A stretch of 64,000 nucleotides of DNA from Lachnospiraceae bacterium. Lineage in GTDB: Bacteria > Bacillota > Clostridia > Lachnospirales > Lachnospiraceae. Position 1 is the first letter of the stretch. Each line of letters starts with the position of its first letter. Below, one piece after another: positions 1 through 64,000 of this stretch. The notes beneath the pieces are model-generated. The model saw only the letters and a program-made list of their open reading frames with translations, made no database searches and had not been told where the DNA came from. The position numbers were made by a program, and so were the translations under genes. Where the stretch lies: NCBI GenBank assembly GCA_014804785.1, contig JAAUZD010000016.1:49256-113255 (forward strand), given 5' to 3'.

Positions 1-196
1 GAAGCAAAGCTTCATCCTGTTTTTATATCTGCCACTGGAAACATAATCAGTTTTAATCTTTTTATCTCTTTTGCATATGGCAATGCATATAATGTATCCG
101 GATCAATATCAAGACATGTTGTATTATCCCAATTTCCACTAATCTCTCATTGGTATCACCTGCACTACCTTTGGAAGCATATCACACTCTACACCT

Positions 197-231
197 AAAA
201 AAACCCACAAACAAAATCTGCTTGTGGGTTT
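197..231 (-). terminator. Rho-independent terminator after rpsI
   Basis: 10-bp stem (201-210 AAACCCACAA / 222-231 TTGTGGGTTT) with an 11-nt loop. On the minus strand the 3' arm runs into a 7-U tract (plus-strand A-run 197-203). Confidence 0.7.
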
Positions 232-245
232 CCATATATTTCTGC

Positions 246-641
246 CTACCTCTTTGAAAATTGCGGTGCACGACGTGCAGCTTTGAGACCGTATTTCTTT
301 CTTTCTTTCATACGAGGATCTCTTGTTAAGAAACCTGCTTTCTTGAGAACTGGTCTGTAGTCTGCATCTACCTGAAGCAGTGCTCTTGCAATACCATGTC
401 TGATGGCACCGGCCTGGCCTGTGTAACCGCCGCCGTGAACGTTTACAAGTACATCATACTTGTCAACGGTTTCCGTTGCAACCATAGGCTGACGAACGAT
501 AACCTTCAGAGTCTCCAATCCAAAATATTCATCTATAGATCTTTTATTGATTACAATATCACCCTTGCCCGGTGTTAAATATACTCTGGCAATTGATTTT
601 TTTCTTCTACCTGTTCCGTAGAATCTTGCTGATTTAGCCAT
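246..641 (-). CDS. rpsI: 30S ribosomal protein S9 (uS9)
   Basis: 131-aa [25 protein letters not shown]...RRAPQFSKR. It follows rplM. Confidence 0.97.
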
Positions 642-666
642 TTTAATCTTCTCCTTTCAGTCCCTC

Positions 667-1095
667 TTAAAATGTTAATACTTCGGGCTTCTGAGCCGCA
701 TGCTGATGCTCAGGTCCTGCATATACATGAAGCTTCGTATACATCTGTCTCCCTAAAGGTCCCTTAGGAAGCATTCCCTTAACAGCAAGCTCAACTACCT
801 TCTCAGGCTTCTTAGCCATCATTTCACGTAAAGTGGTCTCTTTCATGCCGCCAACGTAATCTGAATGATGATAATAAATCTTCTGGTCTAATTTTCTGCC
901 TGTTACTTTTACTTTATCAGCATTTACAATGATTACATAATCGCCTGTATCCATGTGAGGTGTAAAGATTGGTTTGTTCTTACCTCTTAAAACTTTAGCT
1001 ACTTCTGAAGCCAAACGTCCAAGTGTCATATTTGCAGCGTCTACTACATACCATTTTCTTTCGATTGTAGCAGGACTAGCCATAAATGTTTTCAT
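667..1095 (-). CDS. rplM: 50S ribosomal protein L13 (uL13)
   Basis: ORF 667..1143. The conserved L13 N-terminus [20 protein letters not shown] begins at the internal Met (1095), 6 nt after a GGAGG RBS. The upstream 16 codons are judged non-coding. Confidence 0.95.
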
Positions 1096-1360
1096 GATAA
1101 TCCTCCATTCTTGCTCAGCCCGAAAAATTGGGCTAAGGCACAATTTTGCCTTCCTTCAACTTGTATATGTGCTTAGCACATAATTTCCCTGATGACTCTC
1201 CATACATCAGGCGGATGTCCGGGCCGCCGGGATGATTTCAAATCATTTCAGGCATTCTATTTATAATGCTTACCTAGGGATGTGACAAGCTCTCAGGCGT
1301 CGATTATATCAGCCGGATGCTTGTCAGGTCAAGCATTAACAAACGTTGCCACATTGAATA
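1096..1360 (-). promoter_or_regulatory. About 265-nt hairpin-rich 5' leader of rplM-rpsI (candidate L13-type autoregulatory leader)
   Basis: Unusually long truA-rplM spacer. Minus-strand hairpins include CCTGATG..CATCAGG, ATGTGC-TAA-GCACAT and GGCGG..CCGCC. L13 leaders are known in Firmicutes, but I cannot verify the fold by eye. Confidence 0.35.
1303..1332 (-). promoter_or_regulatory. Sigma-70/SigA-type promoter (proximal) for rplM-rpsI
   Basis: Minus strand TTGACC (1327-1332), 18-nt spacer, TATAAT (1303-1308). Confidence 0.55.
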
Positions 1361-1389
1361 ATTATATTATACGCTTCCGTGTGTGTCAA
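1361..1389 (-). promoter_or_regulatory. Sigma-70/SigA-type promoter (distal) for rplM-rpsI
   Basis: Minus strand TTGACA (1384-1389), 17-nt spacer, TATAAT (1361-1366). Both hexamers match consensus perfectly. Confidence 0.6.
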
Positions 1390-1397
1390 TAAAAAAT

Positions 1398-2135
1398 TTA
1401 CAGAAATTCATATTTAACCAGCGTCAGCCCGCATGCAGGCGCCGTGGGACCTGCCGCCTTTCGCTCTTTTGCATCCAGAATCTCCTTCACCCGCTCCGGC
1501 TCCATACTCCCACGTCCCACCTCCATCAGTGTTCCCGCGATAATCCTTACCATATTATAAAGAAATCCATTGCCGCACACTTGTATGATGATTTCATTCT
1601 GCTGCCTTTCCACCGTCAACTGATAAATGGTCCTGACAGTAGACTCCACAACTACCGCCGTAGAACAGAAACTTTTAAAATCATGTTCGCCTGTAAGATA
1701 ACGTGCTGCCTGCTTCATCCGCTCTACATCAAGGGGTACATAAGTAAAATGTGCGTACAGTCTTTGGGTGGGCAGGGGAAACTGGGCATTCAGAATTCTG
1801 TATTCATATGTCTTACGACTGTCACAATGTCTGGGATGAAAGTCTGGCTCCACTTCTTCCGATCCCTGAATCTTAATATCTTCCGGCAGTCTCTGATTCA
1901 GCGCATAAGCAATCTTTTCCGCCGGAATGCATGTGTCCGTGTCAAACACTGCCACATTACAAAGTGCATGGACGCCGGAATCTGTTCTGCTTGCGCCAAT
2001 GACCTGTATTTCCTCCTTCAGCAGCGCCCCCAGTGCGCGATTCAGTTCTCCCTCTATCGTAGGCGCTCCCGGCTGAATCTGCCATCCATGATAGGCTGTG
2101 CCGTCATAAGCCACTACCAGTTTTACTCTTTTCAT
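1398..2135 (-). CDS. truA: tRNA pseudouridine(38-40) synthase TruA
   Basis: MKRVKLVVAYDGTAYHGWQIQ... with catalytic-Asp motif SRTDSGVHA. The start at the internal Met (2135) overlaps the ecfT stop by 4 nt. Canonical ecfT-truA-rplM context. Confidence 0.93.
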   Translation of the reverse strand: MKRVKLVVAYDGTAYHGWQIQPGAPTIEGELNRALGALLKEEIQVIGASRTDSGVHALCNVAVFDTDTCIPAEKIAYALNQRLPEDIKIQGSEEVEPDFHPRHCDSRKTYEYRILNAQFPLPTQRLYAHFTYVPLDVERMKQAARYLTGEHDFKSFCSTAVVVESTVRTIYQLTVERQQNEIIIQVCGNGFLYNMVRIIAGTLMEVGRGSMEPERVKEILDAKERKAAGPTAPACGLTLVKYEFL

Positions 2136-2935
2136 AACAAGATCTTTCCAAACACTACGCAAAGTGCCAGATAACATACAACTACACCATAAGCAAGCCC
2201 GTCTCTTTTCTTATAAATCAACGGTTTCATCTTCGTGCGGTGCTCCCCGCCCCTATAGCATCTTGCCTCCATCGCCATTGCCAGGTCATTGGCCCGCCTG
2301 AACGCAGATATAAATAAGGGCACCAATAAAGGAACAAGGCTTTTTGCCTTCTTGATTAGATTCCCGCTCTCAAAGTCGGCGCCTCTGGCAATCTGGGCTT
2401 TCATGATTTTGTCCGTTTCCTCCAGCAAAATAGGAATAAAACGCAGTGCAATGGACATCATCATCGAAATTTCATGTACCGGAACCTTAAGCTTTTTCAA
2501 AGGACCAAGCAGGCTTTCCATGCCGTCCGTAAGATTATTAGGGGTGGTTGTCAGAGTCATCACAGACGAACCCATAATCAAAAAAACAAGGCGGATTGCC
2601 ATAAATGATGCCAGCCTGATTCCCTCCCAGGTAATCCGTACTTTCCAAAATGCCACCGCTGTTTCTCCGGGCGTTAAGAATAAATTAAATCCCACTGCAA
2701 TAATCAGCAGGAATACAATCGATTTCATTCCCCTTACCATGAACTTAACCGGCACCTTTGACAATTTGATAATCAGCGCCAGGAAAAGTCCCGCTATGAT
2801 ATATCCAATAAAATTATCGACAATAAAAAGAGAAATAATATAACAGATAGTAGTTACAAGCTTGACCCTTGGGTCCAGTCTGTGTATGACCGAATCTGTC
2901 TGATAATATTGTCCCAGTGTAATATCCCTTAACAT
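2132..2935 (-). CDS. ecfT: Energy-coupling factor transporter transmembrane protein EcfT
   Basis: MLRDITLGQYYQTDSVIHRLDPRVKL... is a typical EcfT N-terminus. Multi-TM protein downstream of two EcfA ATPases. The start is chosen at an internal Met (the ORF extends to 2995). Confidence 0.9.
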   Translation of the reverse strand: MLRDITLGQYYQTDSVIHRLDPRVKLVTTICYIISLFIVDNFIGYIIAGLFLALIIKLSKVPVKFMVRGMKSIVFLLIIAVGFNLFLTPGETAVAFWKVRITWEGIRLASFMAIRLVFLIMGSSVMTLTTTPNNLTDGMESLLGPLKKLKVPVHEISMMMSIALRFIPILLEETDKIMKAQIARGADFESGNLIKKAKSLVPLLVPLFISAFRRANDLAMAMEARCYRGGEHRTKMKPLIYKKRDGLAYGVVVCYLALCVVFGKILL

Positions 2936-3060
2936 GTTGCCTCTCTTCTTTGCTATCTGATCGCTGCCATTTATCTTTATATCCATGCATATCACAAACC
3001 TGTTTGCGATACTGCCCGAATGTGTTTTCCATGCAGCGTTTCATCAACATTTTTCCAATG

Positions 3061-3909
3061 CTACTTCTTCAGCGCTTGCAAAATTGCTGCCTTTGCTTCC
3101 TCAATCGTGGTGATATCTGTATCCACGTCCAATCCGCTTTTCTTAAGCGCCTGCATGATGTAAGTTACCTGCGGCGCTGCCAGACCAACCTCTTCCAGTT
3201 CTTTATAGTGACGGAACACCTCTTTGGGTTCATTGTCGAACATAACCTGTCCCTTATTCATCACAATAATCCTGTCCACATATTTTGCCACATCTTCCAT
3301 GCTGTGTGAAACCAGAATAACAGTCATCCCTGTTTCTTCCCGGAGTTTGGCAATCTGGTCTAAAATTTCATCCCGCCCTTTGGGGTCAAGTCCTGCTGTA
3401 GGCTCATCTAAAATAAGCACTTCCGGCTTCATCGCAAGCACACCTGCTATTGCTACTCTCCTTTTTTGCCCGCCGGAAAGATCAAAGGGGGATTGGTAAA
3501 AAAATTCATCCTCAAGTCCCACCTGCTTTAATGCCGCATATGCTCTGAGCTCTATTTCCTTTTTATCCAATCCCAGGTTCTTCGGGCCAAAACAGACATC
3601 CGAAAACACATCGATTTCAAACAACTGATGTTCCGGGTATTGAAAAACAAGGCCCACCTTGCTGCGCAGTTCCTTCCTATTATAATCGCTGTCATGAATA
3701 TCGGCGCCATTATAGTACACATTACCGCCTGAAGGCGCAAGCAGTCCGTTCAAATGCTGCACCAATGTAGATTTGCCGGAACCGGTATGACCAATCAGTC
3801 CAATAAACTGTCCGTCCGGTATCATAAGATTGACATCCTTAAGCGCCGCATACTCCATAGCGGTTCCCGCTTCATATATATAATTTACATGATCCAAAAT
3901 AATAGACAT
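3061..3909 (-). CDS. ecfA2: ECF transporter ATPase EcfA2
   Basis: Walker A GHTGSGKST, signature LSGGQKRRVAIA, Walker B LILDEPTAGLD. Second ATPase of the ecfA1-ecfA2-ecfT block. Confidence 0.93.
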   Translation of the reverse strand: MSIILDHVNYIYEAGTAMEYAALKDVNLMIPDGQFIGLIGHTGSGKSTLVQHLNGLLAPSGGNVYYNGADIHDSDYNRKELRSKVGLVFQYPEHQLFEIDVFSDVCFGPKNLGLDKKEIELRAYAALKQVGLEDEFFYQSPFDLSGGQKRRVAIAGVLAMKPEVLILDEPTAGLDPKGRDEILDQIAKLREETGMTVILVSHSMEDVAKYVDRIIVMNKGQVMFDNEPKEVFRHYKELEEVGLAAPQVTYIMQALKKSGLDVDTDITTIEEAKAAILQALKK

Positions 3910-3979
3910 TTTTCCTCATTCCCACTTATCGTTACACGCTCTGAACCTTACCCATTTATGGCATATTCACAGCACTCTG

Positions 3980-4861
3980 TTATTGACTCCTCTGTCTGTC
4001 AAGCCCTAATGCCGTCACGAGTTCCTCACAGGTCAGAATCCCTTCCGGAATGGCAACGCCGCTTTTTCGCAGCTCATGTGCCAGCAATGTGACCTGGGGA
4101 ACATCCAGCCGCAGCGACTTTAACTTTTCCACTTTGCTGAAAATTTCCCTGGGAGTTCCCTCCATGGCAATTTTTCCCTTATCCATGACAAACACTTTGT
4201 TTGCATGAATAATTTCTTCCATATAATGGGTGATGAGAATCACCGTAATTTCTTCCACATCATTTAAAGCCCTTGCCGCACGGATAACCTCTTTTCGACC
4301 ATTGGGATCCAGCATTGCCGTAGGTTCATCCAACACAATGCATTTGGGGTGCATAGCAATGACACCTGCAATGGAGACTCTCTGCTTTTGTCCGCCGGAG
4401 AGCTTGTTGGGTGAATGCTTGCGGAACTCATACATTCCCACTGCCTTGAGGCTTTCCTTCACCCTCTCCCAGATTTCTTCCGTGGGAACACCAAGATTTT
4501 CCGGTCCAAACCCAACATCTTCCTCCACCACCTGTCCAATAATCTGATTGTCAGGATTTTGGAATACCATACCGGCCTTCTGCCTGATATCCCACAGATT
4601 TGCATCATCGGAAGTGTCCTTTCCATCCACCCACACAGTTCCTTCTGTTGGATAAAGTATCGCATTGATGTGTTTGGCAAGGGTCGACTTTCCGGAGCCG
4701 TTATGTCCCAAAATCGCAACGAAATCCCCCTGCTTTACATCAAGGGTCACCTCATCCACCGCACGGGTGATACCCTCCACATTGCCCTCTTCATCTCTTC
4801 TTATATATTCAAATACCAAATCCCTTGTTTCTATGATTCCCATGTTATTTCCTTTTTCCAT
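3980..4861 (-). CDS. ecfA1: ECF transporter ATPase EcfA1
   Basis: Walker [10 protein letters not shown], signature [12 protein letters not shown], Walker [12 protein letters not shown]. Confidence 0.93.
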
Positions 4862-5004
4862 TTTACGGGTTCTCCGGGAAACGCTGATTAAATCGCTTCC
4901 ATAGGTCCGCTCTATATTTTACAGGATATTGTTTTCATTTGCAATAGATTGTGTTTTATCGTATGATAAATAATGTAACAGTTAAGTATAAAAGGAGTTT
5001 CGAT

Positions 5005-5937
5005 ATGAATAAGTGGCTAAAACCAGCAATGTTTCTGGTTTTTATGATTTTAGTCTGCTCTGTTCTGGGCAGAGTACTTACAAGTGGTGAGACACTTTCC
5101 GAGTATGCCGCTCAAAATCCGGAGCTTGCATATGCAACGCAGACGCAGACCAGTATTCCATCTGCTTCTTTGACAGATGCGCCGACAGCATCCCCACAGC
5201 CTATTCCTTTACCAACCCCCACCGCTACACCTGCCCCTGAATTTTCACCTCTGGCAGAAGAATCAGCAGACAGTGTTCATTATGCGGATGGATTTTTTTA
5301 TCAACCCCTGACGGATACCGTCACAGCACGAATTACTGGGCGTTCTTATCCGGTTTCTGAAGCGATTGCTCCTGCATTGTCGCTGCAGGTGACCAATGTG
5401 GTTCCTGATGGTACTGTTCTTGCAGTGTCTTATGATGATTTGCGTTACTTAAATGTACTGTACTATGATTTCGACGGAACTGTACAGGTTGGTGAAATGA
5501 TCTGTAATAAAGGAATCGCTCAGGATCTGGTGGAAATCTTTTATGAACTCTATTTGAATGAATATCAGATTGAAAAGATAAGGCTGATTGATGAATACGG
5601 CGGTGACGACACAGCCTCCATGTTGGATAATAATACTTCCTGCTTCAATTACCGGATGGTTGACGGCACCGATAGCCTTTCAAAACATGCGCTTGGCTGT
5701 GCCATTGATATAAATCCTTTTTACAATCCTTATATTGTCTTTAACAAAGATGGAAGCGGTGAAACCTACATCTCACCAGAAGGCAGTGAGATCTATGCTG
5801 ACCGCTCCAAAAATTTCCCTTATAAAATTGACGAGTCCGACCTTTGTTATCAACTATTCAAAGAACACGGGTTTACCTGGGGTGGAAATTGGAATTCCTG
5901 CAAGGATTACCAACATTTCCAGAAAGTTGTAAATTAA
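5005..5937 (+). CDS. Membrane-anchored M15 (VanY / LAS-family) D-Ala-D-Ala peptidase-like protein
   Basis: LAS zinc-peptidase motif SxHxxGxAxD is present exactly (SKHALGCAID), with a distal His (DYQHF). N-terminal signal/anchor MNKWLKPAMFLVFMILVCSVLG and a Pro/Thr-rich linker. AAGGAG RBS before the ATG at 5005. Confidence 0.8.
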   Translation: MNKWLKPAMFLVFMILVCSVLGRVLTSGETLSEYAAQNPELAYATQTQTSIPSASLTDAPTASPQPIPLPTPTATPAPEFSPLAEESADSVHYADGFFYQPLTDTVTARITGRSYPVSEAIAPALSLQVTNVVPDGTVLAVSYDDLRYLNVLYYDFDGTVQVGEMICNKGIAQDLVEIFYELYLNEYQIEKIRLIDEYGGDDTASMLDNNTSCFNYRMVDGTDSLSKHALGCAIDINPFYNPYIVFNKDGSGETYISPEGSEIYADRSKNFPYKIDESDLCYQLFKEHGFTWGGNWNSCKDYQHFQKVVN

Positions 5938-5945
5938 CAGATTTT

Positions 5946-6614
5946 TTATTCAAGTGCTGATACTTCAGCACTTGTTTCTTTATTTTGATCTACCTCCATC
6001 TCACAGACCTTTTCGTTCACTTGCTCCGGTGCAGGCATCTCACCCGTTTTCTCCCAATCCCTGTCCCTGAATTCCTCCTCAAGAATCTGTCTGATTATCC
6101 TGTTGTGCATTTCTCTCTTCTGATAATGAATAATCATAATGCAGGCAGCTGCGCAGGCAATCGCCATTACAATCAATGCAAATAGGAATATATCACTGTT
6201 TCCATATCCGCTGCTGAGAGTAATACCGCCTGCCAGTACCAATGCCAACAACGACAATATGATTGCATAAAAGCTGGAATTGTTCTCTGTCACCCTTGCA
6301 TAAAGAAAAAGATATTGATTTCTTCCGGTAATTTTTTCATTTAATTGTGAGCGGATTTTCTCTGCCAGTTCTTCTTCTCCATCTTTCCATTCCAGAATGT
6401 TGCCTCTTTTCCCTTTTGCTCCTTCTCTTGCTGCTTCAGCAATTTTCACTCCGTTATTTTTTATTTCCGCGTATTTTTCGTGTATTTGAGGACGCAATTT
6501 TGCAAGCACAAAAGCAATCCCATTTATAAAAGTCGTAATCAATTCGATGATCGCCACAAATAAATTAATAAAAGATTTTAATAAATTTTTGACTGCCTGA
6601 TACATCGCATCCAT
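5946..6614 (-). CDS. Hypothetical membrane protein
   Basis: 222-aa ORF with about three hydrophobic helices (FINLFVAIIELITTFINGIAFVL, FYAIILSLLALVLAGGITL, IFLFALIVMAIACAAACIMII) and an acidic C-terminus. No family recognised. Confidence 0.55.
   Translation of the reverse strand: MDAMYQAVKNLLKSFINLFVAIIELITTFINGIAFVLAKLRPQIHEKYAEIKNNGVKIAEAAREGAKGKRGNILEWKDGEEELAEKIRSQLNEKITGRNQYLFLYARVTENNSSFYAIILSLLALVLAGGITLSSGYGNSDIFLFALIVMAIACAAACIMIIHYQKREMHNRIIRQILEEEFRDRDWEKTGEMPAPEQVNEKVCEMEVDQNKETSAEVSALE
5951..5987 (+). terminator. Rho-independent terminator of the M15 peptidase gene
   Basis: Perfect 10-bp stem CAAGTGCTGA (5951-5960) / TCAGCACTTG (5965-5974), loop TACT, then a T-rich tract TTTCTTTATTTT. 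It lies inside the last codons of the convergent gene 5946..6614. Confidence 0.7.
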
Positions 6615-6746
6615 ATATGTATATTCCTTTCCTCTGGTGTGAAACCTTGAAATTTTTTAGTCTGTATTTTGCAGGTTGGAAATATTCTTTACACCTACTA
6701 TAACACAAATCTTTGAAAAAAACACTATCACGAGGAAAGTAGAAAA

Positions 6747-8099
6747 TCATAAAATATCCACTTTTTTCTGAAACTCTTTTCTGGTACTGAGGATGCAGTA
6801 CACTACCGCTATGCCTTCAGAAATCCACATTGCAAACCAGGCTGATTGGATACCATTATTTGCTGTAAAAAGATAGATGGCAGGAACCAGCAGGATAAGC
6901 TGTCTCAATGCAGTTCCCACCATATTTATTACGCCATTTCCCAGCCCTGAACAGGTAAATCCCAGTATAATAGACACTGCTGCCAGCGCAAACGTAACTG
7001 AAATAATACGCAAAGCAGGAACTCCGATAGCAAGCATCTCACTGCCTGCTGCAAAAAGCGTCAATATCTGACTCGGAATCGCCATAAAAAGCACCGTTCC
7101 AAACAGTGCAAATCCCACTGCAAAGGGTAGCATGGTTTTAAGAACCGCTTTGATTCTATCTTTATCTTTCGCTCCATAATTGAATCCGACAATAGGAATC
7201 GCTGCCTGTCCTAAGCCATTAATCGGCATCATAAGAAAGTTCTGCAGCTTATAATAAACTCCGTAAAATGCTACAGCAGTTGCCGAAAATGACATCAATA
7301 TTGCATTTACTGAAAAAAGCATGATGCTGCCGATTGCCTGCATAACAATTGTTGGAAATCCAACTTTATAAATTGCCCAGACACAATCTTTTGTCATCTT
7401 GAATTTCTTCCATGACAAATGAATTTCCGTGTTTTTAAAACGATTCAGCGCCAGAGCAACCCCTGCTCCCATCCACTGACCAATCACAGTTGCAATCGCC
7501 GCACCACGAATCCCCATTTCCGGACACCCGAATAACCCGAAAATCATGATAGGATCCAAAATCAGATTCACAACGGCGCCTACTACAAGAGAAATCATAC
7601 TCAGCAGAGTAAGCCCAACAGATTGCAGCAACCTTTGCGCCAATGTTTCTACAAAAATACCAAGACAAAAAATCATACAAATACTCAGATAACTACCGCA
7701 AAGTTCCCCTGTAACAGGGTCATCCGTAAACCAAATACCGAAATCGTCAGCGAAAAAAATCCCCAAGAGCATAAAAAAAGCTGCACAAATGACGGAGATA
7801 ACCAGACCGGTAACTGCTGTCTGATTTGCTGCTTCCTTCTGTTTAGCTCCAATCTGCCTTGATATCAGAGCATTGACACCAACACCAGTACCAACTGATA
7901 CTGCAATCATCAATACCTGAATCGGATATGCCAATGAAGTTGCTGTCAAAGCATTTTCACTGATCCTTGCCACAAAAATACCATCTACAATATTGTAAAG
8001 CGACTGAACCAAAAGTGAAATCATCAAGGGCAGGGACATAGAAAACACTAGCTTCCCCATAGGCATAACTGCCATTTTATTTTGCTTTTCATTATTCAT
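6747..8099 (-). CDS. MATE family efflux transporter
   Basis: 450 aa, about 12 TM segments, MATE-type N-terminus PMGKLVFSMSLPLMISLLVQSLYNIVDGIFVARI. It starts only 36 nt downstream of the preceding operon gene. Confidence 0.88.
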   Translation of the reverse strand: MNNEKQNKMAVMPMGKLVFSMSLPLMISLLVQSLYNIVDGIFVARISENALTATSLAYPIQVLMIAVSVGTGVGVNALISRQIGAKQKEAANQTAVTGLVISVICAAFFMLLGIFFADDFGIWFTDDPVTGELCGSYLSICMIFCLGIFVETLAQRLLQSVGLTLLSMISLVVGAVVNLILDPIMIFGLFGCPEMGIRGAAIATVIGQWMGAGVALALNRFKNTEIHLSWKKFKMTKDCVWAIYKVGFPTIVMQAIGSIMLFSVNAILMSFSATAVAFYGVYYKLQNFLMMPINGLGQAAIPIVGFNYGAKDKDRIKAVLKTMLPFAVGFALFGTVLFMAIPSQILTLFAAGSEMLAIGVPALRIISVTFALAAVSIILGFTCSGLGNGVINMVGTALRQLILLVPAIYLFTANNGIQSAWFAMWISEGIAVVYCILSTRKEFQKKVDIL

Positions 8100-8135
8100 T
8101 AAAAATCAGCCTCCCTTATATCATCATGTCACACA

Positions 8136-8975
8136 TTAATCTGCATCCACTGGCTGATTATGATATTCCTCATACAAATCATTGATAAAATCAAACAAAT
8201 GATGCCATTCAACCTGTCCATGGTACAATACCTTCTGCAGGTAAGCTTCATCACATTTTGTCCGGGGTTCCCGCACCAATTCCCCATTCTCTGTTGGACG
8301 CCATCCAATCCACTCTACACTCCTTCTTTCAAACCCGCCTTCTTTACAGGGACGGATTTGTCCCAGTGTCAGGTGTGCTCCAGGTTCATCAAAAGACTCC
8401 CAATCTGAGTTTTCGTTTACATTGCATCCCGAATTCTTTATTTCTGCAATTTTATCATCTGTCAGCCCAAACTTCCGAAGACTAAAGGTATGGCGGATAG
8501 AATTCACTTTCCGATCTCCCTCTCCCATATCCAGACTTTCAGTTGTATGTATTCCGTCTGATTTGTCAGTCCAGTTTATAAAATAATGATCCCAATGATC
8601 GGCTGGATTCCAAATCTTATAGCGCAGATTGCCATGACCAAGAACAGAGCTCTTGGAATGCACATTCATCCAGTTTAAATACCAGAATATTTTTTTCACA
8701 TCTACATTGTCAGGAATTTTCATATAGGTGCACACGTACCCGCTTCCATCTGGAAACATGCAATAACCATTTTCCACTTTTTCATATTGTCCACATGGTT
8801 TTAACCACTGGACAAATTTCTGTGCAGGCACTGCATCCTCATAGTGCATGGCAGGACCAAAAATCTGCATTTTCAGTTCTTCCGGTAAATCTTTTACCGG
8901 GTAATTATAATAATATTTAGAAAGCGGCATTATTTTTTCCTCCGGAAAAAGTTCCGGTAATGTTGAATAACTCAT
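8136..8975 (-). CDS. DAPG hydrolase / phloretin hydrolase (PhlG/Phy) family protein (tentative)
   Basis: 279 aa from the ATG at 8975, which is preceded by AAAGGAG (the ORF track begins at a TTG at 8990). From memory, the motif GNLRYKIWNPADHWDHYF resembles the conserved LRYKIW(D/H)PxxH block of this C-C hydrolase family. Not verifiable here. Confidence 0.5.
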   Translation of the reverse strand: MSYSTLPELFPEEKIMPLSKYYYNYPVKDLPEELKMQIFGPAMHYEDAVPAQKFVQWLKPCGQYEKVENGYCMFPDGSGYVCTYMKIPDNVDVKKIFWYLNWMNVHSKSSVLGHGNLRYKIWNPADHWDHYFINWTDKSDGIHTTESLDMGEGDRKVNSIRHTFSLRKFGLTDDKIAEIKNSGCNVNENSDWESFDEPGAHLTLGQIRPCKEGGFERRSVEWIGWRPTENGELVREPRTKCDEAYLQKVLYHGQVEWHHLFDFINDLYEEYHNQPVDAD

Positions 8976-8986
8976 TTTTTCTCCTT

Positions 8987-10156
8987 TCAACTTCCTCTTT
9001 TGATATCATTAAGGAATTCTATCATTTCATTTTCAAACGTCTTAACATGATTCGATGCTATTTTACCTTGATGTCCATTTGTACACTCAAGCAGAATCGT
9101 GTGCTGGAATGGTGAATTCATACGGATTTTTTTAGATGTCTTTACACAAAACCGGACAGGACATCCTATCAGAACCAGTTCATTTATCTTAAGTGCGATG
9201 ATTTCTGCCTCTGATACCTGCTGCTGTCCACAAGCCGGAAAAATTATTTTTCTTCTATGTAATCTTACAGCTCCTCTTACTTCTTCACAGGAAATGAAAT
9301 CCATGGCCTGCACCACTGAGCGTGCAAGCCGCCGACTCAACAGTTCTATGAATAGAAATCCACGTTTCTGAATATCCGATTGCTCTATTTTCTTTTCACC
9401 GTCAATGTAATCCCATTCCGCCCGAAGCGTGGGCCACTGATCGGCAGATGCCCCCAGCAAATAGACTGCATTCGCACATAATTGCTCTTCCAGCAGCCGC
9501 TCCGAGCCGGATGCCATATCTCCGGAAATGAGACGATTTCCTTCGTATGAAAACGCATTTTCCAAAACCCCCGCCGCAGAGCTGACAGTGAACAGAACAG
9601 ATATTAATTCTCCTGCATCGTTTTCAAATCTGATTACCGGAAGCAGATGCTCCGTTTCTCCGGATTCATTTGTTGCTCTAAAAAATTCCCTATTCCTTTT
9701 CAGAACGCAGTTGACTCCTACCCGGCACACTCCATATCCTATTCCAATCTTTACCGGAACCAAATTTGCCTGTGCTTCAAGTGCAGCCATTAAAAGAGCT
9801 GACAAGACAACACGGTGAAGCAAAGTACTCTTTGCATCCTCCTGCCTCTCACTGGTTTCCTTTGGGCAACTACAGCTTGGTGTAGAAAAGACCTGATTGA
9901 CATGAAGTATAACATTTTCCACTGAACAGTTCACTGTATTTGCTATTTTTTGCCGGATATCATGCCAATCATCAATATCTACAATATCACAAACCGCAAA
10001 CACAATGCGGCGATCTGATTCCAACACTGTGACATGAACCAGCGGCGTGTCATGTACACCTGAAAACCCCTCCTGCCCACTGGAAAAAAAATCCTGCGGG
10101 TACAAAATACCTGCTTTTCCGACACCTATTTTCAACATAAATCCATTCCCTCTCAT
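8987..10156 (-). CDS. Hypothetical protein (weak neutral-ceramidase-like N-terminus)
   Basis: 389-aa ORF whose start overlaps the upstream stop. An alternative Met at 10138 has a GAGGG RBS. The N-terminus KIGVGKAGILYP...HDTPLVHVTVLESDRRIVFAVCDIVDI loosely resembles ceramidase-type N-termini. No secure motif. Confidence 0.6.
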   Translation of the reverse strand: MRGNGFMLKIGVGKAGILYPQDFFSSGQEGFSGVHDTPLVHVTVLESDRRIVFAVCDIVDIDDWHDIRQKIANTVNCSVENVILHVNQVFSTPSCSCPKETSERQEDAKSTLLHRVVLSALLMAALEAQANLVPVKIGIGYGVCRVGVNCVLKRNREFFRATNESGETEHLLPVIRFENDAGELISVLFTVSSAAGVLENAFSYEGNRLISGDMASGSERLLEEQLCANAVYLLGASADQWPTLRAEWDYIDGEKKIEQSDIQKRGFLFIELLSRRLARSVVQAMDFISCEEVRGAVRLHRRKIIFPACGQQQVSEAEIIALKINELVLIGCPVRFCVKTSKKIRMNSPFQHTILLECTNGHQGKIASNHVKTFENEMIEFLNDIKRGS

Positions 10157-11301
10157 TATAATTTCACATACGTCACATAAGCTGCCGCAGATTGATTTAC
10201 CAGCCTTCCGGTGGTTTCAAGCATGCCATCTTCCTGTATTCGGAACACTTCAATATCCCCAGACTTCATACATGTTGTAATCAAATATCTTCCATCCGGT
10301 GACACTGTCCCTCCTCTCAGCCATTTTCCCCTGCTTACTTTTTGGTTCTGAATCAATATCATTTTTCCGGTTTCTTCATCAACCTCAAAAACCGCAATGA
10401 CTTCAGGTCCATTAATCATATCATAAATATATTTTCCGTTTGGATGAATTGCCAGACCTTGTTGTTCATCATGACTGATGTCACGCTCAGAATGATCCGC
10501 ACACGCAATTCCCTCTGCAGTAAATAGCAATGTGATTTTTCCCTGCTCATCATATTTAAAACTGGACAATGCTGTATTTCCTTCATAGTTTACAAATAAA
10601 ATTCTTTTCTTTGGATGAAACACGCAATACCTTGGCATGCTTCCGGGAATATCTTTGTAAGGCACATCACATAAAACCAATTTATCTTCTGCCAGCTTAT
10701 ACATGTAAATACTATCATTTCCTTTATCGCACACCGCAAATAGATCATCAATTGGAGACTTCACTACACAATGAGGTCGGGCGTGCTTTTGCTGTGGGCG
10801 GATGCCAGAACCGGTATGCTTAGCCACATCCAGAAGTTCTCCGATTCTTCCGTCCTCATTTACCTCAAACAAATTCACCACCGCATCATCCTGCACAGTC
10901 TGCATGTAATATTTTCCAAATGCATCTTTTCTGATCTTGCTGACCGCTCCAAACCCTGAATGATTGGAAACTAAGATTTTCTGTCCGGTTTTATCCATAG
11001 CTATGAAAGTAGGGTTTGGGCAAAATGTCAAAGTTCTGTCCATTTCCTTGAGGCTCCCATCATCTAATATTTGATAGGTCAGGATCGCGCCGGAATTGAT
11101 ATTCTGTATATTTGCCACTTCATTACATACATACAATATCCTTTTTTCCTGTGATACAAAAGACGCATTACATGAATCTTCTTGATTCATCATCCTACAA
11201 AAACGCAGTTCTCCTGTTGACGGCTCCAATTCATAGACTCCGATTCCCGGTTCACCGCCAAAATTATTCCAGCTGCTGATATACACAAATGTCTTTAACA
11301 T
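10156..11301 (-). CDS. Lactonase-family 7-bladed beta-propeller protein
   Basis: 381 aa. N-terminus FVYISSWNNFGGEPGIGVYELEPSTGELRF, and the periodic repeats through the protein are typical of the 6-phosphogluconolactonase-like beta-propeller family. Confidence 0.65.
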   Translation of the reverse strand: MLKTFVYISSWNNFGGEPGIGVYELEPSTGELRFCRMMNQEDSCNASFVSQEKRILYVCNEVANIQNINSGAILTYQILDDGSLKEMDRTLTFCPNPTFIAMDKTGQKILVSNHSGFGAVSKIRKDAFGKYYMQTVQDDAVVNLFEVNEDGRIGELLDVAKHTGSGIRPQQKHARPHCVVKSPIDDLFAVCDKGNDSIYMYKLAEDKLVLCDVPYKDIPGSMPRYCVFHPKKRILFVNYEGNTALSSFKYDEQGKITLLFTAEGIACADHSERDISHDEQQGLAIHPNGKYIYDMINGPEVIAVFEVDEETGKMILIQNQKVSRGKWLRGGTVSPDGRYLITTCMKSGDIEVFRIQEDGMLETTGRLVNQSAAAYVTYVKL

Positions 11302-11333
11302 ATTTTAATAATTTCCTCCTTCATTCTATGCAG

Positions 11334-12281
11334 TTATAACTCATGCACTCTGCAACATGAGACAAAGTGATTCTTCTCGACCTCAACAAGCTTTTGAGGC
11401 TGGTTACAGGCTTCCTGTGCATATGGGCATCTCGGCGCAAAACGACAACCAGGTTTCGGATTAATTGCAGATGTAATTTCTCCCTTTAAAGCTAAAAGCT
11501 CCAATGGTTTTCTAATGTCTGTTGATGGAATTGCAGATAATAACGCTTTCGTATAGGGATGAAGCGCATTTGTAAATAAGCTTTCTGTCTCCGCCTTCTC
11601 CACAAGCTGTCCCAGATACATCACGCAAATATTATTGGAAATATGGCGTACGACAGATAGATCATGTGTAATAAACATATAAGTAACTTTTGTTCTTTCC
11701 TGGATATCCATCAAAAGATTTAAAACCTGTGCTTGAATAGATACATCTAATGCTGATACCGGTTCATCACATACGACAAACTTAGGATTTAGCGCCAATG
11801 CTCTTGCAATTCCGACACGCTGTCTTCTTCCACCATCAAGCTCGTGGGGATATGCCTGCCGCAAACGCTGATCAATTCCAACCATATCCATTAATCGCTC
11901 AGATTCCTCCGTAATTTGTGCTTTCTTATATTTTTTAGAAAGCTTCATCGGCTCTCTTACAATCGATTCGATGCACATGCGGGGATTTAGAGACGAATAG
12001 GGATCCTGAAAGATCATCTGTATTTCTTCCCGCACTTTCGTTAATTCTTTTCCCTTAATATGGGTGATGTCCTTTCCTTCCAAAAGGATTTCCCCGTCCG
12101 TAGGCTCCAGCAGATGCATCAGCACCCTTCCTAAAGTGGATTTTCCGCATCCGGATTCACCAACTACTCCTAATGTTTCTCCATGCTCTATCGAAAAGGT
12201 GACGTCATCTACCGCATGATTTACACCATGTGCACTCTTAAAATATTTTTTCAAGTGATTGACTTCTATAATATTACTCAT
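11334..12281 (-). CDS. Opp/Dpp-type ABC transporter ATP-binding protein (OppF-like)
   Basis: Walker A GESGCGKST, Walker B VVCDEPVSALD, C-terminal oligopeptide-type extension with Cys motif. Start MSNIIEVNHL follows a GGAGG RBS and overlaps the upstream gene by 8 nt. Confidence 0.9.
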   Translation of the reverse strand: MSNIIEVNHLKKYFKSAHGVNHAVDDVTFSIEHGETLGVVGESGCGKSTLGRVLMHLLEPTDGEILLEGKDITHIKGKELTKVREEIQMIFQDPYSSLNPRMCIESIVREPMKLSKKYKKAQITEESERLMDMVGIDQRLRQAYPHELDGGRRQRVGIARALALNPKFVVCDEPVSALDVSIQAQVLNLLMDIQERTKVTYMFITHDLSVVRHISNNICVMYLGQLVEKAETESLFTNALHPYTKALLSAIPSTDIRKPLELLALKGEITSAINPKPGCRFAPRCPYAQEACNQPQKLVEVEKNHFVSCCRVHEL

Positions 12282-13266
12282 CTGCTGTACCTCCATGCTT
12301 TAAATTGCAACAGGCGCAAAAATGACCAGGCTCTAATTCCACTACAGGCATCTGCCCCTGTCTGCATTTTTCGGTGGACTGTGGGCAGCGTGGATGAAAA
12401 GGACACCCTGAAGGAAGATTGGTGGGATCTGCCGGCAGCCCTTCAATGGGTGTAAGCCTCCGTACTTTTTTATCCATACTCGGTAAAGAAGAAAACAGTC
12501 CTTTCGTATAAGGATGAGACGGATTTAAAAACACATCATTACGTTCTCCGGCTTCCACCACAGTGCCTGCATACACAACAATTACCCGGTCGCTTGTCTG
12601 CGCTACAACCCCCAGATCATGGGTAATCAAAATCATTGAGGCACTATACTGTTTTTTCAGATCATTGATAAGACCTATCACCTGTGCTTGAATCGTCACA
12701 TCTAACGCAGTGGTGGGTTCATCAGCAAGAATTAATTCCGGATTACATGCCAGTGCCATTGCGATCACGACCCTTTGCTTCATGCCGCCCGAAAACTGAA
12801 AAGGATATTCCCCGAAACGGGTAACGGGAATACCGACCAATTCCAGCATTTCTTTTGCTTTTTTACACGCCTCATCTTTATTACTGTATCCATGCAGCAA
12901 ATAGCAATCTACGATTTGGCTCCCAACGGTTTTTACAGGATTTAATGCTGTCATTGGATCCTGAAAAATCATGGCAACCTTTTTGCCTCTGATTTCTGTC
13001 ATTTCCTTTTCCGGTTTCTCCAAAAGGTTTTCACCATCCAGCCAGACCTCGCCCTCACGGATCTTTGCCGGCGGATCCGGCAAAATTCTCATGATTGTTT
13101 TTGCCAGAGTCGTTTTTCCTGCGCCTGTCTCTCCGACAATTGCCAAGGTTTCTCCTTTTTTCATGGTAAATGAAATACCATTAACCGCATGAACAATTTT
13201 CTTGTCAGAAGTGTATTCAACACAAAGATTTTTTACTTCGAGAAATTCATTTCCTTGTTTTTCCAT
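12274..13266 (-). CDS. Opp/Dpp-type ABC transporter ATP-binding protein (OppD-like)
   Basis: Walker A GETGAGKTT, signature FSGGMKQRVVIA, Walker B ILADEPTTALD. Confidence 0.9.
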   Translation of the reverse strand: MEKQGNEFLEVKNLCVEYTSDKKIVHAVNGISFTMKKGETLAIVGETGAGKTTLAKTIMRILPDPPAKIREGEVWLDGENLLEKPEKEMTEIRGKKVAMIFQDPMTALNPVKTVGSQIVDCYLLHGYSNKDEACKKAKEMLELVGIPVTRFGEYPFQFSGGMKQRVVIAMALACNPELILADEPTTALDVTIQAQVIGLINDLKKQYSASMILITHDLGVVAQTSDRVIVVYAGTVVEAGERNDVFLNPSHPYTKGLFSSLPSMDKKVRRLTPIEGLPADPTNLPSGCPFHPRCPQSTEKCRQGQMPVVELEPGHFCACCNLKHGGTADE

Positions 13267-13275
13267 GACTACCTC

Positions 13276-14148
13276 CTATTTTCTTAATTTAGGGTCCAAA
13301 GCGTCCCGAAGACCATCACCTAAAAGATTGGTTGCAAAAACAGTCAACGCAATAAAGATTCCCGGAATAATAATCAAATATGGATAACTCATTAAATGCA
13401 TTCTTGCATCTGATAATAAGGCGCCCCACTCCGGAGTTGGCGGCTGAACACCAAGACCTATATAACTTAACGATGCCGCCATGGCGATATTATCGCCAAT
13501 CCCCATCGTCAGGCAGATAATCATAGGTGAAATTGCATTGGGCAGCATATGTTTAAAGATAATTCTTGCTTTAGAACAATTTATCGTTTCGGCAGCCTCT
13601 AGGTATTCCTGAGAACGCTCAATAAGCACCTGTGAACGCATCATTCGCACATTAGAAGGAACCTGTGACACAGCAAGCGCTATAATTGTATTTACAAATC
13701 CCGGACCTAACGCCGACGAAATCAAAATGCAAAGCAGAATTGCAGGCAGGGAAGAAATAATATCAAGAATCCGCATAATAAACGATTCCACAAATCCTCC
13801 ATAATATCCGGCAATACATCCCAGAAAAATCGCCACAACTGTGCTAAATATCGCACCGCAGAATCCAAGTGCCAGAGAATATCTTCCACCATATAAAATC
13901 CGAGTGAACAAATCCCTGCCAACTGTATCTGTGCCAAAAATATGTTGTAATGACGGTCCATGAAACCGTTCGGACATCTGCATCTCATTGACTCCATAGG
14001 GTGCAATCAGGGGAGCAAAAATGCAGGCGAGAATGATAATTGCCAGAAGTATCGCACCAATCTTTGCGCCTGCCGACCGGACAGTCCCCTGCAAAACCCC
14101 TACCCAGACCGGAGTACGTTTCACTTTTTTCTTTTCTCTTTCCATCAC
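13276..14148 (-). CDS. ABC transporter permease (OppC/DppC-like)
   Basis: 290 aa, 6 TM, binding-protein-dependent transport signature region. Adjacent to the OppB-like gene. Confidence 0.88.
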   Translation of the reverse strand: MMEREKKKVKRTPVWVGVLQGTVRSAGAKIGAILLAIIILACIFAPLIAPYGVNEMQMSERFHGPSLQHIFGTDTVGRDLFTRILYGGRYSLALGFCGAIFSTVVAIFLGCIAGYYGGFVESFIMRILDIISSLPAILLCILISSALGPGFVNTIIALAVSQVPSNVRMMRSQVLIERSQEYLEAAETINCSKARIIFKHMLPNAISPMIICLTMGIGDNIAMAASLSYIGLGVQPPTPEWGALLSDARMHLMSYPYLIIIPGIFIALTVFATNLLGDGLRDALDPKLRK

Positions 14149-15090
14149 TCATCGTCCTCCTTTTGAAAATTGTGCTCTAATACGAGGATCGATTGCCGCA
14201 TAGGCAAGGTCTACTGCCAGCATAATGAGCGAAACACACAGCGCCAGAAACAGCACACATGCTCTTACTGTTGGATAGTCACGCTGGTTGATTGCTGTTA
14301 GCAGATAATTTCCAACACCAGGAATGGAAAATACTGATTCAATGACGGGAGCTCCTGCTATTATGCCTGATAAGATACGCCCCATATTTGTAATAGTCGG
14401 CATCAGGGCATTGGGCAGCATCTCCTTGTAAATCACTAATTTTTCCTTCATTCCCTTTGCTCTTGCTGTGGTAATATAATCTGCGCGAAAAACTTCAACA
14501 ATACTGTTTCGCATAAAACGTGCATTAACGGCAATACCTGCAACCGCACTGGCAATAATCGGCATAATATAATATTCGTATCCACCGATGCCATAGGCAG
14601 GAAGAAGATTTAGCTTGGCGGAGAATAAAAGAACAAGCATCAATGCAACCCAAAAATTAGGGCATGCGATAAAAACCATCAAAATGCACATCACTAATGA
14701 ATCCTGCCATTTTCCTGCATGTACTCCGGCAAATATGCCCATTAAAATTCCAATTGCCAAATTGATTACCATTGCGCCAATCCCTATTGTCAAGGTCCTT
14801 GGAATTCTTGTCATAAGTTCGCCAAACACGGGCGTTCCATAAGTCCACGACTTACCAAAATCGAATTTTATGAACGTATTGTACATAAATTCGCCAAGTT
14901 GTACTGCATAGGGGCGGTTCAAGCCAAGCGTCTCCCTCAGTGCTTCCTTTTCCGCCCATGTAGCTGAAATGCCAAGCTGTGCATCAGCAGGATCCGCTGG
15001 TGTAAAATATAAAAGTGTAAATATTAAGAATGCTGACGCTACTAAAATGAGTATCATTGTTAATAAGCGCCGGATGATATATCTGCACAT
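14149..15090 (-). CDS. ABC transporter permease (OppB/DppB-like)
   Basis: MCRYIIRRLLTMILILVASAFLIF... is a typical OppB N-terminus. The start at 15090 is 5 nt after GGAGG. Confidence 0.88.
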   Translation of the reverse strand: MCRYIIRRLLTMILILVASAFLIFTLLYFTPADPADAQLGISATWAEKEALRETLGLNRPYAVQLGEFMYNTFIKFDFGKSWTYGTPVFGELMTRIPRTLTIGIGAMVINLAIGILMGIFAGVHAGKWQDSLVMCILMVFIACPNFWVALMLVLLFSAKLNLLPAYGIGGYEYYIMPIIASAVAGIAVNARFMRNSIVEVFRADYITTARAKGMKEKLVIYKEMLPNALMPTITNMGRILSGIIAGAPVIESVFSIPGVGNYLLTAINQRDYPTVRACVLFLALCVSLIMLAVDLAYAAIDPRIRAQFSKGGR

Positions 15091-15186
15091 AGAAACCTCC
15101 ATTAACAGTAAATCCGGGAAGTGCTGTAAAATTACAGCACTTCCACACTTTTGTTACCTATGACTCTATAAAGGCCATTTTTATTT

Positions 15187-16806
15187 TTAGTCCAAATTAT
15201 AAGTGGAGCAGGAAGGGAATATATAAACCTTATCATTTTCTGGTATGATACAGTCCTTGGTCACAACGGCTCTTAAGTCAATTCCAATCATAATCCAGCT
15301 GTACGCATTTTCTATACAATAATCTCCCAATGCGGTAATGGTTGCATCCCCATGTGTTTTCACGTTGCAGGCCTCCTGCACAAGTCTCTGTAATTCGTCA
15401 TCTTTAATGAATCCAAGTGCATATTCATTATTTTGATTTGCTGCATTAAACAATTTGTCCACTTCATTTGTGATAAATGTGCCACCAGCACCAAAAATCA
15501 TTAAATCCCATGCACTAGGCTCTGAAAGAGAAGTGTCAAGAATTGTCTGGTCAACCGCATTAATCTTTGTGCGAATGCCTACATTTTCAAGACATACCTG
15601 CATAACCATTGCTGCGTTCTTATATTGTTCTGAAGTGGAAGTAACTAAAAGCAATTCCTCTCCATTATAAGCTGTTTTTGCAAGATACTCTTTTGCAAGT
15701 TCCGGGTCACAAGTGTTAGCAAAGGTGGTCTTTTCTTCTGTTGCAGCAACATAGTCCGGGCAAGCTACAGATCCGAATCCATGACAGGCAAATGTTCCTG
15801 CCATTGCCTCTGCAACTGCATCACTGTCAATTGCGTAGAAAATAGCTTTTCGCATATTAACATCACTTGTCAGCGCACTACTGTCACAATTGGGAAGTAA
15901 AGCCCAAAAATCAGTACTGGGAAGGCTGACACACTGTAAAGTATCAGAATTCTGGAAACTTTCAAATGCTTCATCAGCAAGATAGTAAGCAACATCTATC
16001 GTACCTTGTTGAAGTCCGATTACAGCCTGGGATGACTCCGTAATAATGTCAAATTCAAGTCTGTCAACGTTCGCCTGCTGATGTTGTGTACGAAGTTCTT
16101 CCGGCTGCCAATAATTTTCATTATAAGTCAGGACAATTTTAGAACCTGCTGTAAACTCCTCCACAATATAAGGGCCAGTACCTACAGGCTTTGTAGCCCA
16201 AGTATCTTCATTCCATTCTGAACTGCTGTAAATAGGAACCTGGCACCAAATATGTTCAAAAGGTCCCATATCTGTTGGTTCAAATGCCCACTCAAATTCC
16301 ACCACATAATCACCTACTGCTGTAACTTTGCCAAAATAACTCCATCTTCTTAAATAGCCTGCATCAATAAATCGTTCATAACATTCGACAACATCCTGTG
16401 CCGTAATATTATTTCCGTTCCAGTCTGTAATATAGTCATACAGCTCTACTTGATAGTGCGTTGGATCAATTACTGTATATCCTTTTGCCGCACGGTTAAT
16501 ATATTCTCCATCAATAAAATCAAATAACGTGTCATAAATTGCGTTATAGACCGGCGGTTTTGCATTTGCTTTGCAGTTCCATGGAAGCAATTCTGCCGGG
16601 TCATTGCTGAGTGCCATGGTAATAGAATCATATCTTCCATTATCATCTGCATCTTTTAACGCTCCGCCGGCTGCTGTTCCGTCCGATCCTTCTTCTGCGC
16701 CGTGTGTCTGTGATCCAGCATCTGGTGTCTGCGTATCTGCATTTCCACATGCAAAGACTGAAAACATCATTAGTACTGTCATTAATGTTGCAATTATCTT
16801 TTTCAT
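15187..16806 (-). CDS. ABC transporter substrate-binding lipoprotein, family 5 (peptide/nickel/opine type)
   Basis: 539 aa with a lipoprotein signal peptide MKKIIATLMTVLMMFSVFAC-G. Family-5 SBP size and its position upstream of the permeases. Confidence 0.85.
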   Translation of the reverse strand: MKKIIATLMTVLMMFSVFACGNADTQTPDAGSQTHGAEEGSDGTAAGGALKDADDNGRYDSITMALSNDPAELLPWNCKANAKPPVYNAIYDTLFDFIDGEYINRAAKGYTVIDPTHYQVELYDYITDWNGNNITAQDVVECYERFIDAGYLRRWSYFGKVTAVGDYVVEFEWAFEPTDMGPFEHIWCQVPIYSSSEWNEDTWATKPVGTGPYIVEEFTAGSKIVLTYNENYWQPEELRTQHQQANVDRLEFDIITESSQAVIGLQQGTIDVAYYLADEAFESFQNSDTLQCVSLPSTDFWALLPNCDSSALTSDVNMRKAIFYAIDSDAVAEAMAGTFACHGFGSVACPDYVAATEEKTTFANTCDPELAKEYLAKTAYNGEELLLVTSTSEQYKNAAMVMQVCLENVGIRTKINAVDQTILDTSLSEPSAWDLMIFGAGGTFITNEVDKLFNAANQNNEYALGFIKDDELQRLVQEACNVKTHGDATITALGDYCIENAYSWIMIGIDLRAVVTKDCIIPENDKVYIFPSCSTYNLD

Positions 16807-16852
16807 ATTTTTTACCGTCCCTTTCTTTGATTACTATAGCTTTTTGTTAGTT

Positions 16853-17746
16853 TTAGGCCAATGTTCTTTCAGCCTTGTGCAATCCAGCGAACTCCATGAA
16901 TCTCTCAACGGATTCTTCCCAGAACGGAGAGTTATGTGTTGCCTGATCATACATGTCAAAAGTGATATTTTCAACGTTAAGCTCATCACAATGATCTTTA
17001 AAAAGCCCCATCATGGGTCCCCATTTCTTTTCAATAGCACCCGATACGAAAATCTTCGGCATTTTACCTGCCGCTGCCGCCTCGTCAAAACGTGCCCATG
17101 TATTTTCAATAGAATCCAGGAAATCTCCTACCGTTGGATATCTACATATTGTCACCAATTCCTTTGCATGAAGCGTCCCAGAATCAATTCCATAAGCCGT
17201 TGGAATTTTTTCTCTTTCTGAAAGTTCTCTGAACTCTTTATTTGTCAGATTACGATACGGCTCAAGATAACTATAATTTAACGGCTGATTACATAAAGGT
17301 CCTACATAACCAAAAATTTCGGGATAAGATAGTCCATATCTCCAGCTTGCTGCACATCCCATAGAGTTACCTGAAATCAAGTTTTCTTCAGGGTCATCCG
17401 AACCGTGAAACCATGTTCTGACGAGCGGAACAAGCTCTTTTATAAAGAAATCTTCAAACATAAATCCCTCGCCCACTCCAGGCTGATTTGCAAAATCAAA
17501 ATTAGGTGCATAGGGCGCTACCATAATGCAGTTCCTCTCTGATGCGTAACGAGGCACTTTATTATAAGTCACCCAATCTGCAAAACTTCCGTAACCGCCA
17601 TGCAGCATCCACAAAACCGGAAATTTTTTATTTCCTCCGTAAAACTCATCCACATCAGCATCTGTAAGCGGATTTGGCGTAATGATTGTGACGTCTACTG
17701 TGCCTGCAATGTATTTTGATCTAAGTTTAATATAAAATTCCGACAT
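16853..17746 (-). CDS. Alpha/beta-hydrolase esterase (putative-esterase/EstA-like family)
   Basis: 297 aa. Oxyanion region PVLWMLHGGYGSFADW, nucleophile elbow GNSMGC (GxSxG). No signal peptide. Confidence 0.8.
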   Translation of the reverse strand: MSEFYIKLRSKYIAGTVDVTIITPNPLTDADVDEFYGGNKKFPVLWMLHGGYGSFADWVTYNKVPRYASERNCIMVAPYAPNFDFANQPGVGEGFMFEDFFIKELVPLVRTWFHGSDDPEENLISGNSMGCAASWRYGLSYPEIFGYVGPLCNQPLNYSYLEPYRNLTNKEFRELSEREKIPTAYGIDSGTLHAKELVTICRYPTVGDFLDSIENTWARFDEAAAAGKMPKIFVSGAIEKKWGPMMGLFKDHCDELNVENITFDMYDQATHNSPFWEESVERFMEFAGLHKAERTLA

Positions 17747-17779
17747 TTTTCCCTCCTGTCCGGCAGTTTCCTTTTAATT

Positions 17780-18721
17780 TTAATGAAGTGTAATTCCGTT
17801 TTCTTCATCTTCAAAATCATTTGAACCTGTTTTAATTGGTGCACTGCCATCATTCTTTTCAACATTTTCAAGTCCTGCAAAATCCATAAAATCTTCTACT
17901 GCATTTTCCCAAAAGTCTGTATTGTATGAAGGTTTATCGCTAAGATCAAATGTAATATTCGTCACTCCTAAATCTTCTGTATGCTTTTTAAAATCAGCCA
18001 TTTCCGTGGCATTCCCCGGAAGATAAATACGAGGCAGTCTTCCATCTTTTGCCGCTTCGTCAAATCTTGCCATAGTATTTTCCATGGAATCTAAAAAATC
18101 GCCAACTGTGGCATACTTGCATATATTATTGATCTCCCGCATACGCAATCTCTGCCCTTTTTCTCCATAAGCTGATAAAATATATTTTTCCCCTGCCATC
18201 TTTCTAAAATCATCTCTGCACATATCACGATATTCTTCCAGATGCCTGTAGTCGTTAGGTGCCTGCCCCAAAGGTGCAATACAGCCAAACGTTCCCGGAT
18301 TCAGCAGCCCATAACGCCATACCGCTTCGCACCCCATGGAATTCCCTGCAAGAAAATTTCTGGCTGGATCTGATGATGCAGGAAACCAATTATAAATAAA
18401 CGGCATCAGCTCATGATAAAAAAAGTCATAAAATTTATATCCTTCCCCAACAAGTGGTTGATTAATAAAATCACTATTTGGAACAGACGGTGCAACAATA
18501 ATGGTATTTTTCCAAATTCCTAATCTTGGAACAGAGCTATAAGTAATCCAATCTGCATATGTATCTTCTCCTCCATGCAATAGCCATAGTACAGGAAACT
18601 TTTTCCCTGAATTATAAAATCGCTCTGGTTTGTGCCCTACAAAAGGATTTGGCATAATAATATTTAAATCAACTGTACCGTCAAGATAATTTGACCTTAA
18701 TTTTACAAAATATTCAGACAA
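17780..18721 (-). CDS. Alpha/beta-hydrolase esterase, paralog of 16853..17746
   Basis: 313 aa. PVLWLLHGGEDTYADW, GNSMGC. Alignable end to end with the downstream esterase. First gene of the operon. Confidence 0.8.
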   Translation of the reverse strand: MSEYFVKLRSNYLDGTVDLNIIMPNPFVGHKPERFYNSGKKFPVLWLLHGGEDTYADWITYSSVPRLGIWKNTIIVAPSVPNSDFINQPLVGEGYKFYDFFYHELMPFIYNWFPASSDPARNFLAGNSMGCEAVWRYGLLNPGTFGCIAPLGQAPNDYRHLEEYRDMCRDDFRKMAGEKYILSAYGEKGQRLRMREINNICKYATVGDFLDSMENTMARFDEAAKDGRLPRIYLPGNATEMADFKKHTEDLGVTNITFDLSDKPSYNTDFWENAVEDFMDFAGLENVEKNDGSAPIKTGSNDFEDEENGITLH

Positions 18722-18840
18722 GCGTTCATCCCTCCTTTTATTGATTGTTCATGCACAATTACCTTGTACATTGCCGCCATTACCGGTTGTGACGGCTTTT
18801 AAAGCTATCAATTTGTACAAATCTGCTGTCTTACAAGTTA

Positions 18841-18870
18841 ATAATATCAGCACATTTAACAACAGTCCAA
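18841..18870 (-). promoter_or_regulatory. Possible promoter of the esterase/ABC operon
   Basis: Minus strand TTGGAC (18865-18870), 18-nt spacer, TATTAT (18841-18846). Moderate match only. Confidence 0.3.
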
Positions 18871-18941
18871 CAGGAGTATTCCAAAAATCAACAGCAAAAA
18901 ACCTGTGATTTTTATTGTTATAATTTGGATTTTTGCTATAG

Positions 18942-18971
18942 TTGACAAAAAAAAACTTCACATGCTATCAT
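18942..18971 (+). promoter_or_regulatory. Promoter of the LysR-family regulator gene
   Basis: TTGACA (18942-18947), 18-nt spacer, TATCAT (18966-18971), 45 nt upstream of the ATG. Confidence 0.55.
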
Positions 18972-19015
18972 TAAAAATATGACTTTATTATTTACTCTTC
19001 AATGGTGATGCATTT

Positions 19016-19975
19016 ATGAATTTTACTAATTTAAAAAATTTTATAGCCTTGGTAAACGCAGGAAATATCAGCCGTGCTGCCTCCCAGCTATATATTTCCC
19101 AACAAACACTCAGCGAGAACCTTGCTAAGCTGGAGCTGGAGATTGGCACCACACTATTCAACCGTGGAAAGCACATTGTTCTTACTCCGGCAGGCAAACG
19201 TTTTTATTCCTTTGCACTGAATACTATTGAAGAACAGAATGCTATGAAAAATGATATTCAGCAGATTATAGATAGTGAAAAGAAAACGGTCTCCTGTGGT
19301 GTGCAGACTTTTGAATCGCCGATATTTCTTTCCAATCTTTTGATGCGTTTTTATGAAATTTATCCGGATTACCGCGTAAATATATATTCCCAGAAAAATC
19401 TGGATTCCAGTGCTCAGGATCATGTAGATGTTGATTTTATTTTCAGCGATTTTGATTTGGATGGTTCCATTCATTTTGCTGAGGCAGACTGGCATTATGA
19501 ATGCCTTTCGAGAAGTAACAGATTTGCAATTATTGCCAAAAAAACCTTACTGAGTGAAGTCTATGGAGACAAATGGTGTGATATCGAAAAGATGCTTCTT
19601 GCTGAAAAATCCTTATCCATCGTCCATAACCTTCCTTTTCTCACGGTGCGGAATCAAAACAATTTGCATTATCGCACGCTAAAAAGGGCGTTTGAGCTTT
19701 CAGGTCTTGAACCTAATATAGGATTTCAGGTGGATATGAATAGCCTGACAAACGATTTATGTGCTAAAGGTGTTGCCGCATATTTTGGTCCTGAAGGACT
19801 ATGTCGGCTGAAATTTAATACCTTTATCAACGTTTCTGATTTGTGCTTATATCCAGTCATTATTCCGAATCTCTACAATGGAATTGCAATCTGTTACAAA
19901 AAAAAGAATGTTTTAAACAGCGCACAGCTTAAGTTTATTAAATTAAGTAAGGAATTGGCCGACGGCGAAACATAA
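19016..19975 (+). CDS. LysR family transcriptional regulator
   Basis: N-terminal wHTH FIALVNAGNISRAASQLYISQQTLSENLAKLE, about 320 aa. Divergent from the catabolic operon. Confidence 0.9.
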   Translation: MNFTNLKNFIALVNAGNISRAASQLYISQQTLSENLAKLELEIGTTLFNRGKHIVLTPAGKRFYSFALNTIEEQNAMKNDIQQIIDSEKKTVSCGVQTFESPIFLSNLLMRFYEIYPDYRVNIYSQKNLDSSAQDHVDVDFIFSDFDLDGSIHFAEADWHYECLSRSNRFAIIAKKTLLSEVYGDKWCDIEKMLLAEKSLSIVHNLPFLTVRNQNNLHYRTLKRAFELSGLEPNIGFQVDMNSLTNDLCAKGVAAYFGPEGLCRLKFNTFINVSDLCLYPVIIPNLYNGIAICYKKKNVLNSAQLKFIKLSKELADGET

Positions 19976-19992
19976 TTTGATATATAAATCAA

Positions 19993-20016
19993 AACCCCGC
20001 ATTCTCATGCGGGGTT
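19993..20016 (-). terminator. Rho-independent terminator after rplQ (end of the alpha operon)
   Basis: Stem AACCCCGCAT (19993-20002) / ATGCGGGGTT (20007-20016), loop TCTC, with a U-run on the minus strand (plus AAAA 19991-19994). May also stop the convergent LysR gene. Confidence 0.8.
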
Positions 20017-20029
20017 CCTATCTTGCTGA

Positions 20030-20566
20030 TTAAACTAACTCGAGCACTACTTCCATAGCGCCGTCGCCCTTACGCTGACCAATTTTGATGATTCTTGTAT
20101 AACCACCATTACGGCTTGCGTACTTAGGACCATATTCATCAAATAACTTGGCAACAAGGTCTACTTCCTTTGTTCCTTTCTTTCTTCCTGCATTTGTTGT
20201 AGGAACTTCTGTTACAGGATATAAAACCTTGAGCATCTGATGTCTTGCATGCAGCCTGGAAGGAAGATCCTTCTTAATTTCCTTATCCACTGTTTCAAAT
20301 TTGGTGACTTTCTTGCCGTCAATTACTTCTTTTACTCTCTTTCCGTCTTTGTCCTTTACAGGAACCTTTGCAGAAACGGTAACTGTCTCGTAATTGTCTT
20401 TTTCTTTAACAGCAAGTGCGATAAGTCCGTCAACGATCTTCTGAACTTCTTTTGCTCTCGCCTGTGTGGTAACGATTTTGCCCTTATAAATAAGACCTGT
20501 TACCTGATTTCTAAGTAATGCTTTTCTCTGGTCTGATCTCTTTCCCAGTTTTCTGTATTTTGCCAT
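20030..20566 (-). CDS. rplQ: 50S ribosomal protein L17 (bL17) with a large internal insertion
   Basis: [21 protein letters not shown]...[37 protein letters not shown]. 178 aa from the Met at 20566, versus about 115-130 aa for typical L17. Confidence 0.93.
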
Positions 20567-20738
20567 CTTTTTGGCTCCTTTCTCAATGGGTCTAAAGCCC
20601 TTCATGGTACATCCGGTCACGCTCTTTGGACTTACTTACCGAATGCAGTTACATTCCATTTATGAGAACGCACTGCGAACTCTTTGGATTTACCGCTATG
20701 CGCATCACAACACAAATAAGTAATGATTAGAAATAGAA

Positions 20739-21698
20739 TTAAACTTCATCGCTTGGATTAAGCTGTAATCCTAATTCTTTCAGTTTTGCTAAAACCTCTT
20801 CCAATGACTTGCGACCTAAGTTACGGACCTTCATCATATCTTCCGAGGTCTTATTTGTCAATTCTTCAACCGTATTGATGCCGGCTCTCTTTAAGCAGTT
20901 ATAGGAACGGACTGACAACTCTAACTCGTCAATACTCATTTCCAGTACTTTTTCCTTTTCATCTTCTTCTTTTTCTACCATAACTTCTGCAGTCTTGGCA
21001 TTTTCAGACAGGTCAATGAAAAGACCTAAATGTTCGCTGAGTACTTTTGCAGCTAAGCTGACCGCTTCATCAGGTACCAGTGTTCCGTTTGTATATACGT
21101 CGAGTGTCAGTTTGTCGAAATCGGTAATCTGTCCAACACGTGTATTTTCAACGGTTACATTAACTCTCTCAACAGGTGTATAGATGGAATCAATCGCAAT
21201 CACGCCAATTGGAAGGTCATCGCTCTTATTCTTATCTGCGCTTACATAACCTCTTCCTCTTGTGATTGTGAGTTCCATGTACAGCTTGGTATTCTTGCCG
21301 CTCAAAGTCGCAATCGTAAGTTCAGGATTAAGTATTTCAATATCCTGATCACACTGAATATCTGAAGCCTTGACTACTCCCTCCCCTTCATACTCAATAT
21401 ATGCGGTTTTGGGTTCGTTTGTATCGCTGTTGTTTCTAATTGCAAGGCTCTTGATGTTCATGATAATTTCAGTCACATCCTCCTTGACACCTTCAATGGA
21501 ACTGAACTCATGAAGCACGCCTTCAATCTTGACCTGGCTTACAGCAGCACCAGGAAGTGAAGAGAGCATAATTCTTCTAAGTGAATTACCAAGTGTGATA
21601 CCGTAACCTCTTTCCAAAGGTTCTACGACAAATCTGCCATACTTTTCATCCTCAGAGATTTCTGCTACCTCAATATTTGGTCTTTCAAAATCAAACAT
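20739..21698 (-). CDS. rpoA: DNA-directed RNA polymerase subunit alpha
   Basis: 319 aa [33 protein letters not shown]..., with the C-terminal domain motif [15 protein letters not shown]. Confidence 0.97.
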
Positions 21699-21777
21699 TG
21701 CAAATACCCTCCTTTACGAACAATATAGACGCGCTTAGACAGCGCATAACGCTGCCTAAAGCATCTTTTATAAGGTT

Positions 21778-22371
21778 TTATTTAGAATATAATTCGACGA
21801 TAAGCATCTCATTTACAGGAACGTCAATCATTTCTCTTGTAGGAAGGTTCTTTACAGTTCCCTTCAATGCTTCCTGGTCCACATCAATCCATTCAGGAAC
21901 CAGTCTTCCTGCTGTTACTTCAAGGATATCTTTGTATCTCTGTAAGGATTTGGATTTTTCTCTGATTTCAATAACATCCCCTGCCTTGATTAAGTAAGAA
22001 GGGATATTAACCTGCTTTCCGTTTACCAATACATGCTTATGACCAACTACCTGTCTGGCTTCTCTTCTGGTTCTTGCAAATCCCATTCTGAACACTACAC
22101 TGTCAAGTCTGCGCTCAAGCATGATCATAAGATTTTCACCAGTCATGCCTTTCATTCTGTCAGCCTTTTCGTAGTAGTTTCTAAAAGGTTTCTCAAGCAC
22201 GCCGTAGATGAATTTTGCTTTCTGCTTCTCGCGCAGCTGAAGACCATATTCACTTACTTTCTTGCCTGCTCTTGCATTTGTCCTGTTAGATTTCTTGTCA
22301 TATCCTAAAAATACGGGATCAAGACCAAGTGATCTACATCTTTTTAATACCGGAACTCTGTTTACTGCCAT
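21778..22371 (-). CDS. rpsD: 30S ribosomal protein S4 (uS4)
   Basis: [19 protein letters not shown]...; start at an internal Met of ORF 21778..22422. Confidence 0.95.
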
Positions 22372-22443
22372 TTTTCTTTTCCTCCTGTTATTGTTTACAG
22401 CGCCATGAGCGCCTTCTTCCAACTATTTTTATTGACTATGATA

Positions 22444-22842
22444 CTATACGCGGCGGCGCTTAGGCGGACGACATCCATTATGAGGAACAGGTGTCACGTC
22501 TCTAATACTTGTTACTTCCAGCCCGCATGCGGAAAGTGCACGAATTGCTGCTTCACGTCCTGAACCAGGACCCTTAACCATAACGTCGACTGTCTTTAAA
22601 CCATGAATCAAAGCAGCTTTAGTAGCTGTTTCAGCTGCCATCTGCGCTGCATATGGAGTAGATTTCCTTGAACCTCTAAAGCCAAGACCACCGGCACTTG
22701 CCCAGCTAAGAGCATTACCTTCGTTGTCTGTCAATGTAACAATTGTATTGTTAAAAGAAGACTGGATATGTGCCTGTCCATGTTCAACGTTTTTCTTGAC
22801 ACGTTTTTTTGTCACTTTTTTCGTAACTTTTTTTGCTGCCAT
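22444..22842 (-). CDS. rpsK: 30S ribosomal protein S11 (uS11)
   Basis: ...[18 protein letters not shown]...[13 protein letters not shown]. Confidence 0.97.
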
Positions 22843-22935
22843 TTAAACTAACCTACTTTCTTTAAAATCATTGTGAATTGTTTCAAAAATACCTGTTTGC
22901 AACATCCGCACAAACCGAACCTTTCGCTGCATACA

Positions 22936-23304
22936 TTATTTCTTCTTATTAGCAACTGTTCTCTTAGGTCCTTTTCTTGTTCTTGCGTTTGTTTTTGTCT
23001 TCTGTCCACGTACAGGAAGACCTTTCCTATGACGGATACCTCTGTAGCATCCAATTTCCTGAAGTCTCTTAATGTTCATGGCAACTTCTCTTCTCAAGTC
23101 ACCTTCAACCATGTAACCAGCGTCAATCACTTCACTGATTCTCTTAACTTCATCATCCGTCAGCTCTCTGACACGAGTATCAGGATTAACCTTTGCCTGT
23201 TCCAGAATCTTGTTAGAACTTGCTCTTCCGATTCCATAAACATAAGTCAAACCAATTTCTACACGTTTTTCTCTGGGTAAGTCAACACCTGCAATACGAG
23301 CCAT
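22936..23304 (-). CDS. rpsM: 30S ribosomal protein S13 (uS13)
   Basis: [26 protein letters not shown]... Confidence 0.97.
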
Positions 23305-23567
23305 TTACATTTCCTCCATTTTCTTTTGCGCATCCAATATGCGCTGATACTAATTGATTGGGGCAATTTTAACCCAATCGGATTTCACCGATCTTACGCG
23401 AATACATCGCCTGCAGACTTTCTGCACGCAAAATTCATCACGAACCAAGAAGTAATCACTAAGGCCCTTTTGTACAATTATATAAATCAGTACAGCTTCG
23501 TCTGACGCTGCACTGCAGCCGCTTCATAATAATTGGACAAGAACCCTCCTGTTTTTAAAACAGCGGA
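23305..23567 (-). promoter_or_regulatory. 263-nt structured spacer between rpmJ and rpsM (candidate alpha-operon leader)
   Basis: At least five minus-strand hairpins: TGCAGA-AAG-TCTGCA, ATCGG..CCGAT, GATTGGG..CCCAATC, GCGCAT..ATGCGC, GCTGCA..GCAGC. No ORF. Confidence 0.4.
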
Positions 23568-23681
23568 TTATCCTTGTCTCTGTTTGTGCTTCGGATTCTC
23601 ACAGATTACTCTGATACGTCCTTTTCTCTTGATGATTTTGCACTTTTCGCAAATCGGTTTTACTGATGATCTAACCTTCAT
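23568..23681 (-). CDS. rpmJ: 50S ribosomal protein L36 (bL36), zinc-binding type
   Basis: Not in the ORF track because it is under 60 aa. My manual translation of the minus strand gives [37 protein letters not shown]. Confidence 0.93.
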
Positions 23682-23769
23682 GTTAAACCCTCCTTTCAAA
23701 AAAGACCGTTTTACATTATAGCATGATATATCTACAAATGCAAGCATTTTCTATAGTTGTTTGTATAAA

Positions 23770-23988
23770 CTATTTATCTCTCCAGATAATCCTTCCTTTA
23801 CTGAGATCATAAGGAGATAATTCCAAAGTAACTTTATCTCCGGGAAGAATACGAATAAAGTTCTGTCTTAATTTTCCGCTAATATGCGCCAATACCCGGT
23901 GTCCATTTTCAAGTTCTACCTGAAACATGGTGTTGGGAAGCTTCTCCACTACAGTTCCTTCAATCTCAATTACATCAGCTTTTGACAT
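23770..23988 (-). CDS. infA: Translation initiation factor IF-1
   Basis: [41 protein letters not shown]... Confidence 0.97.
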
Positions 23989-24017
23989 GCGTTACCTCCT
24001 TAACTACAGGCATCTTA

Positions 24018-24287
24018 CTATTTTTGATACCCTTCCTTCATTCTTACTTTAATAGCATACTTGATTTCTTCATTATATATGATATTCTGATTTTTTATTT
24101 TTTCCAGCAAAACCTCATCAAGGCCCGTCTTTACCAGCTGCAGATGTTTTTTCCGCTTCTTCTTGGGATGATCCAGTTTTCTGATATCCCCGTCCACCAG
24201 ATAGGCAAAATCTCTATCCTCGCGAATAATGATATACATCTGCCCTTTATCATGTCCTGCCTTGGATATGGCAAACATTCCTGTCAT
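24018..24287 (-). CDS. KOW-domain RNA-binding protein (small conserved gene between map and infA)
   Basis: MTGMFAISKAGHDKGQMYIIIREDRDFAYLVDGDIRKLDHPKKKRKKHL... The start at 24287 is 5 nt after GGAGG. The longer ORF to 24401 overlaps map. Confidence 0.75.
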   Translation of the reverse strand: MTGMFAISKAGHDKGQMYIIIREDRDFAYLVDGDIRKLDHPKKKRKKHLQLVKTGLDEVLLEKIKNQNIIYNEEIKYAIKVRMKEGYQK

Positions 24288-24312
24288 ACTTTCCTCCATT
24301 TTGCAGCAGACT

Positions 24313-25077
24313 TCAGGCTCCTTCCGGCAAAAGCGTAAGGATTTCCGGCTCTCCATCCGTAATGAGCACCGTATTTTCATAATGTGCCGAGAGGGAACCA
24401 TCCTCCGTCACAACTGTCCAGTCATCATCCAGCCATTCCACGTAACAACTGCCCATATTGATCATCGGCTCTATCGCCAATGTCATCCCTGCACGAAGCT
24501 TAATCCCTCTGCGCCACTGTCTGAAATTGGGTATCTGGGGTTCTTCATGAAGACTTGTGCCGATTCCATGTCCCACCAGATCCCTTACGATTCCATAACC
24601 GAACCTACTGCAATACGCATCAATGGCATTTGATATATCGTGCAGGTGACAGCCTGCTCTGGCATATTTGATCCCTTCAAAAAAGCTCTGTCTGGTAACT
24701 TCAATCAGTTTTGCCGCCTGCGCACTCACCTTTCCCACTGGATAGGTACGTGCCGCATCAGAATGATACCCTTTATAAATAAGCCCCGCATCCAGGCTGA
24801 CGATGTCGCCTTCCATCAAGATTCTCTCTTTGGATGGAATGCCATGAACCACTTCGTCATTAACAGAAACACATATGGATGCCGGATAGCCATTATAGTT
24901 CAGGAAATTAGGTATGCATCCATAGCTGCGGATCAGTTTTTCTCCTAAAGCGTCAATTTCCCAAGTGGATATTCCCGGTTTTATTGCTTCTCCAAGTTCT
25001 GCGTGAACCTTAGCAAGGATTTTGCAGGATTCACGCATAAGCTCAATTTCTCTTTCCGATTTAATCGTTACAGCCAT
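24313..25077 (-). CDS. map: Type I methionyl aminopeptidase
   Basis: 254 aa. Metal-ligand context VVHGIP, DIVSLD, GHGIG, LAIEPM, ENTVLIT. Confidence 0.95.
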   Translation of the reverse strand: MAVTIKSEREIELMRESCKILAKVHAELGEAIKPGISTWEIDALGEKLIRSYGCIPNFLNYNGYPASICVSVNDEVVHGIPSKERILMEGDIVSLDAGLIYKGYHSDAARTYPVGKVSAQAAKLIEVTRQSFFEGIKYARAGCHLHDISNAIDAYCSRFGYGIVRDLVGHGIGTSLHEEPQIPNFRQWRRGIKLRAGMTLAIEPMINMGSCYVEWLDDDWTVVTEDGSLSAHYENTVLITDGEPEILTLLPEGA

Positions 25078-25093
25078 TTGAGATCCTTGCCTT

Positions 25094-25735
25094 TCAACCT
25101 AAAATAGACTCGATTGCTGAAAATACATCTTTCATGTCTACCGTTCCGTCTACCGTCTTTAAAATGCCCTTGGCACTGTAAAATTCAATCAATGGCTGAG
25201 TCTGCTTATGATAAACATCCAGACGGTTTGCAACTGTTTCCGGCTTATCATCATCACGAAGAACAAGTTCCTTTCCGCAGGTATCACAGATGCCCTCTTT
25301 TTTCGGCGGAATATGTTCTATATGATAAGTAGCGCCGCAGGTTAAGCAAGCACGTCTGCCGCCCATCCTTCTAATAATGTTTTCATCCGGCACATCTACA
25401 TTGATTGCATAATCAATCTTATCATTTATCTCAGACAGCGCCTTGTCAAGCACCTCTGCCTGGGGAATTGTTCTGGGAAATCCGTCCAGAACGTACCCAT
25501 TCTTACAATCATCCTGTGCGACTCTGTCCAAGAGGATCTTCACCGTCAGTTCATCAGGCACCAGAAGCCCCTGATCCATGTATTTTTTTGCCTCCATTCC
25601 AAGTTCAGTACCGTTTTTGATATTGGATCTGAAGATATCACCTGTGGAAATATGAGGAACATTATATTTATCTGCAATCATTTTCGCCTGTGTGCCTTTA
25701 CCTGCACCAGGCGCACCTAACATAATTATTTTCAT
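25094..25735 (-). CDS. adk: Adenylate kinase
   Basis: MKIIMLGAPGAGKGTQA... with a zinc-lid CxxC...CxxC motif. Confidence 0.97.
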   Translation of the reverse strand: MKIIMLGAPGAGKGTQAKMIADKYNVPHISTGDIFRSNIKNGTELGMEAKKYMDQGLLVPDELTVKILLDRVAQDDCKNGYVLDGFPRTIPQAEVLDKALSEINDKIDYAINVDVPDENIIRRMGGRRACLTCGATYHIEHIPPKKEGICDTCGKELVLRDDDKPETVANRLDVYHKQTQPLIEFYSAKGILKTVDGTVDMKDVFSAIESILG

Positions 25736-25851
25736 TATTATACGATACCTTTCACTCTTTCTCTCATGCTAATATAGAGGCAAAAGAAAAGCTGCACTTT
25801 GTGCGTCAGGCTTTTCTTTAACCTCTAATCTATTTCATGCCAAACGACTCT

Positions 25852-27165
25852 CTAGTCATTTAAGAAACCTTTGTAATTACGTACCAACATCTGTGATTCA
25901 ATCTGCTTGATTGTCTCAAGGACAACGCTGACAATAATGATCAGACTGGTTCCTCCAAAGGAAACTGATGCGCCGAATATACCGTTAAATAAAAATGGAA
26001 CAACGCACACAATCGTAAGACCTACAGCACCTATGAAGATAATGTAATTCAAAATTTTCGTCAAATATTCACTGGTCGGCTTACCAGGTCTAATCCCCGG
26101 AATAAATCCGCCCTGCTTCTTCATATTCTCTGCAATCTCTATCGGATTGAACGTAATGGAAGTGTAAAAATAAGCAAAGAAGATAACCAAAGCGATATAC
26201 ACAACCAACCCGATAGAATAAACTGGTTCTGAAGGCTTGCACCAGTTACTGGAATTCAGCCCACGCAGGATCTGTCCCCATACGCCGCCTCCATTGTAAT
26301 TGAAAAAGCTACTGATAACGATTGGCAGCTGCATCAGTGATGATGCAAAAATAATCGGGATAACACCAGCAGTGTTAATTTTTAAGGGGATGGAAGAAGT
26401 CTGACCTCCTACCATTTTTCTTCCCTGAACCTTTTTAGCATACTGAACCGGAATTTTACGGACACCGTCATTTAAAATGATAACCATGACAATCATTGCC
26501 AGAATAATGGCTATAATGATAACTGCCGCTACAGCTCCTACCGCAATTGCTTTACCAAATACAAACTGTTCAAACAATTGTTTAATGTCCTGGGGAATCC
26601 TGGAAATAATATTGATAATCAGCACGATAGAAATACCGTTTCCTACACCCTTTTCGGTAATCCGCTCACCTACCCACATGAGAAATGCACTGCCTGCAGT
26701 AAGTGCTGCAACGACTGTGATTACACTGAGTGCATTCTTTTCCTTGAGCATGTTTCCATTCCAGAATGCAATTGCCATTGCAAAGCCTTCAATAAGTGCA
26801 AGCGCCACCGTCACATAACGGGTAATGGACGCAATCTTCTTTCGGCCATCTTCGCCTTCCTTCTGCATCTCTTCCAGCTTCGGAATCGCAATCGTAAGAA
26901 GCTGCATAATAATGGATGATGTGATATATGGCGTAATGTTCAGTGCCAAAATGGACATTCTTTCAAATGAACCACCTGTAAATGCATTAAAAAAGCTGAA
27001 ATTCTCTCCCATATTCTGATTGAACCAGTTAGAGAATTCATCAATTCTTACTCCCGGCACAGGCAGCTGTGATCCAAAACGAATCACAACCAGCATGCCT
27101 AATGTAAATAATAGCTTATTTCTAATCTCTTTGATTTTTAAAGCGTTTTTTAAGGTTGTAAGCAT
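25852..27165 (-). CDS. secY: Preprotein translocase subunit SecY
   Basis: 437 aa, 10 TM. Position between rplO and adk. Confidence 0.97.
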   Translation of the reverse strand: MLTTLKNALKIKEIRNKLLFTLGMLVVIRFGSQLPVPGVRIDEFSNWFNQNMGENFSFFNAFTGGSFERMSILALNITPYITSSIIMQLLTIAIPKLEEMQKEGEDGRKKIASITRYVTVALALIEGFAMAIAFWNGNMLKEKNALSVITVVAALTAGSAFLMWVGERITEKGVGNGISIVLIINIISRIPQDIKQLFEQFVFGKAIAVGAVAAVIIIAIILAMIVMVIILNDGVRKIPVQYAKKVQGRKMVGGQTSSIPLKINTAGVIPIIFASSLMQLPIVISSFFNYNGGGVWGQILRGLNSSNWCKPSEPVYSIGLVVYIALVIFFAYFYTSITFNPIEIAENMKKQGGFIPGIRPGKPTSEYLTKILNYIIFIGAVGLTIVCVVPFLFNGIFGASVSFGGTSLIIIVSVVLETIKQIESQMLVRNYKGFLND

Positions 27166-27166
27166 A

Positions 27167-27625
27167 TTACATCACCTCTGCAGTTCCACCAACAGCTTCA
27201 ATTTTTTCTTTTGCGGATGCGCTGAAAGCATTTGCCTTCACTGTAAGCTTCTTGGTAATTTCTCCATTTCCGAGGATCTTAACGCCATCTTTAGGATTTT
27301 TAACGATGCCGCTCTCCATCAATGCCTGGACGTCTACTACAGCGCCATCTTCAAATCTGTCATTCAATACAGCTAAATTGATACCAACGATTTCCTTTGA
27401 GCTTGGGCAGGTAAAGCCTCTCTTAGGAATTCTTCTGTATAAAGGCATCTGACCACCTTCAAAGCCCGGTCTGGGTGCTCCTGAACGAGCCTTCTGACCC
27501 TTGTGTCCTTTACCGGCTGTCTTGCCATTCCCTGAACCGTGTCCACGACCTCTTCTAAAATTATCACTATGCTTAGAACCTTCTGCAGGTCTTAAATTTG
27601 ATAATTCAATACTCATTGCTGACAC
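27167..27625 (-). CDS. rplO: 50S ribosomal protein L15 (uL15)
   Basis: ...[42 protein letters not shown]... The start could instead be the Met at 27616. Confidence 0.95.
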
Positions 27626-27638
27626 CTCCTTATCTTTA

Positions 27639-27827
27639 TTAAACTTCTTCTACTTTAACTAAATGCCTGATCTGCTGAATCTGACCTCTTGTAGCTGCAT
27701 TGTCGGGCAGTACAATTGACTTATTTAGCTTTCTAAGTCCCATAGAATTAACGGTAGCTTTATGCTTGGGAACTGCTCCGATAGGAGACTTTACTAAAGT
27801 AATCTTCAACATTTTCTGCTCTGCCAT
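27639..27827 (-). CDS. rpmD: 50S ribosomal protein L30 (uL30)
   Basis: [37 protein letters not shown]... Confidence 0.95.
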
Positions 27828-27841
27828 CTTATCGTTCCCTC

Positions 27842-28351
27842 CTATGCCATAATTTCTTCTACAGATTTTCCGCGCTTTTTAGCTACTTCCTCTGGTGTCT
27901 TAAGCGCATTTAAACCTGCAATCGTTGCAAGTACAACGTTCTGCTTATTGTTGGATCCCAATGATTTTGTACGGATATTTTTGATACCTGCAAGTTCACA
28001 GACAATACGGGCAGGACCACCAGCAATGATACCTGTACCTTCGGGAGCCTTCTTTAAAAGAACGGAAGCAGAACCGAATTTTCCTGTAAAATCATGTGTA
28101 ATACTCTTATTATCATCAGTTGCTACAGAAACCATGTTTTTGATGGCATCCTCTTTGCCTTTACGGATTGCCTCGGGAATTTCTGTTGCCTTACCAAGAC
28201 CAGCGCCTACATGACCATTCATATCTCCAACTACTACCAGGGCTGTAAAACGCATGTTACGACCGCCCTTAACAACCTTGGTTACTCGCTTGATGGATAC
28301 CACTTTTTCTGTTAATTCCATGCCGCTGACATCGATAATTGTATGTCTCAT
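27842..28351 (-). CDS. rpsE: 30S ribosomal protein S5 (uS5)
   Basis: ...[28 protein letters not shown]... Confidence 0.97.
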
Positions 28352-28368
28352 GTTAAGTTTCTCCCTTC

Positions 28369-28737
28369 CTAGAATTTCAAGCCAGCTTCTCTGGCTGCAT
28401 CAGCTAATGCTGCAATCTTACCCTGGTATATAAAGCCGCCTCTGTCAAAGACTACGGTATCAATACCTTTTTCAATTGCTCTCTTGGCAATAACTGTTCC
28501 CAAATATGCTGCTGCATCAACGTTATTGGTCTTTTCCAGCTGTGCTTTTACTTCTTTTTCAACAGTAGAAGCTGCAACTAAAGTATTTCCAACTGTATCG
28601 TCAATAATTTGAGCATACATATGATTATTACTTCTGAATACTGCAAGACGAGGTCTTTCAGTTGTACCGCTGAAACGGTTACGTATTTTCATGTGCTTTT
28701 TAGCACGAACTTTTTGTCTTGACTCTTTACTAACCAT
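28369..28737 (-). CDS. rplR: 50S ribosomal protein L18 (uL18)
   Basis: ...[20 protein letters not shown]...[27 protein letters not shown]. Confidence 0.97.
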
Positions 28738-28754
28738 CTTTACACTCTCCTTAT

Positions 28755-29297
28755 CTATTTCTTACCAGTCTTACCAACTTTACGTCTGATTGTTTCATCA
28801 GCATACTTGATACCTTTACCCTTGTAAGGTTCCGGTCTTCTCTTGTCTCTGATTTCAGCTGCGAATTGGCCAACTTTTTCTTTGTCAATACCCTTAACGA
28901 TGATGATGTTCTGACCATCCAGTACGGTTTCAATACCTTCAGGGTCAATCATCTCAACAGGGTGGGAATATCCTAAAGATAAGGTTAATTTATTGCCGGA
29001 TTTGGCTGCTCTGTAACCAACACCATTTACTTCCAGTTTCTTTTCATATCCGTTCGTAACACCAATCACCATGTTATTGATCAATGTTCTTGTCAGACCA
29101 TGCAAAGACTTCATTTTCTTTAAATCATTAGGTCTGGAAACAATCACTTCTGTTCCTTCCATCTTGATTTCCATTTCAGCCGGAAGCACTCTTTCCAGTG
29201 TTCCTTTAGGACCTTTTACAGTCACTTTGTTATTTTCTGCAATCTCTACAGTAACACCTGCAGGAATCGCGATTGGCATTCTTCCTATACGTGACAT
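28755..29297 (-). CDS. rplF: 50S ribosomal protein L6 (uL6)
   Basis: [34 protein letters not shown]... Confidence 0.97.
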
Positions 29298-29361
29298 GCC
29301 CGTACCTCCTATAATATTTGTTATGACTTGATAGTTTCAGACTCGAAAACTGCCGGCGTGC

Positions 29362-29763
29362 TTACCATACGTATGCGAGCACTTCGCCGCCTACCTGCAA
29401 TTCTCTTGCTTTCTTATCGGTTACAACTCCCTGGTTCGTGGAAATGATTGCAATACCAAGTCCGCCAAGTACTCTGGGGAGTTCTTCCTTTCCGGCATAA
29501 ATACGAAGACCCGGTTTGGAAATTCTCTTTAATCCATTGATGATCTTATCGTTTCTGTCTGCACCATACTTCAAAGTGATGCGGATTGTCTTGAAGCTTC
29601 CTTCATCAATCAGATCATATTTCTTAATATAGCCTTCTTCCAGAAGAATATCAGCAATAGCCAGTTTCATTTTGGAAGAGGGAACATCTACTGTATCATG
29701 TTTTGCAGTATTTGCATTACGGATTCTTGTAAGCATATCTGCAATAGGATCACTCATTGTCAT
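29362..29763 (-). CDS. rpsH: 30S ribosomal protein S8 (uS8)
   Basis: [22 protein letters not shown]... Confidence 0.97.
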
Positions 29764-29794
29764 TTTATTTCCTCCTATACGAATTTCAATAAAC

Positions 29795-29980
29795 CTACCA
29801 ACTAGCTTTCTTTACACCGGGGATCTGACCCTTGTAAGCTAATTCACGGAAGCAAATTCTGCAAATTCCGTATTTTTTAAGAACAGCATGCGGACGTCCA
29901 CAAACTCTGCAGCGGGTGTACGCTCTGGTAGAGAATTTCGGTTTGCGCTGCTGTTTAATCTTCATTGATGTTTTAGCCAT
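29795..29980 (-). CDS. rpsZ: 30S ribosomal protein S14 type Z (uS14, zinc-binding)
   Basis: 61 aa with [20 protein letters not shown]. Confidence 0.96.
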
Positions 29981-29994
29981 GAATTTACCTCCTT

Positions 29995-30534
29995 CTATTT
30001 AGCAAATGGCATATTAAATAATCTTAATAATTCACGTGCTTCTTCATCTGTCTTCGCTGTTGTGACAAAGATGACATCCATTCCTCTTACTTTATCTACC
30101 TTATCGTATTCAATTTCAGGGAAAATAAGCTGCTCTTTGATACCGAGTGAATAATTACCTCTTCCATCAAATGAGTTGGGGTTCACACCTCTGAAGTCAC
30201 GCACACGGGGCAATGCAAGATTTACAAGACGATCCAGGAAATCATACATCTTCTCCCCACGTAAGGTAACTTTACATCCGATTGCCATACCTTCTCTGAT
30301 CTTGAAGTTAGCAACGGACTTTTTAGCTTTTGTAAGTACAGCCTTCTGACCTGCGATTGTTTCAAGGTCTTTTACAGCAGATTCCAATACTTTCGCATTG
30401 TCTTTTGCTTCGCCTACACCCATGTTGATAACAATCTTGTCAAGCTTCGGTACTTCCATAACATTCTTATATCCGAACTTTTTGATCATAGCATCTACGA
30501 TCTCGTCATTATACATCGTTTTAAGTCTGCTCAC
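29995..30534 (-). CDS. rplE: 50S ribosomal protein L5 (uL5)
   Basis: [43 protein letters not shown]... Confidence 0.97.
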
Positions 30535-30558
30535 GCTTCCAGTTCTCCTTTCCTAGAA

Positions 30559-30870
30559 TTAATCAATCACTTCGCCTGTTGATTTTGCAAAACGTACTTT
30601 CTTGTCGTTTTCAAATTTGAAACCAACTCTTGTAGTCTGTCCCTTGTGGACATACATTACGTTTGAGATATCAATGGGCGCTTCTTTTTGAATAATTCCG
30701 CCATTCTGGTTCGCTGCTGAAGGTTTTGTATGTTTTGTAACCATGTTGGCGCCCTCTACGATAACCTTATGGTTTTTAGCGTCAACAGACATTACCTTTC
30801 CTTCTGTTCCTTTATCTTTGCCGGCAATTACCTTAACGGTATCACCTTTTTTAATTTTTAAAGTTGCCAT
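30559..30870 (-). CDS. rplX: 50S ribosomal protein L24 (uL24)
   Basis: MATLKIKKGDTVKVIAGKDKG... The ATG at 30870 is 8 nt after GGAGG. The ORF track begins at an upstream GTG. Confidence 0.96.
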   Translation of the reverse strand: MATLKIKKGDTVKVIAGKDKGTEGKVMSVDAKNHKVIVEGANMVTKHTKPSAANQNGGIIQKEAPIDISNVMYVHKGQTTRVGFKFENDKKVRFAKSTGEVID

Positions 30871-30882
30871 GCTACGCACCTC

Positions 30883-31251
30883 CTATAATACTTCCGGAGC
30901 CAGAGAAACAATCTTCATGAACTGTTTTTCACGAAGCTCTCTTGCTACCGGTCCAAAAATACGTGTTCCTCTGGGAGTCTTATCATCTTTAATGATAACA
31001 GCAGCATTTTCATCAAATTTAATATAAGAACCATCTTTGCGACGTGCGCCCTTAACGGTACGAACAACAACAGCCTTTACGACGTCACCTTTTTTTACAA
31101 CGCCGCCTGGTGTTGCATCTTTGACCGTAGCAACAATCACATCACCGATACTTGCATATCTTCTTGTGGATCCACCCATAACTCTGATGCAAAGGATTTC
31201 TTTTGCACCTGTATTGTCAGCGACTTTCAGTCTGCTTTCCTGTTGAATCAT
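30883..31251 (-). CDS. rplN: 50S ribosomal protein L14 (uL14)
   Basis: [28 protein letters not shown]... Confidence 0.98.
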
Positions 31252-31275
31252 GCCAATTCTCCTTCCAAAATATTC

Positions 31276-31533
31276 CTATTTAGCTTTTTCTACGATTTCT
31301 ACAAGTCTCCATCTCTTATCCTTGGATAAAGGTCTTGTTTCCATCACTTTAACGGTATCACCGATGCCGCACTCGTTGTTTTCGTCATGCGCTTTTAACT
31401 TGTAAGTATTCTTAACGACTTTTTTGTAAAGCGGATGTTTCACATGTTCTTCGATTGCAACAACGATTGTCTTATCCATTTTATCACTGATAACTTTACC
31501 GGTACGTGTTTTTCTTAAATTTCTTTCTTCCAC
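31276..31533 (-). CDS. rpsQ: 30S ribosomal protein S17 (uS17)
   Basis: ...[32 protein letters not shown]... Confidence 0.97.
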
Positions 31534-31583
31534 GACTTTTAGTCTCCTTTCTTTGACATTCCTGCAACTTGATCTTTAAGGTC

Positions 31584-31790
31584 TTATGCCTCTTTCTGTT
31601 TCTGTGTGATCACTGTCTGAATTCTTGCGATATTTCTTCTGACTTCTTTAATTCTTGCGGTATTATCCAGCTGATTCGTTGCATTCTGGAATCTCAAATT
31701 GAAAAGTTCTTTCTTAGCTGCCACTAAATCCTCAGCCAGCGCTGCAGCTGATTTTGCCTGTAAATCTTCTACATACTTGTTAGTTTTCAT
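31584..31790 (-). CDS. rpmC: 50S ribosomal protein L29 (uL29)
   Basis: 68 aa from an internal Met: [41 protein letters not shown]... The longer ORF to 31931 overlaps rplP and is rejected. Confidence 0.94.
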
Positions 31791-32217
31791 TTGATGCACC
31801 ACCTTCCAAGTCTGCCTTAGAAACAATCTTGCATTTGCAAGGAAGCTTATGTGTTGCAAGACGCAACGCTTCTTTTGCGATTTCTTCGGAAACTCCTGCG
31901 ATTTCAAACATAACACGTCCGGGTTTAACAACCGCTACCCAGTACTCCAGTGTACCTTTACCGGAACCCATACGTGTTTCTGCGGGTTTTGCTGTTACTG
32001 GTTTGTCAGGGAAAATCTTAATCCAGACTTTACCGCCACGCTTGATATAACGGGTCATAGCAACACGGGCTGCTTCAATCTGGTTTGATTTAATCCAACA
32101 TGGCTCTAATGCAACAATACCGTATTCACCGTAAGTAATTGTGTTGCCGCGAGTCGCTTTTCCTCTCATGGTGCCACGGAACTGTTTACGACGTTTAACT
32201 CTTTTAGGCATTAACAT
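31780..32217 (-). CDS. rplP: 50S ribosomal protein L16 (uL16)
   Basis: [25 protein letters not shown]... Confidence 0.98.
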
Positions 32218-32888
32218 TATTTATCGCTCCCTTCCTGCACTGTCTTTTCTTCATTCTTCTTGGTAGGAAGTACTTCACCCTTGTAGATCCATACTTTTAC
32301 ACCTACTTTGCCATAGGTTGTATTAGCTTCAGCGAATCCATATTCGATATCAGCACGAAGTGTCTGAAGAGGAATCGTACCTTCGCTGTAAAACTCTGTA
32401 CGAGCCATATCTGCACCGCCAAGACGTCCTGAAACAGATGTCTTGATGCCAAGCGCGCCTGCTTTCATGGTTCTTCCCATGCAGGACTTCATAGCACGTC
32501 TGAAGGAAACACGGTTTTCAAGCTGCTGTGCGATATTTTCTGCAACAAGCTGTGCATCCTTGTCAGGTCTCTTGATTTCTTTAATGTCTACCAGTACTTT
32601 CTTTCCTGTCATCTTGGAAAGTTCTTTCTTGGTCACTTCGATTTCAGCGCCGCCCTTACCGATTACGACACCGGGCTTAGCTGTGTAAATGATAACTTTT
32701 ACTCTGTCGGAAGCTCTCTCGATTTCAATCTTGGAAACCCCGGCACTGTATAATTTCTTTTTCAGAAATTTTCTGATATCATAGTCTTCTACAAGAAAAT
32801 CAGAAAAATCTGCTTCTGCGTACCATTTAGAATCCCAATCCTTAATAATACCGACTCTCAAGCCGTGAGGATTAACTTTCTGTCCCAT
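32217..32888 (-). CDS. rpsC: 30S ribosomal protein S3 (uS3)
   Basis: [24 protein letters not shown]... Confidence 0.98.
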
Positions 32889-32963
32889 ATAATTACTTTG
32901 CTCCTTTCTTAGTCCCGAAAATGCGAAGCATTTTCTTCAGTCTGCTTTGCAGGCTGTCTCCTC

Positions 32964-33368
32964 CTATCTTTCATCCAGCACAATTGTAATGTGGCTCATT
33001 CTCTTTTCGATCCTGTAAGCTCTTCCCTGTGCTCTCGGTCTTACTCTTTTCATTGTAGGTCCCTTATTTGCATAACATTCTGCAACATAAAGGTGTTCCG
33101 GATTCGGATACTTTGTAGGGTCCTGGCTGTACAAATATTCAGCATTTGCACGGGCAGACTCTAATAATTTCTTGATGATGCTGGATGCATATCTGGGATT
33201 GTATTCCAGAATACCCAGTGCAGTTTCCACATCTTTGCCTCTGATGGCATCTAATACGAAACATGCTTTCTGAACAGACACTCTTGCGTAAGATAACTTA
33301 GCTGAAGGTCTTGTATCTTTCTGCGCATTTCTCTCTCTTTTAATTTGGGATCTATGTCCTTTTGCCAT
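32964..33368 (-). CDS. rplV: 50S ribosomal protein L22 (uL22), with an N-terminal basic extension of about 20 aa
   Basis: ...AKLSYARVSVQKACFVLDAIRGKDVETALGIL...ITIVLDER. Confidence 0.95.
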   Translation of the reverse strand: MAKGHRSQIKRERNAQKDTRPSAKLSYARVSVQKACFVLDAIRGKDVETALGILEYNPRYASSIIKKLLESARANAEYLYSQDPTKYPNPEHLYVAECYANKGPTMKRVRPRAQGRAYRIEKRMSHITIVLDER

Positions 33369-33379
33369 GATGAAACCTC

Positions 33380-33661
33380 CTATCTTACTTTAGACTTCTT
33401 TTCGTCTTTTCCGTGTCCTCTATAAGTTCTGGTTGCAACAAACTCACCTAATTTATGTCCAACCATATCTTCTGTCACATATACAGGCACATGTTTTCTT
33501 CCGTCATGCACTGCAAATGTGTGTCCCACAAAAGAGGGGAAGATTGTGGAACGACGGGACCAGGTCTTGATGACCTGCTTCTGTCCTGATGCATTCATTG
33601 CATCTACTTTTTTAAGCAGACTTGCATCTGCAAAAGGTCCTTTTTTCAGTGATCTAGCCAT
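33380..33661 (-). CDS. rpsS: 30S ribosomal protein S19 (uS19)
   Basis: [19 protein letters not shown]...[17 protein letters not shown]... Confidence 0.98.
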
Positions 33662-33680
33662 TTTCTTCTCTCCTCCTTAA

Positions 33681-34523
33681 TTATTTGATGGCTCTGCCGT
33701 CTCTTCTTCTTACGATCAGCTTATTAGAAGCTTTTTTCTTCTTACGCGTCTTAAGTCCAAGAGCAGGCTTGCCCCAAGGTGTGCAGGGACCGGGACGTCC
33801 GATACCGGTCTTACCTTCACCACCGCCGTGAGGATGATCGTTCGGGTTCATAACAGAACCACGTACTGTAGGGCGGATGCCCATATGACGCTTACGTCCT
33901 GCTTTACCAATCTTAATCAGACTGTGCTCAACATTGCCCACAACGCCAACTGTTGCGCGACAGTTAATCGGTACCATTCTCATTTCGCCTGAAGGAAGAC
34001 GAAGTGTTGCATATTTTCCTTCTTTCGCCATCAGCTGTGCACTGTTTCCAGCGGAACGCACCAGCTGACCACCCTTTCCGGGATATAATTCAACGTTGTG
34101 TACCTGCGTACCAACAGGAATTGCTGACAAAGGAAGGCAGTTGCCTACTCTCACTTCAGCTTCAGGACCGTTCATGACCTTCATGCCGTCCTTCAATCCT
34201 TCAGGAGCGATGATATATGCCTTTTCTCCATCTGCATAGCAGATTAATGCAACGTTTGCAGTTCTATTAGGATCATATTCGATTCCAATGACTGTTGCAG
34301 GAATTCCATCCTTATTTCTCTTAAAATCTATAATTCTGTATTTTCTCTTGGAACCGCCTCCGCGGTGTCTTACTGTGATTTTACCCTGATTATTACGACC
34401 AGAATTCTTCTTTAACGAAGTAACGAGCGATTTCTCCGGCGTCGTCTTTGTAACTTCTGCGAAATCAGAACCGGTCATATTTCTTCTAGAAGGTGTATAT
34501 GGGTTATATGTCTTAATTCCCAT
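33681..34523 (-). CDS. rplB: 50S ribosomal protein L2 (uL2)
   Basis: [21 protein letters not shown]...; start at an internal Met of ORF 33681..34553. Confidence 0.97.
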
Positions 34524-34584
34524 GACTCTTTCTCCTTTCAAGTCCCATTTCATATCGCACTTTTTTGTGCATAGTTTCTATCTT

Positions 34585-34884
34585 TTAAAGCCCAGCAAAA
34601 ATTTCAATTTCCTTGCTGTCTTCTGTCAGCCATACGATTGCCTTTTTGGTCTTTGCAGTCTTACCGTATGTCATGCCGCGCCTTTTGGTCTTTCCATCCA
34701 TGTTCATGGTGTTGACCTTGGCAACCTTTGTTCCTTCGAACATCTTTTCAACCGCTTCTTTGATCATCGTCTTATTTGCTTCGGGATGAACCAAAAAAGT
34801 ATATTTCTTTTCGCTCATACCAGCCATACTCTTTTCAGTAATAACCGGTTTAAGGATTACGTCATAATATTGAATTGCTGCCAT
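34585..34884 (-). CDS. rplW: 50S ribosomal protein L23 (uL23)
   Basis: ...[32 protein letters not shown]... Confidence 0.97.
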
Positions 34885-35504
34885 TATGCATACACCTCCT
34901 CAATCTTCGCTACGGCATCCTTGGTGAGAACCAGTGTATCACCTTTAAGGATATCGTAAACATTCATTGTGTTAACCTGTGCTGTATCAACAGTGGGAAG
35001 GTTTCTTGCAGATAATACAATTTTTTCATCATTGTCAGCGATTACAACCAGCGCCTTGTTTACTTTCAGATTGTCCATCACTGCTTTGAACTTCTTGGTC
35101 TTGATTTCATCAAACTTAAGTTCATCTACTACGATCAGCTTTCCATCCTGTACTCTGCTTGTGAGAACGGATTTAAGAGCTGCTCTCTTTTCTTTCTTAT
35201 TCAATTTGAATGAATAGTCTCTCGGAACGGGTGCAAATACAACACCGCCGCCTTTCCACTGGGGAGCTCTTGTTGAACCCTGTCTTGCATGACCGGTTCC
35301 TTTCTGTCTCCAAGGTTTTCTACCGCCGCCGGAAACTTCAGAACGTGTTTTTGCCTTCTGTGTTCCCTGACGCTTATTAGCAAGATGTTGCACAACTGCC
35401 ATGTGTACCAGGTGTTCGTTAACTGAAACCCCGAATACCGCATCGTTTAATTCCATTGTGCCGACTTCTTTGCCTTCCATATTATAAACAGATACGTTTG
35501 CCAT
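34884..35504 (-). CDS. rplD: 50S ribosomal protein L4 (uL4)
   Basis: ...[37 protein letters not shown]... Confidence 0.97.
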
Positions 35505-35532
35505 CTGAATGGTCCTCCTTTCATCAATCAGC

Positions 35533-36216
35533 TTAAGCCATAGCCTTAACAGTTTCTTTGATTGTAACTAAGGCTTTCTTCGGTCCGGGCACTGCACCCT
35601 TTACAAGAAGCAGATTCTTTTCAGCATCTACTCTTACAACTTCAAGGTTCTGTACTGTAACCTTCACGCAGCCCATGTGACCAGGCATTCCTTTGCCTTT
35701 AAATACACGGCTCGGTGAAGAGCAGGCACCATTGGAACCTTGATGACGATGGAATTTGGAACCATGCGCCATGGGACCTCTGTGCTGACCGTGTCTTTTG
35801 ATTGCGCCCTGGAATCCTTTACCTTTGGAAATCGCAGATGCATCAATCTTGTCGCCAGCCTCAAACATATCCACTTTGATTTCACTTCCAAGTGTATATT
35901 CCTCAGCATTATCAAACTTGAACTCTCTGACATATCTCTTGCAGGAAACGCCTGCCTTATCAAAATGTCCTTTCAGAGCCTTGTTGACGCCATGTCTGTG
36001 AATGACTTCTTTCTTTCCGCTCTTGTCTTTGTTTACAATTCTTTCCTTCTTGTCAACAAAGCCAACCTGTACTGCGCTGTAACCATCATTTTCGACTGTC
36101 TTGATCTGTGTTACCACACAGGGTCCAGCCTGAAGTACAGTTACAGGAATCAAGCTGCCGTCCTCACCAAAAATCTGAGTCATTCCGATTTTGGTAGCTA
36201 AAATACCTTTTTTCAT
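35533..36216 (-). CDS. rplC: 50S ribosomal protein L3 (uL3)
   Basis: [33 protein letters not shown]... Confidence 0.97.
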
Positions 36217-36278
36217 TTCTTTACCTCCATTTGCTTCTACAGCGGGCCTCTATCGGGCCATTCTAGTGTAATGGTTTC

Positions 36279-36596
36279 TTATTTGTTTTTCATCTTGATA
36301 TCAATATACACACCGGCGGGCATCTCTAATCTCTGCAGAGCATCTACCGTCTTAGGTGTAGGTGTGATGATATCGATCAGTCTCTTGTGAGTTCTTTGTT
36401 CGAACTGTTCTCTGGAATCTTTGTATTTGTGAACCGCTCTTAAGATTGTAACAACTTCCTTCTTAGTAGGAAGAGGTACCGGTCCGCTTACCTGTGATCC
36501 ATTCTTCTTGACTGTTTCGATGATTTTTTTGGCAGATGCATCAACCAACTGATGATCATAAGCCTTGAGTGTGATTCTCATTACTTGACTTGCCAT
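36279..36596 (-). CDS. rpsJ: 30S ribosomal protein S10 (uS10)
   Basis: ...[39 protein letters not shown]... Confidence 0.97.
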
Positions 36597-36900
36597 AAAA
36601 AAAGTCGCCTCCTTTTCGCACTTTTAAATGAATTAAGTACGACAAGCGGTGACTGTACACTCTCCCGTGCGTGTCCTGCCTCTCCTCAAAGTTAAGCGCA
36701 GATTTCTCTGCACGCTTCAAAGGGGCACGCTTAACGCCCGTGTTTCTGTCTTATTTGACAGACAATATGTTTGTACAGTGACTTGCCGTCAGGTTCTTAG
36801 GTCTGGCAGTTGCCAGCCTCTTGACATTCGCTCCACGGAAAACCTGCAGTGCCTTTCGGCAAAGCAGCAACCTCACGCTTCATCGCTATCATGCCACAGC
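36597..36900 (-). promoter_or_regulatory. About 300-nt GC-rich structured 5' leader of the S10 operon
   Basis: It lies between a consensus promoter and the rpsJ RBS (AAGGAGG). It contains GNRA-capped hairpins, a long-range ACTGTACA/TGTACAGT helix and mutually exclusive GTTAAGCG/CGCTTAAC pairing (see findings). Confidence 0.5.
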
Positions 36901-36907
36901 AATTAAT

Positions 36908-36936
36908 AGTATACATGATGTTATTCCATCATGCAA
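36908..36936 (-). promoter_or_regulatory. SigA-type promoter of the S10 operon
   Basis: Minus strand TTGCAT (36931-36936), 17-nt spacer, TATACT (36908-36913). Confidence 0.65.
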
Positions 36937-37015
36937 GAACTTTTTTGAAAATATTTTACATTTTTTTCTTATGATTTTTTGTGCAATATATACATAGTGG
37001 TTTTATCTCATATGC

Positions 37016-37216
37016 CTAAAACATTACCAGTAATGCCACCAAGCCGCCAATGCCGCATACAGTTGCTATCGCACCAAGTACTTTCACAGCCATCTTTGAA
37101 GGCGCATTGGGAAAGATTTTCTTAAATTTTTCATAAGGAAGAAACAACGTCATTCCTCCCATCAGCAAGATAAAAATCGTTGCTATAACATTCACTATCG
37201 TTCGCGCTATTCCCAT
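37016..37216 (-). CDS. Small hypothetical membrane protein (about 66 aa, 2 TM)
   Basis: MGIARTIVNVIATIFILLMGGMTLF...AIATVCGIGGLVALLVMF. The start within ORF 37016..37291 is uncertain. Confidence 0.45.
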   Translation of the reverse strand: MGIARTIVNVIATIFILLMGGMTLFLPYEKFKKIFPNAPSKMAVKVLGAIATVCGIGGLVALLVMF

Positions 37217-37391
37217 TTTGACACCATACCTTTCCTGGCAGTTTTTTATACTCTCTTTTGACTGACACCCAAAAGACCGATTACAATCCATCCTCTATGC
37301 TTTCCGCTCTTTGACGCATTACCATAATAATATCCAACTCTACCATAGCAGTCAACTAAAAATTTACTACAGCACTGCATCAAAGATTGTT

Positions 37392-40300
37392 TTAGTCAGC
37401 ATATTTCACATCTCCTTTTGTAGAATGTTTGATGGCATAAAGCACCTCATCAGCTTTTGAGATCGTTTCCGTTATCGCATCATCATCTGTAATCCCTCTC
37501 ATGGCAGCTATGCCAATCGAGCAGGACAATTCCTTTTCCTTCGGAATCACCACACTTTTCCCTGACATTTCCGTGATAATATCCACAAACCCCTTCTTTT
37601 CCCTTATAATGTTTAAAATGCTTCTTCCAAGATCCAACGCTCTTTGTTTATCAACAAACTTAAGACTGATCAGAAATTCGTCTCCGCCATATCTGGCTGC
37701 AAATCCACAATCCTTTGAAATCTTGCGCAGGATTTCCGCAACTTCTTTTAAAATACGATCCCCCGCCGCATGACCAAAAGTATCGTTATAATATTTGAAA
37801 TTATCCAGATCAATATAGAGAAAGGTTATGTCCCGGGTCACCTGTTCTTCTACCCATCTTTTGATTTTCTGGTAGAAACCATTCCTGTTATAAAGAGAGG
37901 TCAGGTAATCAGTAATTGCCGATTTTTCCAATCTGTTGTTGATGCTCCTTATCTGCTCCGTGTGTTCCAGCTTTTCCACTTCATTGCGGAGCTGCATAAG
38001 TACAAGATTGAAAATCTCCATATCGCTTTCATCCAGCATAAATTTTGTCCGCGGTGCATTCCAGTTATCTTTCATTAAAATATACATAATAAAAATACTG
38101 TTCAGCTTCTCACCTACATAATAAGGGAGGCACACCATAGAACAGATCTGTGATATTCCAAACAAAGAAAGAACACGTTTGTACTCTATATAGTTCTTCT
38201 TCAGTTTTGATATGACAAAGCCTGAACGATGAACCGAGAAATATCTGGTGAGCTCCTCAATACCTTCCTCGCTTAAGGCAATCTGCCCAGCGTCAAAGCA
38301 GATATTCGGTTCATCATCTCTATAATGAATATAAAGCATAGCATCAATGCCAAAGTTCAGCATAAATGTATTTAACGCATTCTGAACCAGCTCATCAAAA
38401 CTCTTTCCCGAAATATCTGTCATTTTCTGCCATGCAGAAATAAAATCCATCCGCTTTTTCAAGGTCTCGTAATCCTTAACGATTCCTGCCTGCTTTGTTG
38501 CAGCCTGGATTTCCTGCAGTGTAACGCCGGAAAGTTCCGTCGCTGCTTTATGCTCCTGCTTATATTTTGCTCCACAGCGCGCCGCTTCCAGCATACGCCG
38601 CTTTTCCGAAACGCCGCATGCTTTCGCATAACGGATTCCCTTTTCAAGTTCTTCTGCCGCTTCCGCTTCCCTTCCCATTTTCTTTAGCAGCTGTGCCATC
38701 GTGATTTCATACTGCACCACACTGAAAAACTGATACCCTGTACTTCTTTCCATATAAATCCTTGCGTTCTCCATAAGGGCAAGGGCTTCCTCGTATTGAT
38801 CTTTATCCATCTCCACAAGCGCACTGACATAATAATATAGGAAGAGATCGTCATCGCATGCCGTATAAGACGAATCCAGTTTTCTGTTTTGAATCTCCTC
38901 TTCCATGGTTCGATTCAAAATATGTTCTAAAAGCTGTAATGCATTGTCCAGGTAAAGTCTGGTATCATATCCTCTCCCAAGCCGAAAACTGCAAAGCGCC
39001 AAAAGACCGAATATTTTAGAAATATTGCAGACTCTCAAATCATTTAAATGAAGAATATTGATAATTCTCATACAATTTAAAAGATATTGGTAGGCAACAA
39101 GATATTCATCTGCAAGCATACAATTGATTGCCATATTATACAAAGTTTCCCCTACATAATTCATCATATTCATACGATGATATATAGCAATTGCCTTATT
39201 GTAATATCTGTTCGCTTCCTCATACTGCTCCGCTGCACAGCAATTATACCCCAGCCCATTATAGATATCCGCAAGTTTCATAGGGTTTTTATCCCCCACA
39301 ATTTCCATGCATTTGTAATAATAATAATTGGTTACGGGAAACAATCCGAACAGAGAAGAGCGCATGATATTCTTTCTGTATGCAATCAGCATAAGATTTT
39401 TATTGCGAAGTTTCCTTGCGATCTCTATTCCTTTTTGAAAGCAGACCAGCTTCTCCTCCCCTTCAGCAAGAAGTCTGACATCGTTATCATAGGCAAAGAT
39501 ATACGTATATGCCAGGTGGTTTTCATAATCATACTTCTCTGCCAGTTCCAGAAATTCCGCTGAAACATCTATGTCCGTGGAACAAAAGAAAATATTATGC
39601 CAGCCGGACATCCTCACCATCACATCTAGAAGAATAGCCTTGAATATGTAATATCCGCCTAATTCCCCAGCCGCCAATTCCATACAGGTATCTGCACATT
39701 CTTTGGCAGTATTCAAATTTCCGCTATACATCTGTACCTGTCCAAGAATATAGCAATACCAGAACCTCTTTCCCGCAGACTTACCTTTCTTCGGCAAAAA
39801 TCGAATGTCATCACACAACAGCAATGCCTTTGACATGTCCGAATATATGGAAATCATAGCATAGAGCATATAAAGGTCAAAAACCCACTCCTCATCAATT
39901 GAAAGCTTTTCCACTTCAATTTTGTGATAAATGAGAGCCATATAGTACTGTGCCTGCTCATAATCAAGCAGATAATACATATTGTTCAATTTAATCAAAT
40001 ACTCATCAATGCAGCTGCTCTTAAAGTGGAAATAACTATTTTCCTCTTCCACTTCGGTTACCTCTTCTCCTCCATCTACAATGCAATGATAATCTTCCAG
40101 TTTTTCCAGCCAAGTTTCCCAGATTTCCTTCATATGCGGCAACTGGATATAACGCTCATTAAAGGCTCCGTAGACAATGATCTTCCCATTCTCTGCTTCC
40201 AATAATTCAAGCAGAAGCATAATCGAAGAGTGTGACGCCATATTCAGATTGTCCAAAAGGAAAAATAGAGGATACTTTTCCGATAATAGAGTAAGCACAG

Positions 40301-40712
40301 CCGCCATTGATTTCATCATCTGATGCTTTTCATACAAAATCTCATCAAGCAGAATTTCTTCTGTCCTCTCATATATAGATTGTCGTAAAAGATTTTCAAA
40401 GATCGATCTCTGCAGCGGATAAACCGGAAACTGGGCAATAAATTCTTCCGGCGTTTTATCCCGTTCATAGACCTCATAGATATTTTTGATTACAGCAAGA
40501 AAAGGCTCAAGGGCTTCTATCATCTTAGAACCGTCAAAATGCTTATAACATACATGCAAATCAGGATGCTTCTCTTTCACTAATTCCACATCCCTGCTCG
40601 TAATTGCAAATGTATTATAATGTCTCACAATCATGAATCGTTTCGCCTGCGATCCATCTTTCTTTAACCTTTCCACCGTTGGAGCAATATATTTTTCGTA
40701 ATAAATCCCCAT
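37392..40712 (-). CDS. Large multidomain diguanylate cyclase: degenerate STAND/AAA-like N-terminus, TPR-like repeats, GAF-like region, GGDEF
   Basis: C-terminal GGDEF domain with an intact active site (DYLTSLYNRNGF...IDLDNFKYYNDTFGHAAGD...RYGGDEFLISL). The start at 40712 is 7 nt after GGGAGGTG. The N-terminal two-thirds are helical-repeat-like. Confidence 0.85.
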   Translation of the reverse strand: MGIYYEKYIAPTVERLKKDGSQAKRFMIVRHYNTFAITSRDVELVKEKHPDLHVCYKHFDGSKMIEALEPFLAVIKNIYEVYERDKTPEEFIAQFPVYPLQRSIFENLLRQSIYERTEEILLDEILYEKHQMMKSMAAVLTLLSEKYPLFFLLDNLNMASHSSIMLLLELLEAENGKIIVYGAFNERYIQLPHMKEIWETWLEKLEDYHCIVDGGEEVTEVEEENSYFHFKSSCIDEYLIKLNNMYYLLDYEQAQYYMALIYHKIEVEKLSIDEEWVFDLYMLYAMISIYSDMSKALLLCDDIRFLPKKGKSAGKRFWYCYILGQVQMYSGNLNTAKECADTCMELAAGELGGYYIFKAILLDVMVRMSGWHNIFFCSTDIDVSAEFLELAEKYDYENHLAYTYIFAYDNDVRLLAEGEEKLVCFQKGIEIARKLRNKNLMLIAYRKNIMRSSLFGLFPVTNYYYYKCMEIVGDKNPMKLADIYNGLGYNCCAAEQYEEANRYYNKAIAIYHRMNMMNYVGETLYNMAINCMLADEYLVAYQYLLNCMRIINILHLNDLRVCNISKIFGLLALCSFRLGRGYDTRLYLDNALQLLEHILNRTMEEEIQNRKLDSSYTACDDDLFLYYYVSALVEMDKDQYEEALALMENARIYMERSTGYQFFSVVQYEITMAQLLKKMGREAEAAEELEKGIRYAKACGVSEKRRMLEAARCGAKYKQEHKAATELSGVTLQEIQAATKQAGIVKDYETLKKRMDFISAWQKMTDISGKSFDELVQNALNTFMLNFGIDAMLYIHYRDDEPNICFDAGQIALSEEGIEELTRYFSVHRSGFVISKLKKNYIEYKRVLSLFGISQICSMVCLPYYVGEKLNSIFIMYILMKDNWNAPRTKFMLDESDMEIFNLVLMQLRNEVEKLEHTEQIRSINNRLEKSAITDYLTSLYNRNGFYQKIKRWVEEQVTRDITFLYIDLDNFKYYNDTFGHAAGDRILKEVAEILRKISKDCGFAARYGGDEFLISLKFVDKQRALDLGRSILNIIREKKGFVDIITEMSGKSVVIPKEKELSCSIGIAAMRGITDDDAITETISKADEVLYAIKHSTKGDVKYAD

Positions 40713-40841
40713 GAAGCCGCACCTCCCTAGGCTCAAAAGCATGACATATCTCCACATCTTCCCCCAAAAGTATCATATCACGAAAAATCTTGAAACACCA
40801 CACCAAATCATCCGATTATCTATAATTAATATAGGAAGAAA

Positions 40842-40871
40842 TTGACACTTCTGCCTCTTACAACGTATAAT
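40842..40871 (+). promoter_or_regulatory. SigA-type promoter of the DUF1015 gene
   Basis: TTGACA (40842-40847), 18-nt spacer, TATAAT (40866-40871), 53 nt upstream of the ATG. Confidence 0.6.
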
Positions 40872-40924
40872 CATAACCATCAGACATCTTATATGCTGCC
40901 CACACAGACAAAGGAGGATCTCAC

Positions 40925-42166
40925 ATGCCTAAAGTCACACCATTTCAAAGTATCAGACCCGTACCGGAACTGGCTGCCCATGTAGCTGCCCTTCCATATG
41001 ATGTATATAACCGCACGGAGGCACTTGCCGAAGTACAAAAAGAACCTCTATCTTTTCTAAAGATCGACCGGGCGGAAACCCAGTTTCCAGATGACGTGGA
41101 CACCTATGATCCCAAAGTATACGCAAAAGCAAAAGAACTTTTAGACTCCATGATTTCAGACGGTACATTTATCAAAGAAGACACTCCCTGCTATTATCTC
41201 TATGAACTGACCATGAACGGGCGCTCCCAGACCGGCATCGTTGCCTGCTCCGACCTGGATGATTACTTAAATCAACTGGTCAAAAAGCATGAAAATACCC
41301 GGGAAGACAAAGAGCTTGACCGCATCTGCCATGTAGATACTACCGATGCGCAGACTGGTCCCATTTTCCTTGTATATCGCTCTGAACCGGAAATCAATCA
41401 GATTGTCTCCTTGAGCAAAAAGCAGCCTGTTCTGTATGATTTCACTTCTCCGGATGGCATCATTCACCGCGTATGGCGCCTTTCCAATGATAAAATAGTT
41501 GCAAGACTCCAGGAATTATTTGAACAAATTTCCTGCACTTACATAGCAGATGGACATCACCGCTGCGCTTCAGCAGTAAAGGTAGGTCTAAAGCGGCGGA
41601 CACAGCACCCGGATTATACCGGAAAAGAGGAATTCAATCGCTTTCTTTCCGTGCTTTTCCCGGATGACCAGCTTTATATCATGCCTTATAACAGGGTTGT
41701 AAAGGATTTAAATGGATTGTCAAAAGAAGACTTTTTATCAGCCATAAAACAGGCAGGATTTTCAATAGAGTATAAGGGGAACGAACAAATCTCCCCAACG
41801 ACAAAGGGATGTTTTGGCATGTACCTTTCCGACGGCTGGTACCTGCTCACCGCCCACAAGGATCTTTTGTCTTCCGATCCGGTAAAAGGGCTGGATGTTT
41901 CTGTTTTGCAGGATCATCTGCTTGATCCCATACTAAATATAAAAGATCCCAGAACAAATACGCGGATTGATTTTGTGGGAGGCATCCGGGGACTTGACGA
42001 ACTGGAACGAAGGGTTGCAGATGATATGACAGTTGCCTTTTCCATGTATGCCACATCTATATCAGAGCTACTCTCTGTTGCAGATGCCGGACTCCTCATG
42101 CCGCCTAAATCTACCTGGTTTGAGCCCAAACTCCGAAGCGGTTTATTCATTCATAAACTGTCCTAA
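40925..42166 (+). CDS. DUF1015 family protein
   Basis: 413 aa. N-terminus PFQSIRPVPELAAHVAALPYDVYN and the motif YIADGHHR are characteristic of DUF1015. AAGGAGG RBS. Confidence 0.8.
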   Translation: MPKVTPFQSIRPVPELAAHVAALPYDVYNRTEALAEVQKEPLSFLKIDRAETQFPDDVDTYDPKVYAKAKELLDSMISDGTFIKEDTPCYYLYELTMNGRSQTGIVACSDLDDYLNQLVKKHENTREDKELDRICHVDTTDAQTGPIFLVYRSEPEINQIVSLSKKQPVLYDFTSPDGIIHRVWRLSNDKIVARLQELFEQISCTYIADGHHRCASAVKVGLKRRTQHPDYTGKEEFNRFLSVLFPDDQLYIMPYNRVVKDLNGLSKEDFLSAIKQAGFSIEYKGNEQISPTTKGCFGMYLSDGWYLLTAHKDLLSSDPVKGLDVSVLQDHLLDPILNIKDPRTNTRIDFVGGIRGLDELERRVADDMTVAFSMYATSISELLSVADAGLLMPPKSTWFEPKLRSGLFIHKLS

Positions 42167-42210
42167 GGAAGTGCTGATTAAAGCATTTCCCAAAATACAA
42201 TTCAACCATA

Positions 42211-42256
42211 AAACAGGCTGTTGCCAGTATCTTCAAATGCTGGCAGCAGCCTGTTT
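42211..42256. terminator. Bidirectional terminator hairpin between the convergent DUF1015 and proB genes
   Basis: AAACAGGCTGTTGCCAG (42211-42227) pairs with GCTGGCAGCAGCCTGTTT (42239-42256), one bulge. A-run upstream, T-run downstream. Confidence 0.7.
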
Positions 42257-42259
42257 CTA

Positions 42260-43060
42260 TTAAGCCTTAAACAAGGTACCTACTTCTTTTCCCTCCAGTA
42301 TTCTGCTGATGTTCACCACGTCATCCCCATTGGCGATCACCATATCCACCCCTATTGCATTGGCAATCTCAGCTGCTGCAATCTTTGTCGCCATGCCGCC
42401 TGTTCCAAAAGCACTGTCCGCCCCCTTTGCCATGGCATGCAGTTTGTCATCTATTTTTTCTACACAGCTGATAAATTCAGCTGTGTCATTATTTCTCGGA
42501 TCATCCGTATACAGGCCATCGATATCAGATAAAAGAATCAGCAGATCCGCCTGTACCATCTCTGCCACGGTTGCAGACAGCGTATCGTTGTCCCCAAAAT
42601 TTTCATCCATAATCTGATCCGTGGAAACCGTATCATTTTCATTAACAATCGGAATGACGCCCATATTCAACAGTTCCAAAAATGTATTTTCTGCATTATG
42701 TCTGCTAATTTCATTGGTCATGGTTCTTTTGGTAATCAGGATCTGGGCAATTGTCTGATTGTACTCCGAAAATAGCTTCTGATATATCATCATCAGCCTT
42801 GCCTGTCCTACCGCTGCACATGCCTGCTTTTGGGAAAGCCGCTTCGGTCTGCCTGTTATGCCAAGCGCCTTCCTGCCGGCACCGATTGCTCCAGACGAAA
42901 CAAGCACAATCTCCTTATTGCGATTTTTCATATCCGTCAGAACCCTTGCCAGCTTCTCCATCTTAATCAAATTCAAGTGCCCGGTATCTACATGCGTGAT
43001 TGTGGATGTACCTATTTTTACCACAATGCGCTTTTTATCCTTTAAAAACTCCCTGTTCAT
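42260..43060 (-). CDS. proB: Glutamate 5-kinase (short form, no PUA domain)
   Basis: 266 aa KRIVVKIGTSTITH...IVLVSSGAIGAG...GDNDTLSA...GTGGMATKI. Confidence 0.92.
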   Translation of the reverse strand: MNREFLKDKKRIVVKIGTSTITHVDTGHLNLIKMEKLARVLTDMKNRNKEIVLVSSGAIGAGRKALGITGRPKRLSQKQACAAVGQARLMMIYQKLFSEYNQTIAQILITKRTMTNEISRHNAENTFLELLNMGVIPIVNENDTVSTDQIMDENFGDNDTLSATVAEMVQADLLILLSDIDGLYTDDPRNNDTAEFISCVEKIDDKLHAMAKGADSAFGTGGMATKIAAAEIANAIGVDMVIANGDDVVNISRILEGKEVGTLFKA

Positions 43061-43142
43061 TCTTCCTGTTCCTTCCTCATGCCGTTATCATTTCGCCTTC
43101 AGCTTCATTCTTCCCATCATATCATGATTGGCAAAAATTTCA

Positions 43143-43210
43143 ATGGGAAATTCACATGGATGGAAAATTCACATGAATGGAAAATTCACATGAATGGGAA
43201 ATTCATGTGT
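43143..43210. repeat. Tandem direct repeat, 4 x 17 bp
   Basis: Copies: ATGGGAAATTCACATGG (43143), ATGGAAAATTCACATGA (43160), ATGGAAAATTCACATGA (43177), ATGGGAAATTCATGTGT (43194). It spans the ASKHA gene stop codon. Confidence 0.95.
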
Positions 43211-44616
43211 TTAAAAAATCGTTCCTTAAATGAATCCTCCTTGGCCAGTTCCACATGCACCAAACGGCCACTCTCCTCCTCTGCGTTTTTCAATACTTTC
43301 CTTGAAAGCAATGCCATCGCCGCCCCTGTTCCAGCCAGATTACCCGCCTGCACCATTTTTTCCCTTGGCACATCCGGGAAAAGTCCAATTGCAATACCGC
43401 TTTCAATACTGATATAACATCCAAATGCTCCTGCCAGATAGATTTTGTCAAGCGCGTCCGCCTGTATGCCTGCTTTTTCAAGCAGAATCTCTATACCGGA
43501 TCTGATTGCGCTGACCGATAACTGCAGCGCCCTCACATCATCAGCCTGAAGATAAACCGGGTGTGACTCATCAGTAAGCAGAATTCTTCTTCTATCATCT
43601 ATGGTTTCAATTCTCCTGCATATTCTCTCCGGTACCCCCGCTTCTTTCGCTTCTTTCGCATCCCGCATATACCCGGTTTGATCAAGAACCCCGCTTCGGT
43701 AAAGCAGTGCAAGACCATCCACCAGACCGGAACCGCAGATACCCAGCGGATTTCCGCCGCCAATCACCCTACACACAATATCCTGCATGGGGAATCTTCC
43801 GCCTATGGAAATCATATCGACAGCGCCTTCTGCCGCCCGCATTCCCTGGCTCACAGCACCGCCCTCCAGCGCCGGTCCCGCTGCGGCGGAGCAAGCATAT
43901 CTTTTCTCTCCGCACAAAAGAAGAATTTCCCCGTTGGTTCCAATATCCACCGCCAGCACTTTATCCCCCTGCGTCTTCCAGTTTACATAACAATTCACTG
44001 CCAACGCATCTGCTCCCACATAACCGCCTATAGGAGGCAAAATGATCATATCAGCATCCTTTAAAAATTGAAATCCAAGCTGCTCTCCTTTCCTATAAAA
44101 GCTTTCTTTATAATCAGGCATAAAGGGTGCTTGGAACAATCCCTCTGGTCTAATCCCCATCAAAATTTCACACATGGCAGTATTCCCTACAATGGTAACC
44201 TTCTGCACTTTCTTCCTAGCGATATTCCCTGTGTACTCCTGTTTAGAAAGACGCCCCATCATACCGGCTGCCATCTCATCCAACTTCCTGACCACCAGTT
44301 CTTGCATCTTTTCAAGCTTGTCAGTGCTCTCCATCGCTGCCTGTATCCTGCTGATGACATCTGCCCCAAAAGCTGCTTGCGGATTCGCACCTGTCTCCGC
44401 ATCCAAAAGACTCCCTTCCTTTAAGTCCCACAACATTCCCGCCAAGGTAGTCGTGCCCACATCAAAAGAAATGCCCAGTCCTTTGCCTGGGTCTGCTGAA
44501 AATCCTTCCGGGAACTGCACCCTGATCTGCTTATTTGTATTCAGTTTCTGGAAGATTCCGCATCCGTTGCAATTGATCCGCTTACATCCCGGACACCTAT
44601 TTACTCTGTTTTCCAT
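43186..44616 (-). CDS. ASKHA-fold ATPase of the DUF4445 / RACo (corrinoid-activation) type, lacking the N-terminal 2Fe-2S ferredoxin domain
   Basis: 476 aa. Phosphate-binding motifs ISFDVGTTTLAG and LAVDIGTNGEILL. N-terminal Cys cluster CPGCKRINCNGC. AGGAGA RBS. Confidence 0.7.
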   Translation of the reverse strand: MENRVNRCPGCKRINCNGCGIFQKLNTNKQIRVQFPEGFSADPGKGLGISFDVGTTTLAGMLWDLKEGSLLDAETGANPQAAFGADVISRIQAAMESTDKLEKMQELVVRKLDEMAAGMMGRLSKQEYTGNIARKKVQKVTIVGNTAMCEILMGIRPEGLFQAPFMPDYKESFYRKGEQLGFQFLKDADMIILPPIGGYVGADALAVNCYVNWKTQGDKVLAVDIGTNGEILLLCGEKRYACSAAAGPALEGGAVSQGMRAAEGAVDMISIGGRFPMQDIVCRVIGGGNPLGICGSGLVDGLALLYRSGVLDQTGYMRDAKEAKEAGVPERICRRIETIDDRRRILLTDESHPVYLQADDVRALQLSVSAIRSGIEILLEKAGIQADALDKIYLAGAFGCYISIESGIAIGLFPDVPREKMVQAGNLAGTGAAMALLSRKVLKNAEEESGRLVHVELAKEDSFKERFFKHMNFPFM

Positions 44617-44654
44617 AAAAAGTCTCCTGTTCAGCTTGAGGTTAGCTTAATATC

Positions 44655-44971
44655 GAGGGGCGTGTGGGCGGGGAGGATTGGGGATGAACCGGGCAGCTGT
44701 GGGGATGGGCATTGTATCTGCCGCAGACCTATGTACAGCGGTAAGAGAGGCTAAGTATCCCTGTGGCAGATGTATCATGAAGGACGCAAACGGCGTATTG
44801 GTCCATCCATGGACCAAGTTACGCCTTCGGCGGACGTCCTGTCCGCCGATTGCTGGCATACGAAGGGATACTAAGTCTCTCTAACCGCTTCCCATAAGGT
44901 CTGCGGCAGATACAATGCCCATCCCCACAGCGCCCGGTTCATCCCCAATCCTCCCCACCCACACGCTTCTC
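44655..44971. repeat. 317-nt near-perfect long inverted repeat / hairpin (candidate structured RNA or MITE-like element)
   Basis: 44655-44733 is the reverse complement of 44893-44971. 44738-44762 pairs with 44864-44888. Branched 101-nt apex. GC-rich island in an AT-rich divergent intergenic region. Confidence 0.9.
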
Positions 44972-45184
44972 AGACGTAAAGCTATGCCTAACTTAAATTT
45001 TTCTTGTATTTTTCTTTATACTCTCATTTCGTACTCTTATTCCTTGCTGCTCAGCACTGTCCTTACTAGGAGGCACTTCTGAACTGTTACGCTATTTATA
45101 AAAGAATACCACAAAATTCTTGCTTTTTTAACCAGATTTCTCTATTATCTAAAACAGAAGAACGAATGAGTGAAAGGAAATTTT

Positions 45185-46045
45185 ATGTGGATAGCAGATA
45201 ATTGGAAAGATTATGAAGTGATAGATACCTCCTGCGGAGAAAAGCTGGAGCGTTGGGGAAAGTATATTCTCCTTCGTCCTGACCCGCAGGTCATATGGAA
45301 TACCAGTAAAGAAGCAAAAGAATGGAATCATCTGAACGGTCATTATCACCGCAGCACCAAGGGCGGCGGCGAATGGGAGTTTTTTCAGCTTCCTAATGAA
45401 TGGAGCATCAAATACCGGGAGCTTACCTTTCATTTGAAACCTTTCAGTTTTAAGCATACAGGTCTTTTTCCTGAACAGGCCGTGAACTGGGATTGGTTTT
45501 CACAGATTATCAAAAAAGCCAACCGCCCTGTTAAGGTTCTGAATTTATTTGCCTATACAGGAGGGGCTACACTGGCTGCTGCGAAAGCCGGTGCAAGCGT
45601 CACTCATGTGGATGCATCCAAGGGAATGGTCACTTGGGCAAAAGAAAACGCTGCCGCTTCCGGTCTTTCTGATGCCCCCATACGCTGGCTGGTGGATGAC
45701 TGTGTCAAATTCGTAGAACGGGAAATCCGCCGCGGCAATACCTATGACGGCATTATCATGGACCCTCCCTCTTACGGAAGAGGACCCAAAGGGGAAATCT
45801 GGAAAATTGAGGACAGTGTCTATCCTTTTATCGAACTGACCACCAAGCTGCTTGGTAAAGATTCCCTGTTCTTTCTCATTAATTCCTACACAACAGGCTT
45901 ACAGCCTGCCGTCCTTACCTACATGCTAAGTACCACAGTCGTTAAAAAATTGGGCGGGCAGGTGGCTTCCTCGGAAATTGGTCTTCCCGTAAGCAGCAAC
46001 GGTCTGATTCTTCCCTGCGGTGCTTCCGGGCGATGGACCCGTTGA
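45185..46045 (+). CDS. Class I SAM-dependent methyltransferase (RlmI/YwbD-like)
   Basis: VLNLFAYTGGATLAAAKAGA (SAM motif I) and IIMDPPSYGRG (DPPxY motif). The ATG at 45185 follows AAAGGAAA. Confidence 0.8.
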   Translation: MWIADNWKDYEVIDTSCGEKLERWGKYILLRPDPQVIWNTSKEAKEWNHLNGHYHRSTKGGGEWEFFQLPNEWSIKYRELTFHLKPFSFKHTGLFPEQAVNWDWFSQIIKKANRPVKVLNLFAYTGGATLAAAKAGASVTHVDASKGMVTWAKENAAASGLSDAPIRWLVDDCVKFVEREIRRGNTYDGIIMDPPSYGRGPKGEIWKIEDSVYPFIELTTKLLGKDSLFFLINSYTTGLQPAVLTYMLSTTVVKKLGGQVASSEIGLPVSSNGLILPCGASGRWTR

Positions 46046-46195
46046 CCGACGCATAATTCAACGTCCAAGCATTTACTGAATTCTATACCAAACGCTTGAG
46101 CAATCAAAAATTCTGTAGGAAATTTTCTTCTGATAGTGTATAATAATCCAGAAAGGCATTTGCCATACATAAAAGCATCAAAAGGAGTAAACGAT

Positions 46196-47284
46196 ATGTC
46201 AAAAATCATTTTAACCGGTGACAGACCTACAGGTCGTCTGCATGTGGGTCACTATGTAGGTTCCTTAAAAAGGCGGGTGGAACTGCAGAATTCCGGTATA
46301 TACGATAAAATCTTTATTATGATTGCCGATGCCCAGGCTCTTACCGACAATGCCGAGCAGCCTGAGAAAGTGCGTCAGAACATCATCGAAGTAGCGCTGG
46401 ACTATTTATCCTGCGGTCTTGACCCTGAAAAATCCACTCTTCTGATTCAATCGCAGATTCCTGAACTTTGCGAGCTTTCTTTTTACTATATGAATCTTGT
46501 GACCGTTTCCAGACTGCAGCGGAATCCCACTGTAAAATCAGAAATCCAGATGCGTAACTTTGAAGCCAGCATTCCCGTAGGTTTCTTTACTTACCCCATC
46601 AGTCAGGCGGCAGATATCACCGCGTTTAAGGCTACTACCGTTCCCGTAGGGGAAGATCAGCTTCCCATGTTGGAACAGACAAAGGAAATCGTCCGGAAAT
46701 TTAATTCTGTTTATGGAGATACTTTGGTGGAACCTGATGTTTTGCTTCCAGACAACAAGGCATGCCTTCGTCTTCCGGGTATTGACGGCAAAGCAAAAAT
46801 GAGCAAATCCTTAAACAACTGCATTTATCTTTCCGATACAGAAGAGGACGTCCGCAAAAAAGTAATGTCCATGTTTACCGATCCAAACCATCTTCAGGTT
46901 TCCGATCCGGGTCAGGTGGAGGGTAATCCTGTCTTCATTTATCTGGATGCTTTCTGCAAAGATGAAATGTTTGCAGAGTACCTGCCGGAATACGCAAATC
47001 TGGACGAACTGAAGGCGCACTACACCCGAGGCGGTCTGGGCGATGTGAAGGTAAAGAAATTCTTGAACAATGTGCTTCAGGAGGAGTTATCTCCTATCCG
47101 CGCCAGAAGAAAAGAATGGGAAAAGGATATTCCTGCCGTTTACGAAATTCTCCGCAAGGGCAGTATAGACGCAAGAGAAACTGCTTCAAAGACGCTGGAC
47201 GATGTTAAAAATTCCATGAAAATCAATTACTTTGATGATCAGGCACTGATTGCAGAGCAGGCACAGAAGTATGCACAATCATAA
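46196..47284 (+). CDS. trpS: Tryptophan--tRNA ligase
   Basis: [22 protein letters not shown] (HIGH-type motif) and KMSKS. AAAGGAG RBS. 362 aa. Confidence 0.93.
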
Positions 47285-47332
47285 TTTATGCAAAATCCAT
47301 CCTAAATTGCCTAACAACAGGAGTACCAATTT

Positions 47333-47836
47333 ATGAAAGCCTATCAGATTAAAGATGTGAAAAATTTTATGGGCAGACTGCTCGGGACCGATGCTTTCGA
47401 TTCCTTTTTACTTGCAGAAGCCTCTATCACCACCTACAATACTTTTGTAATCGATGGTCATATTGAAAAAGATTTTTTTACCGGTGACATCAATGATGAT
47501 TCTATCCTTCCGCCCTATCCATTTTCTGAGTGGAAAGATATGCGTTCCATATGCTTTGATCTGATTAAAGGGAAGCGTACTCCCGTTGGTTTCAAGCTTA
47601 TACTGCATCTAAAGCCTGAAATCATCCAGCAGATACTAACGGCTGGAAACGCCAGTGTTTCTTTATCTGATATCAAAGCTTTCGTGCTGAACATAAAATA
47701 CGATGGCAGTATGCTCACCTGCATCACTGCCACCGCTTTTTACACTTTTCTCCCCGACAAAACACCGGATAAACTCTGGGATGATTTTCTCACCCATTTT
47801 CTTTCAGAAAAAGAACTTTCATTTGAGAATGTCTAA
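47333..47836 (+). CDS. Hypothetical protein (167 aa)
   Basis: Clean ORF with a CAGGAG RBS, 48 nt after trpS. No motif recognised. Confidence 0.6.
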   Translation: MKAYQIKDVKNFMGRLLGTDAFDSFLLAEASITTYNTFVIDGHIEKDFFTGDINDDSILPPYPFSEWKDMRSICFDLIKGKRTPVGFKLILHLKPEIIQQILTAGNASVSLSDIKAFVLNIKYDGSMLTCITATAFYTFLPDKTPDKLWDDFLTHFLSEKELSFENV

Positions 47837-47840
47837 ACAG

Positions 47841-48797
47841 TTATTGGCTGGTATCTACTGCTGCCCCTTTCATATCCTCTTCTAACAGCTTCATGTCATC
47901 CATGATTTTCTTTACTTCCCTCTGGATATCCTCTATGGATTTTTCTGCTTCTACGACAAACTCGGTGGAAGCTGCAATCTGTTCCGAAAATTCTTCCCTC
48001 TCTTTTTTATCTTCCTTCTGCTTCTCGATCTTTTCCCGTTCTTCCTTTTCTTTCTCGGCTTTCTCCTCGGCTGCTTCCCTCTTTTCTTCCATTTTCTCAT
48101 CAATATGCTCCTTGGATTCATCCACAAGCATACCTATGATTTCATCCCTAGCTGCCTCCATCACATCATCCGCAGCCTGCTGTGCCTTTATCATTGTCTT
48201 TGATTTTAAAATCGCTCCTTTAATAACAGAAATCGCTCCGTCTTCCTCTTTTATCTTCTTCTGAGCTTCTGCGATTTCCTGCTCATAAGGGGAACCGCTG
48301 TTTAACATGTCCATGGAACGCTCCTGATACTCCGTAAGCCCCTCTTCCCTGATTTGCTGTAGGCGTTCTTTCTCCTGCGCGGTCAACACAATTTGAGCAT
48401 CCGGCTTGTGAGACTTCCTCTCCTTCTCCAACAGTTTTAAATCCTGCTCCTCCTGGGAATCCTCTTCGATGCCGTAGTGCTCTCTGAGTTCCTGCCTTGC
48501 ATTATTGATAAGTTTAAGCTCATCATTTGCTTTTCCAATCGTCTCTTTGTGCTTCTTGATATTATTTCTTCTCTCAGACAGATCATCCTCCAGCTTCTGA
48601 TCGCTCTTACGTGCGTCACCGATGATCTTCATCACCTGTTTTTTGGCTTCCTGCTGTTTCCGGGCAATTGGATCTAAGCTTCCATTTATGTCTCCTGCAA
48701 AAACATTCTGCTGTCCGTTCTTTTCCGGTATAACTCCGTTATGCCTTTCGCTCCGGGTGCTATCACCCATAAAGATTGTTGTATTTTGTACTTTCAT
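47841..48797 (-). CDS. E/K-rich coiled-coil protein, paralog A
   Basis: 318 aa. MKVQNTTIFMGD N-terminus, long charged helical segments, C-terminus KKIMDDMKLLEEDMKGAAVDT. No TM segment or signal peptide. Confidence 0.7.
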   Translation of the reverse strand: MKVQNTTIFMGDSTRSERHNGVIPEKNGQQNVFAGDINGSLDPIARKQQEAKKQVMKIIGDARKSDQKLEDDLSERRNNIKKHKETIGKANDELKLINNARQELREHYGIEEDSQEEQDLKLLEKERKSHKPDAQIVLTAQEKERLQQIREEGLTEYQERSMDMLNSGSPYEQEIAEAQKKIKEEDGAISVIKGAILKSKTMIKAQQAADDVMEAARDEIIGMLVDESKEHIDEKMEEKREAAEEKAEKEKEEREKIEKQKEDKKEREEFSEQIAASTEFVVEAEKSIEDIQREVKKIMDDMKLLEEDMKGAAVDTSQ

Positions 48798-48824
48798 AAT
48801 TCCCTGCCTTCAAATCCTTCCGTT

Positions 48825-49778
48825 CTATTTAACGGTGTCCACTGCTGCCCCCTTCAGGTCTTCTTCCATCAGCTTCATCTCGTCCATGATTTTTCTGATT
48901 TCTTTCAGAGCCTCTCCCATGGTGCCTTCCGCCTCCAAAATAGAACTGGTAGAATCTGCGATTTCCTCTGTAAAGGCTTCTTTTTCTTCCTTTTTTTCTT
49001 TCTGCTTCTCGATCCGCTCCTGCTCTTCCTTTTCCTTCTCGGCTTTCTCTTCGGCTGTTTCCTTCTTTTCTTCCATTTCCTCGTCGATGTGGTCCTTCGC
49101 CTCATCTATCAGCATGCCGATGATTTCATCCTTGAGCGCATCCTTTATTTCATCCGCCGCCTCCTTCGCCTTGATCATGGTCTGGGATTTCAGATTTGCC
49201 TCTTTCATATTGGAAATGGCAGCATTTTCTTCCTGTATCCCCTTCTTTGCATCAGCTATCTTCTCTTCATTAAGGCTGCTTCTCTTTTTCAGTTCAAGGC
49301 ATCTCTCCTGATATTCCGTAAGACCTTTGCCCTCAATCTGTGCAATCTGTTCCTGCTCTTCTAATGTCAGGCGGACTCCCGAGCCCGGTCTTTCGGCATC
49401 TACCTTCTTTTCCAGAAGTCTTAAATCCTGCTCTTCCTCCGAGTCCTCTTCTACCTTGTAGATTTCTTTCAACGCCTGTTTCTCCGCCTTGATCTGCTTC
49501 AGCTCTTCATTTGCCTCTCCAATAGTCTCCTTGTGGATTTTCAGCTTATTTCTGCTTTCAGTCAGACTATCCTCCAGCTTTCGGTCGCTTCCCCACGCGT
49601 CGCCTACAATCTTCATAATCTGCTTTTTGGCCTGCTGCTGCCTCTGGGCTATGAGGTCCGGCTTCTCATTCCTGTTTCCTGCAAAGATACTTGCCTGACC
49701 GTTCTTATCACGTGCTATGCCGTATCCTGCGCTTCCAGTATTGTCTCCCATAAAAATCGTTGTGTTCTGCACTTTCAT
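48825..49778 (-). CDS. E/K-rich coiled-coil protein, paralog B
   Basis: 317 aa from the Met at 49778 (MKVQNTTIFMGDN...). Collinear with paralog A, including the C-terminus RKIMDEMKLMEEDLKGAAVDT. Confidence 0.7.
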   Translation of the reverse strand: MKVQNTTIFMGDNTGSAGYGIARDKNGQASIFAGNRNEKPDLIAQRQQQAKKQIMKIVGDAWGSDRKLEDSLTESRNKLKIHKETIGEANEELKQIKAEKQALKEIYKVEEDSEEEQDLRLLEKKVDAERPGSGVRLTLEEQEQIAQIEGKGLTEYQERCLELKKRSSLNEEKIADAKKGIQEENAAISNMKEANLKSQTMIKAKEAADEIKDALKDEIIGMLIDEAKDHIDEEMEEKKETAEEKAEKEKEEQERIEKQKEKKEEKEAFTEEIADSTSSILEAEGTMGEALKEIRKIMDEMKLMEEDLKGAAVDTVK

Positions 49779-49876
49779 AGATCCTTCTACCTCCATTAAT
49801 CAGGGTAATCCATTACCCCCGGTTTTGCTGTATGTGCTTTCCTGTGCATGATAAATAATCTTATGCCTTATCTTTT

Positions 49877-49903
49877 ATATCGTCTTTTTTCTGTAAAATC
49901 TTA
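49877..49903 (-). promoter_or_regulatory. Possible SigD/FliA (sigma-28)-like promoter upstream of the coiled-coil pair
   Basis: Minus strand TAAG (49900-49903), N15, GACGATAT (49877-49884), compared with the B. subtilis SigD consensus TAAA-N15-GCCGATAT. Confidence 0.3.
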
Positions 49904-49962
49904 ATTTAAAAATGCTGCATGTAGTAAAACGCCAAAAAAATGAAATAAAGCCATAACAAAAG

Positions 49963-49991
49963 ATTGACTTTCAGACAGGGCTGTGTTATTC
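49963..49991 (+). promoter_or_regulatory. SigA-type promoter of the ABC-2 transporter operon
   Basis: TTGACT (49963-49968), 17-nt spacer, TATTCT (49986-49991), with an extended -10 TG at 49983-49984. Confidence 0.5.
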
Positions 49992-50137
49992 TTAAATTCC
50001 TTTCGCGCTGCCGACAGCCGGCATGAAGCGAATATACAATTTCATACTTACCTGCGGTGATTCTCTGGCAAATCCCCAGAGATAGCAGACCGACTTGGCA
50101 AGTTATACGATTATAAAACTACCAGGAGGAAGCAGAC

Positions 50138-50926
50138 ATGATTACAATGCAGCATGTACGCAAGACCTATAAGGTCTCAAAACGTGATGCCGGGTTTACT
50201 TCGGCATTCAAAGCTCTATTCCATAAGGAATATGAGTACATTCACGCTCTCGACGACGTTTCTTTCACCATAAATGATGGTGAAATGGTGGGCTACATAG
50301 GACCCAACGGCGCCGGAAAGAGTTCTACTATCAAAATTTTAAGCGGTATTCTTACCCCCGATACAGGCACTTGTCTCGTAAACGGATTGATTCCCTGGAA
50401 AAATCGAATTGAATATGTAAAAAACATCGGAGTCGTCTTCGGTCAGCGCACGCAGTTGTGGTGGGATGTTCCTATATTGGATTCTTTTGAACTTCTTAAG
50501 GAAATCTATCGGATCGACCATTTGGCTTACCGCCGGAATCTGGAACAGCTGAGCGATATGCTGCATCTTTCAGATTTGCTAAAGACGCCTGCCCGGCAAC
50601 TTTCTTTGGGGCAGCGGATGCGCTGTGAAATTGCAGCCTCTCTTCTGCATGGTCCTCAGTTGCTTTTTTTAGATGAACCCACCATCGGTTTAGATGCCGT
50701 GTCAAAACTGGCAGTCCGGGACTTCATTTTACAACTGAATAGCGAAAAGAAAACTACCGTTATCTTAACCACCCATGATATGCAGGATATCGAGGCACTA
50801 ACAAACAGAATCATCCTGATTGGAAAAGGCGCCATCCTGTTAGACGGAAGTCTGGAAGAAATTAAATCTGGATTCAACTCTGCCGAAGAGGCTCTGGCTG
50901 GCTTTTACCGCAGCCATAATCTTTAA
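50138..50926 (+). CDS. ABC transporter ATP-binding protein
   Basis: Walker A GPNGAGKSS, signature LSLGQRMR, Walker B LLFLDEPTIGLD. AGGAGG RBS. Confidence 0.92.
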   Translation: MITMQHVRKTYKVSKRDAGFTSAFKALFHKEYEYIHALDDVSFTINDGEMVGYIGPNGAGKSSTIKILSGILTPDTGTCLVNGLIPWKNRIEYVKNIGVVFGQRTQLWWDVPILDSFELLKEIYRIDHLAYRRNLEQLSDMLHLSDLLKTPARQLSLGQRMRCEIAASLLHGPQLLFLDEPTIGLDAVSKLAVRDFILQLNSEKKTTVILTTHDMQDIEALTNRIILIGKGAILLDGSLEEIKSGFNSAEEALAGFYRSHNL

Positions 50927-50937
50927 GGAGGTGCGCT

Positions 50938-51741
50938 GTGAGAAAATATATTGCCTTTTTCCGCCTTCGTTTCAGCATGGGCTTACAATACCGGACCGCT
51001 GCATTGGCCGGAATTTTGACACAGTTCGTATGGGCAGGTATGGAAATTCTTATGTTCCGAGCCTTTTACCGGACAGATGCCTCTTCTTTCCCCATGACCT
51101 TTCAGGCAACCTGCGCTTATGTGTGGATGCAGCAGGCATTTCTTACCCTTTTTATGGCATGGATGATGGAAAACGAAATATTTGATTCCATTGTCAATGG
51201 AAATATTTCCTATGAACTGTGCCGCCCTATCAATATTTACAATATGTGGTTTTCAAGAAGTCTGGCAAACAGATTGTCGAAAGCAGTACTGCGCTGTATG
51301 CCCATTTTACTGGTTGCAGCTTTACTTCCCGCTCCCTATGGACTGATGCTTCCGGCAAACCCACAGGCATTCCTTCTCTTTCTCCTTACACTGTTTATCG
51401 GGGTAGGTGTGACGGTCGCTTTTTGTATGCTTGTGTATATGCTTTCATTCTTTACCATATCCCCCGCCGGAATCCGCATGGTCGCTGTCTCCGTGGTGGA
51501 ATTTCTCTCGGGAGCCACCATTCCCCTGCCCTTTTTCCCTGAGAAGATACGGGCATTTTTAGAACTTCTGCCTTTCGCCTCCATGCAGAATGTGCCTTTG
51601 CGCATCTACAGCGGGGATCTTTCCGGCAATGCTATGGGACGCGCTCTCTTTCTTCAGTTCTTCTGGCTTTTTGCACTGATTGGAATCGGACGCCTTCTGG
51701 ATTTTATTGCGATGAAAAAAATTACGATACAGGGAGGTTGA
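50938..51741 (+). CDS. ABC-2 family transporter permease
   Basis: 267 aa, about 6 TM, directly after the ATPase. Non-ATG (GTG) start per the ORF track. Confidence 0.8.
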   Translation: MRKYIAFFRLRFSMGLQYRTAALAGILTQFVWAGMEILMFRAFYRTDASSFPMTFQATCAYVWMQQAFLTLFMAWMMENEIFDSIVNGNISYELCRPINIYNMWFSRSLANRLSKAVLRCMPILLVAALLPAPYGLMLPANPQAFLLFLLTLFIGVGVTVAFCMLVYMLSFFTISPAGIRMVAVSVVEFLSGATIPLPFFPEKIRAFLELLPFASMQNVPLRIYSGDLSGNAMGRALFLQFFWLFALIGIGRLLDFIAMKKITIQGG

Positions 51742-51745
51742 GCAG

Positions 51746-52519
51746 ATGAGATTATATGGAAAATTTTTTGTCATGCATTTGAAAAGCCTGATGGAGTATA
51801 AGACTTCTTTCTTTTTGACATGTGTTGGACAGTTTCTTGTCTCTTTTAATGTTTTTTTAGGCATGTACTTTATGTTCCAACGTTTTTCTAATGTGGAGGG
51901 TTTTGCCTACAATGAAGTTCTTCTGTGCTTTGGTATCACGCTGATGGAATTTTCGCTGGCTGAATCCGTTGCCAGAGGATTTGACACCTTTGACAGTATG
52001 ATCAAACAGGGCGAATTTGACCGTGTCCTTGTACGTCCCCGGCATGAGATTCTTTTAGTTCTCGGCAGCCGCATCGAATTTTCCCGTATCGGACGCATCC
52101 TACAGGCTCTGGTCATGTTCGTTTACGGATTTACTGTGAGCGGTGTCCGCTGGACTCCTGCCAAGGTCATGACGGTGCTGCTTATGCTGATTGGCGGAAC
52201 GGTTGTCTTTAGCGGACTTTTTCTGATTTATGCCTCCATCTGCTTCTTTACAATAGAAGGACTGGAATTTATGAATATCTTCACAGACGGCGCGCGGGAA
52301 TACGGAAAGTATCCAATCTCCATTTATGGCAAAAGAATCTTGCAACTGTGCACATTCGTAATCCCCTATGGGCTGATCCAGTACTATCCTTTTCTCTTTT
52401 TGCTGGACCGGGGAAAACCTTTCTATAGCCTGCTGCCGCTGGCGGCATGCCTGTTTATCCTGCCATGCTTTTTCCTGTGGAAACTGGGTGTAAGACATTA
52501 TGCCTCCTCCGGGTCTTAA
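51746..52519 (+). CDS. ABC-2 family transporter permease (second subunit)
   Basis: 257 aa, about 6 TM, 4 nt after the previous permease. Confidence 0.8.
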   Translation: MRLYGKFFVMHLKSLMEYKTSFFLTCVGQFLVSFNVFLGMYFMFQRFSNVEGFAYNEVLLCFGITLMEFSLAESVARGFDTFDSMIKQGEFDRVLVRPRHEILLVLGSRIEFSRIGRILQALVMFVYGFTVSGVRWTPAKVMTVLLMLIGGTVVFSGLFLIYASICFFTIEGLEFMNIFTDGAREYGKYPISIYGKRILQLCTFVIPYGLIQYYPFLFLLDRGKPFYSLLPLAACLFILPCFFLWKLGVRHYASSGS

Positions 52520-52559
52520 TCTGACCCTGGGGAGGCATCCAGACCGCTGATATGTTCCT

Positions 52560-53965
52560 TTAGGATTGTGATCTGCTATGGGTAATGCTGCGTGTCCAGC
52601 CGGTATATTTTCTTTTTTGTATTGCCTTACCAATAGGCGAAGACAGTATTCCGGCTGCTATTCCGATAATCCACACATATTTCCAGCTGACAAGAAAACC
52701 AATAAGATTAATTGCTGCGATTACAATCAGCCAATATAAAAACTGGAACTTTGCATTTGTCTTGTTCAGTTCACCTATTATATCAATACCGTCTGATGAA
52801 TGCGGGGCATTTTCTATGAATTTCGCTGCGCCGACAATACCGGGACAGGCACGAAAATCTGCACTGCATTCGGCGGCAGCATTTCCATATGCCGTATTGC
52901 CCAATATTTCTTGTATGGCTGCCCGGATACCTTCGGAAGAATCATCCTCCAGCATAATTCCCGCGCCGATTTCGGTAACTCTTCTCGCTACGGCATACTG
53001 CTCACTCGTTTGCGGATAAAGAACCATCGGTGCAGCCATATACAAACTTTCGGAAACACTGTTCATTCCACAGTGAGTAATAAAGGCATCTGCTTTGGCA
53101 AGAATAGCAAGCTGGTCAACATAGGGGTACACCTGAATATGATTCGGCAATGCTCCCAGTTCTTCGCGGTTTACAGCATTTCCGCAGGATATAATGACAT
53201 CCGCATTCAAGTTTTTCAGAGCATCAATGCACTTACTGTAGAAATCAATCCGATTATTAATGACGGTTCCCATGGAAATGTAAATGAGCGGCCGATCCTT
53301 CTTTTTTTCGGGCAGGACGTTAGAAAATACCGCTGGTCCGACAAAAGCATAATGGTCGGAGAAGCTCTCCGCATACGGCTGAAACCTCCGCGAAGTATAT
53401 ACAATGGAATCCGTGTCATTGTCGCTCTGAATCAAAGAAAGGACGTTTTTTACGCGGTATCCGTAGGGTTCCAGTTTTTTCAGTTCCTTAGAAACTCTCG
53501 GAAGTCCAAAAATCATGTTCGCCATTTCTTTCGGACTGTTCTTCATGTATCCAGAAGACATTTGATTGAATGCGAAGGTGCTTGTAGACACCACCATCGG
53601 TACATGGTGTTTCCATGCGTTCAACTTCCCCAAAAGCAGACAGAGTCAGTATATACCACATCCGGTTGAAAGGATTTAAACTCCTTATCCAAAAAATCAT
53701 TCATACTGAGCGTAATGCGAATATCCTGTACCGTCATTTCTGTAGTAGAGACATTATTTAAACCAGCTTCTTCTTGCTCCGTCAGTTTTGGCAGGAAAGA
53801 ATCACAGGATATAAACTCTGCTCCGGTGGCTTTGATTTTCTTCTCAAATTCGCCAAACGAATAGAATCGAACCACATTCCCCCGTCTGACAAGTTCAGCA
53901 GCAATCGGGAGCATGGGATTTGTGTGACCGTGTGCAGGAATACAAAAGAATGCAATTTTCTTCAC
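52560..53965 (-). pseudogene. MGT-family (YjiC/OleD-like) UDP-glycosyltransferase interrupted by a frameshift at a T4G4 run, with an extra C-terminal 2-TM tail
   Basis: The N-terminal ORF 53621..53965 (MKKIAFFCIPAHGHTNPMLPIA...DSVCFWGS*) continues in the other frame as ...GKLNAWKHHVPMVVSTSTFAF... (52560..53633). One extra G in the run (plus-strand CCCC 53628-53631) would fuse them. Confidence 0.75.
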
Positions 53966-54180
53966 ACACTCTCACCATCCTTTTCCTGAAACGCCACGCC
54001 GAACAATTCGGCAAAGGCGCCTTTGGGAGGAATCGCAATCCCGCGCTCCTCATCGCCAAGAAGGAGCAGCGTATCTCCTGGCTTAATTTCAAATATATCG
54101 CGCGCTTGTTTCGGAATAACAATCTGTCCTTTTTCTCCAACAGTAGCTGTCCATGCATATTTACCCTTTGGTGCAGTCAT
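53962..54180 (-). CDS. AbrB/MazE/SpoVT-family DNA-binding protein
   Basis: 72 aa. WTATVGEKGQIVIPKQARDIFEIKPGDTLLLLGDE is a SpoVT-AbrB domain. Its stop overlaps the GTG start of the glycosyltransferase (GTGA). Confidence 0.85.
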   Translation of the reverse strand: MTAPKGKYAWTATVGEKGQIVIPKQARDIFEIKPGDTLLLLGDEERGIAIPPKGAFAELFGVAFQEKDGESV

Positions 54181-54215
54181 TTTCTTTCTCCTTCTAAGTA
54201 TGATTTGTATAACAA

Positions 54216-54244
54216 ATTATACTTTTCTAAGTATTAAATGTCAA
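54216..54244 (-). promoter_or_regulatory. Perfect-consensus SigA promoter of the abrB-like/glycosyltransferase operon
   Basis: Minus strand TTGACA (54239-54244), 17-nt spacer, TATAAT (54216-54221). Confidence 0.75.
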
Positions 54245-54271
54245 TGGAAATTGTTCAAAATTTTTTGTACA

Positions 54272-54327
54272 TAAAAACCTTCATGAAATATCAATAGTAA
54301 AATAAAACTACTAACTCTCATGAAGGT
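54272..54327 (-). terminator. Possible terminator after gene 54494..55045
   Basis: 10-bp stem ACCTTCATGA (54277-54286) / TCATGAAGGT (54318-54327), followed on the minus strand by TTTTTAT. The 31-nt loop is large, which lowers confidence. Confidence 0.4.
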
Positions 54328-54493
54328 ACACGTGAAGAATGATTCTGCTTGTCAGGTATGAATAAGCATCCTTGGCAGACCAGCGCGCAGCGATTTAGTT
54401 CAACTGGGATTTTTAAGAGTACGCCATAAAATTGAAATTTTTATAATAAAAGATGGGTCTGAAAACGAATCGCGTATTGTAATACAAGCATAA

Positions 54494-55045
54494 TTAATTC
54501 AATGCGCGGTTAGTGAATTTTCTAATCACATCATCACTCCAAATATGAGCCTCGATATATCTTTCGGGTCCATATTTTCCATCATTATTCCAGTCCTGTG
54601 GATATCCATACTTCGCTATTATTCCTAATATTTCATCATATGTATAAAGTTTTTTTCGATATTCTTTTCCATCATTTACTTTTGGACTGAAGGTTGGATG
54701 AGAATCTCCATACGTGAAGGAAATGGTGCTTTTATCAAATTCTTCTATACTAATTTTTATAAAAGCACTGTTTTCAAACCAGGAAGCCAACCATGGACTG
54801 TGTTCAACTACCATGTAATGCGGTGCTTCTCTTTGAATGTTGCCACCCTTTTTTACAAACTCACATCTTAAGATATCTTCATAATGATGCCTTAATTCCA
54901 TATATTCGTCTGCTCTTTTGGCACACTGAGTATTTGGCTTTTTTAAAGCGATATCCATTAAAATCTTTTTTGCTTCGTCGATAGGAATATCTGATAAATT
55001 CTGAAACGGTTTCATGGAAGCATCGTAATAATGATATAAAAACAT
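54494..55045 (-). CDS. Hypothetical protein (183 aa)
   Basis: MFLYHYYDASMKPFQNLSDIPIDEAKKIL... The ATG at 55045 is 9 nt after GGAGG, and the gene starts 47 nt downstream of the RsmH-like gene. No motif recognised. Confidence 0.6.
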   Translation of the reverse strand: MFLYHYYDASMKPFQNLSDIPIDEAKKILMDIALKKPNTQCAKRADEYMELRHHYEDILRCEFVKKGGNIQREAPHYMVVEHSPWLASWFENSAFIKISIEEFDKSTISFTYGDSHPTFSPKVNDGKEYRKKLYTYDEILGIIAKYGYPQDWNNDGKYGPERYIEAHIWSDDVIRKFTNRALN

Positions 55046-55092
55046 TTTCATTTTCCTCCAAAACAAATGAAAAATTATTATATAAACGTTTT

Positions 55093-56151
55093 TTATGCTT
55101 TAACTGCCCAGCGCATCTTTGTGGATCGGGCTCTGCTGTTTCTCGCACATTCCTGCGCCGAAGGGCGGATCACTTCTTCTGCAATCTCACTATAAACACC
55201 GGCTTTTTTCCATTCCTTAAAGGATTTCTTCACCAGCCTGTCTTCCCCTGAGTGGAAGGTTAGGATTGCGATTCTTCCCCCAGGTGCCATCGCTGCGGGA
55301 AGTTTTTGCAGAAATGCGTCCAACACTTCATACTCGCTGTTTACATCGATTCTAAGTGCCTGAAATACCCGGGCACAGGATTTTTTCACAGTCTCCTTGC
55401 GTTCAGCATCAGGCAGAAAGGCAAGTGCCTCGGCAATAACCTCAGCCAGTCTTGTAGTGGTTTCAATTTTCTTTCCTCTGCGAAGCTGCGATACAATTGC
55501 TTTTGCGATTTCCTCTGCATAGGGCTCGTCTGCATTGTCCATGAACATCCCTACAAGTTCATCTCTGGCGACTTCTCTCAGCCGCTCCGATGCCGGGATT
55601 CCCCGCTGCGGGTCAAGGCGAAGGTCAAGGGGACCCTCATTTTTGTAAGAAAATCCTCTCTCCGGATTATCAATCTGCATGGAGGAGACTCCCAAATCCG
55701 CCAAAAGGAAGTGAAAAGGTCCGTGCTTTTCTGCCACCTGGTCAATATCCGCAAAATTCTGGTGAATCACTGTCAGAAGATCTTCCCCATACCCCAGCGC
55801 CTGTAACCGCTTCTTTGTCTTCTCGATTTCTATCGGGTCCACATCCAGTCCATAAAGATGCCCCTTCCCTTCAAGACATTTCAACATTTCAAGACTGTGC
55901 CCGCCATATCCGAGGGTCGCATCCAATCCAATCATGCCCGGTCTGATCTGCAAAAAATCCAAGATTTCTTTTACACAGATGGAGATATGCATCCCTGCAG
56001 GGGTACTTCCCTTCTGAATCACTTTTTCAATCGTATCCTGATATTTTTCGGGATTCAGCTCTTTATATTTCTCACTGTATTTTCTGGGATGGGTTCCTTT
56101 GTACCGTACCCTTCTTTTGTGGGGCTCTTCCCCCTGCATCTGCTTTTCCAT
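55093..56151 (-). CDS. RsmH (MraW)-family SAM-dependent methyltransferase paralog with a basic N-terminal extension
   Basis: GLDATLGYGGHS, LYGLDVDP, LADLGVSSMQIDNPERGFSY and GPLDLRLDP match RsmH motifs. It is not in an mraZ/ftsL context. Confidence 0.8.
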   Translation of the reverse strand: MEKQMQGEEPHKRRVRYKGTHPRKYSEKYKELNPEKYQDTIEKVIQKGSTPAGMHISICVKEILDFLQIRPGMIGLDATLGYGGHSLEMLKCLEGKGHLYGLDVDPIEIEKTKKRLQALGYGEDLLTVIHQNFADIDQVAEKHGPFHFLLADLGVSSMQIDNPERGFSYKNEGPLDLRLDPQRGIPASERLREVARDELVGMFMDNADEPYAEEIAKAIVSQLRRGKKIETTTRLAEVIAEALAFLPDAERKETVKKSCARVFQALRIDVNSEYEVLDAFLQKLPAAMAPGGRIAILTFHSGEDRLVKKSFKEWKKAGVYSEIAEEVIRPSAQECARNSRARSTKMRWAVKA

Positions 56152-56374
56152 CTTATTCTTACGCCTTTCCTGCTTTCTTGACAGTTCGTGCCGGCACTGC
56201 TATCCTTGCACCCACTTCGGCATCAGCCCCAAAATTGAAGCTTGGGGCAATGTCATAGGCAAACTCCTTGACCTATTTGGACAAATCCTATATCTGTTTT
56301 CAACTATTTGTGTTATCATTGTATCATATTTGCGTTCTTAATGTTGAAAATGTTGAAAAGAAAGAAGATTATCT

Positions 56375-57730
56375 ATGGAAAATACAAAGAAAATCAATTT
56401 ATTTGAACAGATGCCCATTCCAAAGGCTGTTATGACATTGGCAGTCCCAACGATTCTCAGTTCTCTGGTCATGGTGATTTATAATCTTGCAGATACTTAT
56501 TTCGTAGGAATGGTAAATGATCCCATTCAAAATGCGGCTGTCACGCTGGCAGCGCCGGTACTGTTGGCCTTCAACGCTGTGAACAACCTGTTCGGCGTGG
56601 GAACTTCCAGTATGATGAGCCGGGCGCTGGGTAAGAAAGACTATGATACCGTATACCGCAGTTCTGCCTTTGGCTTTTATTGCTCTGTGTTCTGTGGTCT
56701 CATGTTCTCTCTTCTCTACACTCTATTTAGCGGACCACTGCTTAGTGTGCTGGGAGCAAGCCCGGAAACGGTTGCCGATACAGCACAATATCTGAAATGG
56801 ACCGTTACTTTTGGTGCAGCGCCTGCCATCCTCAATGTGGTCATGGCGTATCTGGTACGTTCCGAAGGCTCTTCCCTTCATGCCAGCATCGGCTCCATGA
56901 GCGGGTGCCTCCTCAATATCGTTCTGGACCCGATTTTCATCCTTCCCTGGGGACTTAATATGGGGGCTGCGGGTGCTGGTCTTGCTACCTTTATCTCCAA
57001 CTGCGTGGCATGTATTTATTTCTTTGTTCTCCTATTCGTAAAACGGGGAAATACTTATGTATGCATACGCCCTGATATGCTAAAGTTCAGTCAGCATATT
57101 ATTGTGGGTATATGCAGCGTGGGCATACCTGCTGCCATCCAGAATCTTTTGAATGTAACAGGCATGACCGTTCTCAACAACTTTACATCCTCCTACGGTT
57201 CAGATGCCGTAGCCGCCATGGGGATTGCACAGAAAATCAATATGGTACCCCTCTATTTTGCCCTCGGACTCTCTCAAGGCATTATGCCGCTGATCAGCTA
57301 CAGCTATTCTTCCGGCAATATCAAGCGGATGAAGGATACCCTAACATTTACCATAAAGATTTCTTTATCATTTATGATTATAATATCGGCTTTTTATTAC
57401 TTTGGTGCCGGCTTCCTGACATCACTCTTTATGGAAAACACCGCTATCATCGCTTATGGCACCCGGTTCCTTCACGGTCTTTGCATCGGTCTTCCTTTCC
57501 TTTGTATGGACTTTCTTGCCGTGGGCGTCTTTCAAGCATGCGGTATGGGAAAAAAAGCGTTTGTATTTGCACTGCTCAGGAAGATCGTACTGGAAATTCC
57601 TGCCCTCTACATTTTAAACTGGCTGTTTCCTCTTTACGGGCTTGCATATGCACAGTTTACAGCGGAGGTGATTTTGGCTGTCGCGGCAGTGATTACGCTG
57701 CTTGGCATCTTTAAGAAAATAAAAATTTAA
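56375..57730 (+). CDS. MATE family efflux transporter
   Basis: 451 aa, 12 TM. N-terminus PIPKAVMTLAVPTILSSLVMVIYNLADTYFVG. Confidence 0.88.
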   Translation: MENTKKINLFEQMPIPKAVMTLAVPTILSSLVMVIYNLADTYFVGMVNDPIQNAAVTLAAPVLLAFNAVNNLFGVGTSSMMSRALGKKDYDTVYRSSAFGFYCSVFCGLMFSLLYTLFSGPLLSVLGASPETVADTAQYLKWTVTFGAAPAILNVVMAYLVRSEGSSLHASIGSMSGCLLNIVLDPIFILPWGLNMGAAGAGLATFISNCVACIYFFVLLFVKRGNTYVCIRPDMLKFSQHIIVGICSVGIPAAIQNLLNVTGMTVLNNFTSSYGSDAVAAMGIAQKINMVPLYFALGLSQGIMPLISYSYSSGNIKRMKDTLTFTIKISLSFMIIISAFYYFGAGFLTSLFMENTAIIAYGTRFLHGLCIGLPFLCMDFLAVGVFQACGMGKKAFVFALLRKIVLEIPALYILNWLFPLYGLAYAQFTAEVILAVAAVITLLGIFKKIKI

Positions 57731-58371
57731 TCAAACCATGTATCCCAATGCTCAGAATGATAGGCGTCAAAGCACATTTTAATCTGCTCCGCATTATTCT
57801 TTTCCGCGGCTAATGCCGGCAACTCATCCAGTGCAAAATATCTGCTTTCAACCGTTTCAATATTATCTTCAAAGGATCCGCCTATCACGGAGCATAATAC
57901 AAATATTTTACAAACCTTATAAGCATATATGGGCAGATTATGCTTCTCTCTGTCTTGGACAGCAATAATCAAATCAGCGCTTACATCCAATCCTGCCTCT
58001 TCTTTTACTTCCTTAATGGTATTCTCCTTTACAGATACATTGACGTCTACCCAGCCGCCGGGCAAAGACCATGTACCATTTTTTTCCTTTACGAGCAGAA
58101 TCTTATCTTCCTTAAAGATGGCTGCCCTTGTGTCCAGTTTCGGCGTCTGATAACCGATTTCATTGCAGAATAAATCTTTCACCTTTTCAACCGGAATATC
58201 TGATTTAAGGCTGATTATTTCTGCTGCAATCTCCCTTACCCTCTCATACCGTTCAGCATCAAATTCATCTTTTGTATAAAATAAGCCTGCCTGTGCAAGG
58301 CTCTGCAGTTCTACCGCCCACTGCAGCCATTTTTCATTCATGTCCATCTGCATCCTCATTGATTTCATCAA
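57727..58371 (-). CDS. NUDIX hydrolase with a NUDIX-N-terminal helical domain
   Basis: Nudix box GGWVDVNVSVKENTIKEVKEEAGLDV. N-terminal WLQWAVELQSLAQAGLFYTKD. The start overlaps the MBL gene stop by 4 nt. Confidence 0.85.
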   Translation of the reverse strand: MMKSMRMQMDMNEKWLQWAVELQSLAQAGLFYTKDEFDAERYERVREIAAEIISLKSDIPVEKVKDLFCNEIGYQTPKLDTRAAIFKEDKILLVKEKNGTWSLPGGWVDVNVSVKENTIKEVKEEAGLDVSADLIIAVQDREKHNLPIYAYKVCKIFVLCSVIGGSFEDNIETVESRYFALDELPALAAEKNNAEQIKMCFDAYHSEHWDTWFD

Positions 58372-59096
58372 TTAATTTTATCGATTGTAAACGTAATATC
58401 AGAAATTCCGCTGTCATCCTTATAGCTGCTGCAATATGTATCAAATCCTATCGTATTGCATCTGGTACATTCATCCGGATTTAACTGCTCTATATTGCGG
58501 ATATGCGCAAATATGCCTTTTTTAGAATATTCCTGGTTGCTGTGTCCGCACAAATAGGTGTCAAAATCCATCTGTACTACCTTTTGCAGCGTTTCTAAAA
58601 GCTCCTGCATGGAAAGAGAACCATAATTAAACAGCCAAAGCCCCTGGTTTAAAGCATCTCCGGCTATCAAAAGCTTTTCTTCCTTCACAAGCACCCCTAT
58701 GGAACCTTTCGTATGCCCCGGCAGGGAAACAATCTGAACATGCGTATTGCCCAGAGAAATTTCTCTTCCAGATTCTATTTCTTTTAGTTCATAAGCTTTT
58801 TCACCCTGACCCTCAAAATGGCTGATTACATCCCATTCTTCCTTCACGGCATAGACATCGTCAAACCAATGATTTCCTCCAATATGGTCGGGATGCCCGT
58901 GGCTGTTGATCACCATGTAAGGCGTCTCGATTTCTTTTTCCACAAAGGTTCGCAGATTTCTATGCCCAAAACCTGTATCAACTAATATTGCCAGATCTTT
59001 TCCTTTGATTAAAGTGCAATAAACACCGTTATCCTCCGCAATCTGCCAGATATCCTCACGAATCTTTGTATAAGAATATAATTCCTTATTCTCCAT
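58368..59096 (-). CDS. MBL-fold metallo-hydrolase
   Basis: HxHxDH motif (INSHGHPDHIGGN), a later GHTKGS, and CGHS. Confidence 0.85.
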   Translation of the reverse strand: MENKELYSYTKIREDIWQIAEDNGVYCTLIKGKDLAILVDTGFGHRNLRTFVEKEIETPYMVINSHGHPDHIGGNHWFDDVYAVKEEWDVISHFEGQGEKAYELKEIESGREISLGNTHVQIVSLPGHTKGSIGVLVKEEKLLIAGDALNQGLWLFNYGSLSMQELLETLQKVVQMDFDTYLCGHSNQEYSKKGIFAHIRNIEQLNPDECTRCNTIGFDTYCSSYKDDSGISDITFTIDKIN

Positions 59097-59182
59097 ATAT
59101 TTTTCTTCCTTTCACCAGCAAGTATGAAAAACCTATTAACCTCATTATACATACTGCCTGAACTTTTTTCATCCCCATAATT

Positions 59183-59217
59183 TAAAACAGGGACCAGAGT
59201 TTTTACACTCTGATCCC
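59183..59217 (-). terminator. Rho-independent terminator after the repeat lipoprotein gene
   Basis: Stem GGGACCAGAGT (59190-59200) / ACTCTGATCCC (59207-59217), with one G-U pair on the minus strand, followed by a T-rich tract on the minus strand. Confidence 0.6.
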
Positions 59218-59287
59218 CAAAGCAGTGGCAATTCACAACCTTATACTTCACTTGTTTTATAATGCTCGTAGCCAGTTACCTGCCTCA

Positions 59288-62152
59288 TCATTTTTCCACT
59301 GCTTCCGTCTTGATGATGAACTTCACACTGCCATCTACATTTTCCGGAAGTTGTGTAAAGGTATTGTACTCCTTGCCCGCATCAGCCACTGCCTTTAATC
59401 TGTCAATCACATCCTGCACATCATCCCCGAAAAGTTCCGTCAGCTTACTGATTCCTTCCTCATCAAACTCAAACATGCCATTCACCAGGGCAAGGGCGCC
59501 TTCATCCAACGTTCCCATCCCTTCATCCAGCGTCAATACACCATCTTTCAACGTACCTACACCATCCTTGAGAGTTCCTGCGCCATCGTTGAGGGTTCCG
59601 GTTCCCTCTACCAGTTGCTTCGTACCGCTTTTCAGTTCTTCTGTGCCATCCTTTAAAGTTGCCGTTCCGTCCTTTAAAGCGGATGCTCCGTCCTTCAATT
59701 CCCCGGCGCCGCTCTTTAAGGTCGATGTGCCACTCTTTAATTCACTGGTTCCTCCCTTTAACGTGGCTGCTCCCTCTTTCAAATTACCGGCCCCTGCTGC
59801 CAGTTGCCCCGCTCCGCTGTCCAAGGTATCAAGCCCACTTTTTAATTCATTTACTCCGCTATCTAACGCCGCTGCGCCTTGAAGCGCACTCTGTGTTCCC
59901 TCTGCCAAACTTCCTGCTCCCTGTACCAGCATCGTCATCTTTACCGAATTTTCCTGGGAATTCAGAGTTCCTGATATTTCTGCCAATTTCTGGTCCAGAA
60001 TCGCTGCATAAGTAATTGCGGGTCCCCACTTTGCGATAAGCGCATTCTGATCGATAGCATTGGCATCTACAACAGCAATTTGTTCATCAAGGGCTGCAAC
60101 CTGTATGGAATACGCTGTTACTTCCGCCTGACAGGCTGCCACTTCCTCCAACGCACTCTGATAAGCATCTGCTTTCTGCTGTAAATTATCCGTATCTATG
60201 GACTGCACCGATATGGTATCACTTTCCACCACTTCTTTTGTCACTACTCCTGTGCCCGTGACAGTCTGGGTTTCCACATCCGTCATCTCATCAATGACCT
60301 CTCCGCCTTCCCCATCTTCTGATTCTTCTGTCACTACCTTCGTTGTGGTATAAACAGGTGCATCTACCGATACATCCACATAACTTTCTTCTTCATGTGT
60401 TCCTGTTATCACCTCAAATTCCATAGTATCCGCCTGACAGGCTGCCGCCAGTTCTGCCTGTGCCGCTGCAGATCTGCTCTGCGCCTGCGCAAGGTTCCCT
60501 ATGGCAGCGTCCAGATTTTCCTGCATCTGCGCTCTCTGTTGCTGGAGACTTGACAAAATAGCATTATAGGATGCCTCCGCCAATCCATCTCCTTCCATAC
60601 TTGCTTTCTTTATCGATGCATTGAGCAGATAAGAAACCTGCAACAAGGTAGTCGGATTGTTTGGATCAATCCCATCTGCAGAACTGACAGGCGTCCCGAT
60701 ACCTGCTTTTAACACTTCCATCTGCGCTGCCACCTGGTCTACCCCGTCCTTTACAAGGAGCGCACCGTCATTGATACTTTTCGCGCCATTCAAAAGACTT
60801 TCTGTTCCCTCACTCAGCCTTTGTCCTCCGTCTTTTAATGTATGTGTTCCCATCATCAATCCCAAAACACCATTCTGTAACGCTGCTGTTCCATCATATA
60901 GCGCCGAGGCTCCATCGTTCAGCTGCTTTGCTCCATCGTCCAGCTTTCCGGCTCCATCGTATAGCTGCCCAGCTCCGTCGTATAGCTGCCCCGCCCCATC
61001 TATCAGCTGTCCGGCTCCGTTTACCAACTGTCCGGCTCCATCATCTAAGATTCCGGATTTGTCATATAATTCCTGTGTACCATCCTTTAATTCCACCGTG
61101 CCGTCCCACAATTCATCTGTCCCGGCAAGCAGTTCCTGCGTACCTTCCTTTAATTGTCCGCTTCCGTCTTTTAACTCCATGGTTCCATCTTTCAGTTCAT
61201 TTGTTGCTTCCTGCAGTTCATCCATAGAATCATTTAAGTCTGACAGGTCGAAAGAATCCGTCAACTCAATATCTGACAGTATATCGCTCATGGCTACGGT
61301 CATGGTCATTCCCAGTTCAAAGTCCTTTGCATCTGCCACGATCTCAATGTAATCCGGGATTTCCAATTCCTCCAGCCTTTCGCTTTCTTCATCGTCCTTT
61401 AACTTATCCTTTAAATCATCTATATCAATGCTTTCCTTAAGTCCCGGAAAAGCTACACCTATCACTACGCTGTTGTTTCCTTCCGAAAGCAGCCTTGCGT
61501 TGGTCACTTCAATATTGGAAAAAGTGTCCTGAGGCAATATGATGCCGGATATCATTGCAAAAGGAACTTTTATCTCCTGTTCCTTATTGCCGATTATCAC
61601 TGTTTTTGTCTCTTTATTCTCATAGTCCATGCGGATCGTTACCCTGCCGCTTTTTCCTGCAAGTTCTTCCGGCGATATTTCCTGCCCATCCAACTGATAA
61701 GAAATCTTTACTTCCACAGGAACTTCTTTATCCGTAGTACCGCTATAGTAAATATCCGCCCCTTCCGCCTGCCAGATGATGTTGCCGTTTTCATCCGTTT
61801 CAAAGGATTCATATCCCTTCATATTCTGGATATCTGAAAGGTCAGAATAATCCATAAGGCTGTCGCTGCCGTTCCCATTTTTCAGCCAGTCACTGACAAT
61901 GACCTGGGTTACGCTGCCGTTTGCATCCGCAAGCACATAAACCGTCTCTTCCTTCCCCGCTTCACTGCTGTGGGAAGAACTGATCTGGGCATTCAGCACA
62001 CCGCTTAATACCTCTTCCTCATTTTCCTCTGTTATAATCGAAGTCTGTTCTGCCTCCGCCTTTCCGCATCCCGCAAGTCCCAGAACCATCGCTGCACTCA
62101 AAGTAAGACACACAGCCTTTTTTGCAATTCTCTCTTCTCTCATTTTTTTCAT
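59288..62152 (-). CDS. 954-aa lipoprotein with two blocks of x-x-x-Leu-x-x-Gly heptad repeats (YhgE/Pip-like repeat region)
   Basis: Lipoprotein signal AAMVLGLAGC-G. The repeats LKDGTxELKDG / LxDGAGQL occur in two blocks (about aa 300-470 and 745-885). The start overlaps the MMPL stop by 4 nt. Confidence 0.8.
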   Translation of the reverse strand: MKKMREERIAKKAVCLTLSAAMVLGLAGCGKAEAEQTSIITEENEEEVLSGVLNAQISSSHSSEAGKEETVYVLADANGSVTQVIVSDWLKNGNGSDSLMDYSDLSDIQNMKGYESFETDENGNIIWQAEGADIYYSGTTDKEVPVEVKISYQLDGQEISPEELAGKSGRVTIRMDYENKETKTVIIGNKEQEIKVPFAMISGIILPQDTFSNIEVTNARLLSEGNNSVVIGVAFPGLKESIDIDDLKDKLKDDEESERLEELEIPDYIEIVADAKDFELGMTMTVAMSDILSDIELTDSFDLSDLNDSMDELQEATNELKDGTMELKDGSGQLKEGTQELLAGTDELWDGTVELKDGTQELYDKSGILDDGAGQLVNGAGQLIDGAGQLYDGAGQLYDGAGKLDDGAKQLNDGASALYDGTAALQNGVLGLMMGTHTLKDGGQRLSEGTESLLNGAKSINDGALLVKDGVDQVAAQMEVLKAGIGTPVSSADGIDPNNPTTLLQVSYLLNASIKKASMEGDGLAEASYNAILSSLQQQRAQMQENLDAAIGNLAQAQSRSAAAQAELAAACQADTMEFEVITGTHEEESYVDVSVDAPVYTTTKVVTEESEDGEGGEVIDEMTDVETQTVTGTGVVTKEVVESDTISVQSIDTDNLQQKADAYQSALEEVAACQAEVTAYSIQVAALDEQIAVVDANAIDQNALIAKWGPAITYAAILDQKLAEISGTLNSQENSVKMTMLVQGAGSLAEGTQSALQGAAALDSGVNELKSGLDTLDSGAGQLAAGAGNLKEGAATLKGGTSELKSGTSTLKSGAGELKDGASALKDGTATLKDGTEELKSGTKQLVEGTGTLNDGAGTLKDGVGTLKDGVLTLDEGMGTLDEGALALVNGMFEFDEEGISKLTELFGDDVQDVIDRLKAVADAGKEYNTFTQLPENVDGSVKFIIKTEAVEK
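59500..59920 (-). repeat. Coding heptad (21-nt) repeat block 2 inside the lipoprotein gene
   Basis: Translation ...LKSGLDTLDSGAGQLAAGAGNLKEGAATLKGGTSELKSGTSTLKSGAGELKDGASALKDGTATLKDGTEELKSGT... Confidence 0.85.
60745..61255 (-). repeat. Coding heptad (21-nt) repeat block 1 inside the lipoprotein gene
   Basis: Translation ...ELKDGTMELKDGSGQLKEGTQELLAGTDELWDGTVELKDGTQELYDKSGILDDGAGQLVNGAGQLIDGAGQLYDGAGQLYDGAGKLDDGAKQL... Confidence 0.85.
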
Positions 62153-64000
62153 AATGAAACTGCCTCCTGTCCGATACTGCTTTTTTTACCCTTTGCTCCG
62201 CTTCTTATAATAATTCTGTCAAATACCATAAACATGGATGGTAATATGAAAATGACTGATACCATGCTGACCAGTGCTCCCCTTGCCATCAACGTGCAAA
62301 GAGAACTGATCATATCAATATTGGAATATAATCCCACTCCAAAAGTCGCTGCAAAAAAGGACAATGCGCTGACCATAATAGATTTCACACTGCTTTGACA
62401 GGCAATCGTGACTGCTTCCCTCTTCTCTGCTCCGTCATACCTTTCCTTCCTGTATCTTGTAGTCATTAAGATTGCATAGTCCACTGTAGCACCTAATTGA
62501 ATCGTACCGATTACCACAGATGCAATAAAAGGAATCTGCGTCCCTGTATAATAAGGAATTCCCATATTTACAAAGATTGCTGTCTCAATCACCGAAACAA
62601 GAATCACCGGCAAAGGAACCGACCTGAATACCAATAAAATGATGATGAAAATGACCCCAATGGATACCACGCTTACCGTATTGAAATCCTTGTCTGTAAT
62701 TTCAATCAAGTCCTTGGTACAAGGCGCTTCGCCCACCAGCATCCCCTTGCCGTCATAGGATTTACATATGGCGCTCAGCTTCTCACATTGGCTGTTGACC
62801 TCCTTAGAAGCTACTTTGTACTGGGAACCAACGAGCAACAGCTGCCAGTTGTCACTCACAAGGGAACTTTTAAGGGAAGCCGGAATCAGTTCATCCGGAA
62901 TAGCATCCCCTTTGATAGAATTCAGACCAAGCACCCAGTTTACACCGTCAACGGTCTTCATCTCATCCGCCATATGCTTCACATCTTTTGCAGGAAGATC
63001 TGCACTCAGCAGAAGCATATGGGTTGCATTCATATCAAAATTTTCATTCAGTTTTTCATTCGCTATGATGCTGGGCAGATCCTTTGGCAGGGTTTCATCC
63101 AAATTGTAATAGACCTTTGTGTTTTTATACCCAAATATGGCAGGAACCAAGGTAACTATGAACAGGATGATGAACACTCTGTAATGCTTTGTCACAAAAG
63201 CCCCTATTCCTTTCATATCAGGAAGCAATGCCCTATGTTTTGTTTTCACCAGCGCTTTGTCAAATACAAGGATCAAAGAAGGCAGCACCGTGACACATGT
63301 GATTACGCCAAAGATCACTCCTTTCGCCATGACCACGCCCAAGTCCATTCCCAAGGTGAAACTCATGAAGCAAAGGGCTATAAACCCTGCCACTGTCGTC
63401 ATGGAACTGCTCACTACAGCTGTAATCGTTTCACTGATTGCTTTTGCCATCGCATCCTTTTTATCTAGTATTTCCTGCCGGTTCTCCTGATAGCTGTGCC
63501 ACAGGAAAATGGAATAGTCCATGGTTACTCCCAGCTGCAGGACTGCACTCAACGCTTTGGTGATATAAGAAATCTCCCCCATAAAAATATTGCTTCCCAA
63601 GTTATAAACAATCGCCATTCCTATGCTTAAAAGGAAAAGGAAAGGAATCAGAAAAGAATCCATTGTCAGGGACAATACCAAACAAGAAAGAAGGACCGCA
63701 ATACATACATAAATCGGAGCTTCCCTCTCCGAAAGGTTTTTCGTATCGGTTACCACCGCCGACATTCCGCTTAAAAAGCAATTCCTGTCAGCCACCTTTC
63801 TTATATTTTCAATTGCTTCCATGGTTCCATCAGCGGATGTGGTCTCATCAAAGATAATTGCCATCATGGTGGCGTCCCCGTTGTTGAATGCATCATACAC
63901 AGCATCCGGCATCATCTCCATGGGAACAGAAATATCCATGACCGAGTCGTACCAGATGACCTTCTCCACATGTTCTACCTGCTCGATCTCCTGCTTTAAT
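62149..64000 (-). CDS. MMPL/RND-superfamily transporter (5' end beyond the window edge)
   Basis: Two TM bundles separated by a soluble loop, typical of the MMPL family. The reading frame stays open upstream of the GTG at 63969 to position 64000, so the N-terminus is probably outside the window. Confidence 0.8.
   Translation of the reverse strand, partial: LKQEIEQVEHVEKVIWYDSVMDISVPMEMMPDAVYDAFNNGDATMMAIIFDETTSADGTMEAIENIRKVADRNCFLSGMSAVVTDTKNLSEREAPIYVCIAVLLSCLVLSLTMDSFLIPFLFLLSIGMAIVYNLGSNIFMGEISYITKALSAVLQLGVTMDYSIFLWHSYQENRQEILDKKDAMAKAISETITAVVSSSMTTVAGFIALCFMSFTLGMDLGVVMAKGVIFGVITCVTVLPSLILVFDKALVKTKHRALLPDMKGIGAFVTKHYRVFIILFIVTLVPAIFGYKNTKVYYNLDETLPKDLPSIIANEKLNENFDMNATHMLLLSADLPAKDVKHMADEMKTVDGVNWVLGLNSIKGDAIPDELIPASLKSSLVSDNWQLLLVGSQYKVASKEVNSQCEKLSAICKSYDGKGMLVGEAPCTKDLIEITDKDFNTVSVVSIGVIFIIILLVFRSVPLPVILVSVIETAIFVNMGIPYYTGTQIPFIASVVIGTIQLGATVDYAILMTTRYRKERYDGAEKREAVTIACQSSVKSIMVSALSFFAATFGVGLYSNIDMISSLCTLMARGALVSMVSVIFILPSMFMVFDRIIIRSGAKGKKSSIGQEAVSL

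Follow-up and report, generated by a model that had tools for sequence, protein, structure and literature searches.

An acquired LysR-linked operon around a PhlG/Phy-type hydrolase in a gut Lachnospiraceae genome, with a proposed role in import, hydrolysis and export

Layout of the inserted block

The window analyzed here, a stretch of 64,000 nucleotides from a Lachnospiraceae genome, carries an accessory block at positions 6633 to 19990 that comprises a LysR-type regulator gene (19016 to 19975, plus strand) and a divergent operon of 11 co-directional genes (6747 to 18721, minus strand). In operon order, the genes encode two esterase-family proteins (est1 and est2), a solute-binding protein (SBP), OppB, OppC, OppD and OppF, a lactonase-family protein, a ceramidase-fold protein, a PhlG/Phy-family hydrolase and a MATE transporter. 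A preliminary description had proposed this arrangement from the sequence; all 11 ORFs and the divergent regulator are present, and each ORF belongs to the family named there, according to Pfam. The block is flanked by a membrane-protein gene (5946 to 6614) on one side and by the rplQ terminator on the other. By blastn, a genome of the same genus (G012, locus L030) is collinear with the window up to 6632 and again from 19991, with 366 bp in place of the block, which is thus a single insertion relative to this congener; both G012 and G018 have the order ecfA-M15 peptidase-membrane protein-rplQ with no genes intervening. No repeats were found at the borders of the block.

The intergenic distances, in operon order, are 33, 46, 84, 0, 9, -23, 32, -1, 11 and 36 nt, such that the gaps of 0 to 50 nt or overlaps originally described hold at most junctions but not between the SBP gene and oppB (84 nt). 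This gap contains a palindromic hairpin (15117 to 15144, 12-bp stem), as is usual in such gaps of ABC operons, and no strong minus-strand terminator was found inside the operon. On the basis of this spacing and with no strong terminator between them, the 11 genes are predicted to form a single transcript. The divergent control region (18722 to 19015) contains a promoter-like site on each strand (TTGACA-18-TATCAT at 18942 to 18971 on the plus strand, matching at 11 of 12 positions, and a minus-strand site at 18869 to 18841) and has no Rfam match. The regulator matches PF00126 (HTH_1, 7.2e-17), and its LysR_substrate score (26.3 bits) is slightly below the cut-off of 28.

Proteins encoded by the operon

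The hydrolase (8136 to 8975, minus strand) matches PF18089 (DAPG_hydrolase) at 1e-16, with a score of 61.6 bits against a cut-off of 22.7, which bears out the family that had been assigned tentatively from a sequence block. The N-termini of its homologues favor the ATG start at 8975 (279 aa) given in the preliminary description over the longer ORF from TTG 8990. Its profile finds MaPhy (5xe5, 7e-14) and PhlG (3hwp, 2e-7) in the PDB, and its AF2 model (pLDDT 94.7) has the PhlG/Phy fold (Foldseek matches to 5xey, 3hwp and 5xe5 at probability 1, TMq 0.65 to 0.68). All four zinc ligands of PhlG have conserved counterparts in the protein (H132, E151, H257 and E261), H132 lying in that block (LRYKIWNPADH). 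H132, H257 and E261 are invariant, and E151 occurs in 18 of 19 sequences; its assignment as a ligand is based on conservation and strand position, HMMER having left it unaligned to the PhlG Glu. The protein is accordingly predicted to be a Zn-dependent retro-Claisen C-C hydrolase. It shares with Phy (Eubacterium ramulus; Mycobacterium abscessus 5xe5/5xey) and Pseudomonas PhlG (3hwp) the PF18089 domain, a Bet v1-like fold, a length of about 280 aa, the [LI]W-x-P-x-x-H motif and an H-x3-E pair on the C-terminal helix; unlike them, it falls below every NCBIfam cut-off, belongs to a clade of its own (whose members are called 'hypothetical protein' wherever the source names them) and has a loop from the first His to the Glu that is about 12 residues shorter. 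PhlG is reported to be highly substrate-specific (PMC8003664), and at only 18-22% identity to PhlG and MaPhy the specificity of these enzymes is not transferable to the window protein.

The two esterases of the preliminary description both match PF00756, but the catalytic His is kept by est2 only. The est2 protein (16853 to 17746, minus strand; 5e-8) is of the CE1 type, with Ser128 in a GNSMG motif and His271, both in conserved columns. The est1 protein (17780 to 18721, minus strand; 2.7e-7), which starts at TTG 18721 with a ribosome-binding site (AAAGGAGGG) 9 nt upstream, is 50% identical to est2; at the position of the His that is conserved in est2 and 17 other est2-like proteins, it reads SYNT. 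The His is also missing in nine of 10 est1-like relatives (the Ser in three). Because the relatives without His form a whole lineage of full-length proteins (53-73% identity), the loss is old and tolerated. The est1 protein belongs to this conserved paralogue lineage and is probably a pseudo-esterase. The nearest solved structures to est2 are the feruloyl esterases 7xrt (2.8e-10) and XynZ (1jjf). The pair resembles these CE1/esterase-D enzymes in the PF00756 domain and the GxSxG nucleophile elbow, and the N-terminal half aligns with them at 1e-10, the C-terminal half not being alignable by sequence; it differs in its predicted cytoplasmic location, in having no carbohydrate-binding or xylanase modules, and in being a tandem pair with the His lost in one copy. 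Signal peptides are absent from the esterases, the lactonase and the hydrolase.

The lactonase-family protein (10156 to 11301, minus strand) is a seven-bladed beta-propeller, also predicted to be cytoplasmic, that matches the Lactonase model PF10282 at 1.4e-48, as had been anticipated. It is only 30-33% identical to nine hydrolase-linked homologues and keeps all 43 columns that are invariant among them. Among solved structures, the gluconolactonase PpgL (6igb, 5.2e-17) comes closest, and the solved bacterial relatives that have a functional name are sugar lactonases rather than phenolic lactonases.

The adjacent gene (8987 to 10156, minus strand; alternative start possibly ATG 10138) encodes the 389-aa protein formerly listed as unknown, and it indeed has no Pfam or NCBIfam match. 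Its AF2 model (pTM 0.83) now assigns it the catalytic-domain fold of neutral ceramidase (Foldseek matches to 2zws and 4wgk, E 2e-19, probability 1; profile comparison with 2zws, 6.5e-10). Unlike neutral ceramidase, it is sub-threshold in Pfam and has no C-terminal Ig-like domain. The ceramidase residues H97, H99, H204 and E411 correspond to Q88, F90, an Ala and R335 here, and the Tyr region to a deletion, so that the zinc site is absent. All zinc and catalytic residues kept by its relatives are missing in this protein. A word-indexed search of 5.8 billion proteins found only five relatives. It is probably a pseudo-enzyme.

The importer consists of a family-5 solute-binding lipoprotein (15187 to 16806; SBP_bac_5, 1.9e-51) with an N-terminal signal and lipobox Cys, the permeases OppB (14149 to 15102) and OppC (13276 to 14148; BPD_transp_1 with BPD_transp_1_N or OppC_N), and the ATPases OppD (12274 to 13266) and OppF (11334 to 12296; ABC_tran with oligo_HPY), all on the minus strand. 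The usual ligands of family-5 SBPs are peptides, nickel chelates or opines; the nearest solved structures here, all weak, are 5u4o, a Ni-binding protein (3t66) and the opine binders AccA and AgaA. The OppBCDF proteins are 46-65% identical to those of related loci, and the SBP at most about 33%. The MATE efflux transporter (6747 to 8099, minus strand; MatE 4.6e-45, TIGR00797 1.6e-66) has orthologues (59-64% identity) adjoining the hydrolase in three related loci (L006, L116 and L139).

Related loci in other gut Clostridia

The hydrolase is found in none of 67 other genomes of the same genus and in four of 400 other genera of the family. Within 10 kb of hydrolases of the same clade (clade A) in other gut Clostridia (41 loci), the gene families of the operon recur in shuffled order, in favor of the preliminary description: lactonase in 23, ceramidase-like in 21, esterase in 22, Opp in 30, MATE in 16 and LysR in 24. 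Among 39 loci of a sister clade (clade B), Opp genes occur at 24 and a MATE gene at 27, whereas none has a lactonase or ceramidase-like gene. Two hydrolase paralogues occur in 12 of 41 clade-A and 30 of 39 clade-B loci. Because the same families recur near the same hydrolase clade and the block is one insertion relative to the congener, the grouping is beyond chance; the block is horizontally acquired and is a member of a modular locus family.

The hydrolase is the most conserved element (77-81% identity to sister loci). BD-FAE, a different feruloyl/acetyl-esterase family, takes the place of the PF00756 esterase in the sister loci, indicating that the esterase step is kept by non-orthologous replacement. 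The ceramidase-like protein of these loci retains an intact HxHS/His/Glu site and is a candidate amidase. At the distant Clostridia locus L017, a sugar ABC importer and a GH2 enzyme accompany a DAPG_hydrolase (35% identity), a lactonase (37%) and an est2-like esterase (50%), and at L126 and L151 a GPH-type glycoside transporter replaces Opp; these transporters and the GH2 enzyme point to a polar conjugate as substrate. Most carriers are bacteria of herbivore guts, the rumen and termite guts. Sister loci are also present in cultured bacteria, for instance Faecalicatena orotica DSM 1287, so that the hypothesis below is open to experiment.

Interpretation and comparison with known systems

The logic of import, hydrolysis and export is the best reading of the operon, the version in the preliminary description being partly supported. 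We give roughly an even chance to the full proposal, that the block is one acquired, LysR-controlled import-hydrolyse-expel operon of a modular gut-Clostridia family built around one PhlG/Phy-type clade, the substrate probably being a conjugated plant or microbial phenolic. The compound that the lipoprotein would bind and OppBCDF would import is envisaged as a polar conjugate derived from an aromatic ketone or a beta-tricarbonyl; a plant metabolite from the diet is most likely, one that bears an ester together with a lactone (or a group that can form one). In the cytoplasm, est2 would remove the ester-linked group as a feruloyl-esterase-like Ser/His hydrolase, the beta-propeller enzyme would open the lactone, and the zinc enzyme would cut the acyl-ring C-C bond by retro-Claisen hydrolysis, as do PhlG and phloretin hydrolase. 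Small acid or alcohol fragments would enter central metabolism, and the phenolic ring product, which the host genome would not degrade, would leave through the MATE pump. In the phloroglucinol pathway, the enzymes TAL and DPGC come from the BKACE and Cyclase families (PMC10470551). The 99.5%-complete genome has no gene of either family, and the known pathway is lacking, in keeping with an export of the ring.

The operon might instead serve the detoxification or scavenging of microbial beta-tricarbonyl antibiotics or signals (DAPG-like acylphloroglucinols, or 3-acyl-tetramic, tetronic or pyrone compounds), with the PhlG-like enzyme deacylating the compound, the lactonase opening the ring and the MATE pump expelling the fragments. 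Removing the acetyl group of an antibiotic is the only role characterized for PhlG in bacteria (PMC8003664), a lactonase paired with a C-C hydrolase would suit acyl-lactone scaffolds, the MATE pump is a partner at most sister-clade loci, and the second hydrolase paralogue is what a diacyl substrate would need. We nevertheless consider this unlikely, because a dedicated high-affinity importer would be unusual in a purely detoxifying system, and because the feruloyl-esterase-type esterases, the herbivore, rumen and termite gut carriers, and the glycoside transporters and GH genes of some loci point to dietary plant conjugates.

Two of the five soluble hydrolase-like proteins (est1 and the ceramidase-fold protein) look inactive and, from their residues, are probably non-catalytic; they may have a role as binding or partner subunits, or be in decay themselves, and the operon may thus have been decaying since its transfer. 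That the whole operon is a remnant losing function gene by gene, selection having gone in the present host, would also agree with the absence of the hydrolase from the 67 other genomes of the genus and with its long terminal branch in the tree. This seems to us quite improbable, however, given that all eleven reading frames are intact, that the est1 loss is shared by its lineage, that conserved residues are retained in est2, the lactonase and the hydrolase, and that the ceramidase-fold model is well folded.

The Opp-type importer with oligo_HPY ATPases and the candidate amidase of sister loci suggest uptake and degradation of a peptide-like natural product (a depsipeptide or lipopeptide), in which esterases open the esters and the ceramidase-fold protein removes the N-acyl chain; with that site missing from the window protein, no peptidase gene in the operon, and the highly conserved PhlG-like enzyme left unexplained, we regard this as very unlikely. 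Least probable is the use of a metal chelate (a NikA/CntA-like SBP importing a metal-chelator complex, Fes-like esterases and the other hydrolases destroying the chelator and so releasing the metal, MATE exporting the fragments): beta-tricarbonyls do chelate metals, one of the nearest solved SBPs binds nickel, the window SBP scores best in NCBIfam against the nickel-binding Opp5A/NikA model (5.9e-26) and both esterases weakly match enterochelin esterase, but all of these family matches are far below cut-off, the regulator is of the LysR rather than a metal-responsive type, BD-FAE replaces the esterase in sister loci, and a GPH symporter or sugar ABC system replaces the transporter in some.

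Returning to import, hydrolysis and export of a conjugated phenolic, the operon resembles substrate-inducible ABC-importer catabolic operons in its divergent LysR-type regulator, downstream enzymes, SBP gene placed first among the transporter genes and hairpin after it; unlike them, it ends with an efflux pump, has hydrolases as its sole enzymes and contains no redox, kinase or CoA enzymes. The genomic context of the hydrolase (Opp, MATE, lactonase and esterase) is not that of a phl biosynthetic cluster, of the CHI/enoate-reductase flavonoid genes, or of the phloroglucinol-degradation cluster in which the Mycobacterium phloretin hydrolase gene sits (PMC10470551). A literature search found neither a described pathway with this gene combination, in agreement with the preliminary description, nor a paper pairing Phy with a dedicated importer, exporter, lactonase and esterases, although the combination is not unique but one of a modular family of loci. 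The operon encodes neither a reductase nor a glycosidase, nor any enzyme of downstream catabolism, which counts against the proposed role, the gain for the cell being hard to see. With the gut flavonoid degradation genes (FLR, CHI, Fcr/enoate reductase and Phy) it shares a gut Lachnospiraceae host and a Phy-family enzyme for C-C cleavage; it differs from them in its dedicated importer, exporter, lactonase and esterases and in lacking CHI, reductase and flavone reductase, the CHI and enoate-reductase partners of known Phy loci being absent as first noted, whereas one related locus (L034) adds an Oxidored_FMN+Pyr_redox_2 flavoenzyme of the enoate-reductase type, as in flavonoid degradation.

Organization and genomic setting of the operon

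Eleven open reading frames (ORFs) on the minus strand make up the operon (18721 to 6747), from which one plus-strand ORF (19016-19975), encoding a probable LysR-type regulator, diverges. Pfam and NCBIfam searches recovered every family named in the preliminary description: two PF00756 proteins (est1, 17780-18721; est2, 16853-17746), an SBP (15187-16806) and Opp components, a PF10282 lactonase (10156-11301), a DAPG_hydrolase (8136-8975), a MATE protein (6747-8099) and LysR. The intergenic distances, in operon order, are 33, 46, 84, 0, 9, -23, 32, -1, 11 and 36 nt. A hairpin with a 12-bp stem occupies the gap 3' of the SBP gene (84 nt), and an Rfam scan of 5900-20100 returned zero matches. The est1 gene starts at TTG 18721, with a strong ribosome-binding site upstream, and the start of the hydrolase gene at ATG 8975 is backed by the N-termini of homologues. 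Signal peptides are absent from the esterases, the lactonase, the hydrolase and the 389-aa protein encoded at 8987-10156, and the SBP is a lipoprotein.

The importer is of the Opp/Dpp (PepT) type: its SBP belongs to family 5, and it has two permeases as well as two ATPases carrying the oligo_HPY C-terminal region. The MATE protein matches PF01554 in two stretches and TIGR00797 at 224.8 bits (cut-off 147.4), and the LysR protein matches HTH_1 above threshold (61.5 bits) and LysR_substrate slightly below it (26.3 bits, cut-off 28). The match of the lactonase to PF10282 is strong (166 bits, cut-off 21.7, E 1.4e-48), and the protein shares all 43 of the 43 columns that are invariant in nine hydrolase-linked homologues, despite being only 30-33% identical to them; we predict that 10156-11301 encodes a seven-bladed beta-propeller lactonase, a member of a family (PF10282) whose catalytic residues are undefined.

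In the genome of a relative in the same genus (G012), whose L17 is 95% identical to that of the window, collinearity with the window extends to position 6632 and resumes at 19991; 366 bp separate the two collinear parts there. In this genome and in a second one of the genus (G018) the region consists solely of ecfA, an M15 peptidase gene, a membrane-protein gene and rplQ. The block 6633-19990 is one insertion, since it coincides exactly with the operon plus the LysR gene. A search for border repeats at the insertion ends found none. Searches recovered the hydrolase from none of 67 other genomes of the genus and, among 400 other genera of the family, from 4; genomes related to that of the host come mostly from rodent and ruminant guts, and Lachnospiraceae bacterium 10-1 is one of them.

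The space between ecfA and rplQ (in the window, 4862-6632 and 19991-20029) is variable in the genus, at about 1.2-3.7 kb in five relatives (for example, loci L030, from G012, and L031). In two examined relatives it contains the M15 peptidase gene and a gene for a membrane protein of 190-220 aa, the latter 34-55% identical between species. The longest ORF for L17 itself (20030-20620) encodes 196 aa with an insertion, which the preliminary description had also pointed out; same-genus proteins align with it (79-95% identity) only from residue 8-16 on, and the true start is therefore probably downstream of the ORF start.

A predicted zinc hydrolase and two candidate pseudo-enzymes

Model score, fold and ligands all place the product of 8136-8975 in the PhlG/Phy family. 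It matches PF18089 at 61.6 bits (cut-off 22.7, E 1e-16) over 215 of 223 model positions, which upholds the DAPG_hydrolase assignment made tentatively from a sequence motif in the preliminary description. A profile of 19 homologues, searched against the PDB, matched the Mycobacterium abscessus phloretin hydrolase MaPhy (5xe5, 7e-14) and the Pseudomonas DAPG hydrolase PhlG (3hwp, 2e-7) and no other PDB entry; the identity of the window protein to the solved enzymes is only 18-22%. Its AF2 model (pLDDT 94.7) has the Bet v1-like fold expected of this family: the best six PDB matches are all MaPhy or PhlG chains (probability 1.0, TMq 0.63-0.68), and the next structure follows only at E 1e-3.

The zinc ligands of PhlG, reportedly H129, E160, H270 and E274 (He et al. 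2010), comprise two His and two Glu, and we looked for a site of this composition. Three of the metal ligands named as a check on the family call were located by alignment (H132, H257 and E261), and the fourth, E151, we infer. H132, in the motif IWNPADH, corresponds to the His of LWFPYAH in PhlG and of LWHPWCH in MaPhy, and H257 and E261 align with the H-x3-E pair of PhlG; the 19 sequences all carry these three residues, and 18 of them carry E151. In the AF2 model H132 opens one strand and E151 closes a later one; the long C-terminal helix carries H257 and E261, separated by one turn. Given the conservation of the ligands in the 19 sequences and their placement in the model, the metal site is very probably intact, and the predicted activity is retro-Claisen C-C hydrolysis. 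Two other residues considered as ligands, H119 (in an LGHGN motif) and E157 (in place of E151), are variable among homologues and were ruled out. The PhlG/Phy family is small (140 clusters at 50% identity among 1.84 billion in an exhaustive HMMER search), and the clade of the window hydrolase is uncharacterised, all 120 listed relatives being named 'hypothetical' or carrying no name.

The 389-aa protein (8987-10156) was described at first as unknown, and in terms of sequence families this stands, with zero Pfam or NCBIfam matches, PF04734 included; comparison of structures and profiles nevertheless recognises a neutral-ceramidase fold. Its AF2 model (pTM 0.83) retrieved the neutral ceramidases 2zws and 4wgk with Foldseek at probability 1 (E 2e-19 to 1e-17, TMq 0.65-0.68), and a family profile matched 2zws at 6.5e-10. 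Relatives score 25-30 bits on PF04734, against a cut-off of 32.1. They are few: only five turned up when 5.8 billion proteins were searched by word index, a search of species genomes for close ones found none, and within the genus there are just distant ones (435-448 aa, 24-28% identity). The Faecalicatena orotica locus encodes a 451-aa protein that matches the neutral-ceramidase model weakly and is 22% identical to the window protein.

The zinc ligands and catalytic His site of neutral ceramidase consist of H97, H99, H204, E411 and Y448 of PaCD, with positions as read in the alignments. By profile and family alignments, the window protein has Q88, F90, Ala and R335 at H97, H99, H204 and E411, and the stretch with the near-invariant Tyr is deleted. 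Both solved ceramidases conserve these four positions, as do the sister-locus proteins (with HTHS, His and Glu), and the first His is kept in 9 of 10 relatives. As judged from these alignments and the model, the protein is a ceramidase catalytic fold without the zinc site and, with the zinc-site residues replaced and the Tyr stretch gone, probably a pseudo-enzyme. Its start is also subject to revision: homologues begin at a MLKIG motif, and this favours ATG 10138 over both 10156 and a later start. A public gene call (P0001) has 334 aa, 55 fewer than the ORF.

The two esterases form a second case. Both belong to PF00756 (est2 33.5 bits, est1 31.1 bits, cut-off 22), as first described, and they are paralogues with 50% identity; among solved structures, their closest matches are the feruloyl esterases 7xrt and XynZ (1jjf); the designation as esterase holds less well for est1, for only est2 has both the Ser and the His. 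In est2, Ser128 (GNSMG) and His271 occupy conserved columns, and in an alignment of 28 relatives the GxSMG motif and C-terminal His are kept in est2 and in 17 of 17 other est2-like proteins. In est1 the His column holds Tyr; nine of ten est1-like relatives likewise lack the His, and three also lack the Ser. From its position and conservation, we infer that the missing residue is the catalytic His. Proteins of the est1 and est2 types seem to share contigs, judged by equally sized contigs; a 24,207-bp ENA contig, for example, seemingly holds est1-like P0129, est2-like P0162 and the hydrolase homologue P0022, a co-location deduced from equal sizes. The shared loss of His and this apparent co-occurrence suggest that est1 comes from an old, conserved, non-catalytic lineage that appears to travel with an active partner. 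The His-less paralogues (est1, P0128-P0144 and P0166) remain full length and are 53-73% identical. The active/inactive esterase pair and the zinc-less ceramidase fold would be tidy cases of pseudo-enzymes kept within an operon.

Related loci in other genomes

A motif scan of species genomes found 178 stretches of the hydrolase subfamily, and 80 loci were retrieved. The tree of hydrolases splits with full support into two clades, the window falling in clade A near Lachnospiraceae loci, with clade B as its sister. Genes lying up to 10 kb from the hydrolase were counted in 41 clade-A and 39 clade-B loci. Lactonase genes accompany it in 23 of the clade-A loci and in none of clade B, as do ceramidase-like genes (21 and 0) and, nearly so, LysR genes (24 and 2); any esterase occurs in 22 and 8 loci, Opp genes in 30 and 24, MATE genes in 16 and 27, and two hydrolase paralogues in 12 and 30, respectively. 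The gene families thus recur beside the hydrolase in other genomes, as the grouping proposed at the outset led one to expect, and gene order is freely shuffled between related loci. SDR and alpha/beta hydrolase genes are frequent in clade-B loci; considered as a phloroglucinol reductase, the SDR gave PDB and NCBIfam matches to generic SDR proteins only.

One common operon is found in Faecalicatena orotica, F. fissicatena and Mediterraneibacter hominis, comprising a divergent LysR gene and genes for SBP5-oppBCDF, a ceramidase-like protein, a BD-FAE esterase, lactonase, hydrolase, MATE and an aromatic-acid-exporter-like protein. Its hydrolase is 77-81% identical to that of the window, whereas the SBP, lactonase and ceramidase-like proteins are just 22-31% identical. 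Importers vary: L126 and the Hungatella locus L151 have a GPH-type glycoside symporter, and L017 has a sugar ABC system next to a GH2 enzyme, together with an est2-like esterase, lactonase and hydrolase. One termite-type locus also has an enoate-reductase-type flavoenzyme and three esterases.

Further loci deserve mention. L145 (11020-14412) resembles the window operon (lactonase-SBP5-Opp-est2-like-hydrolase) and continues with a GH106-like gene (sub-threshold) and a GH88 gene, families tied to the breakdown of pectin and unsaturated uronides. In Blautia glucerasea (L158, 34-2060), the hydrolase operon (SBP5-Opp-MATE-hydrolase-SDR-hydrolase) is immediately preceded by NifD/NifE-like (Oxidored_nitro) and NifH-like genes, and a related MAG (L147, 15-2104) has ORFs that match these genes in size and place. 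Hydrolases 55-73% identical to that of the window also occur in distant phyla, in a Desulfobacterales MAG (L127), Frondihabitans (L181), Propionibacteriaceae (L163) and Treponema and a Spirochaetaceae MAG (L159, L171 and L172), which suggests wide horizontal spread, or mis-binning in some MAGs.

Proposed function and known phenolic pathways

Families, folds and conserved residues, the insertion, and the recurring association of gene families are directly supported; the scheme that we propose goes further. The LysR protein would sense substrate or product, and the SBP and Opp system would bring in a polar conjugate, from which est2 would take off an ester-linked group; the beta-propeller enzyme would open a lactone, the zinc enzyme would cut an acyl-ring C-C bond, small fragments would nourish the cell, and the ring product would leave through the MATE pump. 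We favour a dietary plant conjugate as the substrate, because feruloyl-type esterases occur in both operon versions, glycoside-type transporters occur in some loci, and the hosts are from herbivore guts. Set against this evidence, a microbial beta-tricarbonyl antibiotic or a peptide-like product as the substrate is less well supported, as is simple decay of the operon; a metal chelate (the siderophore reading) ranks low.

A further, more novel idea is a long shot: that clade-A loci encode an undescribed catabolic route in which the PhlG/Phy-type zinc hydrolase and the sugar-lactonase-like beta-propeller act as a pair. A C-linked side chain would be freed from an aromatic or beta-tricarbonyl core and then handled as a lactone, with acyl-tetronate or pyrone scaffolds or glycoside-derived aldonoyl-type aryl ketones as candidate substrates; the pair would stand in for steps that a glycosidase or reductase carries out in known polyphenol pathways, and the His-less esterase paralogue and zinc-less ceramidase fold would be specificity or scaffold subunits.

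The analysis defines two uncharacterised PhlG/Phy-family clades in gut, rumen and termite Clostridia, both linked to dedicated importers and efflux pumps and not to known flavonoid genes. A substrate, if found, would supply a missing step in the dismantling of dietary or microbial phenolics by gut bacteria and explain phenolic products that they release to the host. The hypothesis is directly testable, since sister loci exist in cultured strains (F. orotica DSM 1287, F. fissicatena KCTC 15010, M. hominis NSJ-55, Hungatella hathewayi DSM 13479 and Blautia glucerasea).

In PMC10470551 and PMC11170127, phloretin hydrolase is the sole C-C cleaving hydrolase assigned to gut flavonoid breakdown. The chalcone isomerase and enoate reductase of known flavonoid and phloretin loci, whose absence here had been remarked on, were not found by domain searches among the 12 genes of the block, and an enoate-reductase-type gene occurs in just 1 of the 80 related loci. 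The anaerobic phloroglucinol pathway consists of PGR, DPGC, HOHDH and TAL, of which DPGC belongs to the Cyclase family and TAL to the BKACE family (PMC10470551); Cyclase (PF04199) and BKACE (PF05853) gave zero matches in the host genome, which is 99.5% complete, and the absence of these two enzymes fits export of the ring product by the MATE pump. Literature searches on the gene combination, on PF18089 and on gut DAPG hydrolase gave nothing relevant, in keeping with the preliminary description, which knew of no such pathway. The locus belongs to none of the described Phy or PhlG systems: it differs from the former in having neither chalcone isomerase nor reductase, from the PhlG system in having no phl genes, and its genome differs from those of anaerobic phloroglucinol degraders in lacking their pathway. 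Set beside these systems, it is probably a catabolic operon, presumed to be substrate-inducible, which brings together known hydrolase families in a combination not found described and in which two members are probably pseudo-enzymes.

Follow-up and report, generated by a model that had tools for sequence, protein, structure and literature searches.

With moderate confidence, we explain the 317-nt hairpin at 44655..44971 (minus strand) of the window, the 64,000-nt stretch of DNA analysed here, as a complete member of a repeat family of Lachnospiraceae that is palindromic, dispersed and non-coding and whose conserved tip is the TwoAYGGAY motif; this confidence covers the explanation as a whole, with the conditional RNA and CsrA steps set out below. 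The centre of the hairpin is the catalogued TwoAYGGAY motif (Rfam RF01731) and not a new RNA. A cmscan search matched RF01731 over its full length (model positions 1-168 of 168) at 109.5 bits (E 4e-20; the gathering score is 43 bits), on the minus strand and at a single place in the 64-kb window, the central 167 nt of the hairpin (44730..44896). The original prediction had reported no match to a known RNA and had listed a novel stable structured RNA among its candidates; the Rfam score overturns the first statement and, since the core is RF01731, leaves nothing in favour of the second, an uncatalogued structured RNA class. The claim of a new RNA class is thus removed, and the motif is one that is common in human-gut Lachnospiraceae. 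A weak preference for a plus-strand transcript was likewise abandoned, because the homology lies on the minus strand and the outer arms across the family show no wobble bias for either strand. On the sense (minus) strand, what reads as a C/A mismatch on the plus strand is a G-U pair, and the plus-strand G-T pairs are A-C mismatches.

TwoAYGGAY was described by Weinberg et al. in 2010 (PMC2864571) and has been an orphan motif since then; Rfam records covariation-supported pairs for it (PMC11701678), and a 2025 preprint still calls it 'relatively unexplored'. Its taxonomic range (Clostridia, Gammaproteobacteria, human gut) fits the present locus: a protein encoded beside the element has a counterpart of 100% identity in a MAG of an uncultured Lachnospiraceae, and an S10-Clostridia leader is also present in the 64-kb window. 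In the literature mentioning TwoAYGGAY, we found no paper on repeat-like behaviour (multiple copies, filled and empty sites, flanking direct repeats). What is new here is that the curated 168-nt model covers just the tip of a 200-400-nt rod that behaves as a mobile multi-copy repeat.

The inverted repeat itself was borne out, with the sequence, pairing and branched apex that the original prediction had described, down to the positions of the C/A mismatch, the bulged A at 44695 and the two terminal G-T pairs. An inverted-repeat search resolved it into three collinear blocks (44655-44694/44932-44971, 40 nt, 93%; 44696-44730/44897-44931, 35 nt, 100%; 44730-44762/44864-44896, 33 nt, 82%). RNAfold gave a single rod with a branched apex at -254.9 kcal/mol (z = -22.2), against -115.5 +/- 6.3 for 100 dinucleotide shuffles, none of which was as good. 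The 25-bp inner helix runs on into the 78-bp outer helix, and together they form the P1 helix of the element, a closing helix of ~103 bp beneath a 101-nt branched apex, with the strand assigned from the Rfam match. The outer arms lie outside the Rfam model; in sense orientation, the 5' arm (44897..44971, minus strand) is G-rich, with a GC skew of +0.42, and the 3' arm (44655..44729, minus strand) is C-rich. The limits first given for the hairpin hold for paired sequence but fall short of its full extent, since on either side weaker pairing goes on for about 12 nt: when the upstream flank was aligned locally with the reverse complement of the downstream flank, the arm complementarity reached 44643..44984 (minus strand; 342 nt, arms of ~120 nt, with Watson-Crick pairs at 107 of 119 aligned positions). 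The hairpin is indeed richer in G+C than its flanks, but only modestly (0.51-0.55; flanks, 0.33-0.46). The element 44655-44971 contains no ORF. It is followed by no T-run on either strand and thus lacks the U-tract which, with a G+C-rich hairpin, makes an intrinsic terminator. The hairpin is not an assembly artefact: independent assemblies (L001-L003, L008, L095 and L132) have it too, with differences in sequence. We give practically no credence to the set of readings in which it would be a new uncatalogued RNA class, a recent accidental palindromic duplication or such an artefact: the RF01731 match, the independent assemblies and the presence of diverged orthologues with compensatory changes all stand against them.

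Family statistics were drawn from 53 Lachnospiraceae/Clostridia copies. These were gathered with a pattern that fixes the stem of apical hairpin 1, so that the set samples one branch of the family and is uninformative on the conservation of that stem; pattern matches in Desulfofustis, Lysobacter, Streptomyces and others fell below the Rfam threshold and were excluded. TwoAYGGAY is the tip of a long helix in all 53 copies, with arms of 57-156 nt (median 98 nt; by arm length the window copy comes 44th among the 53) and a total element length of 214-404 nt (median 297 nt), where the Rfam model has 168 nt. When the arms of the 53 copies were aligned, 86% of positions were Watson-Crick. In alignment A1, 95.2% of cells were paired and 41 of 141 pairs had changed on both sides; shuffles gave 17.2 +/- 2.8 double-changed pairs, with 0 of 500 reaching the observed value, and slid controls gave 3-6. 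Within the outer helix of A1, 21 of the 38 pairs were compensatory. Between the window copy and L008 there were 8 double changes, 3 G-U pairs and 4 broken pairs, the 5' and 3' arms changing together. These results show that changes on both arms preserve the pairing of the long helix. It is the apex and not the termini that is conserved, across genera and even phyla, while the arms covary.

The original prediction had placed both apical hairpins correctly. Read in sense orientation, hairpin 1 (44828..44848, minus strand) is CGGCGGA-CAGGACG-UCCGCCG, with GGA in a loop (A-GGAC) that differs from the TwoAYGGAY consensus in having one base fewer than AYGGAY; the same CAGGACG loop is found in 27 of the 53 family copies, which pass the Rfam threshold where checked. 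Hairpin 2 (44792..44825, minus strand) is GGCGUAAC-UUGGUCC-AUGGAU-GGACCAA-UACGCC, with the canonical AUGGAU loop; across the family its stem covaries and its loop is kept. The distance from GGA to GGA is ~29 nt in the window copy and 28-31 nt family-wide. A pseudoknot between CGTCC in the hairpin 1 loop and GGACG, originally suggested as possible, is rejected across the family because the complement of the loop pentamer does not covary with the loop: it is present in 15 of 29 copies with a GGACG loop and in 2 of 24 copies with a GGATG loop.

Other features bear on the level at which the rod is maintained. The mismatches of the outer arms have no wobble bias towards the sense strand (G-U 78, A-C 107), and a DNA-level process agrees with this at least as well as RNA-level selection does. 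Core wobble pairs lean towards the sense strand (48 against 23), in part through conserved pairs that were counted in many copies. The family also has a polarity: the 3' flank is C-rich and G-poor for ~40 nt, the 5' arm is G-rich in 38 of the 53 copies, and adjacent element pairs lie 5'-to-5' in 6 independent loci. Arm sequences matched other element copies only, and a role of the arms as guides or antisense to other loci was rejected.

The element is a multi-copy repeat. Nine copies were present in MAG CATLGN01, five in CAYOED01 and four in CANOEC01; these counts are Rfam-confirmed, were made on fetched fragments and are therefore lower bounds, and the window's own genome was covered over 64 kb. 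Two copies lie in L131, from the cultured carrier Lachnospiraceae bacterium 64-25. Orthologous and paralogous copies scored 70-135 bits against the Rfam model, and copies lie between unrelated housekeeping genes. Three of them (L040, L062 and L108) share 86-97% identity exactly from hairpin end to hairpin end, with unrelated flanks and with TCCTA and T(T)ACGA as direct repeats; likewise, the identity within a 400-nt subfamily (L090, L031, L082 and L017) stops where the hairpin does, the flanks being unrelated. Subfamilies differ in their termini and 5' flanks, and direct repeats are of several lengths (5, 6, 8 and possibly 14 bp). Relative to the downstream gene, 24 copies are on the same strand and 17 on the opposite one; for the upstream gene the numbers are 16 and 21. 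Among 82 neighbouring proteins and 104 Pfam families there was no enrichment of transposase, integrase or RT, and a linked mobilising gene was rejected on that ground; the family is non-autonomous and belongs to no one regulon. A limited and weak search of ~1 Mb of fetched loci and of the plasmid and phage collections gave no partner insertion sequence sharing the termini. A plasmid or phage origin was also rejected: blastn of four different copies against phage and plasmid collections returned nothing, and two pattern matches on viral contigs were armless and chance-like. The MITE-like identity that had been among the first candidates is thus largely supported at the family level. The unit is short, non-coding and bounded by inverted repeats (317-342 nt, no ORF), occurs in many copies in unrelated contexts, has its boundaries at the hairpin ends, and shows direct repeats in the manner of a target-site duplication, filled and orthologous empty sites, and no adjacent transposase. 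It departs from that identity in that its conserved part is the apex and not the termini, the arms covarying, and its terminal inverted repeats are not conserved among copies; nor did the limited search find them on an autonomous insertion sequence.

The window copy sits in a divergent intergenic region. Comparison of filled and empty sites (window, L008 and L005) defined it as a 415-nt insertion between a conserved promoter block and the ribosome-binding site of the RACo-like gene (43186..44616, minus strand), which encodes a 476-aa RACo-like ASKHA protein (Pfam RACo_C_ter 3e-69, Raco_middle 7e-43). The copy is in sense orientation to this gene and ends 38 nt before its ATG. The insertion is bounded by 5-bp direct repeats GCTGA, upstream at 45051..45055 and downstream at 44631..44635 (both minus strand), the latter followed by the ribosome-binding site AGGAGA and the ATG at 44616; the empty site in L005 has a single GCTGA and no insertion (...GTGCTGA directly joined to ACAGGAG...). 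Besides the palindrome, the inserted unit comprises a non-palindromic, A+T-rich 5' leader (44972..45050, minus strand), whose last 20 nt (TTAGGCATAGCTTTACGTCT, 44972-44991) are kept by orthologous copies and, in part, by paralogous copy B, and a 3' tail (44636..44654, minus strand; GATATTAAGCTAACCTCAA). The sense-strand fold of the inserted unit has -262.7 kcal/mol (z -23.5). The promoter block is conserved whether or not a relative has the element (L005, L008, L010, L133, L134 and L136). An extended -10 element of the RACo-like gene is predicted from its consensus at 45103..45111 (minus strand; TGGTATTCT); if this is the promoter, the element would lie inside a ~480-nt 5' UTR.

Close relatives differ by gains or losses of copies: around the gene cluster, relatives of the window locus carry 0-3 of them at four sites, with clean empty sites and direct repeats of 5-8 bp (GCTGA at site A, AATGAG at site B and TATTCTAT at site C). 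Site A is filled in the window, L008, L095 and L132, site B in L005, L008 and L095, site C in L095 and L105, and site D in L132. RACo-like orthologues in L005, L010 and L133-L137 are without the element at site A, and L010 carries a deletion remnant. A metagenome scan for orthologous loci returned six, with 60-75% identity; in one of these the contig end truncates copy A and a fourth insertion site is present, the rest being empty. The original prediction had proposed a comparison of copy number, direct repeats and empty sites, and this comparison yielded a multi-copy family, a GCTGA-bounded insertion and a clean empty site in L005. The pattern at the window locus is best read as an old insertion followed by losses and not as a recent transposition. 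Empty sites A and B hold no arm sequence, and copying of the arms from the target site was rejected; at site C, the empty-site comparison is ambiguous on arm sequence.

The placement of the copy (in sense, between the conserved promoter block and the ATG, 38 nt short of the latter) and the Rfam label of RF01731, 'Cis-reg', would suit a dedicated, operon-specific cis-regulatory leader of the RACo-like gene, either riboswitch-like or protein-binding. We regard such a leader as very unlikely. The closest orthologue, L005 (90% protein identity), is without the element there, as are L010 and L133-L137; the family adjoins 104 different Pfam families in all orientations, and a consistent association of the family with RACo-like genes was tested and not found; and the discoverers scored TwoAYGGAY as not cis-regulatory (PMC2864571). 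The likelihood of an invertible or cruciform DNA switch, separating or flipping two divergent promoters as once proposed for this hairpin, is negligible. The divergent intergenic position and the opposite orientation of the copy in L005 would agree with inversion, but the opposite-orientation copy of L005 and L008 is at another site, the methyltransferase 5' UTR, with its own arms and its own direct repeats, and L008 and L095 hold both copies at once. The orientation of copy A is the same at each of its six loci (window, L001-L003, L008 and L095), and both promoters lie outside the element, on the same side. As first noted, no recombinase or transposase is encoded among the genes around the element.

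A further alternative is that the elements are purely selfish, MITE-like palindromic DNA without RNA function, a reading that we judge unlikely but that keeps appreciable weight. The apex would then serve propagation, for example as a transposase or host-factor site on hairpin or single-stranded DNA, and a DNA-level process, for instance template switching or templated repair from arm to arm, would keep the arms complementary. This accommodates the multiple copies, hairpin-end boundaries, direct repeats and filled and empty sites, as well as the unbiased outer-arm mismatches, the mixed gene orientation and the lack of a sense-side promoter signal. It also accommodates L042 and L105, in which ~255 inner nt are 95-97% identical and the outermost arm segments are unrelated, each being self-complementary. 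In classical MITEs, however, the termini are conserved and the interior drifts, the opposite of an apex conserved across genera while the arms covary. Selfish DNA is also harder to reconcile with apex hairpin stems that covary around kept GGA loops, with the covariation-supported pairs in Rfam, with the sense-strand preference of core wobble pairs (inflated in part by the repeated counting of conserved pairs), and with a C-rich 3' flank and 5'-to-5' pairs that follow the RNA orientation; nor is a transposase linked. A more far-reaching idea, which we think improbable, is that TwoAYGGAY represents a distinct kind of mobile element: protein-less rods with an apex needed for propagation and arms regenerated, as perfect palindromes, wherever a new site is occupied. 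Fold-back (self-primed) synthesis on an RNA or single-stranded-DNA intermediate could be one route to regenerated arms. The hints of it are termini that vary yet are invariably self-complementary, two copies within a single genome with 95-97% identity inside and unrelated outermost arm segments, variable direct repeats, a non-palindromic leader and tail on some units and the lack of a linked transposase. If true, the rods would be a bacterial analogue of a SINE or a viroid-like hitch-hiker.

In the explanation that we favour, a dispersed repeat with TwoAYGGAY at its tip, binding of CsrA by the two GGA loops is plausible, although only inferred from sequence. [quoted passage not shown] Csr/Rsm RNAs expose at least two GGA motifs in hairpin loops, within reach of one CsrA dimer; here there are two, ~29 nt apart, and hairpin 1 of some copies carries ACAGGGAUGU. 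Dubey et al. are said to have obtained RUACARGGAUGU in 2005 as the SELEX consensus of CsrA, to which, presumably, ACAGGGAUGU is equal; a defined spacing of GGA sites is reportedly required for bridging by a CsrA dimer, as found by Mercante et al. in 2009. A tblastn search of the 64-kb window and the fetched loci found neither CsrA nor FliW, a result of little weight in either direction; related Lachnospiraceae have a functional CsrA.

Another reading is that of a small-RNA gene standing alone, with a promoter of its own and Rho-dependent termination, a CsrB-like sponge placed here by chance. Membership of the Csr-Rsm clan, the 20-nt leader conserved in copies A and B, and the C-rich, G-poor 3' flank, which resembles a rut site, would be in keeping with such a gene. 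We nevertheless hold it to be doubtful, and rather improbable: the 3' flank in the window is not C-rich and passes directly to the ribosome-binding site, subfamilies have unrelated 5' flanks, and there is no intrinsic terminator. A search for a promoter of the element's own gave no motif at a fixed distance and no sense-side excess (13 promoter-like motifs on the sense side, 10 on the other), so that the independent gene with its own promoter and terminator that is typical of Csr/Rsm RNAs was not found.

For the repeat with a TwoAYGGAY tip, we propose that the element would be transcribed as part of the 5' UTR of the RACo-like gene. Its RNA rod would clamp a three-way apex showing two GGA loops ~29 nt apart; this geometry suits one CsrA dimer, and the apex would thus be a CsrA-binding module, either titrating or recruiting. 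The rod could make folding independent of the insertion site. Being a long, near-perfect duplex, it is probably also a substrate of RNase III, which could release the apex from any host transcript. As DNA, the unit would spread by a trans-acting mechanism, and it may be lost by slippage between the flanking direct repeats, brought together by the hairpin. With such a module, gut Firmicutes would gain a candidate RNA partner of CsrA, whose known antagonist there is the protein FliW only and not small RNAs. Against this explanation weigh the unbiased mismatches of the outer arms, the mixed orientation to neighbouring genes, the lack of a sense-side excess of promoter-like motifs, the short loop of hairpin 1 in the window copy, direct repeats of inconstant length, termini that change from subfamily to subfamily and the failure to find a partner insertion sequence in the fetched DNA. 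The rod reframes the experiments, with RNase III and CsrA as the first factors, and copy number matters for titration models. The rods also account for short-read assembly breaks at element loci, and the elements are markers of strain-level variation in the 5' UTRs of housekeeping genes.

With TwoAYGGAY as described, the element shares two terminal GGA-loop hairpins closed by a P1 helix, and its occurrence in gut Clostridia. The discoverers called P1 'often very large (e.g. 24 base pairs)' (PMC2864571), whereas the closing helix here and in the 53 copies is 57-156 bp, three to six times that length. Csr/Rsm sponge RNAs likewise have GGA in hairpin loops and belong to the same Rfam clan. They differ in having 5-22 sites, against two per copy here, and in the present family no dedicated promoter or terminator was detected, the duplex is long, the copies are dispersed and many, and CsrA binding is predicted. 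RNase III processing stalks, the long stems flanking 16S and 23S rRNA, are functionally like pri-miRNA stems. As in these, a conserved structured RNA is enclosed by a long duplex, near-perfect and arbitrary in sequence, that would permit its excision from any precursor. The helix here, at 100 bp, is far above what RNase III needs, its cleavage is putative, and the outer arms are without wobble bias and hence give no specific pointer to RNA-level constraint. There is also a resemblance to the MITE-like palindromic repeats of bacteria, such as Correia of Neisseria, ERIC of enterobacteria, the REPINs of Pseudomonas and bcr1 of Bacillus, which are also short, non-coding, intergenic and multi-copy, form long hairpins when transcribed, have no transposase of their own, are flanked by direct repeats, show insertion polymorphism between strains and often lie in UTRs near gene ends. 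Those repeats conserve their terminal repeats, which are recognition sites for a transposase or RAYT, whereas here the termini vary, the arms covary, the direct repeats are of no fixed length and it is the apex that is kept.

The hairpin predicted at positions 44655-44971 of the window was borne out: the inverted repeats fall into three collinear blocks of 40, 35 and 33 nt (93%, 100% and 82%) that form one rod with a branched apex of 101 nt, and weaker arm pairing extends the structure to 44643-44984. The RNA minimum free energy of 44655-44971 was -254.9 kcal/mol, compared with -115.5 ± 6.3 in dinucleotide shuffles (z = -22). Each mismatch, the bulge and both apical hairpins lie where the original prediction had located them, and the region contains no separate ORF; the G+C excess over the flanks is present but only moderate, and the proposed pseudoknot showed no covariation across family copies. 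The outer-helix bulge at 44695 is a strain-level single-base indel relative to two comparison loci, L002 and L003 (column 41 of alignment A3), in which an extra G converts the bulge to a G-U pair.

The original prediction had found no known RNA to match the core. Scanning with Rfam 15 identified 44730-44896, on the minus strand, as a full-length TwoAYGGAY RNA motif (RF01731; 109.5 bits, gathering score 43), a family catalogued since 2010, and the core almost certainly belongs to it. The neighbouring gene for a RACo-like ASKHA protein (43186-44616, minus) lies on the motif's sense strand, and the host is an uncultured Lachnospiraceae. TwoAYGGAY was discovered in human-gut sequence, Clostridiales and Gammaproteobacteria; its discoverers considered it a probable RNA without a cis-regulatory role, and described the closing stem P1 as "often very large (e.g. 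24 base pairs)" (PMC2864571). In a subsequent motif scan, its two GGA loops corresponded to the site bound by CsrA (PMC4333381). The literature yielded no experiment on TwoAYGGAY, which is "relatively unexplored" in the words of a 2025 preprint. The structure is thus real and striking, and is a further member of a known family of unknown function, not a new RNA class. The sole other Rfam match in the window is an S10-Clostridia ribosomal-protein leader (RF03136, 69 bits; 36810-36891, minus).

A pattern derived from the apex, run on 185,579 species-representative genomes, returned at least 119 loci. Among the matches listed, 53 copies from Lachnospiraceae and other Clostridia share the same architecture, with an apex of 92-135 nt, arms of 57-156 nt (median 98), a total length of 214-404 nt (median 297) and Watson-Crick pairing at 86% of aligned arm positions; the window copy falls in the upper quartile of this set. 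The long rod is therefore the rule for TwoAYGGAY in this lineage. Those copies of this kind that were submitted to Rfam were confirmed, and single metagenome-assembled genomes carry several (at least nine in CATLGN01, five in CAYOED01 and four in CANOEC01). The copies of a genome form subfamilies in which homology spans exactly from hairpin end to hairpin end, the flanks being unrelated. Pfam placed the 82 flanking genes in 104 families, among which transposases, integrases and reverse transcriptases were not enriched, the orientation of the element to these genes is mixed, and plasmid and phage collections held nothing similar to the element copies. Outside this lineage, Solimonas sp. SE-A11 (L027, L028) and Pseudomonadota MAG_258 (L075, L093, L114) carry multi-copy 110-nt units with 30-nt arms, and the two copies scanned (L027 and L075) scored as TwoAYGGAY at 50-54 bits; repeat-like behaviour thus holds for Gammaproteobacteria too, with short arms. 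Desulfofustis glycolicus DSM 9705 (L035, L052, L089, L101, L122, L126) and related Desulfocapsaceae loci contain fixed-length 182-nt repeats, at least six in this one isolate genome, with the same CGGACA-GGAYG-UCCG hairpin and a second YGGAYGG loop. These may be a related, uncatalogued variant; L035, the one such locus scanned, gave no Rfam match at the gathering score.

Orthologous loci were collected through the RACo-like protein and scanned with Rfam, which revealed four distinct copy sites around this gene cluster. Site A, in the RACo-like 5' UTR, is filled in the window, L008 (79% protein identity), L095 and L132 (75%; truncated at the contig end). In L005 (90% identity) it is empty without trace, ...GTGCTGA being joined directly to ACAGGAG..., where the window has a 415-nt insertion (45050 to 44636) with one GCTGA copy on each side; L010 retains only a leader remnant. 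Site B, in the 5' UTR of the divergent methyltransferase gene, is filled in L005, L008 and L095 by a copy oriented toward that gene, with arms unlike those of the window copy and AATGAG repeats on both sides, and is a clean empty site in the window. The invertible switch once suggested for the hairpin is thereby excluded: the oppositely oriented copy is a separate insertion elsewhere, and the surrounding genes include no recombinase. Site C, between the methyltransferase and TrpRS genes, is filled in L095 and L105 and flanked by the repeat TATTCTAT, with a single ATTCTAT at the window's site C. Site D, between the convergent amino-acid-kinase and DUF1015 genes, is filled in L132, and an ordinary terminator hairpin stands there in the window. 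Two adjacent window ORFs of 318 and 323 aa (47841-48797 and 48825-49796, both minus) have no Pfam match.

With or without insertions, all these relatives keep a promoter block with a predicted extended -10 element, TGGTATTCT (45103-45111). If this prediction is right, the element lies inside the RACo-like gene's 5' UTR; it ends 38 nt from the ATG, leaving the ribosome-binding site free. The bidirectional block of about 60 nt (45090-45150; GATAATAGAGAAA..GGTTAAAAAAGCAAGG.TTTTGTG.TA) lies between the methyltransferase and RACo-like genes, is strongly conserved in L005, L008, L010, L133, L134 and L136, and is retained even where the flanking gene's protein identity has fallen to 60%. A dedicated leader of the RACo-like gene is excluded by the element-free orthologues and the diverse neighbouring genes. 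In the more distant relatives L134, L135 and L136 the same 5' UTR carries other repeated palindromic units, GAATTGCGCTGATGCGCAAG, twice or more, and in L135 a larger palindrome-rich insertion; hairpins seem to insert into this UTR preferentially. Short-read and Logan contigs (L004, L006, L007, L009, L132) repeatedly stop within the hairpin or at its edge, at distances of 60-260 nt upstream from the RACo-like start codon. The element thus breaks assemblies, and its frequency in metagenome assemblies is probably underestimated.

The long helix is constrained. In a four-copy subfamily 95.2% of cells were paired and 41 of 141 pairs had changed on both sides, compared with 17.2 ± 2.8 in column shuffles (0 of 500 reached 41) and 3-6 with slid partners; in the segment wholly outside the Rfam model, 21 of 38 pairs were compensatory. 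Between the window and L008 the outer helix showed 8 double changes, 3 G-U pairs and 4 broken pairs. Paralogue identity was higher in the core (0.88-0.92) than in the outer arm (0.57-0.66; background 0.43), so the arms drift faster, yet remain paired. Outer-arm mismatches on the sense strand comprised 78 G-U and 107 A-C, without G-U bias, while the core had 48 G-U and 23 A-C, partly because conserved pairs were counted more than once; the apex thus behaves like an RNA. For the outer arms, complementarity could equally well be maintained at the DNA level, for example through templated repair from arm to arm or through hairpin DNA. The main rival, that the element is purely selfish DNA, would account for the absent wobble bias and the mixed orientations, but leaves the conservation of the apex, instead of the ends, unexplained, and we regard it as rather unlikely.

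Three features track RNA orientation: 3' flank composition, a G-rich 5' arm (38 of the 53 copies among the matches listed) and 5'-to-5' pairs. The 40 nt past the hairpin in the sense direction are C-rich and G-poor (C 0.33/0.28, G 0.14/0.15), a tail that resembles a Rho-utilisation site and is found in most family copies (e.g. L109, L117, L022, L058), often with 0-5 G and 15-27 C per 40 nt; in the window copy the ribosome-binding site comes immediately after the hairpin, so this tail is missing. Two copies within about 700 nt were always divergent, with none tandem or convergent, at 8 loci (L008 1683-2387, L095 2150-2850, L056 5282-5884, L016 1-801, L109 3545-4237, L118 3410-4027, L049 5950-6614 and L088 4669-5337), 6 of them independent by flank comparison; the chance of this arrangement is 1 in 4 per locus. 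The members of each pair come from different arm subfamilies and are thus not inverted duplications. A stand-alone small-RNA gene, an unlikely reading, would be one without promoter or terminator: no promoter motif was enriched on the sense side of the elements, and the window copy is followed by no intrinsic terminator. Just past some hairpins (L016 about 843-890, and the 3' flanks of the L056 minus-strand copy and L117) the 3'-arm end is repeated in tandem, as in CCGCCTCCTGAC GGGCGCTTAT, three times. These repeats offer the 5' arm alternative pairing partners, and probably arose by replication slippage at the hairpin.

The element thus carries an RF01731 member that caps a constrained helix of about 110 bp, and belongs to a multi-copy, insertion-polymorphic, non-autonomous repeat family that is probably mobile or duplicative. 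Flanking repeats measure 5, 6, 8 and perhaps 14 bp, termini vary between subfamilies, and no partner element for mobilisation was found in the fetched loci. Two copies in CAYOED01 (L042 4764-5103 and L105 4812-5171) have about 255 inner nt in common at 95-97% identity, while at the outer ends of both arms 25-45 nt show no relation from one copy to the other, yet are perfectly self-complementary within each. Such a pattern could result if dispersed copies underwent gene conversion, if the element inserted into a palindrome already present, or if the arm ends were regenerated. It also suggests that the apex itself drives propagation, the arms being rebuilt as palindromes at each site, which we consider very unlikely.

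What is added here concerns the TwoAYGGAY family as a whole. In papers mentioning the motif we found no description of its rod, of how many copies there are, of their gain and loss, or of compensatory change in the arms. The element would be transcribed together with the RACo mRNA, and the rod would let the apex fold identically in any context. As a long near-perfect duplex, the rod is also a likely RNase III substrate, whose cleavage could free the apex. Lachnospiraceae CsrA proteins act on GGA hairpins (PMC13443453). At a spacing of about 29 nt, the two apical GGA loops could accommodate a single CsrA dimer, although CsrA binding as the element's function is a tentative proposal, possible but on balance doubtful. 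The element may be lost when the flanking repeats, brought close to each other by the hairpin, undergo slippage, as in the known mechanism of precise excision of Tn5 and Tn10.
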